DNA of 64,000 bases from an uncultured Muribaculaceae bacterium (GTDB lineage: Bacteria > Cyanobacteriota > Vampirovibrionia > Gastranaerophilales > Gastranaerophilaceae). The position numbers and the translations under genes are program-made. The notes under the pieces were generated by a model that was not told the DNA's origin, searched no databases, and saw nothing but the letters and a program-made list of their open reading frames with translations. Shown here one piece after another: positions 1 to 64,000 of the stretch. The stretch is taken from contig CAYVSD010000003.1 of NCBI GenBank assembly GCA_964453315.1, positions 8,689-72,688 on the forward strand. Reading direction: 5' to 3'. Each line of letters starts with the position of its first letter. Positions within the stretch are counted from its first letter, which is position 1.

Positions 1-153
1 ATTACATAATTCAGTTTTATTATTTTCTACAACACTTTGCAAATCAGATTCTTCAGATTTTAAAACAAATTCACGTGTCGTGAAAAAAGCTTGCGTTTTT
101 ATTATCAAATCAGAACGCAAAATTTTTTTAGAATTAATCTCCTCAAAATAAAA
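1..153 (-). CDS. Partial CDS (N-terminus only, runs off the window); possibly YfiH/PgeF-like
   Basis: ATG at 153-151, four nt after the RHH gene stop. Translation MFYFEEINSKKILRSDLIIKTQAFFTTREF... stays open to position 1. The AFFTTR block resembles the N-terminal motif of YfiH/PgeF (DUF152) proteins, but this is a weak recollection. Confidence 0.3.
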
Positions 154-157
154 CATA

Positions 158-346
158 TTAACCGATTATATCTTCTAAAATTTGTGCATTACGGGAAGCA
201 TTTTCTTTTTGATTTTTAGATAATCTGCGCATATAATTTTTAAGAGCTTCTCTAATTAATTCACTTCTTGAAAGACGCTCAATATCAGCCAACCCATCAA
301 CCTTATTTAAAAACTCATCAGGCATTGTAACCAAAACTTTTGCCAT
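158..346 (-). CDS. Ribbon-helix-helix (CopG/Arc/MetJ-type) DNA-binding protein
   Basis: 62-aa ORF. MAKVLVTMPDEFLNKVDGLA...SRSELIREALKNYM shows the beta-strand plus two-helix RHH pattern. A near-consensus promoter lies just upstream. Confidence 0.7.
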   Translation of the reverse strand: MAKVLVTMPDEFLNKVDGLADIERLSRSELIREALKNYMRRLSKNQKENASRNAQILEDIIG

Positions 347-369
347 GTATTAACCCTCTTTTTCAAGAA

Positions 370-398
370 ATTATAACACATGTACTTTTTTATTTCAA
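370..398 (-). promoter_or_regulatory. Sigma70-type promoter for the RHH gene
   Basis: On the minus strand: TTGAAA (398-393), 17-nt spacer, TATAAT (375-370), about 24 nt upstream of the ATG at 346. Confidence 0.45.
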
Positions 399-404
399 TA
401 GATA

Positions 405-431
405 TAAAAAAAACGACTCATCAAGAGTCGT
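405..431 (-). terminator. Intrinsic terminator of the 477-aa gene
   Basis: Stem ACGACTC / GAGTCGT (413-419 / 425-431) with a 5-nt loop. On the minus strand it is followed by a run of 8 T (A-run 405-412 on plus). Confidence 0.55.
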
Positions 432-480
432 TGGAAAATCAATAGGAAAAAGGGAAAGGAAAATATAAGCTTTTTTAATA

Positions 481-1914
481 CTATGCGGTAGTTTTAAATG
501 TTCCGAAAGTATCTTGAACGTTTTTGGAAATAACTTTTTGTACAGCTTCCATTTCTGTATTGATAGCTTGTTCTTCAGTATCTAACTGTTTCAAATTCAA
601 TTCCAAACTCTTATCTTGTTGTTGTACAATTTCAAGTTTTGAATTAATATCCTGTACTTTTTTATCATATTGAGCTTGCTGATAATTGTATTCATTCAAA
701 GCATTATTATATGCAGCTTCATCTGTAACGGTATTTGTTGTTAATGTATAAGTAATTGCAGAAGTTTTATCAACATTTCCTTCTTTATCTCTGTCATATA
801 AAGTAATAGAGATATATCTGCCTGAAGAATCTCTTTCAGGAATTGCAGCCGGTGCATTAACAACTTCTTTTGTTCTTGTAGTTGAACCAATAGTATAACA
901 AGAAACAGTACCGTAATCACCGGCAAAATTTGTGCTTTCTACATCTTTTGCCTTATAAAAATAAGGTTTGTCAGTACCTGTTTGAGAATCTTTTACGTAT
1001 CTCACATACCATTGACCGTCTTTATCATTGTTGTTATATTTTTCATTTAATAAATATCTGTAAGCTTCTTCTCTGGAGAGTTCTGCTTCTTCAATTTCAT
1101 TTTGAGTAGTAATAGAAGCGACTTCGGCGGTAGTCAAAATATGTTTTTCGGTTACTGTATCATATACTTGTTTTGTATAAACAGTATTACCATTTTCATC
1201 TTCCTGAGCTACAACAAGTTGTGTTGCATATTCAGGATTGATTGCTTTTTCATCAAATATACCGATTACTAAATTTGTTAAATCTGTAACTTCTTCACCT
1301 TGTTTATTATAAAATTTATCATTTTCTCTGATTAATTCTTCTTGTACCTTTTTGTTTTCAGTATCATAAAGATAATATTTAAAATTAGCTATATCTTCAT
1401 CAGTACATTGTGCATAAGAAGTTTGAATACGTTTTTCATTAACGAAATAATTTCCGTCATCATCTTTTTGGACATCATAACCATTAAATTTATTTCCAAC
1501 AACAGGAACCATACCGGCATTACCAAGCAATCTTAATTGAGTATTTCCAATAAAATAACCTGCTGCAGTTTTATTTATAAAACTTGATGCAGCTTGTACA
1601 GGAGAATAATCATCTTCCCATTGTTGAACATAACTAATTAAATATGGTACATCATCTTCATTACGATTAGGATTAGCTAACATAGAAGTAACAGTATTAG
1701 TCATCGCACCATCATTAAATGTATAAGAAATTTTAGTATAACTATCGATAGACGGAGGAGTAGGAACAACCATGTTGCAAAGCTCACTGTAATAATTTGC
1801 AGATTCATTGGACAAAGTTGTTCTTTGTTGGTTAATTTGTTGTCCTTGGAATTCTACATTAGACTTTCTTGCTGTTAAACTAAGAAATCTTGCTTGTGTA
1901 GCTGCCATTCCCAT
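481..1914 (-). CDS. Hypothetical protein with conserved helical/coiled-coil termini and a variable core
   Basis: 477-aa ORF with its own terminator. The N-terminal segment (ATQARFLSLTARKSNVEFQGQQINQQR) and the C-terminal ~70 aa (LEIVQQQDKSLELNLKQLDTEEQAINTEMEAVQKV) look helical. No family recognised. Confidence 0.6.
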   Translation of the reverse strand: MGMAATQARFLSLTARKSNVEFQGQQINQQRTTLSNESANYYSELCNMVVPTPPSIDSYTKISYTFNDGAMTNTVTSMLANPNRNEDDVPYLISYVQQWEDDYSPVQAASSFINKTAAGYFIGNTQLRLLGNAGMVPVVGNKFNGYDVQKDDDGNYFVNEKRIQTSYAQCTDEDIANFKYYLYDTENKKVQEELIRENDKFYNKQGEEVTDLTNLVIGIFDEKAINPEYATQLVVAQEDENGNTVYTKQVYDTVTEKHILTTAEVASITTQNEIEEAELSREEAYRYLLNEKYNNNDKDGQWYVRYVKDSQTGTDKPYFYKAKDVESTNFAGDYGTVSCYTIGSTTRTKEVVNAPAAIPERDSSGRYISITLYDRDKEGNVDKTSAITYTLTTNTVTDEAAYNNALNEYNYQQAQYDKKVQDINSKLEIVQQQDKSLELNLKQLDTEEQAINTEMEAVQKVISKNVQDTFGTFKTTA

Positions 1915-2038
1915 GGTCTTTTTCCTTTCATTTTGTTTCCTTACTCAACATATCGGCAATTGTGTTGAATTACTTTAGAATTATTTGAAGAATATTAAGA
2001 TTTTGTAACAATACTTTTATTATATGTACGCATTGGGG

Positions 2039-2068
2039 TTGAAAAGATTAGAGAAATAGAGTTATAAT
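2039..2068 (+). promoter_or_regulatory. Candidate ssrA promoter
   Basis: TTGAAA (2039-2044), 18-nt spacer, TATAAT (2063-2068), about 30 nt upstream of the mature tmRNA 5' end. tmRNA precursors are 5'-processed. Confidence 0.4.
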
Positions 2069-2097
2069 ATTAAGTACAGCACATTTACAAAAATCAT

Positions 2098-2500
2098 GGG
2101 GACGTTTTGGATTAGACAGGACGTTTTGGTGAATATATGCGGCGAGTCGGAGCGCTGTTCTCCGTTACAAACGAGCAAAACAAATTAAATGCTAACAATG
2201 TAATTAAAGCAGACTTTTCAAGAGCAGCAGCAATCGCTGCCTAAGTCGAGCTTCTTAGCTACTTGTAAAGCCCAGCTTGCCGGTTTTATGAGTCCATTAT
2301 GCAAGCGGCAGTGTGTCACAGGCTAAGTAAACACATCAAGCTAACTTGGCAGAGTTTAGTGTTTCTCTCAAATAAAACCTTTGATTAATTTAACGGGTTT
2401 AGACATTTTCCTGAATTAATCGAGAAAAAAATTGCCTACACTCGTAGAAGTATATATTTTCCCGTTTTGGACGTGGGTTCGACTCCCACCGTCTCCACCA
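2098..2500 (+). ncRNA. ssrA: tmRNA (transfer-messenger RNA)
   Basis: 5' GGGGACG pairs with 3' CGTCTCC followed by ACCA, including the G3:U pair. T-arm is GTGGG-TTCGACT-CCCAC. Resume codon GCT at 2191 opens the tag frame ANNVIKADFSRAAAIAA with TAA at 2242-2244. Confidence 0.92.
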
Positions 2501-2543
2501 TTTAGTTCAAGATGCATAGCCTTGACCAAATAAAAACAAAATA

Positions 2544-2568
2544 AAGCCCGTATTATCGGGCTTTTTTG
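2544..2568 (+). terminator. Intrinsic terminator after ssrA
   Basis: AAGCCCG-tattat-CGGGCTT followed by TTTT. Confidence 0.7.
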
Positions 2569-2672
2569 ATGTACAAATTTTTCAGAGAGTGGTTTTCAAA
2601 GAATATCTCTGAATTTTCTACCTCAAATCTCCCCAAATTCTCTGTTTGCCTTTTACCTAGACCAAAAATGTA

Positions 2673-5000
2673 CTAACCATCAAAAAATTTATCATCCATT
2701 ATAAAAGTAGGATATAATTGATAATATGCATTTTTCTCTGCAATTTTTTTATAACGTTTTAATACGGTTAGATCATAATTTGTGTTATAAATATATTTTA
2801 CGCTTTTTCCATCAAATATACCTAAAACTCCATACCACAGAAGAAAATCTGTCAATTTATCCCAATCTTCTTTATCTATTCCTTCGTAGTTATATATATC
2901 ATTCAATAATTGTGTATCTAAAATTGATTCTCGACCAATAAACATAAATAAGGCATCTTTTACTTTAGGTAAAACATCTCGAATTTCTCGACTAATTTCT
3001 TGAATTATATCGTATGAAAATTGTCTTATACCTTCTAAAATATCATCTTCTAAAATTTTTTCATGACCTCTATTTATGGCAACACCTATACAATTTTTTA
3101 CGCAATCAATTAATGCCCTTGGCCTCATTAATGTTCTATCAACTATATATTGAAAGCTGTCTTCACCTTTTACAAGATTTACGCATATACTACTCCACAA
3201 GGATTTAAAGTCGCATTCCTCATTTAATTCTAAGCTATAATTAAGTCTTTTCTTAATTACTTCCGCTAAAGCCTCAGTATCAATCCAGTCAAGCAATACT
3301 CGAGCTTCTTTACCTCTATCTGGAGTATAATCAATTAATAATTCATATACATCATTTCTTAAAAATATAACCGCTTTACATTCAACGTCCTTATTACTCA
3401 ATTGTTGTTCAATTTTTCTTGATGCATCCAGTAATGTTCTTACAATTATTAAATCTTCTTTAGATAAACCATCTGTATTCCAACCTTTATCTATATTATC
3501 AAATAATATCCATACACTTTCTTTATATTTCAAATATTGTTGTAATATATTTTTTAATTCTCCAATGCTGTGCTTATATATGATTTCTGTCACTTCGGCA
3601 TTAGATAATCTGACATTTTTCTTATCTCCAAATTTTATTTTAATTTTATCTATTATGCTATTTGTTATATATGAGAGTCTTTCTGAAAAATCTCCCTCTG
3701 CAGAATAATCACCACTTTGGTATATTCCCAATAATTTTGGATATAATTCCAATAAATCTGGATTTCTATAGTATATAAGTTTATCTTTTTCTAAGATTTT
3801 ATATGCAATCTCTAACAATAATACATATTCCCAAAACGCAGTGAGAGTATGATTATATGTTCCCTCTTGCATGCAAGTAGTAATTGTCTCCTTGAATTTT
3901 ATTAGTTCATAACTTTCAGGTTTTAAATCTAAAACAATATTTCGCTTATTTTCTCGCAATTTATTTCTTACTTGTGAGAATAAAGCTGTTTTACCCGATC
4001 CTTTTCGACCACAAACTATTCTTGCTTCACCTCGTAAAACTCTATTGTATTGATCTGTTTTAAAATAATAATTTGGCAAATTTCTAAATTCATTTTCCGC
4101 TGCAGATGAACCTAAATCAATTTCTTCTAATTTAGACTTTTTTTCTGTAATACTGTATGGTTTAGTTTTTTGCAAACTTTCGACAACATAATTTGCCATC
4201 TCAGAAATGGCTTCATCTATTTGGGAATCACTGAGACATTCTTTAACTACTTCACGTAAATCTAAAGATACATCACAAGATTCGATTTGAAGTATAGATA
4301 TATTTTTATTCATACCCATTGCTAAACCTGCAATAAAAGATGCACGGATATTATGATTAAAGGAATCGTTATAAATTTCTGGCAACCAAGATACAATAAT
4401 TCCAATCGAATTTGCAACTTGTTTAATTACATCTGTAGGGGACATTCTATATGTTTCTTCAGGATCAAAACTTCTATAAAATATTTTAGATTTTTTGATT
4501 CTTGAAGCTATTCTTATACTTTTATTTGTTTTGCAAAGACTATCAAGCAAAAATATCGGAGCTTCATTATTGATTTCATTTTCATCAAAACGCAAATTTG
4601 TTCTATGGTTTACAGAATTTATACATTCTAGAATATTACTAGTATTTGAATACTCTGTATATCCTATAGTATCAAAAATTCCTATATCTTTTATCTTTTC
4701 TTTTGTTGTTTCATTTATTGCTTTATTGCTTACTAATATTATATTTTTTCTTTTCGCAATTGCGTATCCAATTTCAAAAACAACATTATTATTCAAAACT
4801 GAAATATCTGCAATAAAGTCTTTCGAATTTTCAATTGCTTCATACACTTCTTGATTAATACTATTCCCCAATATATTAAGTTGTGACCAAGTTCTTATAG
4901 GGATATTGGATTTAACGCTATTCAAAGGTTCCAATGTTTCGCCAATAATACCTGGGGATGAAGCATATGCAATAAAATGATATTTCTTTTCTTCAACCAT
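2673..5000 (-). CDS. Two tandem nucleoside 2-deoxyribosyltransferase-like (TIR-like flavodoxin-fold) domains fused to a P-loop NTPase
   Basis: 775 aa. Domain 1: FIADISVLNNNVVFEIGYAIAKRKNIILV, the NDT-like 'aD...N.NV.fE.GyA...K' pattern. Domain 2: IGIIVSWLP...HNIRASFIAGLAMGMNKNISIL. Walker A is CGRKGSGKTALF and Walker B-like is VWILFDNIDKGW, followed by a long helical C-terminus. Confidence 0.6.
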   Translation of the reverse strand: MVEEKKYHFIAYASSPGIIGETLEPLNSVKSNIPIRTWSQLNILGNSINQEVYEAIENSKDFIADISVLNNNVVFEIGYAIAKRKNIILVSNKAINETTKEKIKDIGIFDTIGYTEYSNTSNILECINSVNHRTNLRFDENEINNEAPIFLLDSLCKTNKSIRIASRIKKSKIFYRSFDPEETYRMSPTDVIKQVANSIGIIVSWLPEIYNDSFNHNIRASFIAGLAMGMNKNISILQIESCDVSLDLREVVKECLSDSQIDEAISEMANYVVESLQKTKPYSITEKKSKLEEIDLGSSAAENEFRNLPNYYFKTDQYNRVLRGEARIVCGRKGSGKTALFSQVRNKLRENKRNIVLDLKPESYELIKFKETITTCMQEGTYNHTLTAFWEYVLLLEIAYKILEKDKLIYYRNPDLLELYPKLLGIYQSGDYSAEGDFSERLSYITNSIIDKIKIKFGDKKNVRLSNAEVTEIIYKHSIGELKNILQQYLKYKESVWILFDNIDKGWNTDGLSKEDLIIVRTLLDASRKIEQQLSNKDVECKAVIFLRNDVYELLIDYTPDRGKEARVLLDWIDTEALAEVIKKRLNYSLELNEECDFKSLWSSICVNLVKGEDSFQYIVDRTLMRPRALIDCVKNCIGVAINRGHEKILEDDILEGIRQFSYDIIQEISREIRDVLPKVKDALFMFIGRESILDTQLLNDIYNYEGIDKEDWDKLTDFLLWYGVLGIFDGKSVKYIYNTNYDLTVLKRYKKIAEKNAYYQLYPTFIMDDKFFDG

Positions 5001-5049
5001 GCTGCAATTATATCACATTTGCTTATACAATGAAAATTTTAACTAAAAC

Positions 5050-6666
5050 TTAATTATTTGAAACATTTATAAGTTGCTGCAAACTTAGTATTTCTGCTTG
5101 TGTCCCATTAAGAATGTGTTCTGTTAAATCAGGTGAAATGTATTTGAGGTTCAGGATATTTCGTATATATTTTGAATCTTTAAGGTTTTCTTCTTTTTGT
5201 AAATCTTCAATTGTTTTGCCATTGTGAATTTGCTTATGGTAATAATAGCTTTTTACAAGTGCATTTACCAAATAAGGATTTGGTTCAGGTGTATCGTTTT
5301 CTTTGGCATTAAGTATAAGAATATTTCCAGTCTTCGAGGGTTGAGAAATCCTTATCGATTTCTTAATTGTAATTGGTTCAGTATCTTTCCTTTGAGGAAT
5401 CAACATAATTTTATTGCCTCGATTTATAATTAATAATACCTCTCTTATATTCTTTGCATCATAAGTTATTTCAACATTTTTATCCGAAACAACAACTTTG
5501 TTTACTACAGATCTTATTAGTTTAGGGTTTTCGTAATCTTCGATAGTTTGGGCAACCTTTAGAAGTTCAATTTGTTTATTAACATCAAAGCCAGAAAGCA
5601 TTTTTTGCATCTGCTTTTTATTTTGTAAAAGTTCTTTGGTGGTTAAAATCACAAACTTTTCAATTTCTCCGGCAGGAATTTTAGAAACAGAACCTGCCGT
5701 TAGCTTACTGTATTTTTTAATAGCCTGACTTACATAATATCGGTAACGTCTTTTGTGGCTTGTGCTATGTGATGGCGTCATTTTGTTACCTTTGTCGTCA
5801 AATATCATACCTGTCAATAAAGAATTTGAGGAACATTTTGTTCCGCAAATTTTATCAACTTTGTTCTCATACAACAATTTTTGCACTCTTTCAAAAGTAA
5901 TTTCATCAATAATACCTTTATGTTCACCATCATAAACATTGTCTTTATGTACAATTTTACCGATATAAACTTTGTTAGAAAGCATATGGTACAACTGTCC
6001 TTTAAAGAAATATTTATCTGATTTGGTTTTAATATTTTCTTTCTCAAGCCAATCTTTTAGTTTTGGAACACTCTTTATTTCCAAATACTTATCAAAAATT
6101 AGTTTGACCTTTTGAGCATCTTTTTCTTCTATAACAAGTTTTTTATCTTCTTTCTTGTAACCAAGCGGAGTGCAACCACCCATCCACATCCCCTTTTTCT
6201 TTGATGCAGCAATTTTATCCCGAATTCTTTCTCCGGTAACTTCACGTTCAAATTGCGCGAAAGACAGAAGTATATTTAATGTTAACCGACCCATTGAAGT
6301 TGTGGTATTAAATTGCTGCGTTATGGATACAAAGGAAGTTTTATGTTTATCAAAAATCTCAACAATTTTTGAAAAATCCATAAGTGAGCGTGTTAAACGG
6401 TCAACTTTATAAACAACGACAATGTCTATTTTATCGCCTTCAATATCTAATAAAAGCTCTTGAAAAGCCGGACGATTCATTGTTCCGCCGGAATAACCAC
6501 CGTCATTGTATTCTTTTTCAATAAGCATCCAACCCTCATGCATTTGGGATTTTATGTAAGCTTCACAGGCTTCCCTTTGAGCATCAAGAGAGTTAAAATC
6601 CTGCTCCAATCCTTCTTCGGATGATTTTCTTGTATATATTGCACAACGAATTTTTTTCTTATCCAT
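5050..6666 (-). CDS. Large serine recombinase (resolvase/invertase catalytic domain plus recombinase extension)
   Basis: 538 aa. AIYTRKSS (catalytic Ser region), VVYKVDRLTRS, and E-helix FAQFEREVTGERIRDKI. The long C-terminal extension is typical of large serine integrases. Confidence 0.85.
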   Translation of the reverse strand: MDKKKIRCAIYTRKSSEEGLEQDFNSLDAQREACEAYIKSQMHEGWMLIEKEYNDGGYSGGTMNRPAFQELLLDIEGDKIDIVVVYKVDRLTRSLMDFSKIVEIFDKHKTSFVSITQQFNTTTSMGRLTLNILLSFAQFEREVTGERIRDKIAASKKKGMWMGGCTPLGYKKEDKKLVIEEKDAQKVKLIFDKYLEIKSVPKLKDWLEKENIKTKSDKYFFKGQLYHMLSNKVYIGKIVHKDNVYDGEHKGIIDEITFERVQKLLYENKVDKICGTKCSSNSLLTGMIFDDKGNKMTPSHSTSHKRRYRYYVSQAIKKYSKLTAGSVSKIPAGEIEKFVILTTKELLQNKKQMQKMLSGFDVNKQIELLKVAQTIEDYENPKLIRSVVNKVVVSDKNVEITYDAKNIREVLLIINRGNKIMLIPQRKDTEPITIKKSIRISQPSKTGNILILNAKENDTPEPNPYLVNALVKSYYYHKQIHNGKTIEDLQKEENLKDSKYIRNILNLKYISPDLTEHILNGTQAEILSLQQLINVSNN

Positions 6667-7111
6667 TGGCTACTCCAAAGAACTTTTTACCGTTCCAATG
6701 AGTACCGGTTATGACATTTGCAACCGCAGAAAGAGTTTTATATGTTTGATCTTTGTATTGAAAACCGTTTTCTACGGCAGTTACTTCATATTTTTCACCT
6801 TTATATTCGCGGATAAATTTTGTACCAAAGGTTACTTCAAAATTCCTGATCTTTTTAACATTGATTGACTTTGTTTTTTCGTAATCGCTAACAAGCAAAT
6901 CCAGTTTATGTTGCAGGTCATTGGGCAAACTTTTATACTGTTCTTGCCAAACAATCTCCTTAATTAGGTAAGATTTTGTGTAACCTTTAGGGGCAGAATA
7001 TCCAAAAACTTGCAGATATTTTTGTTCAAGTTCTTGTTTTGATAGAGCTTTATAATCAATAATTTTAACTTGCATACTCACATTAATCGCTCTTGTAGCA
7101 AGCTTTTTCAA
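6659..7111 (-). CDS. DUF2924-family protein (frequent partner of large serine recombinases)
   Basis: 150 aa. The C-terminus YKTLSAVANVITGTHWNGKKFFGV matches the DUF2924 signature (SLSaiA..ITG..WsG..FFG). It overlaps the recombinase start by 8 nt. Confidence 0.7.
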   Translation of the reverse strand: MKKLATRAINVSMQVKIIDYKALSKQELEQKYLQVFGYSAPKGYTKSYLIKEIVWQEQYKSLPNDLQHKLDLLVSDYEKTKSINVKKIRNFEVTFGTKFIREYKGEKYEVTAVENGFQYKDQTYKTLSAVANVITGTHWNGKKFFGVANG

Positions 7112-7140
7112 GTCATACCGACATATTTTGTATCAATATT

Positions 7141-8733
7141 TTATGGATTAACAATTAATTCATCATAAAATTCCTGCAGGTGATTTTTATATTTTTTCAA
7201 TTTCCTGATTACGCGAACAATAATTTGCCTAATACGTTCTTTTGAAACACCATACATTTGTCCAATTTCATCAAGTGTCCATTGAGTTCCATCTTCAAGC
7301 CCATAACGTAGTTTTATAATTTTGATTTCTCTCTCTGACAAGGCTTTTTCCAAAATAGCATTTATTCTTGTTTGTAATTCATCAACTAAAATTTTATTAT
7401 TTTCTTTTTGACGATCAATGCTATAATTATCAAACTTTGTATGATCCAAATTATAAGCATCCTCAAGTCCTAAGGTACATGTTGGGGATTGAAATAATTC
7501 TTCAATTTTTTCTTCTGAAATACTTAATGCATTTGCAATTTCTGCACAGGTAGGTTCTTTACTATATTCTTGAATATAATTGTCTTTGAAGATAAAAATT
7601 TTTCTAAATAATTCATTTATATGATGTGGATAATGAATCATTTTACCTTTATCAGAGATGGCTCTACTTATAGAATTTTTAATTAACCATGTTGCATATG
7701 TTGAAAATTTGTAACCTTTAGTATAATCAAATTTGTTAATTGCTTTTATTAGACCTATGTTACCTTCTTGTATTAAATCTGAGAATGATAGGCTTTTTCT
7801 ATAAATATATTTTTTAGCAATATTTATTACAAGTCTTAAATTGGCACAAATTAAAATATCTTTTGCTTGTTCTGATAATTCTGCATTATCTAAATCTTTA
7901 AAAAACATTGGTTCAAGATTTGTATCTAACATTGGGTATTTACATATTTTTTCCAAATACCAATATATTGAATTCTCAGTTAAATTACTTAATTGTTGAT
8001 TATATAAAGCAAGTAACTTTTCTAAGGAATATTTTCTTGCTGCTTCAATCAGTTCTTCTTCTACCTTGTCTATACCAAAATCTTCTTCATTTTGCAGATC
8101 GTATTCTTCTATATTAGAATAGGCAGTTTCTTGTTTTTGAGGAAGAGATTGCTCTTTTATCGTGGGGCTAAATATATTTTCGAGGCTAATTGTTTTAAGT
8201 TTTTTGATTTCGTTATCATCAATATTTTTACATTGAACCTTTATCATATGAACGGATTCTAAGACATCTTTATCCACATCTAATTTGTTTGGTCGTCTTT
8301 TAGTGTAAATTATATTTAAAAACGGGCCTGATACAATACTTATAATTGTTGGATAAAGAATTTGCTTATTAATTTCTGTAGCTATTTGTTTAAGTTCAGT
8401 ATCATTTAGCAAACCGTTTAATTTAATAGTGATAAATAATAAAGATTTTTGAAAATCTTCATCTGATGAAATGTTTAGAATTTTTTGAATATCCTGATTG
8501 GTTACTTGAAACAAAAATGCAGCATTCACCCAACGATTTATCATTGCTTTATTTTTATCAAGATTTGGAAAAGCACTTTCAAATGCTTCTATCGTATTTA
8601 GATTTGGAATACGTCTATTAGTAGGATAACCAAGAGATTCGAACAATAAAAATGAGTTTTCAACAAAATTATTGTTGAAATATAGAAAATTATTTAATAT
8701 ATTTTTTAATTTATCATTTGTAACTGTAAGCAT
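7141..8733 (-). CDS. Sigma-70 family factor (regions 2-4) with an extra N-terminal domain paralogous to the N-terminus of the adjacent methyltransferase
   Basis: 530 aa. Region 2: [41 protein letters not shown]. Region 4.2: [19 protein letters not shown]. The N-terminal ~190 aa align with aa 20-190 of the 1220-aa protein ([13 protein letters not shown] / [13 protein letters not shown]; AAFLFQV / AQFLFEL; [11 protein letters not shown] / [11 protein letters not shown]). Confidence 0.8.
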
Positions 8734-8741
8734 AATTTTGC

Positions 8742-11700
8742 CTATATAGTATAATTATTATATTCCTGTTCGGACATTGAGAAGTTTGGATCTATGACCA
8801 TAATCTCATTATAAGTAAGCTCATAGAGTTTATAAATTATTGTGTCTATATTATCTTCTAAATTTTTTATATTTTGCTGTTTTATATTATCTATGTTTGA
8901 ATTTATATCTTTTAATATCTCTAAAATCTTATCAACCATTTTAATAATATTTTCTTGATTTGTTACTTCTTTTGGTAAAGGGAATGACTCTAATTTGGCA
9001 ACACCTATATCAACTCCAGTTCCTCTTTTTTTGCCATTTTTATAAAACCAATTTAATGCAAATTTAGAATTTAAAATTGCTAATATTGTTTTAATCGAAT
9101 AATCTGAATTTACTCGCATAGTAATTATATTTGAAGACATCCCAAAATAACAATTTTGTGTATCATAGCCTACTTTGTTTACATCAAACATAGAGGGTAT
9201 AACTAATTTTTCTTGTTCAAAGAATTCTTGTTTCCGTGGCCAATGCAAGTGAAACCATTTATTTGAGCCTTTTATAGTTTCTCTACGATTATCCATTATA
9301 ACTTTATACTTATACAAATGATTTTTTATATTTGGATAATTATCAATATTCACACAATTTTCTTTTGTTAAATATAAAAGGTATTTCCCATCAGATTTAT
9401 TATTTACAGAATATTTACTAATAGCATTCTCTTCCAAAAATAATTTAACAAATTTTTTTTCATCACTATTTAAATTTATTTTATTTAGCTCATCTTTAGT
9501 TAATACAAATACCCCAGCATTTAAATTAAATCCATATTTCTCAGAATTTTTTTTATTTATTTTGTCTGGATTTTGAACAACACCTTGTACAACATTACAT
9601 TGGCTTGATAATTGTATAAAATGTTCATTAAAGTTTTGATTTTGCTCTAATATAATTTCATTATTAATATAGATACTTTTATTGCTCAGAGGAACTGTTA
9701 GTTTATTTTCATTATCATCCTCTTTATTTATATACATAACATCGTTCTCTAATTTATGATATTGAAATATCTCTAAATCTTTTGAAATATTTTTACGGTA
9801 TGTCGCAATCATGTGATAACCAGCGACATTATCAAAAACTTTTAATTTTCCAATGTCTACAAAATCTACAAATGATAAATTTTCTTTTACATCCATTATA
9901 AGTTTTTTTGCACCTGTGCTATTCAACCAATATCTTGATGTTATAAAGGATATTGTGCCATTATATTTGGACAATTCGATTGCTTTATGTAAGAAATAAT
10001 ACCAAAAATCCATCTTTCCTTGATGATATTTTTTCCCAAATACAGATATATTTACGGGTTCAAATACTTCTTTATGGTCTCTTTCTTTTAAATATGGTGG
10101 ATTGGCAATAATAATGTCAAAGCTATCAACATTAAACATCCATTTTGGATTAAACCATTCAGAAGAATAATCTTTATCATAAGGGCTCCATTGGGCAAGT
10201 TTTGCAGCTTGACCTAAATCAAGATTTAATATAACTGCTTCCTGTTTGATTTGTTCTCTTATTTTTTCATCTTGTGTTTTTAGATTTTCTTTTCTTTGGC
10301 TTGTATTTGCCCTAAAATACCCCTCTCTTATTTTTTCTAATTTCTTTTTGAGTTCTATAATTTTAGGTGCTTGTGCAAACAAATTATTTTCATTCAAATC
10401 TATCAAAGTATTAGCCGCAACGAATTTAGTTTCAAGGTTCGGAAGTGCCAAGATACCCATATTGTCTTTGTCCTTATCCACTTTTTCATCAACAATAAGA
10501 GAAATAAAAAATCTTAATCTTGAAATTTGTGTTGCCATTGGCTGAATATCAACCCCATATATGCATCGTTGAATTAAGTATAATTTTCTTGAATAGTCCA
10601 TCTCATTGTCATTGAACTGCTTTTCAATGATTTTAATTGCTTCTTCTCTTGCTTCTATATCATCAATTTGGCTTGCTTTGTCTAGTTGGGATTCTTTCCA
10701 CTTCTCATTGTGAGGATCTAATTTTGATAAGACATGAACTAATTTATGCAATAATCCCATAGGGAAAGCACCAGAGCCACATGCAGGATCTAAAATTTTA
10801 ACTTCATTTACTGCTTTTATCAGTTCATCAACTTCTGTTTCATTGAATGAGTGTTGCTCAGAATAAGACAAAAGTTCCTCTAATTTATCGTCAATATTTT
10901 CAATATTTAAACTTTCCACCTTAGTTTTTAAGTAGTTGATTAAAGATTGTTCACACATATAATCAACTATTTCACGAGGGGTATAATATGAACCTGTAGA
11001 TTTTCTCGCGGTTGTTTTTGTTTCAGGGTTGTGTGCAGCAAGTAAATTTTCAAAAACACGTCCCAAAAGTTCAGGATCTAATGCAATTTCTTCTTCCACA
11101 GGTGTTGTTTCATCAATAGTGAATTTATATGAGTTTAATATTGTAAATAAACCCTTAACCTTAGCATTTTTATAACTTCTATTTCCGTCAAAATGTTCAG
11201 ATAAATCAACAACTTTTTCATCTTTCATAAAGAAAATGTCATCAGGAATTTTTAGGAAGTTTTTGGAATCATTGTCGGTAAAGCAATCTATATATCTGCC
11301 ATTCCTTTTTTCATCCGTACATTCAAACAACCCACCATTCAAGAATGGTATATCCTTAAACAAATCAATTATATCTTGTGGATTATTCAGATATTTTCTA
11401 TAACGGAATAAATTATTTACATCATAGCCTGCATTTAAGTTATTATATCTATACTCTGGTCTAAATTCTCTTCTATCCATTGGTTTTGACAAACAACCAA
11501 AGAATAAATTTTGAAGTACAACTTTATAATACAAATCTCCTTGTTCTCGGTATTCAGGTTTTAACAGGTCTAAATAGGTCTGTTTATCAAAAACTTTTTC
11601 ACTAACTAAACCTTTTTCTTTGATAAACCAATCAAAGATAATTCTTGTAACCATTCTAATTCCGAACATTATATTATCTTTGTGGGTGTTGTCTTTCGAT

Positions 11701-12404
11701 AATTGGCAAGTATCTATCATCCAGAAAAACCAATTAGAAAGTTCTGTATAGAATTTTTTGTTTAATTCAGATACACTTAGTGCTTTCAACCAATTTAAAT
11801 GCAAATCAACAAAATTTTCTACTTTTAGATTTTTAAATGCAATATCTTCTAAAATATCAATATGTGCTCTGTGAGGATTACTAAAATTTATGTCCTTAAT
11901 CAAAACAACTTTTTCCAATACATCTTTATTTTCATCTTTTTTGTTTAAACGTCTGTCAATAATAGAAAAAGTTAGCTTATCAGCATATTTAAACAATATA
12001 AAAGCAGGAATTGTACGAACTTTATTAACTTCTCTTGTAATATCTGAAAGTTGTTTTTTAGAATATGTATCACCTTTTAATTCAATAGCATAAAACCAAT
12101 ATGTCTCAATATCTTTATCATCGATTCTGCCACCTGTAATTTCTGTTTCCTCAGAATTTAAATCATTGGGCTGTAATTCAAACAAAAATTGTGCATCTTT
12201 CCAATGGGAGTATAATGCTTTATCTTCATTTAAGTTATTTAACAAGAAGCGACCTTTAAAATCTTCAATAGAACTAACTGCAATTTGTCTTTTGGTTGTA
12301 TATCCAAGTGTAGAAAATAGCTTTAAAGCTGATTCTAAAATGGTATTATGTCTAAATTTTAATATGTCTGATTTAATCTGTTGTTTTAGTTCTTTATTCT
12401 CCAT
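8742..12404 (-). CDS. Type IIG/IIL-like (MmeI/Eco57I-family architecture) fusion: PD-(D/E)XK-like N-domain + N6-adenine DNA methyltransferase + C-terminal specificity-like region
   Basis: 1220 aa. D98-x9-E108-x-K110 ([13 protein letters not shown]); motif [12 protein letters not shown]; Eco57I-family helix [19 protein letters not shown]; motif IV IIANPPY. About 430 aa follow NPPY. Confidence 0.8.
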
Positions 12405-15400
12405 TAATTTTCTCCATCAATTATCAACCAAGTAATAAGCTCAAAATCATCATCCGATTTAACTTGCTCATCAATAGTTGGAATTACTCCTCCCCTACCT
12501 TGAAATGCAGATACCATATTGTTTTGATAAAATTTTGTAATTCCGCTTACGGCAGATTTTAATAATTTACTATATAAATTCATACCCTCCTGTGTTTGAA
12601 TTTGCTCATTGAATTTATTACATAGGTCTACAAACGGTTCTTTTTTACCTAAACATAGAGCTTTATAAATATCTAAAATTTCTCTTGATCTTTCATATGT
12701 ATATAAGACTTCACCATCTTCTTTTACATACACTAAATAGTAAGGTTGCAATTTATTTAATTTTGAGTTTTCTGTCGATGAATTTTTCTGTTTTAGACAG
12801 AAAATAACTCCGCTTTGTGCTATTACTTGCCCATTATCGTCTTTATTAGGGGTCAAAGCACAAATTCCAATTGGCATATTTTTCAAATCATCTTTTCTTG
12901 TTTCCATGAAATTAAACAAATCGCTTTGGAAGTCTTCAAGAGAAAAATCTGACATATTTATATCTTGAATAGAGTTATCAGTATCTTCTAAAGGCTTTTC
13001 TTCAATAATTTTCTTCAATTGTTTTTCACGATATGTTAAATCTCGTTTGATAATTTCCTCAGGGTCTTGATCTTCCAACAAAGGATTGTCATCGGCAGTA
13101 GCCGATGCATCTGCCAAAATCATCCTGGCCTCAACTCTATTTCTTAATTGAATGTAGGATTCTAAATCCTCGGTAGGCCAAAAGCAAATCATTTGTATAT
13201 AATCATTTAAACTGCCAATCCTATCAATACGACCAAATCTTTGAATTAGTCGTACAGGATTCCAATGTATATCATAATTAACAACTGTATCACAATCTTG
13301 CAAGTTTTGACCTTCTGAAATACAGTCTGTACCTATTAAAATATCAATTTGATCATTCCCTGTTCTTTTTTCTCCAAGTTTTGAATATGGAGAAAAGTTT
13401 TCCAAAATATCATCAAAATTATTTAAATTTTTGTATGTAGATTCTGTATCTTTACCTGATACAAGTGCAATATTTATATCTAATGTGTTTTTTACATAAT
13501 CTTTTAAGCAATCGTACAAATATTTTGCAGTATCACTGTATGTAGTAAATATTAATAATTTTTTGTTGTTTTGTTTTGATTTATCAGTAATAATATCTTT
13601 CAATTCAGACAATTTTTTATCACGTTCTTTGGTAACAGTTCTTGCCATGTTGTAAATTTTTTCAACCTGAATCCTATCAATTAACAATTCCTTTTTCCAT
13701 TTCTCTACATCTAAATCTGCTAAACTATATTCCATTTTTTTACCAACAACAAACTCATTATCTGCTATTTCTTGATCGTCTATAAAATCATCAGAATAGG
13801 CATCATCAGTTGAAATTGTAGAGTTAGTTTTGTTTTGAATATATTTATCAATTAGGACAATTCTACTATCAATCTTATCTAAGGTATTTTTCATTGAGAT
13901 TGTGAAAGATGCAATAGAACTTTCAAGACGTTTTAGAAAACCCATTTTCATCATACCAATCAAATAATTTTCACGTTTTTCCTGCGTCATAGTTGTATCT
14001 TTTTTTGATTGATATTTCTCATGATTTTTTACAACATATAACGAAGGTCTAAATAAGTATAATTGGTATTTAAGAATTTCGTCATTTATCTCTTTATAAC
14101 TTGGGAATTTATTTTCAACATCTATTGATGGAGTCTTTGTTACAGGATTCTTTCGTTTAGGGAAATTTAAAGAACTCTCGTCTTTTAAGTTAATATAACC
14201 TGATTTAATCTGTTTTCTTGATCTTGCAATTGTTAATTCTTCCAATAGCTTGAAAAAATTAACATTTAAATTATTTAATAAGTCGTTTTTATTTCTGTTA
14301 TCATCTTTCGCCCAATCAAGATACTTCTTATTTGCAACTTTTATAGCTCCTTCAATACTAGGAATCTGTATTGATTCGGCAAAAGCCTTATCATCTCCCA
14401 ATGAAATAAAATTTATTTGGTTCTTTAAATCATTTAAGGAAGTATTAACAGGTGTTGCTGAAAGCATCAAAACCATTGGATGTCTTTCGCCGTTCTTAAT
14501 TATATCAAGTAATTTATCATAACGACTAATTCTTAAGATATTACCTTCTTTGTCAGTTTTACTACCAGTTGCATTTCTAAAATTATGAGATTCATCAATA
14601 ACAATTAAATCAAAATCATTAAATTTTATTTCTTTATCAATATCCTTAGCAGTCAACATTGATTGAGATAAAAACTTAATTCTTAAATTATCGTCCTGAA
14701 AAATATTTTTAGGATGAAATTCCTCATAACGTTTCCAGTTATTTTCAAGTCTTTTTGGTGCTAAAACTAAGCATCGAGTCTTACCTTTACATATTGCATA
14801 TTGAATAACACCTAAAGCTGTAAAAGTTTTACCTAAACCAACACTATCTGCTAAAATGCAGCCATTATATTTTTGTAATCTCCGCCATATAGAGTTGACG
14901 GCGTCTTGTTGGAATGGGTATAACATATTCCAAATTTTTGTTTGTGTAAATTTTTTATTTAGTTTTACGTCTTCAACGTCATTTGTATCTAATTTTTCTT
15001 CAAATAAATGGTATAACGTCTTATAATACACTTGTTCTGGCGAATTTTCTTTATATATTGCTTCTATATATGATAAAATTTCTTTCTTAGCATCTTCAGT
15101 ATTTTCTGTCCATAAGTCATTAAACCAATCTTTTAAATCTTTTTTGCCATTATCGCTATCAATAATGGTATTTAATTCGTAATTAGAACAATCATTGATC
15201 CCTAATCCACAAGTAGTAAAATTTGAACTTCCAACGATTGCGTCAACAACACGATCATTATGTTCCTGTTCAATATGATACATTTTACCATGTATTAAAG
15301 TTTTTTTATTATCTTTTTTGGGAGCTGTTCTAATTTCTATATTACTATTTTTTAGCCATTCATAACAGTCTTTAGCAATTTTATTTTGCTTTAATACATT

Positions 15401-15697
15401 ATTTAACGTAATATCTTCATCTTGTATTTTAAAAACTCTAAATCGTTTATTTTTAATGCCTAAATTTTCAACTGACGAAGGTTCGCCTAAAATAAATTTT
15501 ACTTCTGAAACTTTATTTTTTAATTCATTACGTAATGCATAAAAGGCATATATAGTAAAATAAGCAGAAACGATTTTTAATTTGGATTTATCATTATACT
15601 TATCAAAATTATTATTTAAAACTTCTTGCAAAAAACTATAAACGGTACCGTATTTTGCGTTGTCTTTAATACTTGATCTATTTTTTACTTCCTGCAT
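12404..15697 (-). CDS. PLD (single HKD) nuclease domain fused to an SNF2-family helicase
   Basis: 1097 aa. HKD: LIHGKMYHIE...AIVGSSNFT. SNF2: ADSVGLGKTF, VIDESHNFRN, LSATPVNT, DIHWNPVRLIQRFGRIDRIGS. Its stop overlaps the methyltransferase start (TAATG at 12402-12406). Confidence 0.85.
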   Translation of the reverse strand: MQEVKNRSSIKDNAKYGTVYSFLQEVLNNNFDKYNDKSKLKIVSAYFTIYAFYALRNELKNKVSEVKFILGEPSSVENLGIKNKRFRVFKIQDEDITLNNVLKQNKIAKDCYEWLKNSNIEIRTAPKKDNKKTLIHGKMYHIEQEHNDRVVDAIVGSSNFTTCGLGINDCSNYELNTIIDSDNGKKDLKDWFNDLWTENTEDAKKEILSYIEAIYKENSPEQVYYKTLYHLFEEKLDTNDVEDVKLNKKFTQTKIWNMLYPFQQDAVNSIWRRLQKYNGCILADSVGLGKTFTALGVIQYAICKGKTRCLVLAPKRLENNWKRYEEFHPKNIFQDDNLRIKFLSQSMLTAKDIDKEIKFNDFDLIVIDESHNFRNATGSKTDKEGNILRISRYDKLLDIIKNGERHPMVLMLSATPVNTSLNDLKNQINFISLGDDKAFAESIQIPSIEGAIKVANKKYLDWAKDDNRNKNDLLNNLNVNFFKLLEELTIARSRKQIKSGYINLKDESSLNFPKRKNPVTKTPSIDVENKFPSYKEINDEILKYQLYLFRPSLYVVKNHEKYQSKKDTTMTQEKRENYLIGMMKMGFLKRLESSIASFTISMKNTLDKIDSRIVLIDKYIQNKTNSTISTDDAYSDDFIDDQEIADNEFVVGKKMEYSLADLDVEKWKKELLIDRIQVEKIYNMARTVTKERDKKLSELKDIITDKSKQNNKKLLIFTTYSDTAKYLYDCLKDYVKNTLDINIALVSGKDTESTYKNLNNFDDILENFSPYSKLGEKRTGNDQIDILIGTDCISEGQNLQDCDTVVNYDIHWNPVRLIQRFGRIDRIGSLNDYIQMICFWPTEDLESYIQLRNRVEARMILADASATADDNPLLEDQDPEEIIKRDLTYREKQLKKIIEEKPLEDTDNSIQDINMSDFSLEDFQSDLFNFMETRKDDLKNMPIGICALTPNKDDNGQVIAQSGVIFCLKQKNSSTENSKLNKLQPYYLVYVKEDGEVLYTYERSREILDIYKALCLGKKEPFVDLCNKFNEQIQTQEGMNLYSKLLKSAVSGITKFYQNNMVSAFQGRGGVIPTIDEQVKSDDDFELITWLIIDGEN

Positions 15698-15793
15698 ATT
15701 ATTATCCTATTTATGCTATAAATCTTTATTTTAATTCTGAAAATATAATAACAAATTTTACTTTATATAACAATACAATAAAAGATTGAAAAA

Positions 15794-16633
15794 CTATGTA
15801 AAAACAATATTCTGAGCTTGATTAAAAACCTGTTTAAACATTTCATTTTTATCTTCATTTTCAGATATAGCAAAAATTATATTTTCGAAGAATTTTTCAT
15901 ATTCTTCAGTGTATAAGACATCAAAATAGTATTGTATTACATCTTGTGTAAAATTCTTAATATAGTCCAAAACTCTTAAAATCAACGTTTTGTATCCATA
16001 TAAAATGGCAATATTAAACAAATTTCTTATTTTATTTTTCACTAGTATTTCAATCTCAGTACTTTTTGTTTCGGACACAAAATTATTTTTATAAGGTCCA
16101 GGAATTGAAATTATGCTTACTAAATAAGGATTTTTAAGAAGTTCGCAAGAAGAATTGCGAAAAACACAAACATTTTTACTTAATAACATGTAATTAGAAC
16201 AACAAGCCAATTCTCTATTATTTCTGTTATATTCATACATGTCGTGAGCTTTTGCCGAACATAATGATTTATATAAAGTGCTGTTTCGGCAAAATGATTC
16301 TTCTTGATTTCTTATGCCAGACCAAAAATTCCCTCCAGGGTTTGTTGCACTAGCAAAATTTAAAACCAAAGGGTTATCATAATTTTTTGCAGATTCCAAA
16401 ACATCTGAATTCATTACAACATAAGCAGGTTTATTATTTAAATCTTTTTTATTTTTCAATTTTGCGGAAATAACATTTGAAACAAATTCTAATGTTTTTG
16501 GGGTAAAAAGAGTAACTTGGCTGTAATTCTCTTTTGGTAATTGAATAATCTCCCCGTTTAATTCGTAATACCCAGCATCAGTAATCTTAATTGTTTCAAT
16601 ACCGATACTAATAAGTTCCTTTCTGCGTAACAT
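15794..16633 (-). CDS. TIGR02452-type (microbial PARG-like) macrodomain protein
   Basis: 279 aa. LVLNFASATNPGGNFWSGIRNQEESFCRNSTLY matches the NFAsa.nPGGG...G..aQEE.lCR.S.LY signature, with a GGG->GGN variation. Confidence 0.65.
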   Translation of the reverse strand: MLRRKELISIGIETIKITDAGYYELNGEIIQLPKENYSQVTLFTPKTLEFVSNVISAKLKNKKDLNNKPAYVVMNSDVLESAKNYDNPLVLNFASATNPGGNFWSGIRNQEESFCRNSTLYKSLCSAKAHDMYEYNRNNRELACCSNYMLLSKNVCVFRNSSCELLKNPYLVSIISIPGPYKNNFVSETKSTEIEILVKNKIRNLFNIAILYGYKTLILRVLDYIKNFTQDVIQYYFDVLYTEEYEKFFENIIFAISENEDKNEMFKQVFNQAQNIVFT

Positions 16634-16659
16634 ATAAACTCCTTAAACTTGAAACAAAT

Positions 16660-16959
16660 CTAATAGTTATAATATCCCTGTCTGTTGCCATTAAAATCGT
16701 ATACATTTACTCCCGTTCCATTTGATTTAGGAACTGCGTATCCTCTTGGATTTCCACTATTGTCATAAATTAAATTTGCATTTGGATTGTTTGGGCTGTT
16801 GCTCCAATTGAATGGACTATTCTTCCAGTTATTGGAACTGTTTTCCCAATTTGCCTCACTATTGTTCCAATTGTTCGGGCTGTTTTCCCATGTTGTGAAA
16901 GCTTTTGTCATTTGCTGTACTCCTATTAAAATTATTAAAGCAATTAAAATCTTTTTCAT
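16660..16959 (-). CDS. Small secreted protein with Asn/Trp heptad-like repeats
   Basis: 99 aa. Signal peptide MKKILIALIILIGVQQMTKA, then WENSPNNWNNSEANWENSSNNWKNSPFNWSNSPNN (NWxNSxx repeated about 5 times). Confidence 0.55.
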   Translation of the reverse strand: MKKILIALIILIGVQQMTKAFTTWENSPNNWNNSEANWENSSNNWKNSPFNWSNSPNNPNANLIYDNSGNPRGYAVPKSNGTGVNVYDFNGNRQGYYNY

Positions 16960-16972
16960 ATAAATCTTTTCT

Positions 16973-17941
16973 TTATAAAGCCAATAGTTCTTTCATAATA
17001 CGTGCGTGTTTTTTTGCTTTTTGAGTGTTGCCGAGTTTTTTATAACAGATTTCAAGCTTTTCGTGCGCTTTGTAGTTATAATCCTGTATCTCTAAAATAT
17101 TTTCAAAACAGTCTATAGCCTTTTTATAGTTAAGTTCGTTCATATATGCCATTCCGAGTTTGAAATATAATTTTTGAACATAAGAATGGTATGAATTTGA
17201 AGAATAAAGTATTCCCTTTTGTTCATTATAGTACTCATCTATATATTTATATGCCAAGTCATATTCACCATTATCAATAGCTTCATTTGCCAACTTCGCT
17301 TTTTGCATGCGGAATTTTGGCATCTTTATAATATCATTACGAGAATCTTCAACTCTTTTTATCCACGCTTGAACATTATTATTCTTTTTTATTTCTTTCT
17401 TTGCCAATAAAGTAGTAACAGGACTTGCGATTTTACAACCTAAAATATATATTCTTTTGTTATTTGCAAAGTAAGGCTCTGTATAACAATTTTCCTTTAT
17501 CTGCGAATATAAAATGTTATAGTCGTAATCAGTGTTATCGAAAATTTTTAAATAATTTATAGCCTCATCATAGTGACCTATAGTTTCTAATACAAAAACC
17601 CACGACAATTCTAAAAACTTAAAAGGAGTATTATTGTTTACAATATTCCTGTTTGTTGCAATATGTCCTGTTATATTGTTTCTTGTATAAATTTTATTTT
17701 TGTCCGAATTGTTTTGAATGTTATATAAAGTATTGTAATCAGGAAAATTATATACAAATATTACTTTATCTGAGCAAGTGTTAAAATATTTATGAGCATA
17801 TTGAATATTTCCGACACTGCAATTTTTAACTTTAATCGGTACCGTCATATACCAACTCAATAACAGAACACCGAAAACAGTTCCGAGTATAACAACCCGC
17901 TTTTTAAATAAATCTTTAATTCTTTGCAAAAAATCTTTCAT
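16973..17941 (-). CDS. Membrane-anchored TPR-repeat protein
   Basis: The ORF track extends to 18004. The ATG at 17941 has an AAGGGA Shine-Dalgarno and leaves the repeated operator-like motif (17989-18003) upstream. One TM helix (VVILGTVFGVLLLSWY). C-terminal TPR-like repeats (AIDCFENILEIQDYNYKAHEKLEICYKKLGN). Confidence 0.55.
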   Translation of the reverse strand: MKDFLQRIKDLFKKRVVILGTVFGVLLLSWYMTVPIKVKNCSVGNIQYAHKYFNTCSDKVIFVYNFPDYNTLYNIQNNSDKNKIYTRNNITGHIATNRNIVNNNTPFKFLELSWVFVLETIGHYDEAINYLKIFDNTDYDYNILYSQIKENCYTEPYFANNKRIYILGCKIASPVTTLLAKKEIKKNNNVQAWIKRVEDSRNDIIKMPKFRMQKAKLANEAIDNGEYDLAYKYIDEYYNEQKGILYSSNSYHSYVQKLYFKLGMAYMNELNYKKAIDCFENILEIQDYNYKAHEKLEICYKKLGNTQKAKKHARIMKELLAL

Positions 17942-17988
17942 ACAATATCCCTTTCTGTTCATTACATGAAAATTATAAAATATAACTG

Positions 17989-18003
17989 TGCCAAAATTGG
18001 ACA
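17989..18003 (-). promoter_or_regulatory. Operator/promoter motif copy 3 (TGCCAAaatTGGACA)
   Basis: One of three 15-mers fitting TGYCAA-N3-TGGACA. On the minus strand TGTCCA-N3-TTGGCA is followed 11 nt later by TATAAT. Confidence 0.4.
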
Positions 18004-18006
18004 CCC

Positions 18007-18981
18007 TTAAATTTGTTTAATTGCTTTATCTAAAAGTTCTTTATAAGTATCTTTCAATTCTTGCGGCTCAAGGATTTTTACATTTTCTCCCCAGCGGAAA
18101 AGGTGCCAGCAGATTTCATATCTCCCGCCTGCTTCAAAAGTAACGGTTGTTGTGTCGTCAGGATTAACCTTTAATTTCTGAGTTGGGTGCAAATTATAGT
18201 CCTTAATTGCGTCTTTGACATCCTTTGAAAACAACAGCTTTATCTTCATTGGTTTTTCCTGATAAACTCCAAACGAATTTTTTAAATAGTCCTTCAAGTT
18301 GAATTTTTCATCTTTGTCAAAATATTCATCCAAAACTTTTGGTTCTTTGATTTTGTGTAAAAGATAGTATCTAAGTCCTTGCTTTTTATCGTTGTAACCA
18401 AGCAAATATGTCTTTTCACCATAAATAATCCCATATGGTTGAATCTTTAATTTTGCGACTTCTCCTTTATTGTTTTCGTAGGTAAATTCAAGATATTTAT
18501 AGGATTTCAAAGCATCTGAAATAACATTCAGTGTATTAAAATTCATCTTGTATCTTGGGTGTTGACGAACTGCATAACCTTCAACTTCCAAAAGTGCTTC
18601 GACATCTGTTTCAACTGATTTCGATTCGTTAATCATATTAATTTTAGCCATTATTTCCGATAATAAATCACAACGATTCGTGTAATTTAGGTTTTTCATC
18701 ATAGATTTGCAGTTTTCAAGTTCTGCAATTTCTTCCGCGGTAAAAGAAATCATTTTATTTAACGGAGTTTTATTGAGTCGCCATTTTTTTATTCTAGAAA
18801 GAGGGTTTTCAACTTCTTCCATACTCGGGAAAAGTCTTTCAACAGCATCCTTCATACGGATTGCAGTTCGTCGTGAAACCTCAAATTCATCCATAATATC
18901 CTGAATTGAGAATCCCTGATAGCTATTTTGCATATCTATTGCAAGTCTTAAAATATCTTCAACACGGTCATATCTTGGCAT
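18007..18981 (-). CDS. WYL-domain transcriptional regulator (HTH-WYL-WCX architecture)
   Basis: 324 aa. N-terminal wHTH (FSIQDIMDEFEVSRRTAIRMKDAVERLF). WYL-like core (TYLLGYNDKKQGLRYYLLHKI). The C-terminal domain ends WGENVKILEP. Confidence 0.75.
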   Translation of the reverse strand: MPRYDRVEDILRLAIDMQNSYQGFSIQDIMDEFEVSRRTAIRMKDAVERLFPSMEEVENPLSRIKKWRLNKTPLNKMISFTAEEIAELENCKSMMKNLNYTNRCDLLSEIMAKINMINESKSVETDVEALLEVEGYAVRQHPRYKMNFNTLNVISDALKSYKYLEFTYENNKGEVAKLKIQPYGIIYGEKTYLLGYNDKKQGLRYYLLHKIKEPKVLDEYFDKDEKFNLKDYLKNSFGVYQEKPMKIKLLFSKDVKDAIKDYNLHPTQKLKVNPDDTTTVTFEAGGRYEICWHLFRWGENVKILEPQELKDTYKELLDKAIKQI

Positions 18982-19023
18982 AGTTAAACTCCTTTTTTAT
19001 ATTATGATTATAAGCTGTAACTA

Positions 19024-19038
19024 TGTCAATTTTGGACA
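19024..19038 (-). promoter_or_regulatory. Operator/promoter motif copy 2 (TGTCAAtttTGGACA)
   Basis: Lies 43 nt upstream of the WYL gene start. On the minus strand TGTCCAaaaTTGACA is followed 11 nt later by TATAAT. Confidence 0.45.
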
Positions 19039-19040
19039 CA

Positions 19041-22000
19041 TTATATCAAATCAAGCCTGCAAAGTTGTTTATATGCACAGAATTTACAAGCCCCGTCGCG
19101 AGTTTCACGTATTGGTTCAAATTTTAATTCTTTAATATTTTTAAAAGTTTCTTTTATTTTGTTTTCAATATATTCCATATCAGAAGCGTCAAGTTCTTTA
19201 TATACACTCTTATTAGGGTATTCTACAAAAATTATACCTGTATGCGCAACTTTTTTGCCTGAAAACTTTTCAAAAGCATACTTATAAAAACAAAGTTGAT
19301 TGTAATATCCTTCTTTCTCCTGACCTAATGCAATTTTGTTTTCTGTCGCATAATACCCTGTTTTATAGTCAAACAGAGAATATGTGCCGTCTTTATTCTT
19401 TTCAATACGGTCAATTTTACCCGTAATTAAATCCCCGTCAACTTCAACCCCTCGAAAACTAAACTCAATATCTTCAACCATATGAATAGGTGTTTGTTTA
19501 AATATAGGATAATAGCCTTCAATTACAGCTAAACCCGCTTTTTCAAACTTCTCTTTTGAAGCTTCACTTGTAAATCTTTGGGTATCTAATAACTTGTTAA
19601 ATTCTCGTGTAATTTCTTCGGTTGCTGGATAATCCCCTTTCTCTTTTGCATATTTAACGGCATTTTCCAAGATTTTGTGAATTACCGTACCAAAATTTGC
19701 ATTATCCCAATCTGCATCTTCAACATCTATTCCTAAAATCTTTGTGTAGAAAAATTTTCGAGGACAACCGATGTAATCATTCATTCTGCTTAACGAAAGT
19801 TCAAGCTTTTCAACTCTTTCCTGAATTTCAGATTTAAATGCTACTTGATTATCATAAACATCTCTTGACAAACTGCGGAAAAATTCAGCAGTAAAATCAT
19901 CTTCATTATATTCATAAGTTCGGCTGTCAAAATCATAATTTGATAGATTTAACAGATATTTTGTAAGTTGATTCGCTCTATCTCCCTCTTTGTCAGCAAA
20001 AGAAATTGTCAAAGCATGTTTTGCCCTTGTTATTCCGACAAATAGCAGTTTTAACAATTCTGTATTTTTTTTACTCTGTGCTTCGTCTTTATCTAAAACT
20101 TCCTCTGTTATAAGTTTGTATTCCCCCGGCATTGTAAAGTCTTCCCAGTTGCGAGAAATTAAATTCGGCAAGTATACATACTCAAATTCTCTGCCCTTTG
20201 ACCCATGGTAAGTCGTTAACTGAACGGCATTTTGAATAATTGTGTTTTTATCCGTTGTAATATCTATCTCATTATTCCAACAATCATCAAGGTATTTTAC
20301 AAAATCACCCAGCGAACGGGTAAAGTCAAGATTGCCAAATTCAGTTGCTTCCTCAATGATTTTTTTAATCCCCATAAGGTTTTCCATACGATTTTTCTCT
20401 TCTTTATAAAAAGCTTCTAAAATTCCCGTACGGTTTACTATTTCAACAACGGTTTCTCTTAGTTGATTTGTGGCAGAGAATTCTTGCAAATATTTAAAGT
20501 TTGCTAAAAATTCTTCTATTTTTTGAGGATTTTTCCAGCCGTCTAAATTACGCATAAGCGAAATAAAATCATTCGATTCATCTTTTTTATAGAGTTGTTT
20601 TTCGTGCAAAATTCTATTGTAATCTTCTAAATCCAATTTAAACGGCTCGGACAGTAAAAGTCCGAAAAGTTTGTCGCTTGATAGCAAGTAATTATCTAGT
20701 GCTTTCATATAAAAATAGAGTAAAATAGAAGAACGAATAGAAAAAATACTTTTACCTTCATCTATCTGAAACGGAATATTTTTTCCCTTCAACATTTCAG
20801 CATAACTTTGCAATTCAGGACGTTTTTTAGAAATAATTGCAATCTGAGATAAATCTTTTTCGCCATTTTCATTTTTAGGACAAGAGTCAGAATTTACAAG
20901 GTTTTGGATTTCTTCAACAATATGGTTCATTTCCTGTAAACTGTCCCCGAAATGCAAATTCCTGACCTTTTTATCTAACGGTGTAATTTTTGGATTTTTT
21001 GCTGTTAATTTTTTAGAAATATTTTTATCCTGAAATTTCTTATTATTTTCAAGGCGGTTTTCATCCTGAGATATAACTTCATAACTGAAATCCAAAATTG
21101 ACTGAGTAGAACGGTTATTTTCTTTCAGACAAATAACTTCCGTTTGCGGATATTTAATTAAAAAGTTTTCAATACTATCAAGTTTTGCGCCCTGAAAACC
21201 ATAAATAATCTGATCATCATCACCCACAACAAAAATATTTTTTTCTTCGTTTGCGTCAACTAAATTAAAGATAATTGAATTTTGAGAATCGTTTGTGTCT
21301 TGATATTCGTCAACTAAAAAATACCTGTATTTGTTTGAAACCTCACGTAAAAATGCTTTATCATTTTCAAACTCATCAAGAACAAAGTTTATCATATCCG
21401 AAAAGTCAATAAGATTATGCTCAATCATTTTTTTAGAATACAATTCGTACAAATTCCAAAGTTCTTTTGCTTTTTCAATATTGTTTTTAATTTTTTCTAT
21501 TTCTGTGTAACGGGTTTTGTTGCGTGTTTCGCCACGCTGTTCACGTTCATAAATCTCACTTTCAACTTCTTTTAAGCGTGGCATTAAAGTTGGATTAGTT
21601 TCAATACAAGCTAAATATTTATCTTTAGTTATGCGTTTAGACTTTAATTTTTCAATATAATCAATAAAATTTTTTGTAAAATAATATCTGTCCCCTCGAG
21701 TTGGTACAAAATATTGGAGTTTAATTTCATCAATACATTCACGCATTAAAGAAATTTTTTCCGTTCCGTTGATTAACCTTATACCAACGGCTAAATCAAA
21801 TTGTGAAGGGTAAAGTTTAATCAAGTCATTACAGAATGAATGATAAGTATAAATATCCACAGAAGTTGCAATTACGCCCATTTTTTTGATTAATCTTTGG
21901 CGCATTTCATTTGCAGCAGCATCGGAGAATGTCAAACAAAGAATTGACGAAGGTTTAACCCCTTGCTCTAACATCTTTTCTATTCGGTGTATAACAGTAA

Positions 22001-22094
22001 AAGTTTTCCCAGTTCCAGGACCTGCCAAAAGCATCACAGGGCCGTTTAATATATCTATCGTTCTTTGTTGATTTTCGTTTAGTGTAATCGCCAT
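19041..22094 (-). CDS. UvrD/PcrA-type SF1 helicase fused to a C-terminal Cas4/AddB-like PD-(D/E)XK nuclease with a Cys cluster
   Basis: 1017 aa. Helicase: AGPGTGKTF, LVDEYQDTN, VGDDDQIIYGFQGA, TYHGSKGREFEYVYL, VGITRAK. Nuclease: GCPRKFFY, GKIDRIE...LFDYKTG, QLCFYKYA, CKFCAYKQLC. Confidence 0.85.
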   Translation of the reverse strand: MAITLNENQQRTIDILNGPVMLLAGPGTGKTFTVIHRIEKMLEQGVKPSSILCLTFSDAAANEMRQRLIKKMGVIATSVDIYTYHSFCNDLIKLYPSQFDLAVGIRLINGTEKISLMRECIDEIKLQYFVPTRGDRYYFTKNFIDYIEKLKSKRITKDKYLACIETNPTLMPRLKEVESEIYEREQRGETRNKTRYTEIEKIKNNIEKAKELWNLYELYSKKMIEHNLIDFSDMINFVLDEFENDKAFLREVSNKYRYFLVDEYQDTNDSQNSIIFNLVDANEEKNIFVVGDDDQIIYGFQGAKLDSIENFLIKYPQTEVICLKENNRSTQSILDFSYEVISQDENRLENNKKFQDKNISKKLTAKNPKITPLDKKVRNLHFGDSLQEMNHIVEEIQNLVNSDSCPKNENGEKDLSQIAIISKKRPELQSYAEMLKGKNIPFQIDEGKSIFSIRSSILLYFYMKALDNYLLSSDKLFGLLLSEPFKLDLEDYNRILHEKQLYKKDESNDFISLMRNLDGWKNPQKIEEFLANFKYLQEFSATNQLRETVVEIVNRTGILEAFYKEEKNRMENLMGIKKIIEEATEFGNLDFTRSLGDFVKYLDDCWNNEIDITTDKNTIIQNAVQLTTYHGSKGREFEYVYLPNLISRNWEDFTMPGEYKLITEEVLDKDEAQSKKNTELLKLLFVGITRAKHALTISFADKEGDRANQLTKYLLNLSNYDFDSRTYEYNEDDFTAEFFRSLSRDVYDNQVAFKSEIQERVEKLELSLSRMNDYIGCPRKFFYTKILGIDVEDADWDNANFGTVIHKILENAVKYAKEKGDYPATEEITREFNKLLDTQRFTSEASKEKFEKAGLAVIEGYYPIFKQTPIHMVEDIEFSFRGVEVDGDLITGKIDRIEKNKDGTYSLFDYKTGYYATENKIALGQEKEGYYNQLCFYKYAFEKFSGKKVAHTGIIFVEYPNKSVYKELDASDMEYIENKIKETFKNIKELKFEPIRETRDGACKFCAYKQLCRLDLI

Positions 22095-22145
22095 TCTTAA
22101 ACTCCTTTAAATTTATTCTAACATGATTATTTTAAAGGTATGCTA

Positions 22146-22160
22146 TGTCAAATATGGACA
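22146..22160 (-). promoter_or_regulatory. Operator/promoter motif copy 1 (TGTCAAataTGGACA)
   Basis: Lies 52 nt upstream of the helicase-nuclease start. Same 15-mer family as 19024-19038 and 17989-18003. Confidence 0.45.
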
Positions 22161-22369
22161 TAAAATATCCATTCTGTTTTAGCATCATGATAAAAAACAA
22201 AAAAATAGTAAATAACGTTAATAGATAAATTAGTTAATTATTTAATAGATATACTCACTATAAATTTGTTTCATGGTTAAAATGACAAGCTTTATGCCTG
22301 TCGTTTGCGTTATAGCAGAATTTAAGGAATTGATCTTAGCTGTTAATTCTAAAAAGAAAATAACTCCCC

Positions 22370-23083
22370 TTATCTTCTAATTTTATGTTTGATCTTGGTG
22401 TTTCCAATAAATATTTTATCCAAATATTTCAAAAAAGTTTTTCTTATTTTACCCGGAGAACCGAAAAATATTTCTTCAGATTTTGTAAAATGCTTACCTT
22501 GTTCAAGTTTATTTTTTATTAATGTAAGCGTACATATTAAATCTGCTGTTTGGAATAATTTATAATCTTTTGGCAAAACTTGTCTAAAATCACAATCATT
22601 ACTCAATAATGTATTAAATACTGCAACAAGTATTTGTGTTAGTTGATATTGACCGTTGTCATAATAAATAATAATATTATCAAAATTTGAAAAATATTCA
22701 AAGTTGTCACGAATTAATGCTGCTATTTGTTTAGATAGTTGCCTTGTAATTTCAAGTTGTGTAGATTGCGGGTGTTTATGAACAACTAAACTTGCATACG
22801 AAATTTCTATATTTTTAGTAAAGCAGAATAATTTATAAAACAACTTGCGGCGAATACTGATATCAACATCTTTGTAACTCTGCTCTTTTCTAACTAAAGG
22901 TGCTGTATGAATTGTATGATTTTTAAACCCAATTTCTGTAATAGAATGATCCAATTGCAAGACTTGATCTTTTATGGAATTTTGTTGTTCGTGAAAGACA
23001 AATGAAACAATATAGTATGGGGATTTTTCATTAAATTTTCCAAAATCTCCGGATTCATCAACAAATATGCTTAATTCCTTCAC
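22370..23083 (-). CDS. DUF3800-family protein
   Basis: LSIFVDESGDFG near the N-terminus is the DUF3800 hallmark. I prefer the GTG start at 23083 (Shine-Dalgarno AAGGGG at 23094-23089) over the track's ATG at 23143, which would translate through a GC-rich hairpin. Confidence 0.65.
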   Translation of the reverse strand: MKELSIFVDESGDFGKFNEKSPYYIVSFVFHEQQNSIKDQVLQLDHSITEIGFKNHTIHTAPLVRKEQSYKDVDISIRRKLFYKLFCFTKNIEISYASLVVHKHPQSTQLEITRQLSKQIAALIRDNFEYFSNFDNIIIYYDNGQYQLTQILVAVFNTLLSNDCDFRQVLPKDYKLFQTADLICTLTLIKNKLEQGKHFTKSEEIFFGSPGKIRKTFLKYLDKIFIGNTKIKHKIRR

Positions 23084-23189
23084 TCTATCCCCTTTACTAA
23101 AAATGGCAGGAATGACTCCTGCCGTGGTGGACCGAGGCCACATAGCCAGCCCATATCTGTATTATAACACATTGTAACACAAATTTCAA
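23084..23189 (-). promoter_or_regulatory. Near-consensus promoter plus GC-rich structured leader / terminator-like hairpin upstream of DUF3800
   Basis: Minus strand: TTGAAA (23189-23184), 17 nt, TATAAT (23166-23161). A leader of about 70 nt contains GGCAGGA-gtcat-TCCTGCC followed by ATTTTT (plus-strand hairpin 23106-23124). Confidence 0.45.
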
Positions 23190-23197
23190 GTGTTACA

Positions 23198-23764
23198 CTA
23201 AATTTTTCTATATAAATCCGCTAAATTTTTATTTTTTATAACTTCTAGATTCTTCATTTCCTCGTAATTATTTTGTTCTTTTCCGGTTAATGTATAGTTA
23301 CAAAATTTAATTTCAGGTAATGATAACAGATTACTAAATACTTGAAAATTGTAGGGATGTTTTAAGTTAACTACCAAATAATCATTTAGATAATTATAAA
23401 GCATTTCTTTTTTAATTTCTTCATCTAAACTTTTTATATTTGTAATTTTTACTCTTTTTTTGACTTTTTCTATAGACTGTTCTTTTACAAATTTAGTAAA
23501 TTCTTGTAAATTTAGAGAGAATTTATCATTTTCATTGAAAGTACTAAGCTTAGAAAGTGCAAGTAATGTTTTTAAAACTAAGTATTGATCTTTTGTATAG
23601 CATCCCAGTTTTGAGTTTTTTCCATAAACACTTCCGCAAATGTAGCATTTAAATTTTGTGCAGTTTTCACCTTTTGATACTGCTCCATATCGTCCGCATT
23701 TTTTACATTTATATCTTTTCTGTCCTTCAATGTATCTAAAGCTCATAGTTATATTATAATCCAC
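23198..23764 (-). CDS. Hypothetical zinc-ribbon protein
   Basis: 188 aa. The N-terminus has CKKCG...C...CYICG (two CxxC pairs). The rest is helical and Lys-rich. No family recognised. Confidence 0.5.
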   Translation of the reverse strand: MDYNITMSFRYIEGQKRYKCKKCGRYGAVSKGENCTKFKCYICGSVYGKNSKLGCYTKDQYLVLKTLLALSKLSTFNENDKFSLNLQEFTKFVKEQSIEKVKKRVKITNIKSLDEEIKKEMLYNYLNDYLVVNLKHPYNFQVFSNLLSLPEIKFCNYTLTGKEQNNYEEMKNLEVIKNKNLADLYRKI

Positions 23765-23940
23765 TATTTTTTATAAAGAGGATTATCTTAAGTTATGTAA
23801 AGTTACCTATTTACAATGGTTTTCAGGTTTTGACGCAAAAAATTACCTTTACTATAAGGACCCTTCTTTAAATTTATATAGATTGGAAAAGCCAATCTGT
23901 TTGAACAAAATTCAAACGCACTAATTATAAGGAGTTCACT

Positions 23941-25389
23941 ATGAACAAATTATTAAATTTAAAGCAGCAAGAGCTTGCTGATCTTAAAACTATTGAAGCA
24001 AAAATCGGATCTGGTATTAAGAGTAAAGATTTATCTTCAAAAGAGTTAGAAAATGTTGCGCGGTCAGTTTTAAAAAACTTTAAACGTATAATGGAAACTG
24101 ATTCGAACAACAATCTTAACGTAGTCGATGTAAATTCAATAGTTGTTCGGGATAGCAATCCTCGTAAACATTCTAAAAAACAACTTCAAAAGTTGAAAAA
24201 TGCAATCAAAAAATTCGGCTATACTGCACCGATTATCGTAGATGACAAATATCATCTGATATCCGGAGAGCTCCGGCTTCAGGCTATAAAAGATTTAAAA
24301 ATAGACAAAATTCCTGCTATAGTTCTTGAAAATATAACTGAAGAACAAGCTCGTGCAATACGAATTGCAGATAACCGAATTGCAGAAGACGGGACTTGGA
24401 ATTTTTCACTTTTAAAAGAAGAACTTGATAAAGTTTTGAAATTCGAGATAACTTTTGAAGATGTTGGTTTTGAAACAATTGATTATGACAAAATCTTTCT
24501 ATCTAAAAGTTCTGAAGATAACAGTGTCGATAATAGTGAAGATAGTTCCTGGCTTGATGAAAATATTCCAAAGTTGGTTAACAAAGGTGATTTAATCCGG
24601 CTCGGAGATCATTTCCTGTTTTGCGGAGATTCATTGGATGAAAAGTCTTTTGAAACCGTAATGCAGGGTGAAAAAGCACAAATAATTATAACCGATCCAC
24701 CGTATAATTGCCCGATAGATAAATATGTCTGCGGACTTGGCAAAACCAAGCACGAAGAATTTGAAATGGCATCCGGTGAAATGTCAGAAGTTGAATTTGG
24801 ACAATTTATTTCAAGATTTGTTTCAAATCTTGTGAAGTATTCAGATGACGGTTCACTACATTACCTTTTCATGGATTGGAAAGGTATAAATATTTTACAA
24901 AATCAATGCAACAGATTATATAACGAACAGCTTAATCTTGCTGTTTGGAATAAGGGTGTAGGTGGTATGGGTGCGTTTTATCGTTCTCAGCATGAATTAG
25001 TTGCTATTTATAAAAACGGCAAAGGTAAACATCAAAACCACATACAACTTGGCAAATATGGAAGATACCGAACGAATGTTTGGGATTACCCTGGAATACG
25101 TGCAACAAATCCAGGTTCACTGGAACTTTTAAAGCTTCATCCGACAGTAAAACCTGTTGCAATGTTGCACGATATTCTACTCGATGCATCGAGTAAAAAT
25201 GAAGTTGTTCTTGATTGTTTTGGCGGTAGCGGAAGTACATTACTTGCAGCAGAACGAGCAAAACGCAGAGCAAGACTTATTGAAATAGACCCGCGTTATT
25301 GTGATGTTACCATTTGGCGTTGGGAAAAAGAAACAGGTAAACAAGCAAAAATACTTAAAAATATAGAGGAGATAAACAATGCAGAATAA
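23941..25389 (+). CDS. ParB-like nuclease domain fused to a beta-class N4/N6 DNA methyltransferase
   Basis: 482 aa. ParB/Srx-like N-domain (NPRKHSKKQLQKLKNAIKKFGYTAPIIV...ISGELRLQA). Motif IV IITDPPY precedes motif I VLDCFGGSGST, the beta-class order. Confidence 0.8.
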   Translation: MNKLLNLKQQELADLKTIEAKIGSGIKSKDLSSKELENVARSVLKNFKRIMETDSNNNLNVVDVNSIVVRDSNPRKHSKKQLQKLKNAIKKFGYTAPIIVDDKYHLISGELRLQAIKDLKIDKIPAIVLENITEEQARAIRIADNRIAEDGTWNFSLLKEELDKVLKFEITFEDVGFETIDYDKIFLSKSSEDNSVDNSEDSSWLDENIPKLVNKGDLIRLGDHFLFCGDSLDEKSFETVMQGEKAQIIITDPPYNCPIDKYVCGLGKTKHEEFEMASGEMSEVEFGQFISRFVSNLVKYSDDGSLHYLFMDWKGINILQNQCNRLYNEQLNLAVWNKGVGGMGAFYRSQHELVAIYKNGKGKHQNHIQLGKYGRYRTNVWDYPGIRATNPGSLELLKLHPTVKPVAMLHDILLDASSKNEVVLDCFGGSGSTLLAAERAKRRARLIEIDPRYCDVTIWRWEKETGKQAKILKNIEEINNAE

Positions 25390-25831
25390 GGATATCAAAG
25401 AAGAAAAAGTAGGCTATAAAAACCCGCCAAAATCAAGCCAGTTCAAAAAGGGACAATCAGGAAACCCTGCCGGCAGAAAGAAAAGAATCATTCCAAAATC
25501 ATTTTATGAGGCATTTATTATTTGTGCCAATGAAATAAAAACCATAAGAAACGAAAACGGAGTTCCTCAAAGATTCAGTATGTTTGAGATTTTTTGTAAA
25601 AAGATTATACAGGATGCTTGTCAAAAAGACGGTTATTCTCGTAAATTCTTAATGGATACGTTCTTGAAAATTGATTTAGAAACAGCATACAAAGCTCTTG
25701 TTGAAAAATCTAAACCCAAGACTGAAGAAACTATTGATCATGTAAAACTTCGTAATTACTTAGAGGAAATATATTTGGAAAAATTAAGAGAAGAACAAGC
25801 AGAAAGTGAGAAAAACGGGGATTTTTCATAA
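25379..25831 (+). CDS. DUF5681-like protein (phage/plasmid associated)
   Basis: 150 aa. KNPPKSSQFKKGQSGNPAGRKK matches the F.kGqSGNP.GRpkG signature. It overlaps the preceding gene by 11 nt. Confidence 0.5.
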   Translation: MQNKDIKEEKVGYKNPPKSSQFKKGQSGNPAGRKKRIIPKSFYEAFIICANEIKTIRNENGVPQRFSMFEIFCKKIIQDACQKDGYSRKFLMDTFLKIDLETAYKALVEKSKPKTEETIDHVKLRNYLEEIYLEKLREEQAESEKNGDFS

Positions 25832-25841
25832 AAAATTCCCT

Positions 25842-25878
25842 GCTAATTCCCTGTTCTTTGAAAAAACAGGGAATTAGC
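25842..25878 (+). terminator. Long perfect hairpin after the DUF5681 gene
   Basis: GCTAATTCCCTGTT (25842-25855) and AACAGGGAATTAGC (25865-25878) form a 14-bp perfect stem. A weak T tail follows. Confidence 0.45.
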
Positions 25879-26020
25879 TTAATCTCTTGATATTGCTTGG
25901 TTTTAAATAATTTCGAGTGAATAATTCGTATAAAATCCCTGTAAAATCTGTTTTGCAGGGATTTTAATAGCCTAAAACCCAGATATAACGGAGCCAATAG
26001 CTCGCAGGACTGCTTCCGCC

Positions 26021-26093
26021 AGTTTATATATTGTAAATTAATATTTGTTTGGGAGGAGTACTATAGATTTTCAGGACATTTGTGATGGGAGTT
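26021..26093 (+). repeat. Copy A of a repeated end-like module (candidate transposon end or att sequence)
   Basis: 38 of the first 40 nt are identical to 52482-52521 (AGTTTATAT.TTG.AAATTAATATTTGTTTGGGAGGAGTA). Shared CAGGACATTTG and AGTTT blocks follow. TGTAAATT at 26032 would be a Mu-like TG terminus. Confidence 0.6.
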
Positions 26094-26160
26094 TTTAGGC
26101 AAAGTGACCTAATTTTAGGGCAATAGAGGCAGATTTATAGTGTAGAGATTTGCCGGACTA

Positions 26161-26292
26161 TTTTTGCACTTTTGTCCTAATTTTTGCACTATTTTGCACT
26201 AAAAACTTGTCACCCTGAACTTGTTTCAGGGTCTATCCCGCTTGGTATTTAATTTTTAGCGAGTGCAAATAAGTGCAACAAAGTGCAAAAAT
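26161..26292. promoter_or_regulatory. Iteron/operator cluster: 3 x TTGCACT and 3 x AGTGCAA in inverted orientation around a hairpin
   Basis: TTGCACT at 26164, 26184 and 26194. AGTGCAA at 26262, 26272 and 26282 (10-bp phasing). Central hairpin ACCCTGAA/TTCAGGGT at 26212-26232. Located 110 nt upstream of the transposase ATG. Confidence 0.5.
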
Positions 26293-26400
26293 AATTTATC
26301 TTGCATTTTGATATGTGTAGAAATGTCTCTGAGATTGAGATGCAAGACTTGATGTTTCCGAGACAAAGAGCGATTAATGTGTGTATAAAGGAATACGCAC

Positions 26401-28107
26401 ATGGCAGAATTTACACCAGAAAAATGTAAACAAATAGCACTCGCAAGACTTGATATTGTTCACAAGTGGCTTGAGTTCAGAAAGAAATCTCAAAACAAAC
26501 TTCAGGCTGATTATGATTTTGTGAAATTACATAATACTTCAAATTCTCACCTCTTTGAGATTTTAGGCAAGATTTCCCGCGGAAGTTTACACCGTTGGTA
26601 TGCAATGCTAAACGGAACGGAAGATTACACGAAATTATTGCCACAGTACAAATATAGCAGCGTCGATGAATATAGAACCGTTCTTAATGACGATGAAATA
26701 AAAATATTTATGGGATTGCTTTTGCACCCAAATAGACTTTCAATCGGAAAAGCAATCGCGTTAACCAAATATAAATTAAAAGAACAAGGACAGAGTTTTA
26801 TTCCAGCTGATATTACATTCAGACGTTATGCAAAATGGTTCAAAGATAACAATTATGATAAATGGATTCTTGCCCGTGACGGTGAGAAAGCATTATCTGA
26901 TAAAGTCGAACCGTATATAAAACGTGATGCAAGTTTGCTTGAAGTCGGGGATATTCTTGTAGCCGATGGACATAAATTAGCCTTTCAAGTAATAAATCCG
27001 TTTACAGGAAAACCCACTAGAGCTACCCTTGTTGGATTTTTAGATTGGAAATCAACGGCATTAGTAGGTTATGAAATTATGCTTGAAGAAAATACACAGT
27101 GTATTGCAAGTGCCCTGCGTAATTCAATAATCAATCTTGATATGATACCGAAAGTTGTTTATCAGGACAACGGCAGAGCTTTTAGGGCAAAATATTTTAC
27201 TGATGATAAGGGTTTTACTGAGCTTGGCTTTCAAGGTCTATACTCAAAACTCGGAATAGAAACTGTTTTTGCTCGCCCGTATAATGCCAGAGCGAAAGTA
27301 ATAGAAAGATTCTTCAAAGAGTTTCAGGAAAGTTTTGAAAAACTTTTGCCGAGTTATATCGGAAGCAGCATTCAGAACAAACCCGCTTATATGATGCGAA
27401 ATGAAAAATTCCACAAAAATCTTCATAACGATTTTATTCCGACAATTGAAGAAACAATAAAAATGATTGATATGTGGTTGAGTTTCAAGAATTCTCAGCC
27501 TTGTCCGAATGCACCAAATAAAACGATTGCTGAAGTTTTAGAAGAACGAAAAAGACAAAATGTTGATATTAATACTCTTGATGATTTGATGCTTGCAACC
27601 GAAGTTAAAACAATTCAAAGAAACGGAATTAGGTTTTTAAATTGCGACTATTTTGATGAAAGGTTATACGGATTTAAGAGCAAAGTTATAATTAAATATA
27701 ATCTCTTTGACCTAACAAGTATTAAGGTTTATACCCCGAAAGGCGAGTATTTATGCACCGCAGAAAGAGTAACCGAAACTCATCCGATGGCAAAATTACT
27801 AGGGGATGTAAAAGATTATGAGGATTATAAGCAAAAAATAGTCAGACAACGACAGCTGAAAAAGAAAACAGTTGAATCAGTAAAAAAATATCTTCAAAGT
27901 GAGGATATAAAATTGCTTGAAACACAAGTAGAACAATCTGATTATCATTTGCCCCTTCAAATGCCGTTCAAAATGGATTCAAAAAGGGTTCAAACGCTGT
28001 TCAAAAATAATTCAGAAAAATATGAGTATTTAATAATCCATAATCCACAAGATGAATGGATTGCAGAGTTTAAAAAGACAAAGGAGTACAGACTTTTATA
28101 TGAATAA
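26401..28107 (+). CDS. DDE (RNase H-fold) transposase of the MuA/TnsB/TniA type with a Mu-transposase C-terminal domain
   Basis: 568 aa. Candidate DDE residues in ILVADGHKL, VVYQDNGRAF and RAKVIERFFKE. C-terminal barrel RNGIRFLNCDYFDERLYGFKSKVIIKYNLFDLTSIKVY. Confidence 0.8.
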   Translation: MAEFTPEKCKQIALARLDIVHKWLEFRKKSQNKLQADYDFVKLHNTSNSHLFEILGKISRGSLHRWYAMLNGTEDYTKLLPQYKYSSVDEYRTVLNDDEIKIFMGLLLHPNRLSIGKAIALTKYKLKEQGQSFIPADITFRRYAKWFKDNNYDKWILARDGEKALSDKVEPYIKRDASLLEVGDILVADGHKLAFQVINPFTGKPTRATLVGFLDWKSTALVGYEIMLEENTQCIASALRNSIINLDMIPKVVYQDNGRAFRAKYFTDDKGFTELGFQGLYSKLGIETVFARPYNARAKVIERFFKEFQESFEKLLPSYIGSSIQNKPAYMMRNEKFHKNLHNDFIPTIEETIKMIDMWLSFKNSQPCPNAPNKTIAEVLEERKRQNVDINTLDDLMLATEVKTIQRNGIRFLNCDYFDERLYGFKSKVIIKYNLFDLTSIKVYTPKGEYLCTAERVTETHPMAKLLGDVKDYEDYKQKIVRQRQLKKKTVESVKKYLQSEDIKLLETQVEQSDYHLPLQMPFKMDSKRVQTLFKNNSEKYEYLIIHNPQDEWIAEFKKTKEYRLLYE

Positions 28108-28780
28108 GATTTTTGTAAAAACGCAGAATGTGAAAAACTTTATAGGATTAGTTGAAAATCTAATTAATAAGCCGAAAAATATTCCTAAAATGGGACTTGT
28201 TTATGGAGAACCCGGATTAGGCAAATCACAAACAGCATTGTGGCTTGCTTGCAAATACGATGGAATTTATCTTCGTGCATCAAACCTTATGACTGGCAGA
28301 TGGCTTTTGGAAGAGATGGTAAAAGAGCTTGATGAAATTCCGAGATTTCTGACATCAGATAATTTCAATATCGTGGTTAAAAAGTTGAAACAAAATCCGC
28401 AGATAATTATAATTGATGAAATTGATTACCTGATGAATAACTATAAAACAATTGAAACTCTGCGGGATATCCACGATGAAACCGGATGCCCGATAATTTT
28501 TATCGGAATGGGTTTGGCACACAGAAAACTTGAACGGTACGAGCATCTTTATGATAGGTTTTCAGAAATTTTAAAGTTTGAAAATTTTGGAATAAATGAT
28601 TTATCACAAATAATCGGACAACTTTCGGAGATTCCATTTGCTCCGGATGCTATTGAATATATCCATTCAAAATACAACAGGTTCAGACAAATTGTTCAGC
28701 TGATAAACCAAATGGAAACTTTTTTAAAGGACAATAATTTAACCGAAATTACAAAAGAAATTATGGAGCAGATTTTATGA
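28100..28780 (+). CDS. AAA+ transposition ATPase (TniB/MuB/TnsC-like)
   Basis: Start ATG at 28100 overlaps the transposase stop (ATGAATAA); the track's 28052 start is probably too early. Walker A GEPGLGKSQT. Walker B IIIIDEIDYL. Confidence 0.75.
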   Translation: MNKIFVKTQNVKNFIGLVENLINKPKNIPKMGLVYGEPGLGKSQTALWLACKYDGIYLRASNLMTGRWLLEEMVKELDEIPRFLTSDNFNIVVKKLKQNPQIIIIDEIDYLMNNYKTIETLRDIHDETGCPIIFIGMGLAHRKLERYEHLYDRFSEILKFENFGINDLSQIIGQLSEIPFAPDAIEYIHSKYNRFRQIVQLINQMETFLKDNNLTEITKEIMEQIL

Positions 28781-29019
28781 ATATAGAAAAATTGGTACGA
28801 CATTTAAAGGAATTTACTCTTGATGAAATTGAAATGATTGCAGAATGTGACTGTAAAACGGAACTTGAACAGCTTTTGAACAAGGGTAAATTGGTCTTTG
28901 AACAAGGTTTGTATAAATATAAGGAGCCGGAGCAAAAACAAACTTTTGAATTTATTGCAAAACCAAAATTATACAAAACAAAAAAATCTTATTTAAAGAT
29001 ATGGCTTTGTGTTATTTAA
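28777..29019 (+). CDS. Small hypothetical protein
   Basis: 80-aa ORF whose start overlaps the ATPase stop (ATGA). No motif recognised. Confidence 0.4.
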   Translation: MNIEKLVRHLKEFTLDEIEMIAECDCKTELEQLLNKGKLVFEQGLYKYKEPEQKQTFEFIAKPKLYKTKKSYLKIWLCVI

Positions 29020-29285
29020 ATAACAGAGATTTGACACATTCAACATACAAAGGCTATTGTTATCAACTTAAATATAACATTCTGCCCTATTTTGGCGAAA
29101 AATATATTGATGAAATAACCTATGAAATGCTAATAGATTTTATGACTATGATGAAATCAAAATATAAACCTAAAACAGCAAGTAATGGTGTTACTTTGGT
29201 TGGAAGTATTATGAAATATGCGTTTTTTGAAGGGTATATAAAATACAACCCTTACTTTGGTGTAATTAATTCAAAATGTAAATAA
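29001..29285 (+). CDS. Stand-alone tyrosine-integrase N-terminal SAM-like (core-binding) domain; catalytic domain absent
   Basis: 94 aa. THSTYKGYCYQLKYNILPYFGEKYIDEITYEMLIDFMTMM...TASNGVTLVGSIMKYAFFEGYIKYNP matches the integrase N-terminal domain and ends exactly where the catalytic domain should begin. Confidence 0.5.
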   Translation: MALCYLNNRDLTHSTYKGYCYQLKYNILPYFGEKYIDEITYEMLIDFMTMMKSKYKPKTASNGVTLVGSIMKYAFFEGYIKYNPYFGVINSKCK

Positions 29286-29294
29286 GGAGATACT

Positions 29295-29702
29295 ATGACA
29301 AAATTAGATAAATTATCGCAAGCAGAACAGATGTACATTTATGAGAACCAACCACTCGATTTGATTGGTAAAAAACTTGATCTTTCTCGCAGAACTTTAT
29401 TCTATTGGAAGAAAGAATACGAATGGGATAAAAAGAAGTTTGAAAACGGCAGAGAACAGGAACTTTTTAATCGTGAACTGCTAAATTTTGCACAAAAAAT
29501 TATGTATAAAATTTCAAATGATATTGATAATAACAAGCAAACTCCACAGGCAGAAATGTATTCGCTGATGAATATTTTAAAAAATCTGCCACAGGTTAAA
29601 CAACAAATTACCGAGCCAAAACAAAAGCAAAAGTCTAAAGAGGAAGAATGTTTACCGGAAGATATTGTAAAAATAGTTGAAAGAGATATTTTAGGAATGT
29701 AA
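29295..29702 (+). CDS. HTH protein resembling DUF1804 / small-terminase-like proteins of transposable phages
   Basis: 135 aa. Strong Shine-Dalgarno (AAGGAG). LIGKKLDLSRRTLFYWKKEYEWDKKK resembles the 'iA..lgvs..Tly.W..k..W' motif. Confidence 0.4.
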   Translation: MTKLDKLSQAEQMYIYENQPLDLIGKKLDLSRRTLFYWKKEYEWDKKKFENGREQELFNRELLNFAQKIMYKISNDIDNNKQTPQAEMYSLMNILKNLPQVKQQITEPKQKQKSKEEECLPEDIVKIVERDILGM

Positions 29703-29766
29703 TAGATAATATGTCCATATCTGACATAGCTCACATTTATGATATTATTAAAAAGAGGTAAATATC

Positions 29767-30564
29767 ATGATTAAAGAACTTAGAACTTACGATACAATAG
29801 TTGGACTTAGTGACTTTGATGAATATTCATACTGTGAAAAAGACCAAATGTGGTATGAAGATGCAAAAGAAGTTTTGCCTCAACCGGAAAAAGAATCCGA
29901 GGTTGTTTCTGATTTAATATGTGAAATAAAGGTGAACCATGATGCAAGTATATGGGACGAAGCTGAAGATTGGAATAAACTTGAAGAGGATAAAGACGGC
30001 CTAAGATTATTTGCGGAGTTTTTATTTGGAGATAACTTTGGTTGGGATTGTACAGACAATGCCTTTTTATTAAAAACTCCAAATCAGGTTTTTATAGCAG
30101 GGCTCAATGACTATGGTCTTTGGGAAGTGGAATCATTCACTAAAAAGTTGAAAAATCAAGCATATGCAACTGAATATTCTGAATATGGTGGTGTCTTGAA
30201 ATTTATTGCTTGGACTAATGAAGATAATCAGACAAGATTTGTTATACATTCATATAACGAAAAGGTTGTAATGATACTTTGTCTTGGAGGAAATACAAAC
30301 GCAATAGTTTCGCCATATATCTTGAAGTTACTCAATGAACTTTCTGTTCCGACTTTTGTAATTTGTACGTTCCCATTTTCGTACGAACCAAACAAGAAAA
30401 AGACTTTGGCTTTAAGTTGTTTAACTGAAATCAATAAACTTAATGATAACAGGTATTTTCTGCGAAATGACGATCTTCTCGACTTGAACAGTCATTATAC
30501 TTTAGAGCAGATGTTCGGATTTCAAAATGAAGAAATCGCAAGAAAAATAAATGAAAGGAATTAA
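29767..30564 (+). CDS. Hypothetical protein; C-terminal two thirds resemble a degenerate FtsZ/tubulin GTPase-domain core
   Basis: 265 aa. VFIAGLNDYG, KFIAWTNEDNQ, ILCLGGNTNAIVSPYI, FVICTFPFSYEP and LRNDDLL occur in the same order as the FtsZ T1 loop, NTDxQ, the T4 loop GGGTGTG, PFxFEG and NDxLL. The Gly-rich loops are not conserved. Confidence 0.35.
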   Translation: MIKELRTYDTIVGLSDFDEYSYCEKDQMWYEDAKEVLPQPEKESEVVSDLICEIKVNHDASIWDEAEDWNKLEEDKDGLRLFAEFLFGDNFGWDCTDNAFLLKTPNQVFIAGLNDYGLWEVESFTKKLKNQAYATEYSEYGGVLKFIAWTNEDNQTRFVIHSYNEKVVMILCLGGNTNAIVSPYILKLLNELSVPTFVICTFPFSYEPNKKKTLALSCLTEINKLNDNRYFLRNDDLLDLNSHYTLEQMFGFQNEEIARKINERN

Positions 30565-30887
30565 GCGGTATTGTTTACAGGTATTATAAGGTTTAGTTAT
30601 AGTTACCTTCGCCATTGATATTTTAGGCGATTTAATCGAAAGATTTAGTTTTGGTGAGTCCGATACATAAAAATCAGGTGAGAATTCATAAAAATTATAA
30701 TTTTAAAAAATTTATAAATGCCCGATGCTGGCATAGACGTATTTTATAATTTTTCTGTAACAGATAAAAAAGGAGAAAATTATGAAAAAGATTGTCAGTT
30801 TAGTTTGTTTATTAGCGTTAGTTAATGCATTTATTCCGGCTTTTACCGCTACAAAAGTTCCTGCAGGAACGACCATTCCAATTTCAA

Positions 30888-33800
30888 TTAATCATCTGAT
30901 TCCAAATTTTCTTCATCCGATAATGTATAATTAATTACTTCTTCTGATGTTATATTGCTTGTGTCTAATTTCACTTCTACTGTTTTTATTAATGAAGCAT
31001 CAGGAGCAACAAGGTTTTTGTAAATATCTTTTGAAACTTGTTGAACAATATTTTCTTTCAAAGTTAATCTCGTAAAACTATTTTCGCTATGGTATCCGTT
31101 TACTAAAATATTATCAAGATAATGAACAACAGGAGCATTTGTTGTTATGTTTATGCTTTCGTTCATTCCAAGATTAAAATTACCTGTTTTTTGTGTATAC
31201 AACTGAACATCTGACGGTACAAGGTTTCTCGTATTATTATCTACAACTACAATATGATTATAATCTGACGTATCGTGATTACCGTTTATAATTGTTGCTT
31301 TATTAGTAATATAAGCATCTTTTATTGTTAAATCCGTCATATTTGTTGTAACTGCTGCATTATCTGCATATAAAGAATTGAAAATTACACCGTGGTTATT
31401 ATTTGTATCCGTATCTATATTAATTTTTACATTATTTGCAACATAATTTCCGTCTTTAATATTATAATTTGTACGAGTACCGCCGACAGATACAACATCA
31501 TCTTTTGATACACCTCTTACTTCAAAAACAATCGGTTCTTTTGTAATATCTGATGTTGCATTGGAATCAAAAACAATATTATCCGCAACAAGTTTAACGT
31601 CAACTATTCTGTTACCGCTTTCATCTTTCAAGCCAAGCCCTAAAATATCTGCATTTTTAATTGTTATGGTTGAATTTCCTTCACCATTTGCATAAGCATC
31701 ATAAGCCTCAATTATAATTTGTTTTCCTATTGCATTTCTTGCTTCCTCAGCAATTGGTAAAATTGAATCGTCATCATCAAGGTGTTCTCCGTACATTGAA
31801 ATGTTATTAATAACTAAATTTTTACCTTTTTGTTTAACACTTATTGTGTTTCCGAATACCAAGTTTTCTATAGTTGTTTCATCTTCAAGATCAAGAACGA
31901 TTTGGCCCAAGCCTTTTGTTCTTGCTTGCGCTATTCTTAGTTTTTCACCGACTTTATTTGATCTTCCGTCAAAATATATTGAATCATAAGCTTCAAGATA
32001 CACTCTTGAATCGGGATTTCCGAGATGATCTTGTATCATTGTCAGATTTTTGCCGTCTTCGCCTATATTTTCACTTGCAACAATTGACACATTTTGTCCT
32101 GAAATCACATAATCTCCGATATCTCCCGCATTTTTTACGGAATATGATTTATATGGAGCATAACCCTGCTCATCGGGTTCGCCTGTTTGTATCATATCTG
32201 CTGCCGTCAAGACTATATTTCCGTCTGATACAATATTATAAAGATTTAAATCAGATTCTTTTGCTCTTAAATTAATAAAGCGTTTGTCTGTTTTATTTTC
32301 GTTTTCGGCTTTTGCCGTTATTTTGCCGTCAATTTTAACATTTATTGATTCATCAGGAACTCTTGTTTCTGCTTTTGTTGAAACTCCGGGTTTTGGAGCA
32401 TCTGTTCTTCCGATATCACCGTCTGATACGGTTAGCATTAAATCTCCGTTTGATACAAGTAGAGTTTTATATGCATGTTTATCGTTGTTTGTTTCCGAAC
32501 CGTTCAATATAGAACCGTTTGTTTGATTTATTATAATGTCTTTTGCAGATGTAATATAGTTATCGTTATTTGAATCAGCTTCGCCGATATAAATGTTTGA
32601 ATTTTGGTTTGTTATATTTATATTTTTAGCATCAGTTTTGATTAAGCCTTCAATATCTATACCTTTGGAACCTGTATTTGTAAGACTTATTTCATCATTA
32701 ACATTATGAATTTTGCCTGATGTTGCCAGATAAATACCACCGTTTGAAGATGTATTTGCAATATTTGTTTCACCTTTACGGTTTAATATATTTGCACCTA
32801 TTTGAAGTGAACCTTTATCAGTGTTATTTAAATTAATCATTCCGTTTGTATTTTCAACAATTCCGTTGACTACTGCACCATTAACCGTTGAAATAACAAT
32901 ATTTCCGCTTTCACTATTAGCTATTTTGCCGTTAGTAGTCAATTTATCGGAATTTTCTTCTGTTGAAATATTTATATTTCCGTTTTTAGTTTCAATATTT
33001 GAATCAGATAAAAGATTTATAGCACCTTTTTTGTTTGTAATTGTAATATTACCATCAGTATTCTTAACAGAAGAATTTATTGATGTAGAATTACTGTTTG
33101 TTGTTATTCCAATGTTGCCTTTGGTGTTTGTGATATCGCCAATGATTACGTTTGTTCCGTTTGTGCTTGTGATTGTTGTGTTACCCTCGCCATTTACGAC
33201 ATTACCGCTTTGTGAATAACCGTTGGTACTTGTCAAAGTTATCTCACCTTTATTTGTCGAAACATCTTTGACAGACAAGCCGTTTGATGCTATTGTTACA
33301 TCACCGATATTTGTTGAAACGGCTCCCGATATACCTGTTGTGCCGTTATTTGTTAGTATAATATTTCCGTTTCCGTTGGTTATTGCTCCTGATATTGCAG
33401 CTAAACCTAAATTATTTGAGATATTAATATCTCCTGTTTCATTCAAAATAGCATTTGATATTGTTAAACCATTCAGAGAAGAAATAACAACATCATTATT
33501 TTTATTTGATACAGTTCCTGATATATCAATTTTTTGGGCATTATTAGTATTTTTAATTGCAACGCCGTTTGTTGCTGAAACAGTTGATACATCCGTTAAG
33601 AATAAATTGCCTTGTTTGTTTTCTATATTAACAGTTCCGTCATAGGTTTTTATATCTGTACCTATACTTGTGCTTACTGAATCTGTTGTTATACTAATAT
33701 TGCCTTTGGTATTGGTTATATCACCGATAAATACATTAGAACCGTTTGTACTTGAAATAACAGTATTACCTTCTTTGTTTACAATGTTGCCTGACTGGCT

Positions 33801-36800
33801 GTAACCGTTGGTACTTGTCAGAGTTATATCACCTTTATTTGTTGAAATACCTGCTATTGACAAGCCGTTTGATGCTATTGTTATATTACCTATATCTGTT
33901 GAAATCTTATCTGATATTATGCTGTTACCGTTTGATGTTACAGTTATATCAGCATTTTGTACTTCTATAGCATTAGATACTACTAAGTTTGAAGTTGAAT
34001 TGTTTGCTATATTAACATTCCCGTTATTTTCGATTTTTCCTGAAATATTTGCTTCATTATTTCCGGCTTGAGTAATATTTAATAAGCCGTTGTTTGTAAT
34101 ATCTCCGGAAACGGTTAATCTTGCTCCGGAATTTGTTATGGCTACATCTCCTAAAGCGTTATTTATTGAATTTGATATTATTAAATCATTATTTATATTT
34201 GTAATATTTATATCACCGTTAGTATTTGAAATAGCTCCTTTAGCATGAATTCCGTTATTTGATAATATATCAATATCTCCGTCTAAATTTGTTATATCAG
34301 AATTAATGCTTAGTTGATTACCTGTATTATTAAGTGTAATACCATCAGTTGCTGTAACGCTCGATAATTCTATATTACCTTTTTTATTTTCAATGTTAAC
34401 CGAACCGTCAGATGTTTTAATATCGGAAGCAATACTCGTACCGGCACCGTTTGTTGTTATTTCAATATCACCTTTTGTATTAGTAATATCACCGATAATC
34501 ATATTAGCGCCGTTAGTGCTTGAGATAACAGTGTTACCTTCTTGATTTATGATATTACCTGATTGGCTGTATCCGTTGGTACTTGTCAGTGTTATTTTAC
34601 CTTTATTTGTCGAAACATCTTTGACAGACAAGCCGTTTGAAGTGATTGAAACATCTCCTGTATTTGTTGAAACAGAATTTGAAAGAATTGAGTTTCCACT
34701 GTTTGAGATTAAAATATTTCCGTTATTGTTGGTTATTACGCCTGAAATTGTTGCCAAACCTGAATTATTAGAAATATTAATATTTCCTGTTTCATTTGAA
34801 ATTGCGTCAGATATTGTCAAACCGTTCAATGATGAAATGTCGACATTTCCTGTTTCGTTCGTTACTGTGTTTGAAATTGTCAAATCTTTTAAAGATGAAA
34901 TGACGATGTCATTATTTTTGTTTGAAACAGTTCCGTCAATATTCAATTTTTGTGCGTTATTTGTGTTTTTAATCGAAATACCCTCAGTCGCAGAAACATT
35001 AGATAATTCTAAGTCGCCTTTTTGGTTTTCTATTGAAACTGTGCCGTCTGATGTTGAAATATTTGATGCAATATTTGTGCTTGTTGAATTTGTTGTAATT
35101 CCAATGTTGCCTTTGGTGTTTGTGATGTCGCCAATGATTACGTTTGTTCCGTTTGTGCTTGTAATTGTCGTGTTGCCCTCATTATTTACGACATTACCGC
35201 TTTGTGAATAGCCGTTTGTGCTTGTTAAAGTTATTTCACCTTTGTTTGTTGAAACATCTTTAACAGACAAGCCGTTTGAAGTGATTGAAACATCTCCTGT
35301 ATTTGTTGAAACAGAATTTGAAAGAATTGAGTTTCCACTGTTTGAGATTAAAATATTTCCGTTATTGTTGGTTATTACGCCTGAAATTGTTGCCAAACCT
35401 GAATTATTAGAAATATTAATATTTCCTGTTTCATTTGAAATTGCGTCAGATATTGTCAAACCGTTCAATGATGAAATGTCGACATTTCCTGTTTCGTTCG
35501 TTACTGTGTTTGAAATTGTCAAATCTTTTAAAGATGAAATGACGATGTCATTATTTTTGTTTGAAACAGTTCCGTCAATATTCAATTTTTGTGCGTTATT
35601 TGTGTTTTTAATCGAAATACCCTCAGTCGCAGAAACATTAGATAATTCTAAGTCGCCTTTTTGGTTTTCTATTGAAACTGTGCCGTCTGATGTTGAAATA
35701 TTTGATGCAATATTTGTGCTTGTTGAATTTGTTGTAATTCCAATGTTGCCTTTTGTGTTTGTAATGTCGCCAATGATTACGTTTGTTCCGTTTGTGCTTG
35801 TAATTGTTGTATTGCCCTCATTATTTACGACATTACCGCTTTGTGAATAACCATTAGTGCTTGTTAAAGTTATTTCACCTTTTTTTGTTGAAACGTCTTT
35901 GACAGACAAGCCGTTTGAAGTGATTGTTATATTTCCTGTGCCGTCTGTAATATTATTTGAAATGGCACTTGTAATTATGCTATTTCCGTTTGATGAAATT
36001 ACTATATTGCCGTTTTCATTTGTTATTGCATTTGATATTGCCAAATTTGAGATTGACTGATTATCAATCCTGATATTTCCAATATTGTCGATTAAGCCTG
36101 CAATATTAACTGTTCCACTACCTTTTTGAGTAATTGCGAAATTTCCTATATTATCTATATCGCCTGTTATGTCAATTTTACCACCGCCATTTGCAAAGAA
36201 AACTTCACCATCAAGATTTGTAATTTTACTTTCTGATGTCAAATCACCATTTGTATTGAATATGGATAAATCTCCCTTTTTGTTGATTATGGAGCCTTTA
36301 ATATCCAAACCATTTTTAGACGATATTTCAATACCATGGTCATCATTAGTTAATTCGGCATTAATAGTCAGTTTTTCGGAACTTCCGCTATTTTGAATTA
36401 GAATGCCGTTTGTTGCTTCAATGTCTTTTGCACCTTTAAATTCTAAATTACCTTTTTTATTGTCTATCTCAATCTTGCCATCAGATGTTTTAATGTTTGA
36501 ATCAAATTGAGTGTTTAATGAATTTGTTTCAATTCCAATATTACCTTTTGTATTTATTATATCTCCGTTTATTGTGTTTGAACCGTTAGATAATGATATT
36601 AAAATTTTGCCGTAATCCGTTGTAATATTTCCGTTTTGAGTATATCCGTTTGTTGATGTAATAGTAATATCACCGGCTTTTTCTACAACTGCAGAGCCTA
36701 AAGTCAAACCGTTTGATGTTACTACGATATTGCCGAAATCAGTAGTAATTGTATTTGAAATTACACTGTTTCCGTTAGATATAATATTAATATTTCCATT

Positions 36801-39800
36801 TTTAGTTGAAATATTTTTGCTTATTGTTAAATCAGAATACGAATTGTTAGTAATATCAATAACACCTGTATTTGCAATTAAAGATTGAATTACGCTATTG
36901 CCGGTTCCGTCTTGTGTAATAACTATATGACCTGAATTTTCGATATTCCCGCCAACAAATAATTCATTTCCGGAATTGGTAATTTGTACATTTCCAATGG
37001 CATTTGTTATTGCTCCTGCTAATACCAAATTCCCGGCTGTATTAGAAACGATAAAGTTTCCGTTTTGATTTGTAATATTTTCAGTAAGACTTAAGCCGTT
37101 AGTTGAAGATATTTCAATATTACCGGCATCGGAATTTGTGATAGGAGCATTAATATTTAAAGCACTACCGGTATTTTCAATACTAACACCTTTCGTTGCT
37201 TTTATCGCAGATGTATCAGTAAATGTTAAACCGCCTTTTTTATTTTTAACTTCTATTGTTCCGTCTAAAGTTTCTACTGTTGAATTAATATTTGATGTTG
37301 TAGAATTCGTTATAAGTCTGATATTACCTTTGGTATTTTCTACTTTACCGTTTATTGTTGCAGATGTGCCCTCGGCGTTTATTAATGTATTTCCGTCTTT
37401 GTTCGTTATATTTGCATTTTGACTGTAGCTATTTGAACTTGATACGGAAATGGTACCTTTTTCAGTTGATATATTATTATTAATACTTAAATCTTTTGAC
37501 GAGATTGAAATACTTCCTGTTTTATTTACAACGGTATTATCAAGACTCAAAGCGTTTAATGATGATATTTTAACATCACCTGAATTTGTATTGTTTACTG
37601 TCCCAGCAATATTGAGGTTTTGAGCATTGTTTGTATTTTTAATCGAAATACCGTCGGTTGCTTCAACACTCGACGTATTTTTTAATGTCAAATTGCCTTT
37701 TTTATTTTCTATTGCTATGTTACCTGCGGAAGTTTTAATATTTGATGCGATATCTGCGCTAACTCCGCTCGTTGTAATACTGATATCACCAATAGCATTT
37801 GTAATATTGCCGTTTATTGAAGTTGTGCCATTAGAAACGATAATAGCAGTGTCACCTTGATTATTTATTATTGCAGCGTCTTGCTTGTAATTATTTGTGC
37901 TTGAGATTGAAATGTTGCCTTTGTCGGCTGTAATTACATTATTTATATCTATACCGTTCGAATCAATTGTAATATCTCCGAGCTCACTTGTAACAGCATT
38001 TGAGATTACCGTTTTTCCGGCATCTAAGATAACAATCTCTCCACCTTTATTTGTAACACCTTTCAGAAGTTCGATTCCGTCAGTATTCACATTTGTTATA
38101 CTTATTTTACCTGAACCTGTATTCAGTATATCGGATTTGATAACTAATTTGTTTGTATGATTATCTCCGTTATATATAGAAATACCTGTTTTTGCCTTAA
38201 TTGAGGAATTATCCCCGGTAATAAATTTCCAACCTGGATTTAAAATATTGACAGAACCTTCAACAGCCTCAATATTCGAATTTAAATCAAAACCGGCGGT
38301 TTCAAAAACAATATCACCGTTATTATTAATAATAGAATCATAAATACTTGCCATTCCGTTATGATTGTTAACTATTTTTATTAAACCGTTATTATTAGTA
38401 ATTTTACCGGTTTGATTATATCCGCCTTGTGAAGAGATTATTACATCTCCGTTTTGATTTTCAATACTGCCGGAGAAATCAATTCCTTTATTGTATTCTT
38501 TATTTGTAATATTTATATCGCCATTTTTGTTTTTAATTTTAGAAGAAATTACAAAAGGTGTATAGCTGTCTTTAATGATATTTAGATTTCCGGTATGAGA
38601 AATATTACCTGAAATATCTGAAGCTCCGTTTTTGATATCAATTAAAGTTTCGCCTGAAGCAATAATAGAATCTTGTACTTCATCTAAATTATTGATTACC
38701 GGATTTATATCCAAACCATTGTTTGTAACAATGTTAAGAGTTCCTTCGCCATTATTAATGATACCTTCTAATACAAGTTTTCCGACTGAATTAATTATCG
38801 TATTAGTGCTGTCATATCCTATATATGTTACTCCTCTTTTTAAAGTAGCACCATTTGCACTGAATATACCGTCAATAGATTTATTTGATATATTTGAAAC
38901 ATTTAATTGTTTTGATGTTTTATTATCAATAGATATTGCCTGATAACCTTTAGCCATTGTTATATCTGCATCTATTACACCCGCAACATTGGAACCGTCT
39001 TTTTTTGTTATGGTTATATTTCCGCCGGTTTGACCAACATTATACAAATAAATCTGATTATCCGTGTATATAGCTTTAATATTATCATTCTCTCCAAGAT
39101 TAATCATGTTCTTTTGACCTGTTGTTTCATCAACAATAAGGTTATTTAACATAGAGTCTGTTATTGTTATAGTTCTGTCAGAATATCCTGTGGCTAATTT
39201 ACCTTTTATATCAACTTCGTTAGCTTTTATGTTAATATTTTTTCCTGCGAAAATTTTATCATTTGCTTTAAGAGTTAATTTGGCATCATTTTTCTTTAAT
39301 GTTATATCAACATTTCCTTGCTGTGCTTCTAAGTTCAAATTGTTAGAAACAATTGAATCAAGGTCAAATACAATATTTCCGCTTGTATTTTTAATATTTA
39401 ATGCACTATTAGATGTAATGTCATCATAAAATATAATATCAGGTACCAAACTTACATCTAAAAAAGGATTTGATGTATCAAAGTAGTTTGTAATAGTTAT
39501 ACCGTCAGGAGCATTATTTTGCGAATTGCTTAAATAATGGACTCCTGTTGTCGGTATGTTTGCAAAATTGGAACCGATAAAGTTTTCAATATAATAATAT
39601 GCAGATACACCGCTCAAAGCTTTTTCACTGCCTTTAAATTTCTGCATGTTTTTGCCGTTTATAAATAAACCGCTTTGAGCAGATGCATTCAAGTCAATTC
39701 CATTAAAGACAATTGATCTTTGCGAATAGTTATCAATCACAAAATTTGATGCTGCAGTTTTTATGCTGCCTGTTCCTGAAATTTCATTATTACGAATATT

Positions 39801-42800
39801 ATTAAGTTTAATGACTGAAGAATTCGGACTTATATAATTAAAGACTATTGCATATTTTTTGTTGGCATCGTCTTCTATTACATCTTGTTGAGCCTTAGTT
39901 AAACCTGACTCAAGAGTTTGTTTACGTGCGATTAATTCTTCTTTTACCTGAGTATTATCGTCTATTTTTGTTGAAATGCTATCAATCGTGGATTGTATAC
40001 TATTTTGCGTATTTAAAATATCAGCGTATTCTTCACCAATATTTTTATTATCTTTTGTTACAATTTTATTTGTTAAAATATATTGGTTATTGTATGTTGT
40101 AAAATCACCCTTGTCTGTTGCACTAATTAAAGCCTTTTCAGAATTCATTGCATTTGCCATTACTGTTTTTTGTTCAGATGATAAACCGTAATCATTTGCA
40201 TCTAAAAATTCAGAAATTGTTGGAGCAGTGATATATTCACCCTCACGTGCTCCGCTATAAATTTGTGAATTTATATCTTCGATTTCTGCAAGTCTTGTAT
40301 TGTAACTTGTTAAAATTGTATTATACTTTTCTTCCAAAACCCCTGAAGCCATAACAGTTGTTTTTATTTTATTTTGAATAATATTATTTACTTCACTAAC
40401 AGTTTTAAATGTATAGCCATTTTCTTGTAAATTTTGTATATAATCCGTAATTTCTTTATTTTCAGCATAATCTTGTTCCAAACTTGATTTTTTATCATTT
40501 AACGAAGTTATGGTTTCAGTAATTTCTGTAATATTATCTTTTGTATTTTTTAAATCAATCTGTATAGAAGCAATATTATTTTGCTTCATATTGTCAATAT
40601 CAGCAATACCGTCATTTTTTAATGCGTATTCATAATCATAAAAACCATAGGTTGAAGAATCAATTGAGCCGTCTTGATTGATTTTCATATACCTATCGTT
40701 ACCGTTACCCGCAATAATTTCACCATCCAATTTAAGAGATCTTGTGTGAGTAGATGTAAAGTTTGATTTATTACCTTTGCTTGTAATCGGAATGCCAAAT
40801 ACTACACGACAAACGGATTCATAAGACACTTCAGAACTTTCTTTTCCTGCACCTGAAGAATATGTTATATCTATATCGTTTCCTGAAATTACTTTTGCAC
40901 CGCTATTAATATTAAGTTTATTATTTACTTTCTTTGTCAAAGAACCTTTTTCTGTTGAAGTCGGTATAGCAGCTTGAGCTTCCGTATGAGCATATTGAGT
41001 CAGGTTACTTGTTGAATTACCCATAAAGTCAATATCTACATCATTACCTGCTTCAATAACACCGTTATTATTTATTTCATTATTGATTTCTACTTTTAAA
41101 TAAGATTCAGCCTGAGGATCTTTAAAACCAAAGTGTTCTGATTTTGCATTTGCTCTTGCCTCAAGATCATTTTTTGAATCTAAATTAATATCAACTTTAG
41201 AGTCGCTGTATAATTTTGACTTATTATCAATATTTAGAGTATTATTACCGGTAACATTCAATGTATTTGAGTTTTTAGGACTTGCAATAAAACCTGATGC
41301 TTTGGCATTTGTTTGTTGTTTAAATTTTGATTCGGTTAAGATTTCAAGTTTTAGTTTGTCTTTAGCTCTGAGCTCAGAATTTTCAATATTAATTTTGCTA
41401 TTTTCTTTTATATTATTTGTTATATCTAATTTTTGAGAAGCATAAAATCCGCTGCCTTTACCATAATATGTTAGGTGCTTATCTCCGGTTGAAGCAACAT
41501 TTGCAGCTGATTTCAGATTTACATTTCTGGCTTTAATTTTTGAATTTTTAACATTTAATTCAGCATTGGAATTATATTCTTGAGAATATACATTTTTAGA
41601 TACAGCAACTATTCCTTCTGAAAGGCTATCGGAAGAATCAGCGATTAGAGTATTATTTTTAACGTTAAGGCCGACATCTGACAGTGAATTTATCTCTGAA
41701 TTTTCTACGTTCAATTTTGTATTTGTATCAAATTTTACATTATAATTTATTGCACCGGAGCCAATAACACCACCGCTATATTGATGTGTTATAGTATTTG
41801 ATTTATTAGTTGCAACGTTAGATAGATTCATACTGTTAACTTTTTTATTTGAATCAGTTATCAGATTTGAAAGCGTTAGTATTGAATCACCTTTTATTTC
41901 ATTCTTTAAAACTAAGTTACCGGCACCAATAACTCCGCCTGCTCTTGAAGTAAGATCAAAGTCAGTATTTCTGTTTGTATTAATTTCAGCAGTTAAAGAA
42001 CCTGAGTTAAAGTTTCCGCTCAAATTAACATTTGTATTTGTTTGCATTGATGATTCTAATGATGTTTTAAGTCCGGAAACAAATGCCACAATAGCAGAGA
42101 ACATACTTACTTTATTTAATGCGGTATTGTTTATATATATATTTGCAGCATTAGAAATTGTATTATTTCCGGCAATGTCAACTTTTAAATCACCGTTCGC
42201 CGTAGCAGTTATTTCTGCAACACTAACACCCAAAAGCGTTGCAACTGTACTGTCAAGACTTGCATCATTTACTTCATTTTGCATTGCTTTAATTACTAAA
42301 CTGTCGGCATTGTGTTCATTTGCCTTTAATTTTGCATTTATTTTTGCTTTGTTTGTTACTTTAGCTTCTGTTCCTGTATATACACCTAAAATGCTTGAAT
42401 TTACGGATAATATTTTTGAAGTTGCTTTAATATCAGATGCCTTTGTATTATCGGAATGTTTGACACCTGTTAAAATTTGAGTTTGTCCTACGTTATCAAC
42501 AACCAATCCGTTTAAACTGTCAATGCCTGCTGTTAATTCAGCATCCATAGTAGCACCTGCCCCACCCAGTGCAGCTGCAGAAATACCTGTTACAGATACA
42601 ACGTTTGTTCTGGAATTGACGCTCATTAAATCAGAATCTGCAATTATATTTAAACCGTTTGATGCAATTTTTCCGTTAACATTTTCTATAATTGCTTTTG
42701 TAATAGATTTTTCTTCTGCGGTATTTTTAATATATGTTATAGGAGCTACCAAACTTACTATAGTTGTTCTCAAAACAGAACTTAAATCAGCATTATTTGT

Positions 42801-45800
42801 TGCATTTATGTTAATTGCGCCTGATGCTTCAATATTCGTATCACCTGTAATAATTGCTACTATTTTATTTATATCCGTAGCATCCGTTACTGATATACCA
42901 AAAGAAGCACCGCTAACTAAGACCGAAGTGCCTGTTAATTCAGCTTTTGCATCGGAATTCGATATTACATTAACATTATCTGCAGAGATTGTTGAATTTG
43001 CTATTTTTGATGTTGTATCCGAGCTGTTTACATAAAGTGCGCTTGAACCCGCAACTGATACACCTGCAACATTAACATCTGTATTTATTATTTCAACATT
43101 GTTTTTAAATTCGGAACTTAAGTTTACATCTCCTGCTGCATTAATCTCTCCGCCTGATGTTTCCGCTAATGTATTATTATTTAATTTGACGCCTTTTATT
43201 CCGACACCGATAGCAGCACCGCCAACTGATGTATTTACATTTTTTAGAGATAACTTATCGGAATCAATTCCTTTTAGTTTGGATTGTGCATTTATATTAA
43301 CATCTTCAGTTGTCGAAATATTAGCATTTGATGATGCTATTGAACCTGTTTTCAAATTTTCCGGAGATGATGTCGGAGTATAGTAACTCTGACCATTTTG
43401 AGAGGTTTTATCATATAAATTTTTAGATTCATCTTTTGCTTGTGTAATATTGCTTTTTTCTTCCGAAGTTGAATATTTATCACTTCTTTTGCCTAAACGA
43501 AGCCCGAATACATCACCTGCTATACCACCAATACCTAGTGCAACACCAACATTTGTATTACCTAATGCAATTTCTGATGATGAATTTACATCAACATTTC
43601 TTGCACTGATTAAACCATCTGTTTCAGATAAAATTTGAGCTTTAACTAAATTATCCGAATCAAAGAAATTTACGTTTGCACCTGCAAATCCTGCACCGCC
43701 ATATACGGCTACCATTGTATTTGATGATTGCATCTTATCATTGGCTAAAACGGTTACATCATCCGTTAAAAATATTTGTTTGTTCTTGACATCTATTGTT
43801 GCGGTTGTAGTTGAATCAAGTTCATTAACAAGAGTGTCAACCAAAATACCTGCACCAACGATACCTGCAGATACACCGACGTTTCTGTTTGTTATAACCT
43901 TATCGGAATATGCTTCAACATCAAGTGAAGTTGCTTGTTCTATCTCTGTTGATATAACATCTGCCGAAGTTTTATTTTTGTAAATATTATAAATATTTCC
44001 GGTTGTACCGCTTACACCTGTTGCTGCAACTGCAACACCGCCAGAAACATTAATTATTTTATCCTGCTTACCTTTATTTGCAATAACTTCAATGTTTCCT
44101 GCATTTTCAACGGTTGAATTTTTAATTGATGCTTCTGTTTCTTTTAAAACATGGTTTTTTACAACATTTGCAACAACACTGACACCTTCTATAGCAACGC
44201 CAACAGATGCTAAAACATTTAGACTATATAAAGATGAATTTGATAAAACAGAGATATCTTTTGTCGTATCAATAACAGACTTATCAATTGTTGACTTAAT
44301 AGTATCAGCATAATCGTTAATAACAACTAAACCTACACCTGCAACAACGCCGGAACCTGCAACGCCTGCTTGAATATCTCTTGTTTTTGTATCGTTATTT
44401 GCATTTACATTTATTGAACTGTTTTCAACTGTTGTGTTTAAAATACCTGCTTTTGTTTCTGATTTATATGTATTTATTGCAGGGTTTATAGCAAGGGCAA
44501 CAGTACCGGCTCCGCCTCCTGCAACAATTACATGAGTTGAATTTTGGTCGCTTTGAGCATTTACGTATGTTTGAGAAGCTTTTACCTTAACATTTTGAGC
44601 ATTGTCCCATTGTTGCTTTTGTTCATTATATATTGCTGTTTGCTCAGATGTCGGGTTTTTAGGTAAAACAGGCTCATCCATTTTTAATTTGTCGATTTTA
44701 GCAACTGTTTTATCGGTATTGTCATTTTTAAGTACATTAACTCCGGCATACCCGGTTCCGCCACCACCAAGTGCTGCTAATACCTGAATATTATCTTTTA
44801 TATTTTTTGCATCTGCCCTTAATCTGTTTTCTATATCTAAATCAGAACCGTTTGTAATGAGAGAATATACGTTAGAATTATCTTTTGTAATTAAAACTGA
44901 CGCACCAACCCCGACTTGACCTGACCCTGATATTGCGCCTGAGATTATATTTTTAATGGAATAGTCTTGTGCAACCACATCAAGATTATTTGCACCGATT
45001 ACACTATTTGAAACTTCTGCCTCTATTTCGTTTTTGACATTTTTAATAATCCAGGCACCTGCAAAAGCCAAAGCTGCACCTGCTGAAACATCATAAAACA
45101 TATTCCAGTTTGTGAAGTTTGCACCTTGTTTTAGACCTGTATATTCACCTTTGTCATTTTTTGCAAGCAGTTTTTCATCATAATTATCATCAGAGAAATT
45201 ATCTCTGTCATACTTATCCTGAGCATTTTTTGTTCCGCCAAAAGAATTTATTGATGATGCGTTTACGGTTACATCTTTTGAATCAATAACACTATCAAAG
45301 ATTTTTGCATTTACTGTTTTATTCAAAATATCATAATTTATTGTTCCGCCGACTGCAGCAAGTGCATCAGGGCCTGCAACAGACGCGGTTACGCCTCTTG
45401 AATAAAGGGTTGTTTCGTCATATGCTGATACATCAAGGTTATCAGAAGTTAATATCTTACCCTTAACAAGCGAATTTACGGAATTTCTTATTATGTTTAA
45501 AACAATATTTGCGGCAGCCATAGTATTTTTCTTCGCAAAAGCAGCTCCTACAGCCGTGCCGGTTGACTTCTCATTTGATTGAGCTGCTACGGAAACATTA
45601 TCTGCAATAATTTCTTTATCATTACCGTTATTAATTTCTGCTGTTAAATCATTTTTCTGAGAATTAACAACAACATTACCGTTAACGCCAAGTCCTGTGT
45701 TTGCAGAAGAGTAATTTAGAGTTCCCGCAACATTTAAATTATCTGTATTAGAAGTCGCAGAAACATCAATATCACCTGATGCCAAAACATCGGAATTAAC

Positions 45801-48800
45801 TATTTTTGATGACATAGCATTATGTATAAAATCCAGATTTAAAGCACCATTAAACAAAAAACCTGTAGAGGTTTCGTTAACTATTGCTCCCGCAACAGCA
45901 ACATTGGTAAAATTATTTTGTGCCAAAGATTGTACAGACAAGTCATTTATATCTGTCAGTGTTGAATTTTGAACAAGAGCGTTTATAGTATTGTTAATAT
46001 CATTATAATTTGTGGCAAATCCTGCACCAACGCCCAGCGTACCTCCGTTTAAATATGCTCCGCCGCCTGCAATATCAAGTATTGTAATTTGTGAATTTGC
46101 CGAAACATTTGCAGTTATTAATTTTGAATCATCAGTTGAACTGACTGCAGAATCATTTATAATAGCTTCTATTGTAGGTGTAATTGTATTTCTGGTATAC
46201 GAACCTCCTGCCGCACCTCTAAACCCTGTTGCTTCTGCTTGAGAATTTGCACCAACTCCGGCTCCGATTGCTATATCAACAATTTTATTTGTATTGTTTG
46301 ATGTAACATTTAAAGTTGGTGTCGGAGCTGAGAACTCAACCGTAGAACTGTTTATTTTTGACGAAATCTTTCCGTTTTGTCTGTAAAAATTAAGTGCTGC
46401 GCCTGCTCCGACTTTTTTTGATTTACCGAGTCCGCCTGACATATTTATAATTCTTGATTCTTTGTTTGATATAACATTAAAAGCAGAGCCTGTATTTACT
46501 GTCGTGTTTGATATACCGCTTTCAACATTTGTTGTATCCATTGTTAAATTTACGGCACCGGCACCTGATAATGAAAACGGTGCTAAGGCATTACCAACAG
46601 GATTTTTCATGTATTGATCTTCATTTTCAAAAAGATTTCCAAATACTTCATTATTGTCGTTTTTTGCCTTATCAACGCCACTATCAATTTTTGATATATT
46701 TTTATTTTTTTGTACTACACCGCCTGAAAAAGCAGCAGCGACAGCCAAATTTAAGGTTTGTGAGTATGTATTTGCATTAATTGCCGTATTTAGAGCAGAT
46801 GTAGTTGTCGAATTTTCAACTAATGCTTTAATATTTCTTTCAATAGATGTGTAATTAACATCAGCACCTATTGCAACACCTTTAGAACTTTCCTGAACAT
46901 TATTATCAATTTCTTTATATTGAGAAACCCAAGCACCTGTCGCAATAATGTTTGTTATTTGATCTTCAGCTTTTCTTTCTTCTTTCAATTCCGCCTGATT
47001 AGCATCTTCTCTCAAATTTATTTTTCCGCCGGAAGTCTTAATGACTCCGTTTCCGGCATTAACATTAACATTTTTAGCAGTTATTTCAGAATTATTTAAT
47101 ACATTAGAATAGGTATTTCCTTTTAGTTTTTGAACATTAACTGAGCCATCAATACCAATTGACTTACTTCTTGCACCTGTTGCAATTGCCGTAATATATG
47201 CTTGTTCGTTAGCGCTTGTAACATTAACATCACCATTTTCAGAAGTTACTGTTGAGTTTTCTATTTTTGCAACGGCATTATTGTTATATATATCCCATAT
47301 AACATTTGCACCGACACCAAAAGAATCGGTATCCATTTGAGGTACATATTCCCAATCAGGCTGTCCCGGAAGTTTATAATTGAGTTTGTTAATTAATACA
47401 TCAATCATGCCGGCAGCGTTGTAACCGATAACCGAATTTACCGCATTTACGGTTAAATCTCCGTCCAAATTTATATTGGAATTATTTCTGATATCTGCAA
47501 GAGTATTATTAACAACTTCGTTGTAAATTATTGAAGCTGAAACATCAACACCCTCAGCAGCAGAAGAAGTTTGAGCAAAATTGTTGAAAAATCCCGTTAA
47601 TCTAAATTTTGGCAAGATGGCATCAGTTACAGTAGAAGTTATATTCTGATTAGCTACACCCGTAAAATCGGCACCTGCACTATATGATGCGGTACTTCCC
47701 GGATAAATAAAAGATAAATCCCATTTGCCGTTTGCTTCCGATGCAAAATCACCGCCAAACTGAATTTTATCTACACCGTAAATATTAAATGGTAAATTTA
47801 CGCCAAAAGTTATAGCCCCCTGATTCATAGGTAATTCTGTGGTCGAATAAACATCTATATTATCAGCATATATTGTAGAATTATCAATAATTGCGTTGGT
47901 GTTATTTGATTCTTCATTAACAATAACACCAAGTCCGACGCCTACTTTCGCCTTTCCGTTTGAGTCTGCAAGCGCACTATTTGCAGTTAAATCAATAGTA
48001 TTCGCACGAACATCAACATCCTCACCGGCTGTAACTGTAGAATTAGTAATTTTTGCATTGGCATTATTTGCTGTTTCGCTCCAAACTAGTGCGCCTCCCG
48101 CTTGAACCAAAGAGTTTCCGCTTGCTTCAATTTCGGTTTTCCCTTTTACTCTGGAGAATAAGCTTCTGTTTAAATATGTTGTTTGAAAACCCTTCAATTT
48201 TTTCTTAGCATCAGAGAATTTAGCACTCGGAGATACAACATTCGCATCCTGAATTTTTCCTGACGCTGAATTTTTATTAATATTTAAGCTTTGTGCCAAA
48301 ACATTAACATCTTCTGTTGTATTAATTGTACCTTGATTAATTTCTGCCGTTACATTATTGCTTGAACGATTTAATATTCCAACTAAAGATACTGCAGAAT
48401 TTGCACTATCTCCCTGATTTTGAACATTTTTATCAACCAAAGCTGTCATTGCAACTTTAACATCACTGTTTGATAAATTTACCGCTTCAACGTTTAAATC
48501 TCTTGCATTTACCTCTGAATTATTAACTTTTGCTTCAGTTGTTGTTTTGGTTGTGTTATTTAATAGAATTGCAAATGCTCCGTCTTCAACAGGCATAGAC
48601 AATAAGCTGTCTGAAGACATTACAATCTTATTGGTATTTAAAGATAAAGCTCCGACATTAGTATCTCCCGTTGAATTTAAAAATGAGTCACTAACAATAG
48701 CTTTTGATACCGTACTGGTACCGACACCATAAATACCTATAGGCAAAACTTGAGCTAAAAGCGTTGATGTAGCGGTTAGCGAAGAATCAGCAAAAGAATT

Positions 48801-50186
48801 TATGTTAATATTCCGCCCTGCCGTAATTCGAGTACCTTGTTGTATATTAACAACGCTTGAAGTTCTTGGTCCTTCAAAGCCGTTAAAAATGCCTGACGAA
48901 AAATATTCGGAAAGCTTTGCATTTGCTCTTTGAGTAGTATCTATTGAGCCGTCATTACCTACAATTGCATCTTTCAGAAGAAGTATAGCAGTAGGTGATA
49001 ATAAATTTATGTTTTGTTCTGTTTTTGATGTAGATTCCGCATATACAGAAACATCATTTGTTGCTTCTATTACGGCGTTTTTAATTGTAACATTAGCCTC
49101 CGCTCCGCCTGATGTTCCCCAAAGACTTGTTAGAGAGTAATTAGGAGAAAATAAATCCACGACAGCATTTTTGATAAATGCAATAGAATCAGGACTTAAA
49201 GTTGAAATTATTTTTTCGTTAGTTGCAAGTGCCTGTATTTCAACATCTTTTGACTTTATATTTGAATCTTCAATTTTGATTTCCGATTTTACCAAATCTT
49301 TGTGTTCTTGTTCGGAATATTTGGCATTTGACTTTATATCAATTTTATTTGAGGCAACCAAATCCGATTTTTGAACATCAATTTTTGCATTAGAGTCACT
49401 TTGAGCTAAAATGACTATTTTACCGTTTTGTAAATCAAACGTTGTTCCGTCTGTTATATTATGAGAAACTAAATTGTCAAAAAGGGTTTTTGCCGTATCG
49501 TAATCCGTAAATGCAGTATTAGTATCTTTCAAACCAGAAACAATACCGGCATGAGAATTATTTGTACCTTCCACTTTTATTTCTTTTCCGTAAAGATTTA
49601 CTTCTCCTCTCGCTAAAATCTTTCCGTTTACAACGATATTTCCAGTTGAATCTTTTAATAATGAGTTATATTTTTCAGCACCGACTTGGTAGGTTGATAA
49701 ACTATCCAAACTACCATTGATATGCTGATTATATTTATCTAAAAACGCATTATAAGAATTATGAGAAGGAGTAATTAACGACAAAGAACCAACATTTAAA
49801 ATACCTGATGACCCTATAACAACACCGCTGGGAGATACAAAAATTGCGTGTCCGTTAAAGAAGTTGTTCCCTTGCATTGTATTCAAAATACCATTTATAT
49901 TGACCTGATTATTTACAAGGTTTATGAATTTATCATAACCGATTTTGTAAATCAGGTTTGCAATATCACCTTCTGTAAGGTTAAAGTTGGAGTACTGCCT
50001 GAATTGAGTTGAACCTGAAAATTTTTGGCCTTCAATATTGTATACATTATGGCCACTTTGTTGCGTCGGATCTACACCCGAAATACTAGACGCAAAAACA
50101 AACGGTGAAGAGTTATAAAGCATAAAACTTATAACAAGTGCACCGGCAACAATCCGTTGTCTTATTTTATTTTCTGATATATTCAT
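30888..50186 (-). CDS. Giant two-partner-secretion exoprotein (TpsA / filamentous haemagglutinin-like adhesin), 6432 aa
   Basis: Extended signal peptide plus TPS (haemagglutination activity) domain: NIEGQKFSGSTQFRQYSNFNLTEGDIANL...NGHAIFVSPSGVVIGSSGILNVGSLSL. Thousands of residues of beta-helix-type repeats follow. A divergent TpsB gene lies next door. Confidence 0.9.
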   Translation of the reverse strand: MNISENKIRQRIVAGALVISFMLYNSSPFVFASSISGVDPTQQSGHNVYNIEGQKFSGSTQFRQYSNFNLTEGDIANLIYKIGYDKFINLVNNQVNINGILNTMQGNNFFNGHAIFVSPSGVVIGSSGILNVGSLSLITPSHNSYNAFLDKYNQHINGSLDSLSTYQVGAEKYNSLLKDSTGNIVVNGKILARGEVNLYGKEIKVEGTNNSHAGIVSGLKDTNTAFTDYDTAKTLFDNLVSHNITDGTTFDLQNGKIVILAQSDSNAKIDVQKSDLVASNKIDIKSNAKYSEQEHKDLVKSEIKIEDSNIKSKDVEIQALATNEKIISTLSPDSIAFIKNAVVDLFSPNYSLTSLWGTSGGAEANVTIKNAVIEATNDVSVYAESTSKTEQNINLLSPTAILLLKDAIVGNDGSIDTTQRANAKLSEYFSSGIFNGFEGPRTSSVVNIQQGTRITAGRNININSFADSSLTATSTLLAQVLPIGIYGVGTSTVSKAIVSDSFLNSTGDTNVGALSLNTNKIVMSSDSLLSMPVEDGAFAILLNNTTKTTTEAKVNNSEVNARDLNVEAVNLSNSDVKVAMTALVDKNVQNQGDSANSAVSLVGILNRSSNNVTAEINQGTINTTEDVNVLAQSLNINKNSASGKIQDANVVSPSAKFSDAKKKLKGFQTTYLNRSLFSRVKGKTEIEASGNSLVQAGGALVWSETANNANAKITNSTVTAGEDVDVRANTIDLTANSALADSNGKAKVGVGLGVIVNEESNNTNAIIDNSTIYADNIDVYSTTELPMNQGAITFGVNLPFNIYGVDKIQFGGDFASEANGKWDLSFIYPGSTASYSAGADFTGVANQNITSTVTDAILPKFRLTGFFNNFAQTSSAAEGVDVSASIIYNEVVNNTLADIRNNSNINLDGDLTVNAVNSVIGYNAAGMIDVLINKLNYKLPGQPDWEYVPQMDTDSFGVGANVIWDIYNNNAVAKIENSTVTSENGDVNVTSANEQAYITAIATGARSKSIGIDGSVNVQKLKGNTYSNVLNNSEITAKNVNVNAGNGVIKTSGGKINLREDANQAELKEERKAEDQITNIIATGAWVSQYKEIDNNVQESSKGVAIGADVNYTSIERNIKALVENSTTTSALNTAINANTYSQTLNLAVAAAFSGGVVQKNKNISKIDSGVDKAKNDNNEVFGNLFENEDQYMKNPVGNALAPFSLSGAGAVNLTMDTTNVESGISNTTVNTGSAFNVISNKESRIINMSGGLGKSKKVGAGAALNFYRQNGKISSKINSSTVEFSAPTPTLNVTSNNTNKIVDIAIGAGVGANSQAEATGFRGAAGGSYTRNTITPTIEAIINDSAVSSTDDSKLITANVSANSQITILDIAGGGAYLNGGTLGVGAGFATNYNDINNTINALVQNSTLTDINDLSVQSLAQNNFTNVAVAGAIVNETSTGFLFNGALNLDFIHNAMSSKIVNSDVLASGDIDVSATSNTDNLNVAGTLNYSSANTGLGVNGNVVVNSQKNDLTAEINNGNDKEIIADNVSVAAQSNEKSTGTAVGAAFAKKNTMAAANIVLNIIRNSVNSLVKGKILTSDNLDVSAYDETTLYSRGVTASVAGPDALAAVGGTINYDILNKTVNAKIFDSVIDSKDVTVNASSINSFGGTKNAQDKYDRDNFSDDNYDEKLLAKNDKGEYTGLKQGANFTNWNMFYDVSAGAALAFAGAWIIKNVKNEIEAEVSNSVIGANNLDVVAQDYSIKNIISGAISGSGQVGVGASVLITKDNSNVYSLITNGSDLDIENRLRADAKNIKDNIQVLAALGGGGTGYAGVNVLKNDNTDKTVAKIDKLKMDEPVLPKNPTSEQTAIYNEQKQQWDNAQNVKVKASQTYVNAQSDQNSTHVIVAGGGAGTVALAINPAINTYKSETKAGILNTTVENSSINVNANNDTKTRDIQAGVAGSGVVAGVGLVVINDYADTIKSTIDKSVIDTTKDISVLSNSSLYSLNVLASVGVAIEGVSVVANVVKNHVLKETEASIKNSTVENAGNIEVIANKGKQDKIINVSGGVAVAATGVSGTTGNIYNIYKNKTSADVISTEIEQATSLDVEAYSDKVITNRNVGVSAGIVGAGILVDTLVNELDSTTTATIDVKNKQIFLTDDVTVLANDKMQSSNTMVAVYGGAGFAGANVNFFDSDNLVKAQILSETDGLISARNVDVNSSSEIALGNTNVGVALGIGGIAGDVFGLRLGKRSDKYSTSEEKSNITQAKDESKNLYDKTSQNGQSYYTPTSSPENLKTGSIASSNANISTTEDVNINAQSKLKGIDSDKLSLKNVNTSVGGAAIGVGIKGVKLNNNTLAETSGGEINAAGDVNLSSEFKNNVEIINTDVNVAGVSVAGSSALYVNSSDTTSKIANSTISADNVNVISNSDAKAELTGTSVLVSGASFGISVTDATDINKIVAIITGDTNIEASGAININATNNADLSSVLRTTIVSLVAPITYIKNTAEEKSITKAIIENVNGKIASNGLNIIADSDLMSVNSRTNVVSVTGISAAALGGAGATMDAELTAGIDSLNGLVVDNVGQTQILTGVKHSDNTKASDIKATSKILSVNSSILGVYTGTEAKVTNKAKINAKLKANEHNADSLVIKAMQNEVNDASLDSTVATLLGVSVAEITATANGDLKVDIAGNNTISNAANIYINNTALNKVSMFSAIVAFVSGLKTSLESSMQTNTNVNLSGNFNSGSLTAEINTNRNTDFDLTSRAGGVIGAGNLVLKNEIKGDSILTLSNLITDSNKKVNSMNLSNVATNKSNTITHQYSGGVIGSGAINYNVKFDTNTKLNVENSEINSLSDVGLNVKNNTLIADSSDSLSEGIVAVSKNVYSQEYNSNAELNVKNSKIKARNVNLKSAANVASTGDKHLTYYGKGSGFYASQKLDITNNIKENSKINIENSELRAKDKLKLEILTESKFKQQTNAKASGFIASPKNSNTLNVTGNNTLNIDNKSKLYSDSKVDINLDSKNDLEARANAKSEHFGFKDPQAESYLKVEINNEINNNGVIEAGNDVDIDFMGNSTSNLTQYAHTEAQAAIPTSTEKGSLTKKVNNKLNINSGAKVISGNDIDITYSSGAGKESSEVSYESVCRVVFGIPITSKGNKSNFTSTHTRSLKLDGEIIAGNGNDRYMKINQDGSIDSSTYGFYDYEYALKNDGIADIDNMKQNNIASIQIDLKNTKDNITEITETITSLNDKKSSLEQDYAENKEITDYIQNLQENGYTFKTVSEVNNIIQNKIKTTVMASGVLEEKYNTILTSYNTRLAEIEDINSQIYSGAREGEYITAPTISEFLDANDYGLSSEQKTVMANAMNSEKALISATDKGDFTTYNNQYILTNKIVTKDNKNIGEEYADILNTQNSIQSTIDSISTKIDDNTQVKEELIARKQTLESGLTKAQQDVIEDDANKKYAIVFNYISPNSSVIKLNNIRNNEISGTGSIKTAASNFVIDNYSQRSIVFNGIDLNASAQSGLFINGKNMQKFKGSEKALSGVSAYYYIENFIGSNFANIPTTGVHYLSNSQNNAPDGITITNYFDTSNPFLDVSLVPDIIFYDDITSNSALNIKNTSGNIVFDLDSIVSNNLNLEAQQGNVDITLKKNDAKLTLKANDKIFAGKNINIKANEVDIKGKLATGYSDRTITITDSMLNNLIVDETTGQKNMINLGENDNIKAIYTDNQIYLYNVGQTGGNITITKKDGSNVAGVIDADITMAKGYQAISIDNKTSKQLNVSNISNKSIDGIFSANGATLKRGVTYIGYDSTNTIINSVGKLVLEGIINNGEGTLNIVTNNGLDINPVINNLDEVQDSIIASGETLIDIKNGASDISGNISHTGNLNIIKDSYTPFVISSKIKNKNGDINITNKEYNKGIDFSGSIENQNGDVIISSQGGYNQTGKITNNNGLIKIVNNHNGMASIYDSIINNNGDIVFETAGFDLNSNIEAVEGSVNILNPGWKFITGDNSSIKAKTGISIYNGDNHTNKLVIKSDILNTGSGKISITNVNTDGIELLKGVTNKGGEIVILDAGKTVISNAVTSELGDITIDSNGIDINNVITADKGNISISSTNNYKQDAAIINNQGDTAIIVSNGTTSINGNITNAIGDISITTSGVSADIASNIKTSAGNIAIENKKGNLTLKNTSSVEATDGISIKNTNNAQNLNIAGTVNNTNSGDVKISSLNALSLDNTVVNKTGSISISSKDLSINNNISTEKGTISVSSSNSYSQNANITNKDGNTLINAEGTSATINGKVENTKGNIRLITNSTTSNINSTVETLDGTIEVKNKKGGLTFTDTSAIKATKGVSIENTGSALNINAPITNSDAGNIEISSTNGLSLTENITNQNGNFIVSNTAGNLVLAGAITNAIGNVQITNSGNELFVGGNIENSGHIVITQDGTGNSVIQSLIANTGVIDITNNSYSDLTISKNISTKNGNINIISNGNSVISNTITTDFGNIVVTSNGLTLGSAVVEKAGDITITSTNGYTQNGNITTDYGKILISLSNGSNTINGDIINTKGNIGIETNSLNTQFDSNIKTSDGKIEIDNKKGNLEFKGAKDIEATNGILIQNSGSSEKLTINAELTNDDHGIEISSKNGLDIKGSIINKKGDLSIFNTNGDLTSESKITNLDGEVFFANGGGKIDITGDIDNIGNFAITQKGSGTVNIAGLIDNIGNIRIDNQSISNLAISNAITNENGNIVISSNGNSIITSAISNNITDGTGNITITSNGLSVKDVSTKKGEITLTSTNGYSQSGNVVNNEGNTTITSTNGTNVIIGDITNTKGNIGITTNSTSTNIASNISTSDGTVSIENQKGDLELSNVSATEGISIKNTNNAQKLNIDGTVSNKNNDIVISSLKDLTISNTVTNETGNVDISSLNGLTISDAISNETGNINISNNSGLATISGVITNNNGNILISNSGNSILSNSVSTNTGDVSITSNGLSVKDVSTNKGEITLTSTNGYSQSGNVVNNEGNTTITSTNGTNVIIGDITNTKGNIGITTNSTSTNIASNISTSDGTVSIENQKGDLELSNVSATEGISIKNTNNAQKLNIDGTVSNKNNDIVISSLKDLTISNTVTNETGNVDISSLNGLTISDAISNETGNINISNNSGLATISGVITNNNGNILISNSGNSILSNSVSTNTGDVSITSNGLSVKDVSTNKGKITLTSTNGYSQSGNIINQEGNTVISSTNGANMIIGDITNTKGDIEITTNGAGTSIASDIKTSDGSVNIENKKGNIELSSVTATDGITLNNTGNQLSINSDITNLDGDIDILSNNGIHAKGAISNTNGDINITNINNDLIISNSINNALGDVAITNSGARLTVSGDITNNGLLNITQAGNNEANISGKIENNGNVNIANNSTSNLVVSNAIEVQNADITVTSNGNSIISDKISTDIGNITIASNGLSIAGISTNKGDITLTSTNGYSQSGNIVNKEGNTVISSTNGSNVFIGDITNTKGNISITTDSVSTSIGTDIKTYDGTVNIENKQGNLFLTDVSTVSATNGVAIKNTNNAQKIDISGTVSNKNNDVVISSLNGLTISNAILNETGDINISNNLGLAAISGAITNGNGNIILTNNGTTGISGAVSTNIGDVTIASNGLSVKDVSTNKGEITLTSTNGYSQSGNVVNGEGNTTITSTNGTNVIIGDITNTKGNIGITTNSNSTSINSSVKNTDGNITITNKKGAINLLSDSNIETKNGNINISTEENSDKLTTNGKIANSESGNIVISTVNGAVVNGIVENTNGMINLNNTDKGSLQIGANILNRKGETNIANTSSNGGIYLATSGKIHNVNDEISLTNTGSKGIDIEGLIKTDAKNINITNQNSNIYIGEADSNNDNYITSAKDIIINQTNGSILNGSETNNDKHAYKTLLVSNGDLMLTVSDGDIGRTDAPKPGVSTKAETRVPDESINVKIDGKITAKAENENKTDKRFINLRAKESDLNLYNIVSDGNIVLTAADMIQTGEPDEQGYAPYKSYSVKNAGDIGDYVISGQNVSIVASENIGEDGKNLTMIQDHLGNPDSRVYLEAYDSIYFDGRSNKVGEKLRIAQARTKGLGQIVLDLEDETTIENLVFGNTISVKQKGKNLVINNISMYGEHLDDDDSILPIAEEARNAIGKQIIIEAYDAYANGEGNSTITIKNADILGLGLKDESGNRIVDVKLVADNIVFDSNATSDITKEPIVFEVRGVSKDDVVSVGGTRTNYNIKDGNYVANNVKINIDTDTNNNHGVIFNSLYADNAAVTTNMTDLTIKDAYITNKATIINGNHDTSDYNHIVVVDNNTRNLVPSDVQLYTQKTGNFNLGMNESINITTNAPVVHYLDNILVNGYHSENSFTRLTLKENIVQQVSKDIYKNLVAPDASLIKTVEVKLDTSNITSEEVINYTLSDEENLESDD
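34579..35856. repeat. Two essentially identical 639-bp (213-aa) tandem units inside tpsA
   Basis: The protein segment GEITLTSTNGYSQSGNVVNNEGNTT...SITSNGLSVKDVSTNKG occurs twice without change. The antisense ORFs 34549-35211 and 35218-35850 are identical over about 200 aa. More diverged units flank it (about 33.2-38.5 kb). Confidence 0.85.
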
Positions 50187-50344
50187 GAATATTGTATACT
50201 TCTTATTATTAATAATTGCTTCTAGATTATTGTTTTATGTAATTATTATAACACTTATTAATAAGAAATTAAACCTCAAATTATTTTTTTGTTACATTCA
50301 TAGTATGGAATATTACAATTTTTTGATGTACAATATTATAGGAA

Positions 50345-52273
50345 ATGAGAAGAAGATTTTTTTTTGCAATTATATATTTAGTTTTATCCTGTGGGGCAGC
50401 CATTGCGGCACCTCAAGACATTAATCCTTCGGTGTTTCTTCCTGCGGGTTCTTTAAATACTCATGATATGGACACACTCAGAAAATTTGAGATGGAAAAG
50501 CAAGAGCAAAAAGATTTTGAGCAGTACAAAGATAATAATATGCAAAAAGAGTCTGTAAAAAAAAAGAAAAAAATAAAAGCAAAAGTTGAAAAAGCAAATA
50601 TAAATGAATATGCAACAAAAGGGGTTTATGTTGAAAATATTGAAGTTTCCCCCTCTGAAATTTTAACAGAAGAAGAAATAAAGAGTATTATTGAAGAATA
50701 CACACAAACGAATATTACTTTTGAACAATTACAGGAAATAGCGAACAGAATAAATAAATTATATCTTGATAAAGGTTATGTAACTGCCAGAGCATACATT
50801 CCGCAGCAAACAATAGAAAATGAAACCGTAAAAATAGAACTGTTAGAAGGCAGAGTTGGAGATATTACCATAACAGGCAATAGATGGACTCGTACAAAAT
50901 ACATAAAAGACCGAATTGATTCCCAAAAAGATTCTATTTTTAATGTCATAAAACTTGAGCAGAATATGACTCTGTTTAATCGTTATAATTATGGGATAGA
51001 CCTCACAGGGAATCTAAACCCAGGGGCTAAAAAACTTGGGACAACGGATATAGAACTTGTTGCACACGAAAAATCCCCTTTCCATTTAACGGCTTTGATG
51101 GATAATGCAGGTCGTGAAACTATTGGGAAATATAGAGCTGGATTGATGTTGCAAGACGATAGTTTGTTTGGAATGAGGGATAAATTAACTTTAGGTGCTT
51201 ATGCATCAAGGTATTCTGTCACACCATTTGCTGATTATAATATTCCTGTAAATAAAAAAGACGGCAGAATAGGATTTTCTTTTTCATCCAGTAATTCAAA
51301 AATAGGTTACGGTGATTACAGAATATTTAATATTAAAAGCAGGTCTCAAAATTATTCAATATACTTTAATCAACCTATTATCCGAAAATCTTATATGGAA
51401 TTGTCAAGTATAACTTCGTTAGATTATAAACAAGCAACAACAAGTTTTGACGGCGAAGATTTATATACAGATAAAATACCATCCGCTAAAACCGGTTTAA
51501 ATTTTAGATATGATACTAAAAGAGGGATTTGGTATTTAAATCAGAGTGTAGCTTATGCCGCACCATTATTCCAAAAAGATATCAATTACGTAAAAATTGA
51601 AGGCGGAATTTTAAGATTACACGATTTCGGTCATGGTATTGTTGGTCAGTTAAGAGGGAATTATCAGGTAATTCCTAAAGATGTTGTTCCCTATGCTGAT
51701 CAATTTGTTGCCGGTGGACTTGCAACAGTAAGAGGTTATTCAGAAGGTCTTTTAATTGGTCGTTCCGGATATTTATTGAGCGGAGAACTTTTATTCCCTC
51801 TTGCACCAAGAACAAGAGTTGATAAGAAGACAAACAAAACAAGGAATTTTATAGGAAACTATTTAAAAGGATTTGTGTTCTGCGACCACGCAATGGTTTT
51901 CCCGTATAAGGGCAATGGTACAGGGTCTGAGGGCTACAATAAAGATGACGTATTATTAAGTATTGGTTTAGGTACGAGAATAAACCTTCCTGGGGATCTA
52001 TCTATAAGGCTTTCTTGGGGTTTTCCGCTAATGAAAAATAAATATGAAGCTCCCCAAAGTTGGGGAAGATTTCATATAGAAATGAGTCTTTCACCTGATT
52101 TTGATGCTATCGTAAGATTAAGAAAGCCGAAAAATGTTGAAAAAGTTAAAATTGATGATGATATAAAATTAGTAAAAAATCATAAAAAAGAGAAAACTAT
52201 AAAAACACAAAAACGTACAATTATTAAATCTTTAAGTCCAGAACAAAAAATGAAATTGGGTTATTATAAATAA
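50345..52273 (+). CDS. TpsB outer-membrane transporter (ShlB/FhaC/HecB family, POTRA + beta-barrel)
   Basis: 642 aa. Signal peptide MRRRFFFAIIYLVLSCGAAIAAP. POTRA-like segment (GVYVENIEVSPSEILTEEEIKSIIEEY...LYLDKGYVTARAYIP). Barrel motif FVAGGLATVRGY. Divergent from tpsA with a 158-bp spacer. Confidence 0.85.
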   Translation: MRRRFFFAIIYLVLSCGAAIAAPQDINPSVFLPAGSLNTHDMDTLRKFEMEKQEQKDFEQYKDNNMQKESVKKKKKIKAKVEKANINEYATKGVYVENIEVSPSEILTEEEIKSIIEEYTQTNITFEQLQEIANRINKLYLDKGYVTARAYIPQQTIENETVKIELLEGRVGDITITGNRWTRTKYIKDRIDSQKDSIFNVIKLEQNMTLFNRYNYGIDLTGNLNPGAKKLGTTDIELVAHEKSPFHLTALMDNAGRETIGKYRAGLMLQDDSLFGMRDKLTLGAYASRYSVTPFADYNIPVNKKDGRIGFSFSSSNSKIGYGDYRIFNIKSRSQNYSIYFNQPIIRKSYMELSSITSLDYKQATTSFDGEDLYTDKIPSAKTGLNFRYDTKRGIWYLNQSVAYAAPLFQKDINYVKIEGGILRLHDFGHGIVGQLRGNYQVIPKDVVPYADQFVAGGLATVRGYSEGLLIGRSGYLLSGELLFPLAPRTRVDKKTNKTRNFIGNYLKGFVFCDHAMVFPYKGNGTGSEGYNKDDVLLSIGLGTRINLPGDLSIRLSWGFPLMKNKYEAPQSWGRFHIEMSLSPDFDAIVRLRKPKNVEKVKIDDDIKLVKNHKKEKTIKTQKRTIIKSLSPEQKMKLGYYK

Positions 52274-52440
52274 AAAATGGAGTGAATATCAATCTCACAG
52301 TTAATTTAATCTTATTCTTAGTGTTAAATTAAAAGTACCCAACAGACCGACAGGTCTGTCTGTGGTTCGAGCGAGGAGCGAGCAGAGGGCGAAGCAAATT
52401 TTGCTTGTGGCAACAAGCCACTAAAAGCAAAATGCGTAGT

Positions 52441-52481
52441 CCCGTTTATTGCGAGCGACTCAAGACTCTCCCACCGTCTCT
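52441..52481 (+). other. Decayed duplicate of the tmRNA 3' end (candidate displaced att half-site)
   Basis: CCCGTTTattgcgagcGACTcaagactCTCCCACCGTCTCt versus tmRNA 2461-2497 CCCGTTTtggacgtgggttcGACTCCCACCGTCTCC. This includes an exact GC-rich 11-mer, CCCACCGTCTC. Confidence 0.55.
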
Positions 52482-52553
52482 AGTTTATATTTTGCAAATT
52501 AATATTTGTTTGGGAGGAGTATCTTTTATCAGGACATTTGGTCGAAAGAGTTT
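52482..52553 (+). repeat. Copy B of the end-like module (no transposase follows)
   Basis: Homologous to 26021-26093. A second shared block (TTTTTGCAC..TTTTGTCC...TTGCACTAAAAA) lies at 52669-52708 versus 26161-26205. Same orientation as copy A. Confidence 0.6.
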
Positions 52554-52919
52554 CATGTCTTTGCAAGGGCGAAAGCCCGAAGCAATCCAGTTTTTGCCAA
52601 TTTATAAAGGTCGGAAGTTACTTGATTAAAAATGTCCTAAATATCCGATTTCAGTAGCAAAAATGTCCTCTTTTTGCACCCTTTTGTCCCCAAAATTGCA
52701 CTAAAAAGTAGGGTTGACTTTAGTCAACCATTTCAAGATATTTGGTAGACTGAAGTCTACCCTACCAACTTATATGACATAAATTGGTGTAATTTTAAGG
52801 ATAAATACAAAATTTCAGAGTTAAATTTGGAATAATTAATAAAATTTTGGTCGGGTTGAAACCCGACCTATTTACTAATTTTTCATATTCCTTATAAAAA
52901 ACTATATGATTTATTGCTA

Positions 52920-53606
52920 CTATTTTGATAACATGTCACTTGACAGAACATAAACAGGAGTATCTAATTTGAATAAAATTTTACTTCCGGCTTTAATTTT
53001 ATAATTCAAACCTTTTGCCATAGAACTTATCAAAATTCCAAATCCCTTGCATGTTCTTGGAACTACAACCAAACCTACAACACTTACTGATTCTATAGCT
53101 ACAGTAGCGACACTTATCGCTGAAAAAGTAACAATACCAATACTTGCAGGAATTACTCTTAATGCATTTAAGAATTGAGGAGATTTTAAATCACTTCCTT
53201 TTTTAGGTTCCATTCTTAGATTATAAGTTTGTTCATTCGGGAAAATTATTTTATCTATAATAATATATCCTCTTGCTCTTTTAAACATAGGTGAACTTTT
53301 TTTAATTTTTACAAATTTACCTGCAAATCTTGTATGTTCAGGTATATACATTCCGTTAGAAGCTTTTACTTTTGAAACTAATCTAAAAAAGACTTCATCA
53401 TTAACATTTGTATCATTTATATCTATATCGGATTCTGATTCAAGAACGTATGTTGTTTTCGGAACTAAAAAAACTTTTTCATCTTCAACTGTAGCTGAAA
53501 GAACTGTAGAATTTTGATCCTCATCATCATTTAATTCTGCTAACACAGGTTGAACCGTAACAAAATTTAGTAATAAAATTAACGCAAATAATATAAACTT
53601 TTTCAT
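52920..53606 (-). CDS. Hypothetical secreted/membrane protein
   Basis: 228 aa. Signal peptide MKKFILFALILLLNFVTVQPVLA. C-terminal hydrophobic stretch (IPASIGIVTFSAISVATVAIESVSVVGLVVV). Confidence 0.5.
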   Translation of the reverse strand: MKKFILFALILLLNFVTVQPVLAELNDDEDQNSTVLSATVEDEKVFLVPKTTYVLESESDIDINDTNVNDEVFFRLVSKVKASNGMYIPEHTRFAGKFVKIKKSSPMFKRARGYIIIDKIIFPNEQTYNLRMEPKKGSDLKSPQFLNALRVIPASIGIVTFSAISVATVAIESVSVVGLVVVPRTCKGFGILISSMAKGLNYKIKAGSKILFKLDTPVYVLSSDMLSK

Positions 53607-53720
53607 TCTATCCTCTAATAATCATTCTCTCTCAATTATATTTTAAAATCTGTAAAAGTAAAGTTTTTTATAAAGAGCGCATATCTTTTAACATTTTTAT
53701 GTATAATTTTATTAAAAAAA

Positions 53721-55832
53721 ATGTTTAAAATTAACTTTAAAATAATATTTAATATACTGTTCATATTCTTTTGTATTGTTGGAAATAATGTATTTGCGCA
53801 GGAAACATTAAATAATAATTCAAGTCCTACTCAAATTGTAGAAAAAGAAAATCCTATTATTGATACAAAAAAAGAAGTTTTTATAGATTCCCGAATAAAA
53901 AAAGAATTAAAAAATTCTATTAAAAATGTATATGAACAAAATGACACTGAAGAAATTTATGAAAAATTAATTGAACATGCTTCATCTGCAATAGAAAATA
54001 GACCACAAAAACTTAAACAACAAGATATAAAAAGAGAGTCCGATTGGTTTAAAAATGAAATTATATATATGTTCTATGTAAACCAATTTGGGGTTGTACA
54101 AAATAATAAAGATAATACTTTCCATAATACAGAAGAAATGCTTGATTATTTACAAGATTTAGGAGTAACTACACTTTATTTACTACCTTTTGTTGACAGC
54201 CCAATGGAAGATGCAGGTTTTGACGTTAAAAATCCGCAAGATGTCAGAAATGATCTTGGTGGCATGCAACAATTTGAACATTTTATAAAAACCGCAAAAG
54301 ATAAAGGTTTTAATATTAAAGCAGATCTTGTTTTAAATCATCTTTCAGATAAGCATATATGGTTTCAACAATTACAAGCAGGAAATACAAATTATTTAGA
54401 TTATTTTATTTGGCGAGATACGATGCCGGAATATAAAAAATATACAGATGAAAAGCTCGGAACAGTAATTGAATATACTGAAAACGACGGAACTATATCT
54501 AAAAGACGATTAATTTTTCCTGAAAATACTGAAAGAAATTGGCGAGAAATAAATATTAAAAACAAAAATAACGAAAATGAAACAAAAACATATTATCTCT
54601 ATCATACATTTTATCCATTTCAATTGGATATAAATTGGGAAAATCCGGAAGTTTTATATTATATGCTTGATACAATCACCAAATGGGCAAATCTTGGAGT
54701 AGATATTTTTAGAATGGATGCTATTCCTTATTTATCAAAAGAATCCGGAACAAATGCGGAAAATCAACCTAAAACACATTTTATAATTAATATTTTAAGT
54801 AATTATATTCAATTAACCTCTCCGTCTTCTGTTATTCAAGTCGAAGCATGTCAACATCCTAAAGATATCATTCCTTATTACGGAAAAAATAGAAATGTAA
54901 ATATTAAAATTGACGACATTAATAAAGAACTTGAAAGAACTTCTGAAGCTCAAATAGCTTATAATTTTCCATATATGGATGCAATTTGGGCAAGTTTAAT
55001 ATCCGAAGATAAAAAATATTTTATTAACACTTATAAAAAAACTCCAAATATTCCTAAAAACACTTCTTGGGGAATATTTTTACGCGTTCACGACGAATTA
55101 ACTCTTGAAATGGTTAGTCCGGAAGTAAGAACATTAATATTTGAAGATTTAGAACCTAAAGGAGCAAGTTTTAGAAACGGTTTTGGAGTATCCGGAAGAC
55201 TTGCAAATTTTTTGGATAAAAATCCTGAAAGAATAAAATTAGCATATGCAATAATGTTTTCAACTCCCGGAATTCCTATAATATACTATGGTGATGAAGT
55301 CGGGGTTACAAATAATTTTGAAAATGCTAAAAAATCTGCTCAAAATCGAAAAAATAAAAACAAATTTTTGAAATTATTATCCGTTTTTGATTCACGTGAT
55401 ATCAATAGAGGTCCTGTTCCCAAAAAATTGTTCTATGGCTCTCAAAAAGGCTGGTATTTATTTAATTCAAAAGTATATAATAATACAAAACATTTAATTA
55501 AAGTTAGAAGATCCTTACCTGTAATGACTGACGGTAATTTTGATTTTATAAAAAGTTCATCAAAAAATTGTTTATCTTATATACGAAAGAATAAAACACA
55601 ACAAATTCTTGTAATTAATAATCTTTCAAAAAATAAAATTATTACGGATATTTCACTTCCGATAACTACATTTATAAAAAATAATAAAAAAATAACGCGG
55701 CTTAAAGACTTATTAACCGGTAATAATATTAAAGTAAATATTTCACTTACAGATAATACTATACACATACTTTTAGCACCATATCAAGTTTTATGGCTTG
55801 ATTTAGCGGAAGGAATGAATAATGGAAAATAA
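53721..55832 (+). CDS. GH13 alpha-amylase-family enzyme (TreS/amylosucrase-like) with an N-terminal signal sequence
   Basis: 703 aa. DLVLNHLS, GVDIFRMDAIPYL (nucleophile region), QVEA, FLRVHDELTLEMV. Confidence 0.75.
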   Translation: MFKINFKIIFNILFIFFCIVGNNVFAQETLNNNSSPTQIVEKENPIIDTKKEVFIDSRIKKELKNSIKNVYEQNDTEEIYEKLIEHASSAIENRPQKLKQQDIKRESDWFKNEIIYMFYVNQFGVVQNNKDNTFHNTEEMLDYLQDLGVTTLYLLPFVDSPMEDAGFDVKNPQDVRNDLGGMQQFEHFIKTAKDKGFNIKADLVLNHLSDKHIWFQQLQAGNTNYLDYFIWRDTMPEYKKYTDEKLGTVIEYTENDGTISKRRLIFPENTERNWREINIKNKNNENETKTYYLYHTFYPFQLDINWENPEVLYYMLDTITKWANLGVDIFRMDAIPYLSKESGTNAENQPKTHFIINILSNYIQLTSPSSVIQVEACQHPKDIIPYYGKNRNVNIKIDDINKELERTSEAQIAYNFPYMDAIWASLISEDKKYFINTYKKTPNIPKNTSWGIFLRVHDELTLEMVSPEVRTLIFEDLEPKGASFRNGFGVSGRLANFLDKNPERIKLAYAIMFSTPGIPIIYYGDEVGVTNNFENAKKSAQNRKNKNKFLKLLSVFDSRDINRGPVPKKLFYGSQKGWYLFNSKVYNNTKHLIKVRRSLPVMTDGNFDFIKSSSKNCLSYIRKNKTQQILVINNLSKNKIITDISLPITTFIKNNKKITRLKDLLTGNNIKVNISLTDNTIHILLAPYQVLWLDLAEGMNNGK

Positions 55833-56922
55833 GAAAAAATCATTTTTAAATTATATAAATGTTTTTAGGGGGCTTGCAATTTTACTTATTATCGCAGGTC
55901 ATACAATGCAGTTTGGAGAAAGTTCAAGTTTACTTCATAAAATTAATTGTGAAATAATATGTGGCGGAACAGCTCTTTTTATATTTATTTCAGGTTTTCT
56001 ATTTCAACATTTATCTGCAAAATTTGAATACAAAAATTATCTTTCCAAAAAATGGACCAATGTTGTTTTGCCATATTTTATAACTTCAATTCCCGGTATT
56101 TTATTTTGTTTATGCTTCCCGCAAATTTATGGTAATTCGTTTGACGGCTTAAATCCGTTTATTCAAATCCCGATGTTTTTAACAACAGGCAGAATTCATA
56201 ACACTCCGACCTGGTTTATTCCTATGATAATCCTGTTTTTCTTTTGTTCTTGGATTTTGCTTAAATTAGAAAAAAAAGGTATTTTATATAAACTATTACC
56301 TTTTATGTTTTTTATAACATTAATTTGCCCAAGAGTTGATGTTGATTACAATTCTATAATAAATTTAACTTATATTCAAAAATATTTTGCTTGTTTGGGA
56401 TATATATTTAATGGTTTTGTGCATTTCTTTTCTTTATATGTTTTCGGAATGTTTTGTTCTAAATATAAAGAAGTTATTGACATTTTTTATAACAAAAGAC
56501 TATTGTTATGGTTTTTAATGATTGGTTTGTCAGTTGGAAATGTATATTTATCTTATAAAGGGATTTATTCAAATTTCACAATTTCAAAAACCATATTAAC
56601 AATGCTTGTTTTAGGATATTTGAAACATTATGATGAATGGATTTTGTCAAAAGAAAAAATAAACAATTTTCTTGATATTACGGCAAAATACAGTTTTGGT
56701 TTATTTTTTGTACATTGGTATTGGTTTTTTATTTATAATCAAGTTTTCGGATTAGAAAAAGTTATTCCTATAATTGATAACAATTACATTTTAGTTTTAG
56801 GCATTGTAATTATCAGATTTTTATTTATAACAATTCTTTCTATGCTTTCACTATATTTAGGCAAAAAAATTATCTTATTTATAAGCAAAAATGCTAATAC
56901 AAGAATGTTTTTAGGTATTTAA
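55822..56922 (+). CDS. Acyltransferase family 3 integral membrane protein
   Basis: 366 aa. N-terminal NVFRGLAILLIIAGH motif and about 10 hydrophobic segments. Confidence 0.7.
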   Translation: MENKKKSFLNYINVFRGLAILLIIAGHTMQFGESSSLLHKINCEIICGGTALFIFISGFLFQHLSAKFEYKNYLSKKWTNVVLPYFITSIPGILFCLCFPQIYGNSFDGLNPFIQIPMFLTTGRIHNTPTWFIPMIILFFFCSWILLKLEKKGILYKLLPFMFFITLICPRVDVDYNSIINLTYIQKYFACLGYIFNGFVHFFSLYVFGMFCSKYKEVIDIFYNKRLLLWFLMIGLSVGNVYLSYKGIYSNFTISKTILTMLVLGYLKHYDEWILSKEKINNFLDITAKYSFGLFFVHWYWFFIYNQVFGLEKVIPIIDNNYILVLGIVIIRFLFITILSMLSLYLGKKIILFISKNANTRMFLGI

Positions 56923-57957
56923 TTATACGATTTTTCTTATCCAGCCTTCAGGGGCTTCAATTTTGCCATACTGAATTCCGGTTAAAGTGTCGTACAATTT
57001 CTTTGTAATCGGTCCGGCATCATTCATTCCGGAAGGAAAATTAATTTCTTTACCGTGATCTACGATTTTACCGACAGGAGAAATCACTGCGGCTGTACCA
57101 CACAAACCGCATTCTGCAAAATCTTTTAATTCTTCCAAATAAACTTCTCTTTCTTCGGTTTCAAGTCCTAAGTATTCTTTTGCAACATACATCAAAGAAC
57201 GACGTGTTATTGAAGGTAAAATACTTGATGATTTCGGAGTTACAACTTTATTATCTTTGGTTATAAACAAGAAGTTTGCGCCGCCTGTTTCTTCAACTTT
57301 AGTACGAGTTTGCGGATCAAGATATAAATTTTCTGCAAAACCCTCTCTATGAGCGGTTGTAACAGCATGAAGACTCATCGCATAGTTTAAACCTGCCTTA
57401 ACGTGGCCTGTACCGTGAGGAGCAGCCCTGTCAAAATCACTTACTTTCAAGGTAATCGGTTTTGAACCGCCTTTGAAATAAGGCCCTACCGGAGAAACAA
57501 ATATCCTGAACATAAACTCTTTTGCAGGTTTTACCCCCATTACAGGAGAATAACCAAACATATATGGTCTTATATAAAGACTTGCACCTGTTCCGTATGG
57601 CGGAACGTATTTTAAATTAGCTTTAACAACTTGTTCTACGGCTTCTACAAATTTATCTTGAGGGAAGGGCGCCATTTCTAATCTTAATGCTGTATCATGC
57701 ATTCTTTGCGCGTTTAAATCAGGACGGAAAATTACAACATCACCGTTTACTGTTTCATAAGCTTTCATACCTTCAAAACACGTTTGAGCATACTGTAAAA
57801 CACAAGCACATTCATTCATTTGGATATTTTCATCATCAATAATTTGACCTTCGTCCCATTTGCCGTCTTTGTACATAGAGACAAAACGCTTGTCTGTTTT
57901 GTAATACCCAAACCCTAAATTTTCCCAATCAATATTTGCTTTTTCCATAGTAATCAT
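56923..57957 (-). CDS. ilvE: Branched-chain amino-acid aminotransferase (class IV PLP enzyme)
   Basis: 344 aa. CFEGMKAY, GTGHVKAGLNYAMS, ETGGANFLFI, ECGLCGTAAVISPV. Confidence 0.85.
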   Translation of the reverse strand: MITMEKANIDWENLGFGYYKTDKRFVSMYKDGKWDEGQIIDDENIQMNECACVLQYAQTCFEGMKAYETVNGDVVIFRPDLNAQRMHDTALRLEMAPFPQDKFVEAVEQVVKANLKYVPPYGTGASLYIRPYMFGYSPVMGVKPAKEFMFRIFVSPVGPYFKGGSKPITLKVSDFDRAAPHGTGHVKAGLNYAMSLHAVTTAHREGFAENLYLDPQTRTKVEETGGANFLFITKDNKVVTPKSSSILPSITRRSLMYVAKEYLGLETEEREVYLEELKDFAECGLCGTAAVISPVGKIVDHGKEINFPSGMNDAGPITKKLYDTLTGIQYGKIEAPEGWIRKIV

Positions 57958-58151
57958 TTTACCCTCACTAACTTATATCTAAATTGTAAAACAAACAAAA
58001 TAAAAGTGAAGAAGAGGTAAATAATCAAATATTAAACAAATACCCCGAAAAAATCCAAGATACTTACAAAATTGTCAAAGCTTTAGTTGAGTAGTTGCAT
58101 AAAATTTATCTTTTTTGTACACTTGTTTATGCAAACAAAAAGGAGACAAGA

Positions 58152-58409
58152 ATGGCTCAACAATATAACAATCCAAATGCACAAAATATTAAAAAACGCT
58201 ACGCTGTATTAGTTTTTATCAAAGGTTCTACAGCTCCGTTAGTATTGTATGTGAAAGAGCCTATGGCTTTATACGAAGACCTCGTTAACAAAATGCAAGA
58301 GCCAAAACCTGTTTATATTGAAGAAGAAACAGAAGGTCCTATCAAAAAGGTTTGTTTCATCTCAAATCAAATCTCTGCAGTTGCTTTGCAAGAAGAACAA
58401 TATGTATAA
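58152..58409 (+). CDS. Small hypothetical protein upstream of rpmF
   Basis: 85 aa from the ATG at 58152, preceded by AAAGGAG. The track start at 58095 lacks an RBS. No family recognised. Confidence 0.45.
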   Translation: MAQQYNNPNAQNIKKRYAVLVFIKGSTAPLVLYVKEPMALYEDLVNKMQEPKPVYIEEETEGPIKKVCFISNQISAVALQEEQYV

Positions 58410-58518
58410 TATAACTTATTGTATCAATCTGTAATATTAAATTATCCAAATAAAAAAGTTTGTGATATTAATAGTTTATAAAATAGTTAGTAAGAATAGA
58501 AAATAAAGGAAAAACAAA

Positions 58519-58854
58519 ATGGCAGTACCTAAGAAAAGAACAGGACATTCTGCTCAAGGCAGCAGAAGAGCAAACTGGAAGGCAACCAAGCCTGAAACAA
58601 CAAAATGCCCTAATTGCGGCGCAACAGTTTTGACTCATACAGTATGTACAGAATGCGGGACCTACAAAGGTCAACCGGTAAAATTAGCAGATAAAGCAGC
58701 CGCTGCAGCAGAAGCAGCAAAACCTGCTAAAAAAACAACCGCTAAAAAAACCGCTTCAACAAAAAAAGCTTCTGCAAAAAAAGCTGAAAAACCGGCTGAA
58801 ACAGTTGAAGAAACTAAAGCAGAAGAAGTAAAAGAAGAAAAAACTGAAGAATAA
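58519..58854 (+). CDS. rpmF: Ribosomal protein bL32 with a ~55-aa Ala/Lys-rich then acidic C-terminal extension
   Basis: MAVPKKRTGHSAQGSRRANWK...CPNCGATVLTHTVCTECGTYKG is canonical zinc-ribbon L32. It is followed by KLADKAAAAAEAAKPAKKTTAKKTASTKKASAKKAEKPAETVEETKAEEVKEEKTEE. Confidence 0.9.
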   Translation: MAVPKKRTGHSAQGSRRANWKATKPETTKCPNCGATVLTHTVCTECGTYKGQPVKLADKAAAAAEAAKPAKKTTAKKTASTKKASAKKAEKPAETVEETKAEEVKEEKTEE

Positions 58855-58914
58855 TAAGTATATAAGGAACAAGGATTTCCTTGTTCCTTATTTCTATAAA
58901 CAAGAGAGGGGAGC

Positions 58915-59979
58915 ATGGCAAGAATAGCAATAGACGCAATGGGTGGAGATTACGCACCAAAAGCAATAGTAGAAGGCGCACTTTGGGCAGCCCAAGAATA
59001 TAACGTGGGCTTAGAACTTGTTGGACGCCAAGAAGAGCTTGAAGCAGAAATCAACCGTATTAAAAACGTCGGCTATATTCTTTCAGATTGCGGAACAAAA
59101 GGACATCAAAGAAAAATTCGTATTGATATCGACAAAATTGATTATACAATCACTCACGCCTCAGAAGTTATCGGCATGGGCGAAGCTGTAGGTCAATCTA
59201 TCAGACGCAAAAAAGACTCCTCAATCGTTAGCGCTGTTCAAGCAGTTGCAGACGGAAGATGCGAAGCCGTAGTTTCTGCCGGTTCAACCGGAGCAGCAAT
59301 GGCTGCAAGTTTATTCGGTTTAGGCAGAATTCACGGAGTTACAAGACCTGCAATTGCCGTAACTTTACCTACTATGAAAAAACCCGTTGTATTAATCGAC
59401 GGTGGAGCAAACAGCGACTGTACCCCTGAAATGCTTGTTCAATTCGCTGAAATGGGTATTGCATACTCTAAATATATTATAGGTATCGAAAATCCGAAAG
59501 TCGGAATTCTAAGTATCGGCGAAGAAGAAGGCAAAGGTAATGCTTTAGTAAAAGAAACTTATCCGCTTCTTAAAGAAATGCACGAACAAGGTATTATTGA
59601 TTTTGCAGGAAACATTGAAGGCAAAGAATTATTTATTAACAAAGCAGACGTTGTAGTCGCAGACGGTTTTGCAGGAAATGTCGCTTTGAAAGTAACCGAA
59701 GGCACAGCGTCAATGCTTCTTAAAATGATAAAAAAAGAATTTAAATCAGATTTTGTCGGCTGTTTAATAGGACTTATGGCAAAACCGTTCTTGAGAAGAA
59801 TTTTAAAATTTATCAGTTGGGAAACGTTTGGCGGCATGCTATTATTAGGTGTAAGAGGAATTTCGGTTATCGCTCATGGCAGAAGTTCGTCTTATGCAAT
59901 GAAAAACGCCGTTAGAGCCGCTGTCGAAGTTTTAAACAAAGACATAAACTCAGAAATTGCAAAAAATATAAACAGATAG
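58915..59979 (+). CDS. plsX: Phosphate acyltransferase PlsX
   Basis: MARIAIDAMGGDYAP start, GSTGA, and GFAGNVALK motifs. Canonical rpmF-plsX-fabH order. Confidence 0.9.
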   Translation: MARIAIDAMGGDYAPKAIVEGALWAAQEYNVGLELVGRQEELEAEINRIKNVGYILSDCGTKGHQRKIRIDIDKIDYTITHASEVIGMGEAVGQSIRRKKDSSIVSAVQAVADGRCEAVVSAGSTGAAMAASLFGLGRIHGVTRPAIAVTLPTMKKPVVLIDGGANSDCTPEMLVQFAEMGIAYSKYIIGIENPKVGILSIGEEEGKGNALVKETYPLLKEMHEQGIIDFAGNIEGKELFINKADVVVADGFAGNVALKVTEGTASMLLKMIKKEFKSDFVGCLIGLMAKPFLRRILKFISWETFGGMLLLGVRGISVIAHGRSSSYAMKNAVRAAVEVLNKDINSEIAKNINR

Positions 59980-59988
59980 GATTTTATT

Positions 59989-61002
59989 ATGTCAGCGAAT
60001 GTTAAACCTTTAAAAATTGCAGGAATAGGATATTGTGTACCACAAGCCGTTATAACAAATGAAGATTTGACAAAATTGTATGAAACTTCTGATGAATGGA
60101 TTTATTCCCGTACAGGAATTAAAGAAAGACGCGTTGTTTCCGGCAACGAAACCGCAATTGATTTAGGTTTTGACGCCGCACAAAAAGCTCTTGATAAATC
60201 AGGAATTAAACCGCAAGAAATTGACTGTATAATCTGCGCGGCTTCTGTTCCGCCTCAATTATACCCTACTCTTGCCTGTACTTTGCAAACCAAACTAGGT
60301 ATCCCAAAAGGAGTTCCTGCGTTTGATTTAACAGCAGCATGCACGGGTTTGATTTATGCACTCCAAGTAGCAAGAGGTTTTATTGGAACAGGAACTTACA
60401 AAAATATTCTTATCGTAGCTTCTGACAACAATTCAAAAATTACCGACTGGACAGACAGAGGAACATCAATTCTTTTTGGTGATGGCGCTGGCGCTATGGT
60501 TGTTACTGAATCAACCGACGGAATTGATGATATTCTATCTTTAAAAATCAGCGCTGACGGTTCTATCGGACAATATATTCAAACAAATATGCCGGGACAA
60601 AATTGCCCGCTTGTAAAACAAGCAGACGAAGTCGGTGACGGTAAAATCAGAATGAACGGAAAAGAAGTTTATAAATTTGCAGTAACCACCGTTCCGAAAT
60701 ACGTAGAAGAATGTATAGCCGAATCTGGCATGACTTCAGAAGAAATTGATTACCTTATTCCACATCAAGCAAATCAAAGAATTATTGAATCAATACAACA
60801 AAGATTAAAATACTCAGACAATAAAGTTATTTCTAATATAAAATACTACGGCAATACCTCTGCTGCTTCTATTCCGATTGCATTGGTTGAAGGAGTTGAA
60901 CAAGGTAAAATCAAACTTGGTTCAACAGCTATTTTATGCGGTTTTGGCGCCGGTATGACTTGGGGTGCCGCTGTTGTAAGACTTCGTGAAGGCATTTGCT
61001 AG
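59989..61002 (+). CDS. fabH: 3-oxoacyl-ACP synthase III
   Basis: 337 aa. AACTGLIYAL (active-site Cys), HQANQRII, GNTSAASIP. Confidence 0.9.
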   Translation: MSANVKPLKIAGIGYCVPQAVITNEDLTKLYETSDEWIYSRTGIKERRVVSGNETAIDLGFDAAQKALDKSGIKPQEIDCIICAASVPPQLYPTLACTLQTKLGIPKGVPAFDLTAACTGLIYALQVARGFIGTGTYKNILIVASDNNSKITDWTDRGTSILFGDGAGAMVVTESTDGIDDILSLKISADGSIGQYIQTNMPGQNCPLVKQADEVGDGKIRMNGKEVYKFAVTTVPKYVEECIAESGMTSEEIDYLIPHQANQRIIESIQQRLKYSDNKVISNIKYYGNTSAASIPIALVEGVEQGKIKLGSTAILCGFGAGMTWGAAVVRLREGIC

Positions 61003-61050
61003 GGGTAAATAATATTTAATATTTTAAATATTATTTGTTCGCCTATAATT

Positions 61051-61200
61051 TTACTTTAAATTATCTTTAACATAATTTTTTACTAATGTTGCACCGAGAT
61101 TACCCGCTGTACGGTTTTGCTCTTGTGCTAATTTCTTAAATTTTTCAAATATATCTTGATCAATAAGTAATACAAATCTTTTTTTCTCGCTTACTGCCAT
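61051..61200 (-). CDS. 49-aa ribbon-helix-helix protein (below the ORF-track size cutoff)
   Basis: Minus-strand ATG at 61200, stop at 61053-61051. MAVSEKKRFVLLIDQDIFEKFKKLAQEQNRTAGNLGATLVKNYVKDNLK shows the RHH pattern. Divergent from the XRE gene. Confidence 0.5.
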   Translation of the reverse strand: MAVSEKKRFVLLIDQDIFEKFKKLAQEQNRTAGNLGATLVKNYVKDNLK

Positions 61201-61314
61201 AACTTATAACCTTTTTATAACTTTTTAACAATTTTATTGTATTTTTATTGACATTTCAATTGCAAAAAACTTATAATTAAATTGTAATTATGTTGTAACA
61301 ATTAGGAATAAGAC

Positions 61315-61521
61315 ATGGATATTATTGAACAATTTTCTAAAAACATAAAACATCTCAGAGAACAAAACAACATGACAATTAACGAACTTTCAAAACTTAC
61401 CGGCATTACCAAAAGTTATCTGCTTAAAGTCGAAAATATGCAGGTCAAAACTATTTCTTTTAAACAACTAAACTCTTTTTGCAAAGTTTTTAAAGCAGAA
61501 GTAAAAGACATTTTGTACTAA
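61315..61521 (+). CDS. XRE-family helix-turn-helix protein
   Basis: 68 aa. IKHLREQNNMTINELSKLTGITKSYLLKVEN is the Cro/C1-type HTH. Confidence 0.7.
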   Translation: MDIIEQFSKNIKHLREQNNMTINELSKLTGITKSYLLKVENMQVKTISFKQLNSFCKVFKAEVKDILY

Positions 61522-61539
61522 ATATGTTATACTATCTTT

Positions 61540-64000
61540 ATGTTTCACATAAAGACGGAAAATACTTGCCCTCAATATGAACGTTTTAAACAAAAAATTC
61601 AACAAAACGAATCTTTTGCCGTAACAGGATTGAGTGGTTTTTTACGCATTTTTTTATTGAGTGAAATCAAAAAACAACAAAAAATTATTCTGATAACTTC
61701 AAATGAGCAAAGCGCATTGAAATATCAAAGTGATTTAAAAACTGTTTTTGATATAAATGCAGAAATTTTCCCATTTCAGGATATTTCAATGTACGAAAGT
61801 GTTTCACCTAACTTATATAACTACGCACAACAGGTTAAAACCTTACTTAAAACACCTGATTTTATAATTTGTCCTGTAAAATCTTTATTAGAAAAATTCC
61901 CAAATAAAGATTTCTTCAATAAAAATTCATTTAAAATAAAAATCGGCGACACAATTGATTTAGGCAAGCTTTCAAGAAAACTTATTGATTTAGGTTACAA
62001 AAAAGCCACTATGGTAAGTGACGTATCAGAATTTAGTATTCGAGGAGATATTGCAGACATTTATTCTCTCAATTCAAACCCCGTCAGAATAGAACTCTGG
62101 GGAGATGAAGTTGTTGATATAAGATATTTTGACAATGAAACCCAAAAATCTGTTGAAAAAACGAAAGAAACAACAATCTATCCTATTTACAAATTTATTA
62201 CTGTCGGACAAGAAGAAATAGTAAAAAACCTTCAAAATACAATAGAAGATGAATCTCCTGAAGAAGGATATTTTGAAGGAATTGAAGTTTATCAAAATTT
62301 ATTTAACAAAAATCTGGTCGGAGTTTTAAACTATTTTGAAGATTACACTATTATATTTGATGAAGCATCTGAAATTTATTCAAAATACGAATTTTTAGAT
62401 GAAAATTATAATAAGCAGCTTGAAGAAAATTTAAAACAAGGTTTAATTTCTGAGCAAATAAAACAAACAAAAAATCACATTACTTATGAAGAATTTTTAC
62501 GTCAAACATCATACTTTACCAAAATAGGATTTAATAATTTTATAGACGGAAATGCAGGAGAAATAATCGAATTTAATACGCAACCTTTGCGCAGTTTCAA
62601 TGCTGATTTTGAACAAATTACAAATTTTATAAAAGAACACTCAAGCGAAAAAATAATTATTGCAACAGATTACCCCGAGCGTATACGCGAAGTTTTTAAA
62701 GAAAATGAAATTTTTAATATTGAATACGAAAACAGTATAATTTCCGGCGGTTGTATTCTTGAAGATTTCAAAACAATAATAATTACTGACAGAGAATTAT
62801 TTAATAAACGTTCAAAAGAAATTTCTGCATCTAAAAAATCTTATTACAAAGAAAAACCGGAATTTATTGAAAATATTAACGACATAAAAATCGGAGAATA
62901 TGTTGTTCATACCGTTCACGGACTCGGAATTTATCAGGGACTTTCAAAACAAGAAATTGACGGGCAGTTAAAAGATTATTTAACAATAGAATATGCAAAC
63001 AAAGACAGATTACACATCCCTGCCGAACAAATAAACCTTCTTTGCAGATATAGAGGCTCCGGTAATGCACGCCCTGCTTTATCAAAAATGGGCGGACGTG
63101 ATTGGGAAAATACAAAAACAAAAGTTAAAAAAGCTGTAGAAACCGTTGCTTATGACCTTTTAAGATTATATGCCAAACGCAAAATGCAGCAAGGAATAGA
63201 GTTTTTGCCTGATACAAATTGGCAAATAGAAATGGAAGAAGCTTTTGAATACGTTGAAACACCAGACCAACTGCGTGCAATATCAGAAGTTAAACATGAT
63301 ATGGAATCTTCTCAACCAATGGACAGGCTCATTTGCGGAGATGTAGGTTTTGGTAAAACAGAAGTCGCAATGAGAGCTATTTTCAAAGCAATAACCTCCG
63401 GAAAACAAGCAGCCGTAATCGTTCCAACAACTATTTTAGCCCTGCAGCATTATCAAACTCTAAGTGAAAGATTTTCTCCATTCGGAGTAAAAGTAGAACT
63501 TTTATCAAGATTTCGAACCCCAAAAGAACAAAAAGAAACAATAAAACATCTTGCAACAGGAGAATGCGATGTAGTTATAGGTACACATAGACTTTTGCAG
63601 GAAGGAATTGTTTTTAAAGATTTAGGATTTTTGGTAATTGATGAAGAACATCGTTTTGGAGTTCGCCATAAAGAAAAATTAAAACAATTGCGCGAAAATA
63701 TTGATATTCTTTCAATGTCAGCAACCCCTATTCCGCGAACATTGTATATGTCATTATCAGGCATTAAGGATATTTCACTAATTAATACACCGCCTAAAAA
63801 CCGTCTGCCAATTAAAACTTATGTCGGAATGTGGAATGAAAATATGGTTAAAAATGCAATTCTCCACGAGATAGATAGAGAAGGACAAATATTCTATCTA
63901 TACAATAGAGTTGAAACCATAAGAGAATTTAAAAATCAATTACAAAAAATTGTTCCAAATGCAAGAATAGCAATCGGTCACGGTCAAATGGACGAAAAAG
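61540..64000 (+). CDS. mfd: Transcription-repair coupling factor (partial, continues beyond the window)
   Basis: Open frame from the ATG at 61540 to the window end; absent from the ORF track because it has no stop. CarD-like VVHTVHGLGIYQG, SF2 motifs GDVGFGKTEVAMRA and VIDEEHRFGV, then LSMSATPIPRTL. Confidence 0.9.
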   Translation, partial: MFHIKTENTCPQYERFKQKIQQNESFAVTGLSGFLRIFLLSEIKKQQKIILITSNEQSALKYQSDLKTVFDINAEIFPFQDISMYESVSPNLYNYAQQVKTLLKTPDFIICPVKSLLEKFPNKDFFNKNSFKIKIGDTIDLGKLSRKLIDLGYKKATMVSDVSEFSIRGDIADIYSLNSNPVRIELWGDEVVDIRYFDNETQKSVEKTKETTIYPIYKFITVGQEEIVKNLQNTIEDESPEEGYFEGIEVYQNLFNKNLVGVLNYFEDYTIIFDEASEIYSKYEFLDENYNKQLEENLKQGLISEQIKQTKNHITYEEFLRQTSYFTKIGFNNFIDGNAGEIIEFNTQPLRSFNADFEQITNFIKEHSSEKIIIATDYPERIREVFKENEIFNIEYENSIISGGCILEDFKTIIITDRELFNKRSKEISASKKSYYKEKPEFIENINDIKIGEYVVHTVHGLGIYQGLSKQEIDGQLKDYLTIEYANKDRLHIPAEQINLLCRYRGSGNARPALSKMGGRDWENTKTKVKKAVETVAYDLLRLYAKRKMQQGIEFLPDTNWQIEMEEAFEYVETPDQLRAISEVKHDMESSQPMDRLICGDVGFGKTEVAMRAIFKAITSGKQAAVIVPTTILALQHYQTLSERFSPFGVKVELLSRFRTPKEQKETIKHLATGECDVVIGTHRLLQEGIVFKDLGFLVIDEEHRFGVRHKEKLKQLRENIDILSMSATPIPRTLYMSLSGIKDISLINTPPKNRLPIKTYVGMWNENMVKNAILHEIDREGQIFYLYNRVETIREFKNQLQKIVPNARIAIGHGQMDEK

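Follow-up and report, generated by a model that had tools for sequence, protein, structure and literature searches.

The first gene after ssrA in the window, by which we mean the whole 64,000-nucleotide stretch of DNA that was analyzed, encodes a 775-residue protein that joins an N-terminal part related to nucleotide-cleaving enzymes to a large P-loop ATPase, and it raises the question of what such a fusion is for and whether the cell or a mobile element benefits from it. The open reading frame is intact from its ATG start, and its translation contains the four motifs quoted in a preliminary description of this DNA: ADISVLNNNVVFEIGYAIAKRK (aa 64-85), HNIRASFIAGLAMGMNKN (aa 216-233), GRKGSGKT and ILFDNID. 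That description had also placed the gene next to ssrA, and both ARAGORN and Rfam recover the tmRNA there. The full-length AF2 model has a mean pLDDT of 83.9, and the features discussed below are collected in the table. We consider that the protein is probably a self-contained, mobile, ATPase-gated N-glycosidase immune effector encoded by a single gene.

Table. Positions in the window of the 775-aa gene, its predicted parts and its surroundings
Feature	Position	Strand	Basis
ssrA (tmRNA)	2098..2500	+	ARAGORN; Rfam RF00023, 137 bits
Bidirectional terminator-like hairpin, between ssrA and gene	2543..2564	both strands	Terminator scan
Whole gene, NDT-like / flavodoxin-like / Sll1717-type ATPase protein, 775 aa	2673..5000	-	ORF list, homologues, AF2 model
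C-terminal winged-helix-like domain (aa 691-775)	2676..2930	-	AF2 secondary structure; Foldseek to Cdc6/Orc1
Helical lid (aa 571-690), invariant MRPR motif at aa 625-628	2931..3290	-	AF2 model
AAA+ nucleotide-binding core (aa 326-570)	3291..4025	-	NF047389, Foldseek
Walker B ILFDNID (aa 498-504)	3489-3509	-	Translation
Alpha-helical insert, ~130 aa (aa 363-492)	3525..3914	-	AF2 secondary structure
Walker A GRKGSGKT (aa 331-338)	3987-4010	-	Translation
Linker (aa 286-325), invariant G-x3-AENE and YY motifs	4026..4145	-	NF047389 match from aa 296
Domain 2 (aa 145-285), second flavodoxin-like domain, I223 where the catalytic Glu is expected	4146..4568	-	AF2 N-terminal model
Domain 1 (aa 1-135), NDT/DNPH1 (DrHyd)-superfamily flavodoxin-like, predicted N-glycosidase effector	4596..5000	-	PF05014, PDB profile search, Foldseek
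E76 codon, predicted catalytic glutamate (FEIGYA)	4773..4775	-	Alignment to Rcl/DNPH1 catalytic Glu
Promoter-like site TTTTCA, 18 nt, TG-TATAAT	5007..5036	-	Consensus scan and sequence read directly
Large serine recombinase	5050-6666	-	Pfam Resolvase, Recombinase, Zn_ribbon_recom
DUF2924 protein	6659-7111	-	DUF2924 match

Judged by sequence profiles, domain 1 belongs to the NDT/DNPH1 (DrHyd) superfamily. Eighteen of 32 family members match PF05014 (Nuc_deoxyrib_tr) at E ≤ 0.01, the best at 2e-5, and the window protein itself scores 18.2 bits, below the Pfam gathering cut-off of 28.8, so that the relatedness is one of superfamily and not of family membership. A domain-1 profile searched against the PDB finds Rcl/DNPH1 at E = 6e-4, with the catalytic glutamate opposite E76 and a common motif (G/T)YE(L/I)G.A, in which E76 corresponds to the glutamate of GVGYELG. 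This residue, the glutamate of FEIGYA that had already been pointed out as conserved, is retained by 261 of 265 proteins of the family and is counted among the invariant positions of the domain together with W38, G45, D65, N70 and N72. DNPH1 has D80 as its general acid; this residue is not conserved here, and by a hand count along the alignment it corresponds to V52. With an AF2 model of the two N-terminal domains (pLDDT 91, pTM 0.89), Foldseek retrieves DNPH1 (8rpt_A, prob 1.00, TM 0.57 on target) and BcmB (4jen_B, prob 0.98), as well as TIR domains and TIR-STING; these are matches to the two-domain model, which the output does not assign to one domain or the other. In sequence, the TIR families (PF01582 and PF13676) stay below threshold, TIR_2 being found in 3 of 32 members with a best E of 1e-3; the window protein gives E 0.075 against CAP12-PCTIR_TIR, and the domain-1 profile reaches ThsB1 in the PDB at E 0.7. 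Comparison of the N-terminal model with viral structures returned mostly two-Rossmann glycosyltransferases at an rmsd of 14-20 Å and was uninformative.

The preliminary description had proposed tandem NDT/TIR-like domains, which turns out to be half right: profile comparisons make domain 1 DNPH1-like, whereas domain 2 has neither the catalytic glutamate nor significant sequence similarity. Its likeness to NDT and TIR domains is confined to the beta-alpha-beta, flavodoxin-like topology predicted in the AF2 model. Global alignment of the two domains with hhalign detects no similarity, and local alignment gives E ~0.1 over 30 columns, with I223 opposite E76; at that level a demonstrable internal duplication was dropped as an explanation of the pair. 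The domain-2 profile yields chance-level matches only among PDB sequences, and aa 141-285 match nothing in Pfam. The domain nevertheless has invariant features of its own, a FDPxExxR motif plus N217, F222 and G225, which are retained in all variants of the protein, and we predict that it is either a regulatory part or a pseudo-dimer partner. It is followed by a linker with seven invariant residues (G297, A301, E302, N303, E304, Y311 and Y312).

The rest of the protein is dominated by a match to the NCBIfam model NF047389, "P-loop ATPase, Sll1717 family" (298.7 bits against a cut-off of 75, E 9e-89), which spans aa 296-743 as a single module and covers model positions 1-432 of 454. This continuity overturns the earlier suggestion of about 350 aa of separate helical sensor, as do the Foldseek matches of the ATPase part. 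These are headed by Cdc6/Orc1 structures (1fnn, 2qby and 2v1u), ORC subunits and TnsC, with modest TM scores of 0.37-0.51 on target, and include RuvB and the plant TIR-NLR RPP1. As modeled, the ATPase is an ORC/Cdc6-like AAA+ fold with a helical insert, a lid and a C-terminal winged helix, and Cdc6/Orc1 proteins likewise end in a winged helix. The invariant residues of the core are K337, D501, N502, D504 and R548, the last at the end of the strand 540-548, which we read as the sensor-1 position; those of the lid are R626, P627 and R628, and those of the winged-helix-like domain W722 and G727. In the AF2 model the helical insert lies between the strand at aa 355-359 and the Walker B strand, and with its highly conserved motifs HTxxAFWEYxLLLE and EGDFSER it is a candidate for the trigger-recognition surface. 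The protein stops at the winged helix in the model, with no repeat-type sensor beyond it. The idea of a flavodoxin-fold domain fused to a STAND/KAP-type NTPase holds for the fusion to a P-loop NTPase, although the NTPase is a Sll1717-family AAA+ protein and neither KAP-type nor a classical NACHT/NB-ARC STAND: the 775-aa protein has no match to NACHT or NB-ARC profiles, and STAND NTPase families appear below threshold only (NPHP3_N, E 0.096; nSTAND_NTPase5, E 0.21).

A few rare relatives bear on which part of this architecture would be the weapon and which the switch, in effect a genetic argument supplied by nature. The same chassis is preceded by a caspase in P0200, by SIR2_2 in P0220, by PNP_UDP_1 in P0221 and by Metallophos in P0260, and in three of these four fusions (caspase, SIR2 and PNP) both E76 and W38 are lost. 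The association of E76 loss with fusion gives a Fisher p of 5e-6, which overstates the independence of the events, as P0200 and P0221 are closely related cyanobacterial proteins and their glutamate losses may be one event. Domain 2, together with D65, N70 and N72 of domain 1, stays conserved where E76 is lost. Homologues and precomputed Pfam assignments identify the P0200 head as a cyanobacterial "EACC1-associated type" caspase; against PDB sequences this head gave no match.

In the window, a serine-recombinase island rich in defense genes adjoins ssrA and carries the gene as cargo at its outermost position; directly upstream of the gene lies the mobility module, made up of the recombinase and the DUF2924 protein (5050..7111), and the island genes within the window include a type IIG-like MTase, HKD+SNF2, MzaA-like, WYL, GajB-like, PARG and DUF3800 genes. 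No att site in the form of a second copy of the 3' end of ssrA was found at 0 to 3 mismatches, and 2440-2700 has no word of 12 nt or more in common with 22000-24600; hence the far border, which a change in strand and GC skew puts at ~23.2-23.9 kb, is approximate only.

Beyond the window, we found 2629 homologues, the best 120 of which are all full length (E = 0 to 1e-205). For the family we counted 955 representative clusters at 50% identity and at least 468 species genomes, with a patchy distribution over many phyla, including gut Melainabacteria, and ~45% identity between distant phyla. The three closest relatives sit in unrelated genomic places and have only the gene itself in common, their nucleotide identity of 72-78% stopping near the gene borders. 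Full-length copies are present on 15 plasmid records, and eight IMG/VR contigs carry the gene with integrase, CI-like repressor, endolysin and tail genes nearby; a phage genome collection gave just two weak matches, to the ATPase part only. The gene moves by itself among plasmids, prophages and unrelated sites in genomes. It is a single-gene unit without a conserved partner gene, the largest neighbor cluster being found at 9 of 80 loci and close same-strand neighbors being few. Among the first 25 neighbor families listed, at least ~13 of 137 nearest neighbors and at least ~10 of 134 second neighbors match PADLOC models, both being raw tallies with no background rate; they include BrxA/B, QatC/D, AbiD, dGTPase, SoFic, ThsB and PD-Lambda-1, and many other neighbors are ordinary metabolic genes. 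The protein itself matches no validated defense model in PADLOC-DB v2.0, where its best scores are to a TIR effector (E 1.1e-3 over 50 residues) and to PDC-M28C (E 2.4e-3), and a literature search, also under Sll1717 and NF047389, found no paper on the family, only ones on related systems. The preliminary description had seen here a single-gene defense candidate belonging to no named system, and the lack of a conserved partner, the mobility, the defense genes among the neighbors, the effector swaps and the content of PADLOC-DB v2 all bear it out.

Mobility of this kind would also suit a weapon or addiction module of a selfish element, that is, a regulated toxic enzyme that serves the carrier island, plasmid or prophage by excluding competitors or killing cells that lose the element. 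Carriage on plasmids, in prophages and in the recombinase island fits such a role, a distant relative of the ATPase is a Tn3-family passenger on ~220 enterobacterial plasmids, and PIN, Fic, KfrA and Rep genes are found among the neighbors. However, no antitoxin-like partner gene is conserved alongside, and many copies lie on chromosomes where no element is apparent close by. We regard this explanation as unlikely, while noting that its mechanism overlaps with that of defense and that the main difference is who benefits.

The fold of the ATPase raises a different possibility, namely that an ORC/Cdc6-like ATPase with a winged helix loads on foreign or modified DNA and that the NDT-like domain removes bases there, or from modified nucleotides as DNPH1 does on hydroxymethyl-dUMP. 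By fold, the ATPase indeed best matches DNA-loading AAA+ proteins, Cdc6/Orc1 and DNA-bound TnsC; the closest solved relative of domain 1, DNPH1, is annotated as a 5-hydroxymethyl-dUMP N-hydrolase; and a possible action on DNA was suggested by Anantharaman et al. (PMC3710099) for the NDT domains of Abi-like proteins. Against this, members of the family have a net acidic insert, lid and winged helix, which speaks against ORC-like DNA sensing and leaves that idea without support from charge. No nuclease or DNA-binding family was detected in the 775-aa protein, and the swapped-in SIR2, PNP-like and caspase heads point to small-molecule or protein targets and not to DNA. DNA-directed base excision thus seems to us improbable.

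Nor do we give much weight to a role in signaling, in which domain 1 would make a second messenger from NAD+ or a nucleotide for an unlinked effector, or in which domain 1 or domain 2 would do no more than switch the ATPase upon binding a nucleotide signal. Proteins of the TIR-DrHyd-SLOG clade can act as enzymes that generate signals or as sensors without catalysis (PMC9503650), and the conservation of domain 2, D65, N70 and N72 without E76 would suit a ligand-binding scaffold. Yet there is no conserved partner gene to receive a signal, and the loss of E76 and W38 exactly where another enzyme has been added fits an effector role better than signaling. Least credible is a housekeeping function as a regulated nucleoside 2-deoxyribosyltransferase or dNMP hydrolase in nucleotide salvage, which the name "nucleoside 2-deoxyribosyltransferase" given by some sources to homologues and the kinship of domain 1 to DNPH1 might suggest but which the patchy, divergent distribution over many phyla, the differing genomic positions of the three closest relatives, plasmid and prophage carriage, the fusion to a 480-aa ATPase switch and the existence of caspase and SIR2 variants already disfavor.

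Given an ATPase-gated immune effector, domain 1 would be the toxic part, an N-glycosidase whose substrate is probably NAD+ or a (deoxy)nucleotide, as for NDT-like retron, TIR and SIR2 effectors, and domain 2 with the ATPase would be the unvarying part that senses and switches. At rest, the enzyme would be kept inactive. A phage-derived trigger, probably recognized by the conserved helical insert, the lid or the winged helix, would lead to ATP-bound oligomerization of the AAA+ module, and the D-N in Walker B instead of D-E suggests that ATP binding counts more than fast hydrolysis. Through oligomerization the NDT-like domains would become arranged for activity; since the active site of NDT and DNPH1 enzymes is complete only with a dimer partner, domain 2 may be a built-in pseudo-partner or a lock. 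Depletion of an essential metabolite would then abort the infection. In this scheme the substrate, the trigger and oligomerization are purely what we infer.

More tentatively, we raise the possibility that this is an unrecognized, widespread single-gene anti-phage system controlled in a new way, its NDT-type N-glycosidase being gated jointly by an ORC/Cdc6-like AAA+ switch and by a flavodoxin pseudo-partner that has degenerated. The substrate would then perhaps be a nucleotide and not NAD+ (for example dNMPs/dNTPs or a phage-specific modified nucleotide), and the chassis could take caspase, SIR2, PNP-like or phosphoesterase heads as alternative weapons. If the protein is indeed an immune effector, a large family would join the list of bacterial immune systems, and it would supply a further NDT/DNPH1-type immune weapon besides the NDT-like retron effectors and the first under the control of a fused ATPase. 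Its kinship with DNPH1 and with the TIR-NLR architecture is relevant to the evolution of nucleotide-cleaving immune modules in both bacteria and eukaryotes.

Several known systems share parts of this design. The effector of retron Ec86 (Retron-Eco1) contains an NDT-like domain, for which pairing matters for activity (10.1101/2023.08.16.553469), and in this and other type II-A retrons an NDT-like flavodoxin-fold domain is the toxic output, as predicted here. In retrons, however, control of the effector lies with a reverse transcriptase and msDNA, the system having three parts, whereas the 775-aa protein carries its AAA+ controller fused, includes a further flavodoxin-like domain that is degenerate, and comes without RT or ncRNA; its sequence gave no match to retron effectors. 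The predicted order of an N-terminal NAD- or nucleotide-cleaving flavodoxin-fold effector, an oligomerizing P-loop NTPase, a helical domain and a winged helix is that of Avs, bacterial NACHT proteins, TIR-NLRs and plant TNLs such as RPP1, which is among the Foldseek matches of both protein halves. The swapping of effector domains within a family is likewise shared with TIR- and SIR2-NTPase sensors; unlike these, the protein has an ORC/Cdc6-like NF047389 ATPase and lacks C-terminal TPR, LRR or WD40 sensor repeats, and its effector is NDT/DNPH1-like where theirs may be TIR. DNPH1/Rcl, which among solved structures is nearest to domain 1 in sequence profile, differs as a small, stand-alone, homodimeric housekeeping enzyme, and W38, D65, N70 and N72 are specific to the family described here.

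Swarozyc, a recently described and experimentally validated single-protein defense system, is a DUF4062 TIR-like NADase in which a catalytic-Glu domain is combined with an auxiliary domain and NAD+ is depleted upon sensing of a phage protein (10.64898/2026.05.01.722283). It resembles the 775-aa protein in fusing a TIR/NDT-related domain with a catalytic (here predicted) glutamate to an auxiliary part, but that part is a helical stalk and not an ATPase, and the 775-aa protein has no DUF4062 match. The TIR-DrHyd-SLOG clade has been described, and so have conflict systems in which an NTPase carries a fused DrHyd, TIR or caspase domain (PMC7159879, PMC9503650). The iSTAND/VMAP systems of Kaur et al. 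(2020) carry TIR, DrHyd or caspase domains at the N terminus of an NTPase chassis, and their "EACC1-associated type" caspase is the one seen in P0200 (PMC7159879); these systems are multi-gene (ternary) with vWA-MoxR partners, in contrast to the present family with its different ATPase and no conserved partner. Finally, an ORC-CDC6-like ATPase (PF24389; PADLOC candidates PDC-M28C and PDC-M36A) is the Tn3 passenger of enterobacteria mentioned above. It is 20-24% identical over aa 296-730 and is mobile cargo beside a resolvase, but its ATPase is N-terminal, its C-terminal domain is a different one, it has no NDT-like domains and it is itself only a candidate.

With respect to expression, ssrA and the 775-aa gene converge on the terminator-like hairpin between them, and none of the RNA runs searched contains the gene. 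The promoter-like site upstream has 10 of 12 consensus matches with an extended -10 element, as a consensus match only, and ends 6 nt before the ATG, so placed that a leaderless transcript is possible.

The translation of the 775-aa ORF contains all four of the strings that a preliminary description of this DNA had quoted from it, and the gene is indeed, as had been claimed, the first after ssrA, because the tmRNA gene lies next to it. The two genes are convergent and have a bidirectional terminator-like hairpin in common. A promoter-like site, a match to consensus only, ends 6 nt upstream of the ATG, which no recognisable Shine-Dalgarno sequence precedes, and a leaderless transcript is possible. 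Among 5.8 billion proteins searched, 2629 homologues were found; the best 120 all extend over the full length (about 775 aa), with identities of 43-78%, and the ORF is thus a genuine gene and no product of chance.

Features of the window (positions in nt) and of the 775-aa protein (positions in aa)
Feature	Position	Strand	Remarks
tmRNA gene ssrA	2098-2500 nt	+	ARAGORN; Rfam RF00023, 137 bits
Terminator-like hairpin	2543-2564 nt
775-aa ORF	2673-5000 nt	-
Promoter-like site	5007-5036 nt	-	TTTTCA, 18 nt, TG-TATAAT
Large serine recombinase	5050-6666 nt	-
DUF2924 protein	6659-7111 nt	-
MzaA-like sigma-70 protein	7141-8733 nt	-	sigma-70 region 2/3/4; MzaA-like in PADLOC
Type IIG-like methylase	8742-12404 nt	-	Eco57I/type IIG-like, 1220 aa
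HKD+SNF2 helicase	12404-15697 nt	-
PARG-like protein	15794-16633 nt	-
WYL-WCX regulator	18007-18981 nt	-
UvrD + PD-(D/E)XK protein	19041-22094 nt	-	GajB-like
DUF3800 protein	22370-23143 nt	-
TPR gene	within 15794-23143 nt	-
59-nt stretch	23160-23217 nt
Giant single ORF	30888-50186 nt	-	6432 aa
Quoted string ADISVLNNNVVFEIGYAIAKRK	64-85 aa
Quoted string HNIRASFIAGLAMGMNKN	216-233 aa
Quoted string GRKGSGKT	331-338 aa
Quoted string ILFDNID	498-504 aa
AAA+ core			AlphaFold model; part of ATPase module
Helical insert	363-492 aa		AlphaFold model; roughly 130 aa, between strand 355-359 and the Walker B strand
Helical lid	MRPR at 625-628 aa		AlphaFold model; ATPase module; MRPR motif invariant
Winged-helix-like domain	C-terminal		AlphaFold model

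Alignment of 32 diverse homologues gave a mean column identity of 61% with many residues invariant, and AlphaFold modelled the whole protein with a mean pLDDT of 83.9 and a pTM of 0.58, the corresponding values for residues 1-295 being 91.1 and 0.89. Domain 1 (residues 1-135) is flavodoxin-like. Of the 32 family members, 18 match PF05014 (Nuc_deoxyrib_tr) with E <= 0.01 (2e-5 for the best), the window protein scoring 18.2 bits, under the Pfam cut-off of 28.8 bits, and a domain-1-only profile run against all PDB sequences picked out Rcl/DNPH1 at E = 6e-4, which upholds the NDT-like signature previously claimed for this domain. In the profile alignment Glu-76, within the family motif NVTYEIGYA, stands opposite the Glu of GVGYELGRA in Rcl/DNPH1, the residue that serves DNPH1 as catalytic nucleophile. 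Foldseek with the N-terminal model returned DNPH1 (probability 1.00), the CMP N-glycosidase BcmB, several TIR domains, TIR-STING and flavodoxins. From these profile, PF05014 and Foldseek matches we assign domain 1 to the NDT/DNPH1 ("DrHyd") superfamily, within the TIR-DrHyd-SLOG clade of Burroughs, Aravind and colleagues (PMC9503650). The domain has a conserved set of its own (Trp-38, Gly-45, Asp-65, Asn-70, Asn-72 and Glu-76); the general acid of DNPH1, Asp-80, is not conserved in the family, with Val-52 at its place when counted along the alignment.

Domain 2 (residues 145-285) has the same beta-alpha-beta topology as domain 1 in the AlphaFold model, and a local hhalign alignment of the two domains recovers exactly the resemblance reported at the outset, with Ile-223 opposite Glu-76 and an E of about 0.1 across 30 columns. 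A domain-2 profile found no match among PDB sequences, and no Pfam match was found over residues 145-285. The NDT/TIR-like signature claimed for this second domain is therefore not above chance. Its invariant residues are F178-D179-P180-x-E182-x-x-R185 together with Asn-217, Phe-222 and Gly-225.

Residues 296-743 are spanned by NCBIfam NF047389 ("P-loop ATPase, Sll1717 family") at E = 9e-89; the protein is formally a member of NF047389 and falls, at superfamily level, in the NDT/DNPH1 fold group. With the whole model, Foldseek found archaeal Cdc6/Orc1, eukaryotic ORC subunits, the transposition ATPase TnsC, RuvB and the plant TIR-NLR RPP1. In family alignments Walker A Lys-337, Walker B D501-N502-x-D504 and Arg-548 are invariant, and Arg-548, at the end of strand 540-548, would in our reading of the model occupy the sensor-1 position. 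The D-N in place of a D-E Walker B suggests that ATP binding counts more than rapid hydrolysis, because it resembles the Walker B mutants of AAA+ proteins. ORC-style DNA sensing is not favoured, since throughout the family the insert, lid and winged helix carry a net negative charge. No TPR, LRR or WD40 repeats were found in the protein, and residues 296-775 form one module, so that the separate helical sensor proposed to follow the NTPase does not exist as such. All the motifs in the preliminary description are thus present, but its second signature is at chance level and its helical sensor belongs to the ATPase; its interpretation stands for a predicted nucleotide-processing domain 1 fused to a P-loop NTPase, but not for a second domain of NDT/TIR type.

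Residues 1-290 were searched against 1.84 billion representative proteins, giving 955 matches at E <= 1e-3 (535 at E <= 1e-10), mostly of about 775 aa or fragments. Four were longer and bear an additional enzyme N-terminal to the same two domains and ATPase: a Peptidase_C14 caspase of the cyanobacterial 'EACC1-associated' type (P0200, 1063 aa), SIR2_2 with matches to ThsA and KomC at E about 1e-4 (P0220, 1147 aa), PNP_UDP_1 matching MTA/SAH nucleosidase at E 5e-11 (P0221, 1047 aa) and Metallophos matching Rv0805 at E 4e-7 (P0260, 1144 aa). When 270 family proteins were aligned to the family HMM, Glu-76 was kept in 261 of the 265 with a residue there, the exceptions being one protein of ordinary length and the caspase, SIR2 and PNP-like fusions (Ala, Ile and Gln, respectively). 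These three fusions have lost Trp-38 too and retain Asp-65, Asn-70, Asn-72, all domain-2 invariants and all ATPase motifs. Loss of Glu-76 in three of four fusions versus 1 of 261 gives a Fisher p of 5e-6, with P0200 and P0221 closely related, so that the losses in fusions may amount to only two independent events. In our reading, Trp-38 and Glu-76 would form the active site of a weapon that is dispensable after another has been added, and domain 2 with the ATPase would be the constant sensor and switch. Exchange of the head (SIR2, caspase, PNP-like or TIR/DrHyd) on a chassis with an NTPase is the signature of prokaryotic conflict systems (PMC7159879). On the contig of P0221 (JGI sample 3300059473) the neighbours are a 1125-aa PNP_UDP_1 + HD_3 protein and an Exo_endo_phos nuclease, which suggests a cluster of conflict genes. 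A distant relative of the ATPase only (20-24% identity) is a 698-aa Tn3-family transposon passenger on about 220 enterobacterial plasmids, for example at 5968-8064 of locus L081 from the Klebsiella plasmid CP067564.1, adjoining the resolvase; there the ATPase (PF24389, ORC-CDC6-like) is N-terminal and is followed by a different C-terminal domain resembling the PADLOC candidate PDC-M36A.

Relatives occur in at least 468 genomes (scan with one genome per species) and, among the matches listed, in Pseudomonadota, Bacteroidota, Acidobacteriota, Verrucomicrobiota, Planctomycetota, Gemmatimonadota, Desulfobacterota, Myxococcota and Cyanobacteriota, the closest of those listed being Candidatus Gastranaerophilales MAGs at 71-78% identity, and a gut bacterium of this order is the probable source of the window. 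Gut metagenomes of cattle, sheep, pigs and goats also contain the gene sequence. Comparison with the three closest relatives shows that similarity is confined to the gene, the 72-78% nucleotide identity ending near its borders, and the flanks are unrelated and adjoin different tRNA genes. Full-length copies were found in 15 plasmid records (Mesorhizobium, Rhizobium, Paraburkholderia, Ochrobactrum, Ensifer, Bacillus mycoides, Rhodococcus, Leptolyngbya and Leptospira) and on eight IMG/VR viral contigs, several near the contig end, where neighbours match PHROGs for integrase, CI-like repressor, endolysin, tail and primase.

Across 80 loci with 10-kb flanks no conserved neighbour gene was found (the largest neighbour cluster occurs in 9 of the 80), and same-strand neighbours within 50 bp number only 3 upstream and 8 downstream. 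By Pfam the nearest neighbours include six tyrosine integrases, two resolvases, PIN, Fic, KfrA, Rep3, IstB, BrxA, Abi_2 and HsdM, and likewise ordinary metabolic genes. PADLOC defence models are matched by roughly 13 of 137 first neighbours (among them SoFic, PDC-S04, QatD, BrxA, dGTPase, AbiD, type I MTase and DrmD) and about 10 of 134 second neighbours (among them QatC, BrxB, ThsB, PD-Lambda-1 and CapH), raw counts from the first 25 families listed that make the defence-gene company suggestive and not a measured enrichment.

The domain make-up, conserved residues, single-gene mobility, defence company and effector swaps are established here, and we consider it rather probable that the protein acts in defence or conflict as a toxic effector gated by its NTPase; the family is widespread, and its predicted defence role is credible. 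We propose an ATPase-gated N-glycosidase, in which the helical insert, lid or winged helix, all conserved, would sense a phage cue, whereupon the AAA+ module would oligomerise in its ATP-bound state, and the NDT-like domains would thereby reach an active arrangement and destroy NAD+ or a nucleotide. As dimerisation is obligatory for NDT and DNPH1 enzymes, whose active sites are composite, domain 2 may by analogy be a built-in pseudo-partner or lock. Dimer dependence has been reported for the NDT-like effector of retron Ec86 (10.1101/2023.08.16.553469). The predicted working resembles that of NDT-like retron effectors, although the 775-aa protein has no RT, and that of TIR- and SIR2-NTPase immune proteins (Avs, bacterial NACHT, TIR-NLR), of which it is not a member, lacking a repeat sensor and any NACHT or NB-ARC match. 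DUF4062 gave no match either. The arrangement had not been recognised as a named system, and PADLOC-DB v2 indeed holds no model for the family; we found no paper on Sll1717 or NF047389, and on NDT-like defence only work on retrons, Swarozyc and comparative-genomics surveys.

By gene content, the window carries a predicted defence island of roughly 20 kb on a recombinase-borne element beside ssrA, with the 775-aa gene outermost. No ssrA-derived direct repeat or att repeat was found at its far end, and with a serine recombinase the absence of such a repeat is expected. Genes at 7141-15697 (-) look like an RM- or DISARM-like trio bearing its own sigma-factor-like protein; the MzaA-like protein and the adjacent methylase have an N-terminal domain of ~175 aa in common (32% identity, E 2e-15). 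At the island's far edge, the 59-nt stretch matches positions 13285-13341 of L003, the locus of a related MAG, with 81% identity, 1 kb downstream from the homologue there; nothing else outside the gene is similar, and the stretch may be a common element border or regulatory site. The giant ORF lies elsewhere in the window.

What the first reader, a model, noticed from the sequence alone, without database searches (positions are those of the whole stretch)
7141..8733. Sigma-70 factor fused to an apparently inactivated copy of the neighbouring methylase's nuclease-like N-domain
Seen in the sequence:
- The gene starts 8 nt after the methylase stop.
- The C-terminal ~250 aa are a complete sigma-70 (regions 2, 3 and 4.2).
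- The N-terminal ~190 aa align block by block with aa 20-190 of the methylase: [13 protein letters not shown] vs [13 protein letters not shown]; [12 protein letters not shown] vs [12 protein letters not shown]; [13 protein letters not shown] vs [13 protein letters not shown].
- In that alignment the methylase's putative catalytic AIELKG is TIKLNG in the sigma protein (E->K, K->N).

Inference: this is a domain duplication in which a catalytically dead nuclease/DNA-recognition module was grafted onto a sigma factor. I know of no described defence or R-M system with a dedicated sigma factor built this way. It could link recognition of the same DNA feature, or interaction with the R-M enzyme, to transcription of island genes. 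It could also act as a decoy or regulator of the enzyme.
Basis: partly seen in the sequence, partly recalled or inferred. Interest (0 to 1): 0.85.

Follow-up and report, generated by a model that had tools for sequence, protein, structure and literature searches.

The report
Sigma factor plugged into restriction-type motor nuclease
This gene fuses a complete sigma-70 factor to the head domain normally carried by the methylase partner of a helicase-nuclease; similar fusions always sit just downstream of that helicase-nuclease gene, which suggests an undescribed link between a restriction-like enzyme and transcription.

Summary
ORF 7141-8733 (-) encodes 530 aa. Residues 20-190 match the N-terminus of the upstream 1220-aa Eco57I/TaqI_C methylase (32% identity, E 2e-15), and residues 253-525 form a SigA/RpoD-like sigma-70.

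The interpretation needs revision in four ways:
- **Not a nuclease.** The shared domain is DUF4391-like. The "catalytic" E and K of AIELKG are not conserved in the family. A confident AF2 model has no structural match in PDB or BFVD.
- **Not a local duplication.** Seventeen sigma-fusion clusters form one clade (99/100 bootstrap). The neighbouring methylase is only the 26th-nearest head domain.
- **The constant neighbour is the helicase-nuclease, not the methylase.** Every locus examined places the fusion right after a PLD-SNF2 helicase-nuclease ortholog with intact catalytic motifs. The methylase is intact only in the window and one relative, is reduced to a deletion scar in another lineage, and is absent from five more.
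- **Both halves are under purifying selection** (dN/dS 0.1-0.2).

Most likely the head domain docks different DNA-reading modules (methylase-TRD, sigma, TPR) onto the motor nuclease. That would make this protein a sigma-type partner subunit. No direct interaction test was possible. I rate it a new variant of a known kind, of high interest.

The parts
7141..8733 (-). Whole gene: DUF4391-like head domain, acidic linker and sigma-70 (530 aa)
   Evidence: ORF and sequence. A 100% identical protein, P0266, is in the public collection. dN/dS is 0.12-0.19 in the head and 0.13-0.20 in the sigma part in the three informative comparisons among the window, L008 and L004.
8164..8733 (-). Head domain, aa 1-190 (DUF4391-like alpha/beta domain)
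   Evidence: BLASTP E 2e-15 to methylase aa 19-193. Family HMM E 1.7e-45. Pfam DUF4391 scores 20.1 bits, E 6.6e-4, below the 29.9 cutoff. AF2 pLDDT 88.5, pTM 0.85. No fold match.
7978..8163 (-). Linker, aa 191-252. Acidic (aa 189-255: net charge -9, pI 4.2) and partly disordered.
   Evidence: pLDDT is below 50 for aa 190-221 in the full-length model. Charge.
7159..7977 (-). Sigma-70 module, aa 253-525 (region 1.2-like, then regions 2, 3 and 4.2)
   Evidence: Pfam r2, r3 and r4. TIGR02393 RpoD_Cterm 3.9e-67. PDB SigA matches over aa 253-514.
8742..12404 (-). Upstream partner: head domain plus Eco57I-type N6-adenine methylase plus TaqI_C specificity domain (1220 aa)
   Evidence: Pfam Eco57I 8.2e-28, TaqI_C 2.2e-08, DUF4391 1e-05. 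PADLOC REase_MTase_IIG models. The sequence contains NPPY and DPACGSGAF.
11760..12404 (-). Head domain of the methylase (aa 1-215)
   Evidence: aa 1-270 scanned alone, it reaches the DUF4391 gathering score (30.1 versus 29.9 bits). Family HMM 336 bits.
12404..15697 (-). PLD (HKD) nuclease plus SNF2-type helicase, 1097 aa. This is the invariant upstream neighbour of all sigma fusions.
   Evidence: Pfam PLDc_2, SNF2-rel_dom, ResIII, Helicase_C. PADLOC 'HKD+Snf2' 7e-114. Orthologs 42-98% identical sit upstream of every fusion examined. The HxK/GSSN motifs (where the N-terminus is present) and helicase motifs I, II, III and VI are intact.
5050..7111 (-). Context: DUF2924 protein (6659-7111) and large serine recombinase (5050-6666), directly downstream
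   Evidence: Pfam. Serine recombinases or resolvases also follow the fusions in L004, L008, L019/20 and L021.
2098..2500 (+). Context: tmRNA gene, the probable edge of the island
   Evidence: ARAGORN and Rfam RF00023, 137 bits.

Best explanation
The gene encodes an alternative partner subunit of a two-component, ATP-dependent, restriction-type enzyme.

In the common form of this system, a PLD-nuclease/SNF2-helicase protein is encoded next to a protein built as head domain (DUF4391-like) plus N6-adenine methylase plus specificity domain.

I propose that the head domain is the adaptor that couples the DNA-reading subunit to the motor nuclease. In this family a SigA/RpoD-like sigma-70 (regions 1.2-4.2, with no region 1.1) has replaced the methylase-specificity module behind the same head.

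The resulting protein would then tether a sigma factor, and through it RNA polymerase or promoter DNA, to the PLD-SNF2 enzyme. The direction of information flow is not resolved:
- (a) The sigma module serves as the DNA or RNAP targeting device that loads the motor nuclease.
- (b) The motor nuclease holds the sigma and releases or activates it to switch on island genes.

**Shown:** the homology, the architecture, the single origin of the fusion, strict gene adjacency, intact catalytic motifs in the partner, and purifying selection.

**Inferred:** physical docking of the head on the helicase-nuclease, RNAP binding, and any defence role.
For: 1. **Same head, different tails.** About 1075 representatives carry the head, and nearly all of the top 150 are methylases of about 1200 aa or truncations of them. 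Seventeen 90%-identity clusters are head-sigma fusions. P0136 is head plus TPR and P0276 is head plus TPR plus sigma.
2. **Canonical pair.** A PLD-SNF2 gene sits directly upstream of a head-methylase gene in Parabacteroides and Planktothrix plasmids. PMC9881135 also notes this arrangement.
3. **Strict adjacency.** Every sigma fusion examined lies in the N-domain gene array that directly follows a PLD-SNF2 ortholog. This holds for 8 lineages: the window, L008, L001/2/4-7, L011, L012/13, L014, L018-20 and L021. In the five methylase-free lineages the gap is 2-43 nt. In L012, L013 and L021 the PLD part of that gene is not on the fetched DNA.
4. **Tandem arrays of head genes behind one helicase gene:** methylase + sigma (window, L008); methylase scar + sigA + sigB (L004); sigma alone elsewhere. 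No other head gene occurs in those loci.
5. **The methylase can be lost while the rest stays intact.** In L004/L002 a 38-codon remnant joins the first 30 codons to the last ~43 codons of the methylase. The helicase and both sigma genes there remain intact.
6. **The partner looks catalytically competent.** The PLD HxK...GSSN motifs are conserved in every sigma-paired helicase whose N-terminus is present, and SF2 motifs I, II, III and VI wherever the region is present.
7. **A subset of family-conserved head residues is kept in all sigma fusions:** G34, Y35, W68, L74, F75, Y102, L109, N127, R152, K155, D161, V162 and E164. A second set is lost in all of them: R116, T123, R124, K165, D171 and PHRAH 177-181. 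This fits one shared function and one methylase-specific function.
8. **Purifying selection.** dN/dS is 0.12-0.19 for the head and 0.13-0.20 for the sigma part.
9. **The sigma module keeps its core-binding and region 4.2 motifs**.
10. **Beads on a string.** The full-length AF2 model gives well-folded domains joined by a disordered linker, with pTM 0.42. This gives no support for the head docking back onto the sigma part.
Against: - No interaction test could be run, so adjacency does not prove binding.
- The sample is about a dozen distinct loci, all from low-GC (25-34%) metagenome contigs, probably from one narrow group of gut bacteria.
- Only the top 150 of 1075 head-domain representatives were inspected.
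- Without a methylase, a sigma-loaded nuclease has no evident way to spare the host's own DNA.
- The window lineage has changes at -10-reading positions. The P0003 lineage has a degenerate region 4.2 (GESINQ). Some copies may therefore no longer read promoters.
- Serine recombinases are also frequent neighbours, so a role in the mobile element itself is not excluded.
Confidence: 0.55

Rival explanations
1. A catalytically dead copy of the neighbouring methylase's nuclease domain was grafted onto a sigma factor. It acts as a decoy or regulator of that R-M enzyme, or recognises the same DNA feature.
For: - The two head domains are homologous and their genes lie 8 nt apart.
- The sigma copies have lost several polar residues that are near-invariant in methylase copies: R116, R124, K165, D171 and PHRAH.
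Against: - There is no nuclease signature. The E and K of AIELKG are E in 82/149 and K in 53/149 representatives.
- There is no fold match to any nuclease.
- The system already carries a PLD nuclease.
- The sigma heads form one clade (99/100 bootstrap), and the neighbouring methylase is only the 26th-nearest head.
- Five lineages have the fusion with no methylase in the fetched DNA.
Confidence: 0.08
2. A sigma factor belonging to the mobile element. It drives the element's own genes (excision, transfer or prophage genes), and the head domain is a sensor or dimerisation module. Its position next to the helicase-nuclease reflects shared cargo, not a shared function.
For: - Serine recombinase or resolvase genes follow the fusion in the window, L004, L008, L019/20 and L021.
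- Mu-like phage genes lie nearby in L002 and L008.
- The island abuts a tmRNA gene.
- The sigma part looks competent.
Against: - The only gene that is constant and immediately upstream is the PLD-SNF2 gene, across otherwise unrelated surroundings. One example is a fusion beside the L33-SecE-NusG-L11-L1 cluster in L011.
- The head is otherwise found almost only on the methylase partner of that same helicase family.
Confidence: 0.17
3. A controller of R-M expression. The sigma drives the operon, and the accumulating helicase-nuclease or methylase titrates it through the head domain. This would set the timing of methylase versus nuclease expression, much as C proteins do in type II systems.
For: - The fusion is in the same operon, 8 nt downstream of the methylase gene.
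- The shared head could provide feedback binding.
Against: - Most lineages have no methylase left to time.
- Two diverged sigma fusions sit in one locus (L004).
- No specific promoter was identified. The consensus scan is at background level: 94 sites found versus 93.4 expected.
Confidence: 0.12
4. A decaying remnant or an assembly or frameshift artefact with no function.
For: - The window lineage has substitutions at -10-reading residues, and P0003 has a degenerate region 4.2.
- Truncated members exist in the clusters.
Against: - Intact ORFs of 505-992 aa occur in 17 clusters on many independent contigs.
- dN/dS is 0.1-0.2 in both halves.
- Each domain gives a confident AF2 fold.
Confidence: 0.03

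Closest known systems
Two-gene PLD-SNF2 helicase-nuclease plus Eco57I/Cj0031-like type IIG-type methylase loci (noted in PMC9881135; PADLOC model 'HKD+Snf2' C3a139)
   Same: The same helicase-nuclease family sits upstream, and the second gene carries the same head domain. The window itself holds an intact copy of this pair.
   Different: In the fusion the methylase and specificity domains are replaced by a sigma-70. Five lineages have no methylase at all.
MzaA, the sigma-70-family protein of the MZA anti-phage system (NCBIfam NF041931, PADLOC PDLC02203)
   Same: It is a long protein with a C-terminal RpoD-like sigma module, listed as part of a defence system. It is the best NCBIfam and PADLOC match.
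   Different: Only the sigma part aligns (model positions 472-716 of 726). The score is 242 bits against a cutoff of 800. The N-terminal region is unrelated, and no PADLOC MZA model other than MzaA matched the nine neighbouring proteins scanned.
Type III and type ISP restriction enzymes (Res/Mod; LlaGI/LlaBIII) - comparison from general knowledge
   Same: The logic is shared: an SF2 motor plus a nuclease works with a methylase-specificity module that reads the DNA.
   Different: The nuclease here is of the PLD type. The modules sit on two polypeptides joined, by inference, through a DUF4391-like head. No fold match to the solved structures of these enzymes was found. The sigma variant has no counterpart among them.
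BREX-related type-2 systems (HKD-endoDNase plus Swi2/Snf2 helicase, N6-methylase, DUF499 ATPase, DUF3780; PMC12839542)
   Same: They pair an N-terminal HKD nuclease fused to a SNF2-type helicase with a PglX-like N6-methylase.
   Different: None of the neighbouring proteins scanned matched a BrxC/PglY-type (DUF499) ATPase in Pfam, PADLOC or NCBIfam. That paper reports no sigma component in the passages read.
Primary and primary-like sigma factors (SigA/RpoD)
   Same: Regions 1.2, 2, 3 and 4.2 are present. Identity to 329-336-aa sigma factors is 40-47%; the only named relatives are annotated as Candidatus Gastranaerophilaceae (42-43% identity). Core-binding and region 4.2 motifs are kept.
   Different: Region 1.1 is replaced by a 190-aa alpha/beta domain and an acidic linker. 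The gene sits in a restriction-type operon on an island. Changes occur at -10-reading positions.

Membership tests
Sigma-70 family (group 1/2-like) | Region 2 (core binding, -10 recognition) | tested here: met
   PF04542 3.9e-19 at aa 296-363. [11 protein letters not shown]425, Y430 and W433 are kept; W434L, Q437N and T440S are changed.
Sigma-70 family (group 1/2-like) | Regions 3 and 4.2 (-35 helix-turn-helix) | tested here: met
   PF04539 2.9e-06 and PF04545 3.6e-17. Region 4.2 reads KERIRQ, against RERIRQ in E. coli.
Sigma-70 family (group 1/2-like) | Region 1.2, and region 1.1 of primary sigmas | tested here: inconclusive
   There is no Pfam r1_2 hit in the window protein, but PDB SigA alignments start at aa 253, upstream of region 2. 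Type B fusions do hit r1_2. No region 1.1 is present; its place is taken by the head domain.
Sigma-70 family (group 1/2-like) | Binds core RNAP and directs promoter-specific initiation | not testable with these tools
   Needs biochemistry.
DUF4391 (PF14335) | Score at or above the Pfam gathering cutoff (29.9 bits) | tested here: not met
   The sigma head scores 20.1 bits, E 6.6e-4. The methylase head (aa 1-270) scanned alone scores 30.1 bits and passes. Many family members carry a precomputed PF14335 annotation. The sigma head is therefore a diverged relative, linked through the family HMM (E 1.7e-45).
   At the AIELKG positions, E occurs in 82/149 and K in 53/149 representatives.
   Foldseek with a pLDDT 88.5 model gives a best PDB E-value of 0.01 with TM below 0.3, and the same level against BFVD. 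A negative Foldseek result does not exclude very remote similarity.
MZA system sigma MzaA (NF041931) | Full-length match above the 800-bit cutoff, with MzaB-E neighbours | tested here: not met
   The score is 242 bits over the sigma part only. No PADLOC MZA model other than MzaA matched the neighbouring proteins scanned.
PLD-SNF2 / head-domain partner system (defined operationally here) | Head-domain gene in the array directly downstream of a PLD-SNF2 helicase gene | tested here: met
   The window has helicase, then methylase, then sigma. The sigma fusions of all 8 lineages follow a helicase ortholog.
PLD-SNF2 / head-domain partner system (defined operationally here) | Physical complex between the head domain and the helicase-nuclease | not testable with these tools
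   No multimer prediction or experiment was available.
Class 1 DISARM | DrmA, DrmB (DUF1998) and DrmC together with DrmD and DrmMI | tested here: not met
   Only partial DrmD and DrmMI model hits to the helicase and methylase were found. No protein with DrmA, DrmB or DrmC as its best match was found among the neighbours; a secondary DrmA-model hit (2.3e-21) on the PLD-SNF2 helicase covers only its helicase region.

The most novel reading that the evidence does not exclude
Sigma-guided restriction. A sigma-70 module has taken the place of the methylase-specificity module as the DNA-reading subunit of an ATP-dependent PLD-SNF2 nuclease. Promoter recognition, by the free fusion protein (which lacks region 1.1) or by its RNAP holoenzyme on incoming DNA, would then load or trigger the motor nuclease. 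The result would be a methylation-independent, transcription-coupled form of immunity. The tandem sigA and sigB genes would supply different promoter specificities.
Probability: 0.2. Interest if true: 0.9.

Novelty: new variant of a known kind. Interest (0 to 1): 0.72.

Why it matters
R-M-like motor nucleases are thought to find their targets through methylase-specificity subunits. Here the same adaptor head carries a complete sigma factor instead, in at least eight lineages, and in most of them without any methylase.

If the head really docks on the PLD-SNF2 enzyme, this would be a natural case of a restriction-type nuclease wired to the transcription machinery. The wiring could work as a targeting device or as a transcriptional alarm.

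It would also assign a first function, as a partner-coupling adaptor, to the uncharacterised DUF4391-like domain. That domain is present on about a thousand representative methylases. Finally, it would offer a portable two-gene module for testing how sigma domains can be reused outside ordinary transcription initiation.

Tried and rejected
- **Word-indexed protein search with the sigma N-terminal 250 aa alone** found nothing. The fusion family appeared only with the exhaustive profile search and with a full-length alignment.
- **Exact look-up of the window protein's contig** found nothing on record.
- **Scans of viral contigs and JGI metagenome contigs** with the N-terminal 270-aa (head + linker) alignment gave no confirmed hits.
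- **tblastn against phages and plasmids** found only ordinary sigma factors, with no match covering 80% or more of the protein.
- **Sequence search of PDB with the head profile** gave nothing, even at E 10.
- **The idea that the sigma-type head is an acidic mimic of region 1.1** was rejected. Its net charge averages +2.2, not different from methylase heads; only the linker is acidic.
- **In-cis autoinhibition by head-sigma docking** has no support (full-length pTM 0.42, disordered linker).
- **A search for a direct repeat of the tmRNA 3' end**, to mark the far edge of the island, found nothing convincing.
- **The promoter and terminator consensus scan** was at background level.
- **Stand-alone head proteins** (P0182 in cyanobacteria, P0156) proved to be fragments beside IS elements or decayed genes, and were uninformative.
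- **Literature searches.** Searches for MzaA were swamped by journal article codes. 'DUF4391' gave one enrichment table and one apparent misprint for DUF7941. No paper combined sigma-70, Eco57I and helicase.
- **Remnants of a second sigma gene (sigB)** were looked for in the window and in L008, and none was found.
Full report
**1. The observation**

The minus-strand ORF 7141..8733 encodes 530 aa and starts 8 nt after the TAG of ORF 8742..12404. Pfam finds sigma-70 regions 2, 3 and 4 at aa 296-514. NCBIfam gives RpoD_Cterm at 3.9e-67. The best solved-structure relatives are primary SigA proteins aligned over aa 253-514.

BLASTP of the protein against the upstream 1220-aa protein gives 32% identity over 176 columns, E 2e-15. 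The upstream protein is an Eco57I-type N6-adenine methylase with a TaqI_C specificity domain.

The fusion is not an assembly artefact. An identical protein and 77-80% identical orthologs are found on many independent contigs.

**2. What the shared domain is**

An exhaustive profile search with the two head domains found 1075 representative proteins at E ≤ 0.001. Almost all of the top 150 are methylases of about 1200 aa, or truncations of them, that carry the domain at their N-terminus.

Many relatives carry Pfam DUF4391. The methylase head (aa 1-270), scanned alone, just reaches the DUF4391 gathering score (30.1 versus 29.9 bits). The sigma head does not (20.1 bits).

- The E and K of AIELKG are E in only 82 and K in only 53 of 149 representatives.
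- An AF2 model of the sigma head is confident (pLDDT 88.5, pTM 0.85). Its element order is alpha-alpha-alpha-beta-alpha-beta-alpha-beta-beta-beta-alpha-alpha.
- Foldseek finds no match in PDB or BFVD. The best E-values are about 0.01, with TM below 0.3 in PDB and at most 0.37 in BFVD.
- A sequence-profile search of PDB is also empty.

The nuclease of the system is the PLD/HKD domain at the N-terminus of the 1097-aa SNF2-type helicase encoded at 12404..15697.

**3. The fusion family**

A search with an alignment of full-length fusions returned 17 clusters (at 90% identity) that carry both the head and the sigma part. They fall into these forms:

| Form | Length | Members |
|---|---|---|
| Type A | 505-530 aa | window/P0266, P0270, P0003, P0278, P0279 |
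| Type B | 704-759 aa | P0267-69, P0271-75 |
| With a TPR insert | 992 aa | P0276 |
| Others | 615-795 aa | P0277, P0280, P0281 |

In a neighbour-joining tree of 17 sigma heads and 98 methylase heads, the sigma heads form one clade with 99/100 bootstrap support. The window's own methylase is only the 26th-nearest head to the window's sigma head. The fusion therefore arose once and long ago. It is not a local duplication of the neighbouring gene.

Residue conservation splits into two sets:
- **Lost in all sigma heads** although near-invariant in methylases: R116 (now D/E), T123, R124, K165, D171 and PHRAH 177-181.
- **Kept in both:** G34, Y35, W68, L74, F75, Y102, L109, N127, R152, K155, D161, V162 and E164.

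dN/dS is 0.12-0.19 in the head and 0.13-0.20 in the sigma part, in the three informative comparisons among the window, L008 and L004.

**4. Neighbours**

The decisive result is the gene context.

| Locus or loci | Gene order |
|---|---|
| Window, L008 | PLD-SNF2 helicase, head-methylase, head-sigma |
| L001, L002, L004-L007 | Helicase (58% identical), sigA of 526 aa, sigB of 704-758 aa |
| L014 | Helicase, then sigB alone |
| L018-20 | Helicase, then the 992-aa TPR-sigma after a 2-nt gap |
| L011 | Helicase, then a 530-aa fusion, then the L33-SecE-NusG-L11-L1 genes |
| L013 | Helicase, then a 615-aa fusion |
| L021 | A 744-aa helicase that lacks the PLD part and begins beside a recombinase gene, then a 505-aa fusion |

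In L004 and L002 the 225-nt gap between the helicase and sigA holds a scar of a deleted methylase. A 38-codon ORF has its first 30 residues identical to the start of a P0002-like methylase. The following sequence matches the last ~43 residues of the window methylase (tblastn 46% identity, E 1e-8).

An HMM scan of all six-frame ORFs shows that the sigma fusions are the only head-domain genes in those loci. The sigma-paired helicases are 42-98% identical to one another. They keep the PLD HxK...GSSN motifs and helicase motifs I, II, III and VI wherever that part of the protein is on the fetched DNA.

Two annotated plasmids show the canonical pair of a PLD-SNF2 gene followed by a head-methylase gene. 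PMC9881135 mentions the same arrangement for Cj0031-like type II R-M genes.

**5. Explanation**

One helicase-nuclease gene is followed by one to three genes that share a head domain but carry different C-terminal modules (methylase-specificity, sigma, TPR). The simplest reading is that the head is the adaptor through which these modules work with the motor nuclease. On that reading the window gene encodes a sigma-type partner subunit.

The sigma module looks competent. It keeps the core-binding [10 protein letters not shown] motif, aromatic melting residues and region 4.2 KERIRQ. The P0003 lineage has a degenerate region 4.2.

The full-length AF2 model shows folded domains joined by a disordered, acidic linker, with pTM 0.42. 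It gives no sign of intramolecular docking.

I cannot tell whether the sigma targets the nuclease to promoters or RNAP complexes, or whether the nuclease-motor gates the sigma to switch on other genes. It is established that free sigma-70 lacking region 1.1 can bind promoter DNA, which makes the first option mechanistically possible. The absence of a methylase in most loci makes self-protection an open problem for it.

**6. Rivals**

- A sigma that serves the mobile element is not excluded, because serine recombinases are frequent neighbours and the island abuts a tmRNA gene. It does not explain the strict helicase adjacency in unrelated contexts.
- A C-protein-like controller role does not fit loci without a methylase.
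- The pseudogene or artefact reading is contradicted by selection and by recurrence.

**7. Known relatives and novelty**

- MzaA of the MZA anti-phage system shows that a sigma-70-family protein in a defence system has a precedent. It matches only over the sigma part (242 bits against a cutoff of 800), and no MZA model other than MzaA matched the neighbouring proteins.
- BREX-related type-2 systems and class 1 DISARM share helicase and methylase families, but their other defining genes were not found among the neighbours.
- The literature held here has no description of a sigma fused to a DUF4391-like head or paired with a PLD-SNF2 enzyme.

I therefore class it as a new variant of a known kind of system: a restriction-type motor nuclease with a swapped partner.

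**8. Limits**

- All context comes from about a dozen distinct low-GC metagenome loci.
- Only the top 150 of 1075 head-domain representatives were inspected.
- The tree is distance-based.
- No protein-protein interaction could be computed or measured.

Noticed in passing
L004:9766-10000 and L002:9846-9974: A deletion scar of the head-methylase gene lies between the helicase and sigA. A 38-codon ORF joins the first 30 codons of a P0002-like methylase to sequence matching the last ~43 codons of the window methylase (tblastn E 1e-8).
   Followed up: yes
window 7141-8733 compared with L008:10001-11593 and L004:10001-11581: The window sigma gene looks mosaic. Its head is much closer to L008 (dS 0.28) than to L004 (dS 0.83). 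Its sigma part is closer to L004 (dN 0.11, dS 0.80) than to L008 (dN 0.25, dS 1.6). This suggests recombination between the domain-coding halves.
   Followed up: partly
P0136 (686 aa) and P0276 (992 aa; L018:10001-12979): The head domain also occurs fused to TPR repeats alone (P0136), and to TPR repeats followed by a sigma-70 (P0276). These are a third and a fourth tail type on the same head.
   Followed up: partly
window 2098-2500 (+), 2673-5000 (-), 5050-7111 (-): A tmRNA gene (tag ANNVIKADFSRAAAIAA) borders the island. It is followed by a 775-aa Sll1717-family P-loop ATPase with a weak nucleoside 2-deoxyribosyltransferase-like N-terminus (18 bits, below cutoff), a large serine recombinase and a DUF2924 protein. 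No repeat of the tmRNA 3' end was found to mark the far edge.
   Followed up: partly
window 15794-22094 (-): Upstream of the helicase lie a microbial PARG-type protein (279 aa), a 99-aa ORF, a TPR protein (343 aa), a WYL-domain protein (324 aa) and a 1017-aa UvrD-type helicase with a C-terminal Cas4/PD-(D/E)xK nuclease. L008 also has Macro-PARG and WYL genes upstream of its helicase. L004 has a UvrD/PDDEXK-Cas4 helicase of similar size and architecture and a TPR protein.
   Followed up: partly
window 30888-50186 (-): A single ORF of 6432 aa, not examined.
   Followed up: no
P0003 / L004:10001-11581, region 4.2: In the sigA copies from loci that also have sigB, the -35-reading motif RERIRQ has become GESINQ. 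The co-resident sigB keeps RERIRQ. This may reflect division of labour or decay.
   Followed up: partly
L021:5-4060: The helicase upstream of the 505-aa fusion is only 744 aa, lacks the PLD part, and begins right after a divergently oriented large serine recombinase gene. This may be an insertion or truncation event.
   Followed up: no
L002:13965-15012; L008:21205-21593: Mu-like phage genes (Phage_tail_S, a Dam-type methylase, a Mu-type transposase) lie within a few kb to about 10 kb of the sigma fusions in two loci. The module may therefore ride on, or next to, Mu-like prophages.
   Followed up: no
L015-L017 (P0182, cyanobacterial-type contigs): A 305-aa stand-alone head-domain ORF occurs on at least 24 contigs; in two of the three loci shown it lies next to IS110-family transposase genes. 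It is probably a fragment of a disrupted methylase gene.
   Followed up: partly

Follow-up and report, generated by a model that had tools for sequence, protein, structure and literature searches.

A helicase gene and a methylase gene that follow each other on the minus strand of a 64,000-nucleotide stretch of DNA (hereafter the window) raise the question whether they constitute a restriction-like module of their own, a remnant of a known defence system, or something with a role other than restriction. An earlier sequence-only reading had proposed a minimal or new restriction-like module, in which a PLD-SNF2 helicase is coupled to an MmeI-like nuclease/methyltransferase fusion. Our analysis suggests that the locus is probably a self-contained, ATP-dependent restriction-modification-like defence operon, that it comes from a widespread family and that an N-terminal domain (N-domain) may dock alternative partners onto its motor-nuclease. 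The family of the pair has been known in silico since 2018; the element added here is a sigma-70 fusion protein together with the N-domain that it shares with the methylase.

Both reading frames were found as claimed, with the positions and lengths given in Table 1, and the overlap between them could be read directly from the sequence: one base belongs both to the helicase stop TAA and to the ATG of the methylase, within ...GAAAATTAATGGAG.... The stretch that had been singled out, 8742-15697, does contain both genes, but its end at 8742 omits a third one, which begins 8 nt past the methylase stop codon. According to ORF and sequence reading, these three tightly linked genes (helicase, methylase, N-domain/sigma-70 fusion, in this order) form one operon. 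On weak evidence, the AT-rich stretch ahead of the helicase may serve as the promoter of the operon: promoter-like hexamers occur at 15802-15775 and 15773-15745, but such sites in the region are not above chance (78 found versus 73 expected).

Table 1. Features of the operon, with positions in the window
Feature	Position	Strand	Basis
N-domain/sigma-70 fusion, 530 aa, third operon gene	7141..8733	-	sequence; Pfam Sigma70_r2, r3, r4
N-domain/gamma-class N6-adenine methyltransferase with target-recognition domain, 1220 aa	8742..12404	-	Pfam, PADLOC, PDB relatives
Methylase C-terminal region, residues 861-1220, including TaqI_C-like specificity domain; predicted target-recognition domain	8745..9824	-	Pfam TaqI_C
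Methylase N-domain, residues 1-215; DUF4391 homologue, proposed docking adaptor for helicase	11760..12404	-	hhalign, AF2
TAATG stop/start overlap helicase-methylase	12402..12406	-	sequence; GGAG 8 nt upstream of ATG
PLD(HKD)-SNF2 helicase, 1097 aa; predicted ATP-dependent translocase and nuclease subunit	12404..15697	-	ORF, Pfam, PADLOC
Conserved helicase C-terminal domain, residues 829-1097	12407..13213	-	alignment of homologues
SNF2-type ATPase core: Walker A GLGKT 287, DESH 368, SAT 413, motif VI QRFGRIDRIG 819	13214..14923	-	Pfam, motifs
PLD domain, single HKD motif (H136, K138 ... G156-S-S-N-F-T161)	15110..15589	-	Pfam PLDc_2, residues 37-196; motif positions
96-nt AT-rich intergenic region upstream of helicase; possible operon promoter	15698..15793	-	sequence

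All helicase motifs quoted earlier were located, including the only HKD motif (HGKMYHIE at residue 136, GSSNFT at 156), and Pfam agrees with them, placing SNF2/ResIII (SNF2-rel_dom, ResIII) at residues 259-468 and Helicase_C at 695-828 behind PLDc_2; the RE_NgoFVII PLD domain is a further, weak match. Among solved sequences, SNF2 ATPases such as ISWI and RapA lie nearest to the ATPase core, and none of the solved PLD-helicases is matched significantly at the sequence level. Full-length homologues (at least 8000, with about 45% identity) occur across phyla, and in 40 of them with 44-82% identity H136, K138 and G156-S157-x-N159-F160-T161 are invariant, as are the SNF2 ATPase motifs. This invariance makes the HKD-PLD domain the strongest nuclease candidate of the module, in line with the earlier suggestion that it may supply cleavage, although PLD-family domains can also be non-nuclease phosphodiesterases. 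The C-terminal portion, reported as about 300 unassigned residues, is indeed unassigned but measures 269 aa; its conserved columns extend to residue 1093, its AF2 model has a mean pLDDT of 65, and a comparison with PDB folds gave no match (best E 0.63), nor a structural homologue from which a function could be read.

In the methylase, the motifs were likewise found as quoted (DPACGSGAF at residue 539, IYGVDIQP at 615, LRFF at 630 and NPPY at 768), and Pfam detects Eco57I (residues 614-857, 98 bits), TaqI_C (1029-1143) and, weakly, DUF4391. The label "MmeI-like" fits poorly, as MmeI_Mtase, with 26.6 bits, falls short of its cut-off of 27, and the solved proteins closest to the methylase are CamA and M.BseCI, which it matches over residues 752-1185. 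The proposal of a C-terminal target-recognition domain is backed by the TaqI_C match, but about 360 rather than 430 aa follow the catalytic domain. Close methylase homologues from two loci (L001, L002) share 68-71% identity across residues 7-849, and beyond residue 849 they align only across the last 140 residues, at 35-38% identity. Such hypervariability of the specificity-domain region between close homologues fits the expectation of changing specificities.

The N-domain of the methylase has an AF2 model with pLDDT above 90 and matches stand-alone DUF4391 proteins in hhalign with a probability of 91.8% (E 7e-7). By sequence comparison it is a DUF4391 homologue without conserved catalytic residues and not a conserved nuclease; the description of the methylase as a nuclease/methyltransferase fusion, and with it the idea of two nucleases, is not supported. 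A PDB search with the N-domain gave no sequence match, and its fold matched nothing there significantly. The domain is common to the methylase, to sigma-70 fusions, to one TPR fusion and to stand-alone DUF4391 proteins, and in every locus examined it lies at most two genes downstream of the helicase, directly after it in most. From this gene adjacency and domain swapping we infer a physical contact between N-domain and helicase, by which the N-domain would dock alternative partners onto the motor-nuclease.

The third gene provides such a partner within the operon itself. Residues 24-187 of the sigma fusion are 32% identical to residues 23-193 of the methylase (BLASTP E 7e-15), and primary-like sigma factors from Gastranaerophilales and Melainabacteria share 48-49% identity with its sigma part; the NCBIfam matches, MzaA-like and RpoD C-terminal, are both under their cut-offs. 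In the seven genomic contexts of N-domain/sigma-70 fusions that were examined, the fusion always lies at most two genes downstream of a PLD-SNF2 helicase, and directly after it in four. Three of the seven (L003, L015, L016) combine helicase and sigma fusion without any methylase and do not fit a simple methylation-based scheme of self and non-self.

Surveys of relatives show that helicase and methylase are conserved as neighbours. In helicase-anchored metagenomic and viral loci, the HKD-PLD/SNF2 helicase is directly followed by an N-domain methylase in 44 of 147, with the HKD motif found in 42 of the 44. The metagenomic survey gave 39 of 74 (median gap 4 nt; HKD in 37 of 39), and overlaps or gaps of at most 10 nt were seen in 21 of 38 homologous pairs. 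Whether in Gemmatimonadota, in cyanobacteria or in Gastranaerophilales-like genomes, the pair stays adjacent although the genes around it are unrelated, and the stop codon of the first gene often overlaps the start codon of the second. This upholds the earlier reading in so far as the pair is a self-contained, restriction-like module and no fragment of DISARM or BREX. A sister family (101 loci) consists of an HKD-less helicase followed by a stand-alone DUF4391 protein and type III-like Mod and Res genes. HKD was missing in 33/33 metagenomic loci of this class, and the viral contigs show the same correlation (5/5 helicase-methylase loci with HKD, 68/68 sister-class loci without it). An intact HKD thus goes with the fused N-domain-methylase and a lost HKD with a stand-alone DUF4391 protein and separate Mod and Res; that HKD loss tracks a separate Res-like gene again suggests that the nuclease is the PLD domain.

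The module can nevertheless hardly be called new. PADLOC, a profile search proposed earlier, matches the methylase with REase_MTase_IIG (E 3e-69) and the helicase over its full length with C3a139, "HKD+Snf2" (E 7e-114), a family catalogued in 2018 (PMC6546367). In addition, a Lactococcus lactis plasmid, FM03P, carries a PLD-SNF2 gene (orf33) and a REBASE type IIG methylase gene (orf34) that were described in silico only; there the PLD was inferred to supply cleavage, the methylase to be without nuclease and the pair to resemble class 1 DISARM (PMC6098607). Matched by description, this is the same two-gene architecture, although no sigma fusion was reported. Our literature searches turned up no experimental work on members of the helicase-methylase family, and neither a published name nor an experiment for the sister family.

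With type III restriction-modification enzymes (e.g. EcoP15I, Mod2Res1) the operon shares a methylase subunit with a specificity domain, an SF2 ATPase-nuclease subunit, adjacent and often overlapping genes and the expectation that the restricting complex itself methylates. It differs in that the motor is SNF2-type and not Res-type, the nuclease an N-terminal HKD-PLD and not a C-terminal PD-(D/E)XK, and the methylase gamma-class, Eco57I/TaqI-like with a DUF4391-like N-domain, and not a beta-class Mod; moreover, the helicase gene comes first. A single-HKD PLD nuclease combined with an ATP-driven SF2 motor is found in CglI/NgoAVII and in SauUSI, and SauUSI also has its PLD fused N-terminally to the motor. 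In CglI/NgoAVII, however, R and H are separate subunits, the motor is a DEAD-Z1 one and the methylase is separate as well, and SauUSI, a modification-dependent enzyme of type IV, has no methylase. The sister family has a helicase homologous over its full length (35-40% identity) and a DUF4391-family partner directly downstream and equally tightly coupled, but HKD is present in 0/101 loci, DUF4391 is a separate protein of 200-290 aa, and separate Mod and DEAD/DEAH Res-like genes supply the methylase and nuclease functions. MzaA of the MZA anti-phage system (NF041931), which resembles sigma-70, has a long extension at its N-terminus and comes from a defence operon with an SF2-like motor, is the best NCBIfam match to the sigma domain of our operon; its 242 bits are, however, far under the cut-off of 800, the alignment covers the sigma part only, and no other Mza component is present.

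These likenesses suggest how the operon might function. The methylase would read a short asymmetric site via its specificity domain and methylate host DNA, while its N-domain would dock it onto the helicase, like Mod onto Res in type III enzymes. At an unmethylated foreign site the complex would switch on SNF2-driven translocation, and two complexes could then pair their single-HKD PLD domains into one active site and cut the DNA. BfiI, the R subunit of NgoAVII/CglI and SauUSI are single-HKD nucleases that cut via such a paired active site. The sigma-70 fusion would bind the same helicase through the same N-domain and might either couple the motor-nuclease to RNA polymerase or provide a transcriptional output. 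Methylation, cleavage, complex formation and phage protection by the operon are all predicted.

If the methylase were instead a classical type IIG/IIL enzyme whose N-terminal domain, like that of MmeI or BpuSI, is an active PD-(D/E)XK nuclease, the helicase would be only an accessory, or two nucleases would act together. PADLOC type IIG models do match the methylase, D95/D98, E108 and K110 lie on predicted beta-strands, and the weak matches in a fold search of the PDB include the PD-(D/E)XK resolvases RecU and Hjc (E 0.14-1). However, no sequence or fold match to a nuclease in the PDB reaches significance. The pattern D98-x9-E108-x-K110 is present as had been reported, but a protein of this composition would be expected to contain about 0.73 such matches, and 51% of shuffles contain at least one; of 43 homologous N-domains, 3 retain D98, 27 E108, 16 K110 and 7 the alternative triad 95/108/K110. 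The paralogous N-domain of the sigma fusion has K and N at these positions, and the residues invariant throughout the family (P133, R151, R152, D161, H178, H181) lie elsewhere. Together with the link between HKD loss and a separate Res-like gene, this makes the type IIG reading very unlikely. A fragment of class 1 DISARM or BREX whose obligatory partners lie beyond the window is extremely improbable. Class 1 DISARM has the same three domain types (SNF2, large N6A methylase, PLD), the DrmD, DrmMI and PglX models match partially, and on one Bacillus cereus plasmid a distant HKD-less helicase homologue (36% identity) lies beside DrmA and a DUF1998 protein. In the operon, however, the PLD is fused to the SNF2 protein, and NCBIfam scores are far under the cut-offs (DrmD 148 versus 610, PglX 58 versus 500). 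DrmA (YprA-type helicase), DrmB (DUF1998), PglZ, BrxC and BrxL are missing, as noted earlier, among the 20 larger ORFs scanned with PADLOC (a scan outside which the 6432-aa ORF and small ORFs lie), unrelated genes flank the pair in helicase-anchored homologous loci, and DrmB matches occur in 0 of 80 metagenomic loci.

A link to transcription or chromatin instead of restriction, in which the sigma fusion recruits the SNF2 protein as a RapA-like remodeller associated with RNA polymerase and the methylase is an epigenetic regulator of the island's genes, is unlikely, although it would account for the shared N-domain, the recurrence of sigma fusions beside the PLD-SNF2 helicase, the closeness of the sigma part to primary-like sigma factors and RapA among the nearest solved sequences. 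The likeness to RapA is confined to generic SNF2 motifs, and both the invariant HKD and the hypervariable specificity domain typify restriction systems. Furthermore, sigma fusions are rare (18 small clusters at 50% identity; none among 160 helicase-anchored loci), so that such a role would be unable to explain the family as a whole. The operon has a large serine recombinase and a DUF2924 gene as its immediate neighbours, with the tmRNA gene close by, and homologues occur commonly on plasmids as well as in viral contigs, which would suit an addiction or establishment module that kills island-losing cells, or an anti-restriction methylase-helicase, not primarily directed against phages. We consider this quite improbable, as many homologues are chromosomal without mobility genes nearby; restriction-modification systems carried by mobile elements typically serve both ends, and defence stays compatible with it. 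In the preferred reading, a restriction-modification-like defence operon rides on an integrative island beside the tmRNA gene. The neighbourhood is defence-rich and contains, besides the recombinase and the tmRNA gene, a WYL regulator, a Sll1717-family ATPase and a UvrD/PD-(D/E)XK helicase with GajB-like matches.

Both genes of the restriction-like pair proposed in the sequence-only reading are real open reading frames on the minus strand, and the overlap claimed for them exists, as the helicase stop and the methylase start have one base in common (...GAAAATTAATGGAG...); a GGAG sequence lies 8 nt 5' of the methylase ATG. Each motif that it quoted for the helicase or the methylase was recovered at a position of the kind it had named. 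In the helicase, Pfam detects PLDc_2 (residues 37-196), SNF2/ResIII (259-468) and Helicase_C (695-828), with a single HKD motif consisting of H136, K138 and GSSNFT at 156-161. Among 40 helicase homologues (44-82% identity) H136, K138, G156-S157-x-N159-F160-T161 and all ATPase motifs are invariant. The C-terminus of this protein was modelled by AlphaFold2 with a pLDDT of 65 and gave no PDB match. Scanning 4900-16800 returned 78 promoter-like sites, where 73 are expected, and on the minus strand no terminator. The module comprises a third gene, a fusion of a sigma-70 factor to a domain also found at the front of the methylase.

Location of the module and of neighbouring features in the window
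Feature	Coordinates	Strand	Details
PLD-SNF2 helicase	12404-15697	minus	1097-aa ORF
Methylase	8742-12404	minus	1220-aa ORF
N-domain/sigma-70 fusion	8733 to 7141	minus	530-aa ORF, starts 8 nt past the methylase stop
Sll1717-family P-loop ATPase	2673-5000	minus	775 aa, 299 bits
tmRNA gene	2098-2500	plus	beside the operon/recombinase block
Upstream co-directional cluster	15794-22094	minus	UvrD, WYL-WCX, TPR, 99-aa and PARG genes
Stretch headed by a methyltransferase	23941-30564	plus	N-terminus of the methyltransferase ParB-like by eye
Single giant ORF	30888-50186	minus	6432 aa, inside the putative island
Degenerate copy of the tmRNA 3' end	52441-52481		

The methylase matches the Pfam models Eco57I (residues 614-857, 98 bits) and TaqI_C (1029-1143), and its closest solved relatives are CamA and M.BseCI. 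It combines methylase and target-recognition domain in a single polypeptide, as type IIG/IIL enzymes do (PADLOC REase_MTase_IIG, E 3e-69). The label "MmeI-like" given to it earlier is weak, with MmeI_Mtase scoring 26.6 bits against a cut-off of 27, and neither a Pfam MmeI_N match nor an N-terminal nuclease with a conserved D...(D/E)xK was found in the protein. Close homologues of the methylase, those of loci L001 and L002, are 68-71% identical to it up to residue 849; beyond this point they align over the last 140 residues only, with 35-38% identity.

The N-terminal domain of the methylase (residues 1-215, hereafter N-domain) had been proposed as a second nuclease on the strength of a PD-(D/E)XK-like D98-x9-E108-x-K110. 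This pattern is at chance level, with about 0.73 matches expected per protein of the methylase's composition and 51% of shuffled sequences matching. Of 43 aligned homologous N-domains, 3 have D98, 27 have E108, 16 have K110 and 7 have an alternative triad, 95/108/K110; the invariant positions are Y35, P133, R151, R152, D161-V-L, H178, H181 and an ITRE motif. AlphaFold2 models residues 1-210 with a pLDDT above 90. The best Foldseek hits of this model in the PDB do not fall below E 0.04, and an HMM of the N-domain alignment matched no PDB sequence at E 10 or below. Since RecU and Hjc, resolvases of the PD-(D/E)XK type, are among the weak Foldseek hits (E 0.14-1), the modelled fold may be a degenerate restriction-endonuclease-like one. 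With the motif unconserved and no significant nuclease match in fold or sequence, the second nuclease is not supported; the initial observation as a whole is largely correct.

The N-domain is, by sequence comparison, homologous to DUF4391 (PF14335), on the methylase as well as on the sigma fusion. The single-sequence Pfam match is sub-threshold (26 bits, gathering score 29.9 bits). Profile-profile comparison with stand-alone DUF4391 proteins gave a probability of 91.8% (E 7e-7, 174 columns), and a home-made DUF4391 HMM matched most of 38 metagenomic N-domain methylases. In addition, stand-alone DUF4391 genes and N-domain genes occupy the same genomic position, after the helicase.

At least 8000 helicase homologues, a count that spans both subfamilies described below, are found in many phyla and are about 45% identical over their full length. 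A contig search with the single helicase query gave three close loci, the closest in Gastranaerophilales MAGs. Methylases of 1148-1300 aa with the same architecture directly follow the helicase in Gemmatimonadota, Crocosphaera, Gastranaerophilales-like MAGs and one further genome, frequently with a 4-bp stop/start overlap. In a survey of 80 metagenomic loci, 74 of which had at least 700 bp downstream and were counted, the N-domain methylase came directly after the helicase in 39/74 (median gap 4 nt), and HKD was found in 37 of these 39. The pairing is thus conserved, as the earlier reading had asked to be checked, and the flanking genes are unrelated between helicase-anchored loci. These comparisons indicate that the helicase-methylase module is a member of a common, putatively restriction-like family that is widespread and self-contained. 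In a Dissulfurispiraceae genome (L005, 12067-12330; L006, 4367-4630) the helicase is intact, the methylase N-domain is reduced to an 87-aa remnant and a Gp49/HTH toxin-antitoxin-like pair lies between the two; the system appears decayed there.

In 33 of the 74 metagenomic loci HKD is lost. Here a stand-alone DUF4391 gene comes next in 31/33, followed by a type III-like Mod in 29 of these 31, and in the remaining two only a Mod gene was detected; two further loci of the 74 fall in neither class. Viral contigs follow the same division: among 80, five carry the fused methylase (HKD intact in 5/5) and 68 the stand-alone DUF4391/type III-like arrangement (HKD in 0/68). The helicase of this sister family is a full-length homologue of the window helicase whose PLD domain lacks HKD, the motif being replaced in an alignment of the PLD region. 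Because HKD is kept where there is no other nuclease gene and lost where a Res-like gene is present, the PLD domain is the likely nuclease of the two-gene type, and the inverse relation is the strongest indirect evidence for this assignment. The relation also serves as a clean natural experiment for identifying the cutting domain.

The sister system is abundant on plasmids and viral contigs (L010, L011, L012, L062-L098 and most of L099-L178), and plasmids are annotated in the order helicase-related protein, DUF4391, site-specific DNA-methyltransferase, DEAD/DEAH helicase. In the literature we came across neither a name nor an experiment for it. On one Bacillus cereus plasmid (L012, NZ_AP022916.1, record 28632-42365) DrmA and a DUF1998 (DrmB-like) gene lie immediately upstream of a cluster of HKD-less helicase, DUF4391, Mod and Res. 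This is the single such DrmA neighbourhood among the annotated plasmids, and it looks like a DISARM-like hybrid.

For comparison with known systems 20 window ORFs were scanned with PADLOC, the 6432-aa ORF being left out. As claimed earlier for the partners of DISARM and BREX, DrmA, DrmB, PglZ, BrxC and BrxL are without a match in these 20 ORFs, so that the class 1 DISARM core genes, a YprA-type DrmA and a DUF1998 DrmB, are missing there; a DrmB match was also found in 0/80 homologous metagenomic loci. The two proteins themselves stay below family level, with 147.7 bits for NCBIfam DISARM_DrmD (cut-off 610), a PADLOC DrmMI match that covers methylase residues 462-630 only (E 1e-18), 57.9 bits for BREX_1_MTaseX, i.e. 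PglX (cut-off 500), and 151 for phospholipD_antiphage (NCBIfam; cut-off 1100). Hma and BREX-related DUF499 systems combine a DUF499 ATPase (HmaC) with a SNF2 helicase carrying a C-terminal PD-(D/E)XK nuclease (PMC11232893, PMC12839542), whereas the likely nuclease domain of the window helicase is an N-terminal PLD; the HmaA match is partial (E 1e-26) and DUF499/HmaC is without a match in the 20 ORFs. Membership in BREX-related DUF499 systems, Hma, ARMADA, DISARM and BREX was rejected, the required partner genes being absent from the 20 ORFs. The MZA system, which includes a sigma factor, gave 242 bits for MzaA (cut-off 800) with the sigma part alone aligning, and no matches for MzaB-E in the 20 ORFs.

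A type III enzyme would consist of a beta-class Mod and a Res with a C-terminal PD-(D/E)XK, a combination that the pair does not show. In contrast, the window methylase is gamma-class, with DPACGSGAF at 539 preceding the motif IV NPPY at 768, and it matches Eco57I/TaqI_C models and no Mod-type model; type III Res is a Res-type SF2 protein with a C-terminal nuclease, whereas the window helicase is SNF2-type with an N-terminal PLD. The architecture is therefore only analogous to type III, as if such an enzyme were built from different parts. The helicase does belong to the "HKD+Snf2" family (PADLOC C3a139/PDLC01075, E 7.1e-114, 380 bits), its residues 33-1092 aligning to model positions 20-946 of 948. 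The C3a139 cluster was defined in 2018 by Shah et al. as a neighbour of type III CRISPR cassettes (PMC6546367). For a plasmid of Lactococcus lactis, the same pair of PLD-SNF2 protein and REBASE type IIG methylase was already described in silico; the authors drew the same inference and likewise compared the pair with DISARM (PMC6098607). Lactococcal defensome studies (PMC11381338, PMC12418389) contain nothing on the PLD-SNF2/methylase pair; in the literature we found no experiment on the pair and no mention of the sigma fusion. New here are the sharing of the N-domain, a putative adaptor, between methylase and sigma-70 fusion, and the fusion itself.

The C-terminal half of the fusion is a sigma-70 factor (Pfam Sigma70_r2 68.6, r4 62 and r3 27.7 bits; TIGR02937 119 bits, cut-off 42.9). 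BLASTP aligns residues 24-187 of the fusion with residues 23-193 of the methylase at 32% identity (E 7e-15), and the N-domains on the two proteins are on this basis paralogous. A search of the sigma N-region against 1.84 billion representative proteins gave 249 matches at E 0.001 or below. Among 147 of the listed matches that were classified, N-domain/sigma-70 fusions, 482-986 aa long and in some cases with TPR inserts or C-terminal extensions, make up at least 18 clusters (50% identity); these clusters are tiny, with 1-12 members each. One N-domain/TPR fusion was also among the 147, the remainder being methylases of the same architecture or fragments. In P0337 (686 aa) the N-domain is joined to TPR repeats alone, and in P0246 and P0250 TPR repeats lie between N-domain and sigma domain, arrangements which add to the picture of the N-domain as a modular adaptor.

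In 7/7 readable contexts the sigma fusion lies at most two genes downstream of a PLD-SNF2 helicase. The order is helicase, methylase, sigma fusion in the window, helicase, methylase, 239-aa gene, sigma fusion in L013/L014, helicase, split methylase, PC4 gene, sigma fusion on a JGI contig, and helicase, sigma fusion, methylase in L018. Without a methylase, L003 has the helicase and two successive sigma fusions, and L015 and L016 the helicase and one. HKD and ATPase motifs are retained in the helicases of L003 and L016, but were not found in the 622-aa fragment that is the helicase ORF of L015. The L013 locus of helicase, methylase and sigma fusion (11005-15352) adjoins a Cas9-Cas1-Cas2 locus, in line with the earlier listing of this helicase family among CRISPR neighbours; this proximity probably reflects co-location in defence islands. 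Outside the fusions, the nearest relatives of the sigma domain are sigma factors of 326-340 aa from Gastranaerophilales/Melainabacteria (48-49% identical), some of them annotated as primary sigma factors; the search returned such host-type factors and no MzaA. This affinity agrees with the probable origin of the window, the closest helicase loci being in Gastranaerophilales MAGs.

We propose that the hypervariable C-terminal domain of the methylase would recognise the site and host DNA would be methylated, that the N-domain would dock the methylase onto the helicase, and that SNF2-driven translocation would be licensed by unmethylated sites. In the single-HKD nucleases Nuc, BfiI, NgoAVII and SauUSI two PLD domains pair into an active site. 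Given this established behaviour, two single-HKD PLD domains of the helicase would have to pair for one active site, and DNA would accordingly be cut only when two complexes converge.

Whether it is joined to a methylase, a sigma factor or TPR modules or stands alone, the N-domain lies at most two genes downstream of the helicase in every locus examined. These varied partners together with the constant position argue, from gene context, for a helicase-binding adaptor. The wider proposal, which we rate as rather improbable at roughly one chance in four, is that the N-domain serves as a modular adaptor through which the PLD-SNF2 motor-nuclease takes up a methylase, TPR repeats or a sigma-70 factor descended from a host-like primary one, the sigma factor coupling the motor to RNA polymerase. 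For the fusion, three roles are conceivable. As a tether to RNA polymerase it could direct the nuclease to the promoters of incoming DNA; as a decoy of the housekeeping sigma factor it could detect anti-sigma factors of phages or a hijacked polymerase and then set the nuclease free; or it could provide the transcriptional output of the system. If the N-domain is an adaptor, the loci with helicase and sigma fusion and no methylase (L003, L015, L016) would represent an undescribed, methylation-independent type of defence.

If the mechanism holds, the family is a common class of restriction-modification, given the number and phylum range of the helicase homologues (at least 8000, many phyla). In the output of current tools the system is reduced to a solitary "type IIG" methylase and a "helicase-related protein", and its nuclease and ATP dependence therefore go unrecognised. 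MzaA being the first case of a sigma factor that forms part of a defence operon, the sigma-70 fusions would be the second. Here a structural logic is visible, as the proposed docking domain is common to methylase and sigma factor, which makes the role of sigma factors in immune systems directly testable.

The operon lies within a co-directional block of minus-strand genes. In descending coordinates, this block comprises a UvrD/PD-(D/E)XK helicase, a WYL-WCX regulator, a TPR protein, a PARG-like protein and the three operon genes, continues with DUF2924, a large serine recombinase and the Sll1717-family ATPase, and ends beside the tmRNA gene. The degenerate copy of the tmRNA 3' end (TCCCGTTT...CTCCCACCGTCTC) has exact blocks of 13 nt and 8 nt whose spacing differs by 4 nt. 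This copy points to an integrated island about 50 kb long (~2.5-52.5 kb), a span that is tentative because the 13-mer match alone is near chance. The ATPase at the island edge, with a weak TIR/nucleoside 2-deoxyribosyltransferase-like region at its N-terminus, is a candidate stand-alone defence gene. The upstream cluster may be a second defence module; its UvrD helicase is fused to a PD-(D/E)XK/Cas4-like nuclease and has GajB-like matches, its 99-aa protein is asparagine-rich with a hydrophobic N-terminal segment, and its PARG protein is of the microbial PARG/TIGR02452 type. In the plus-strand stretch, the leading methyltransferase is followed by a protein with a weak DDE-transposase match (PADLOC TnsB) and a small protein with weak matches to ATPase models, which points to the insertion of a transposable element or a prophage into the island.
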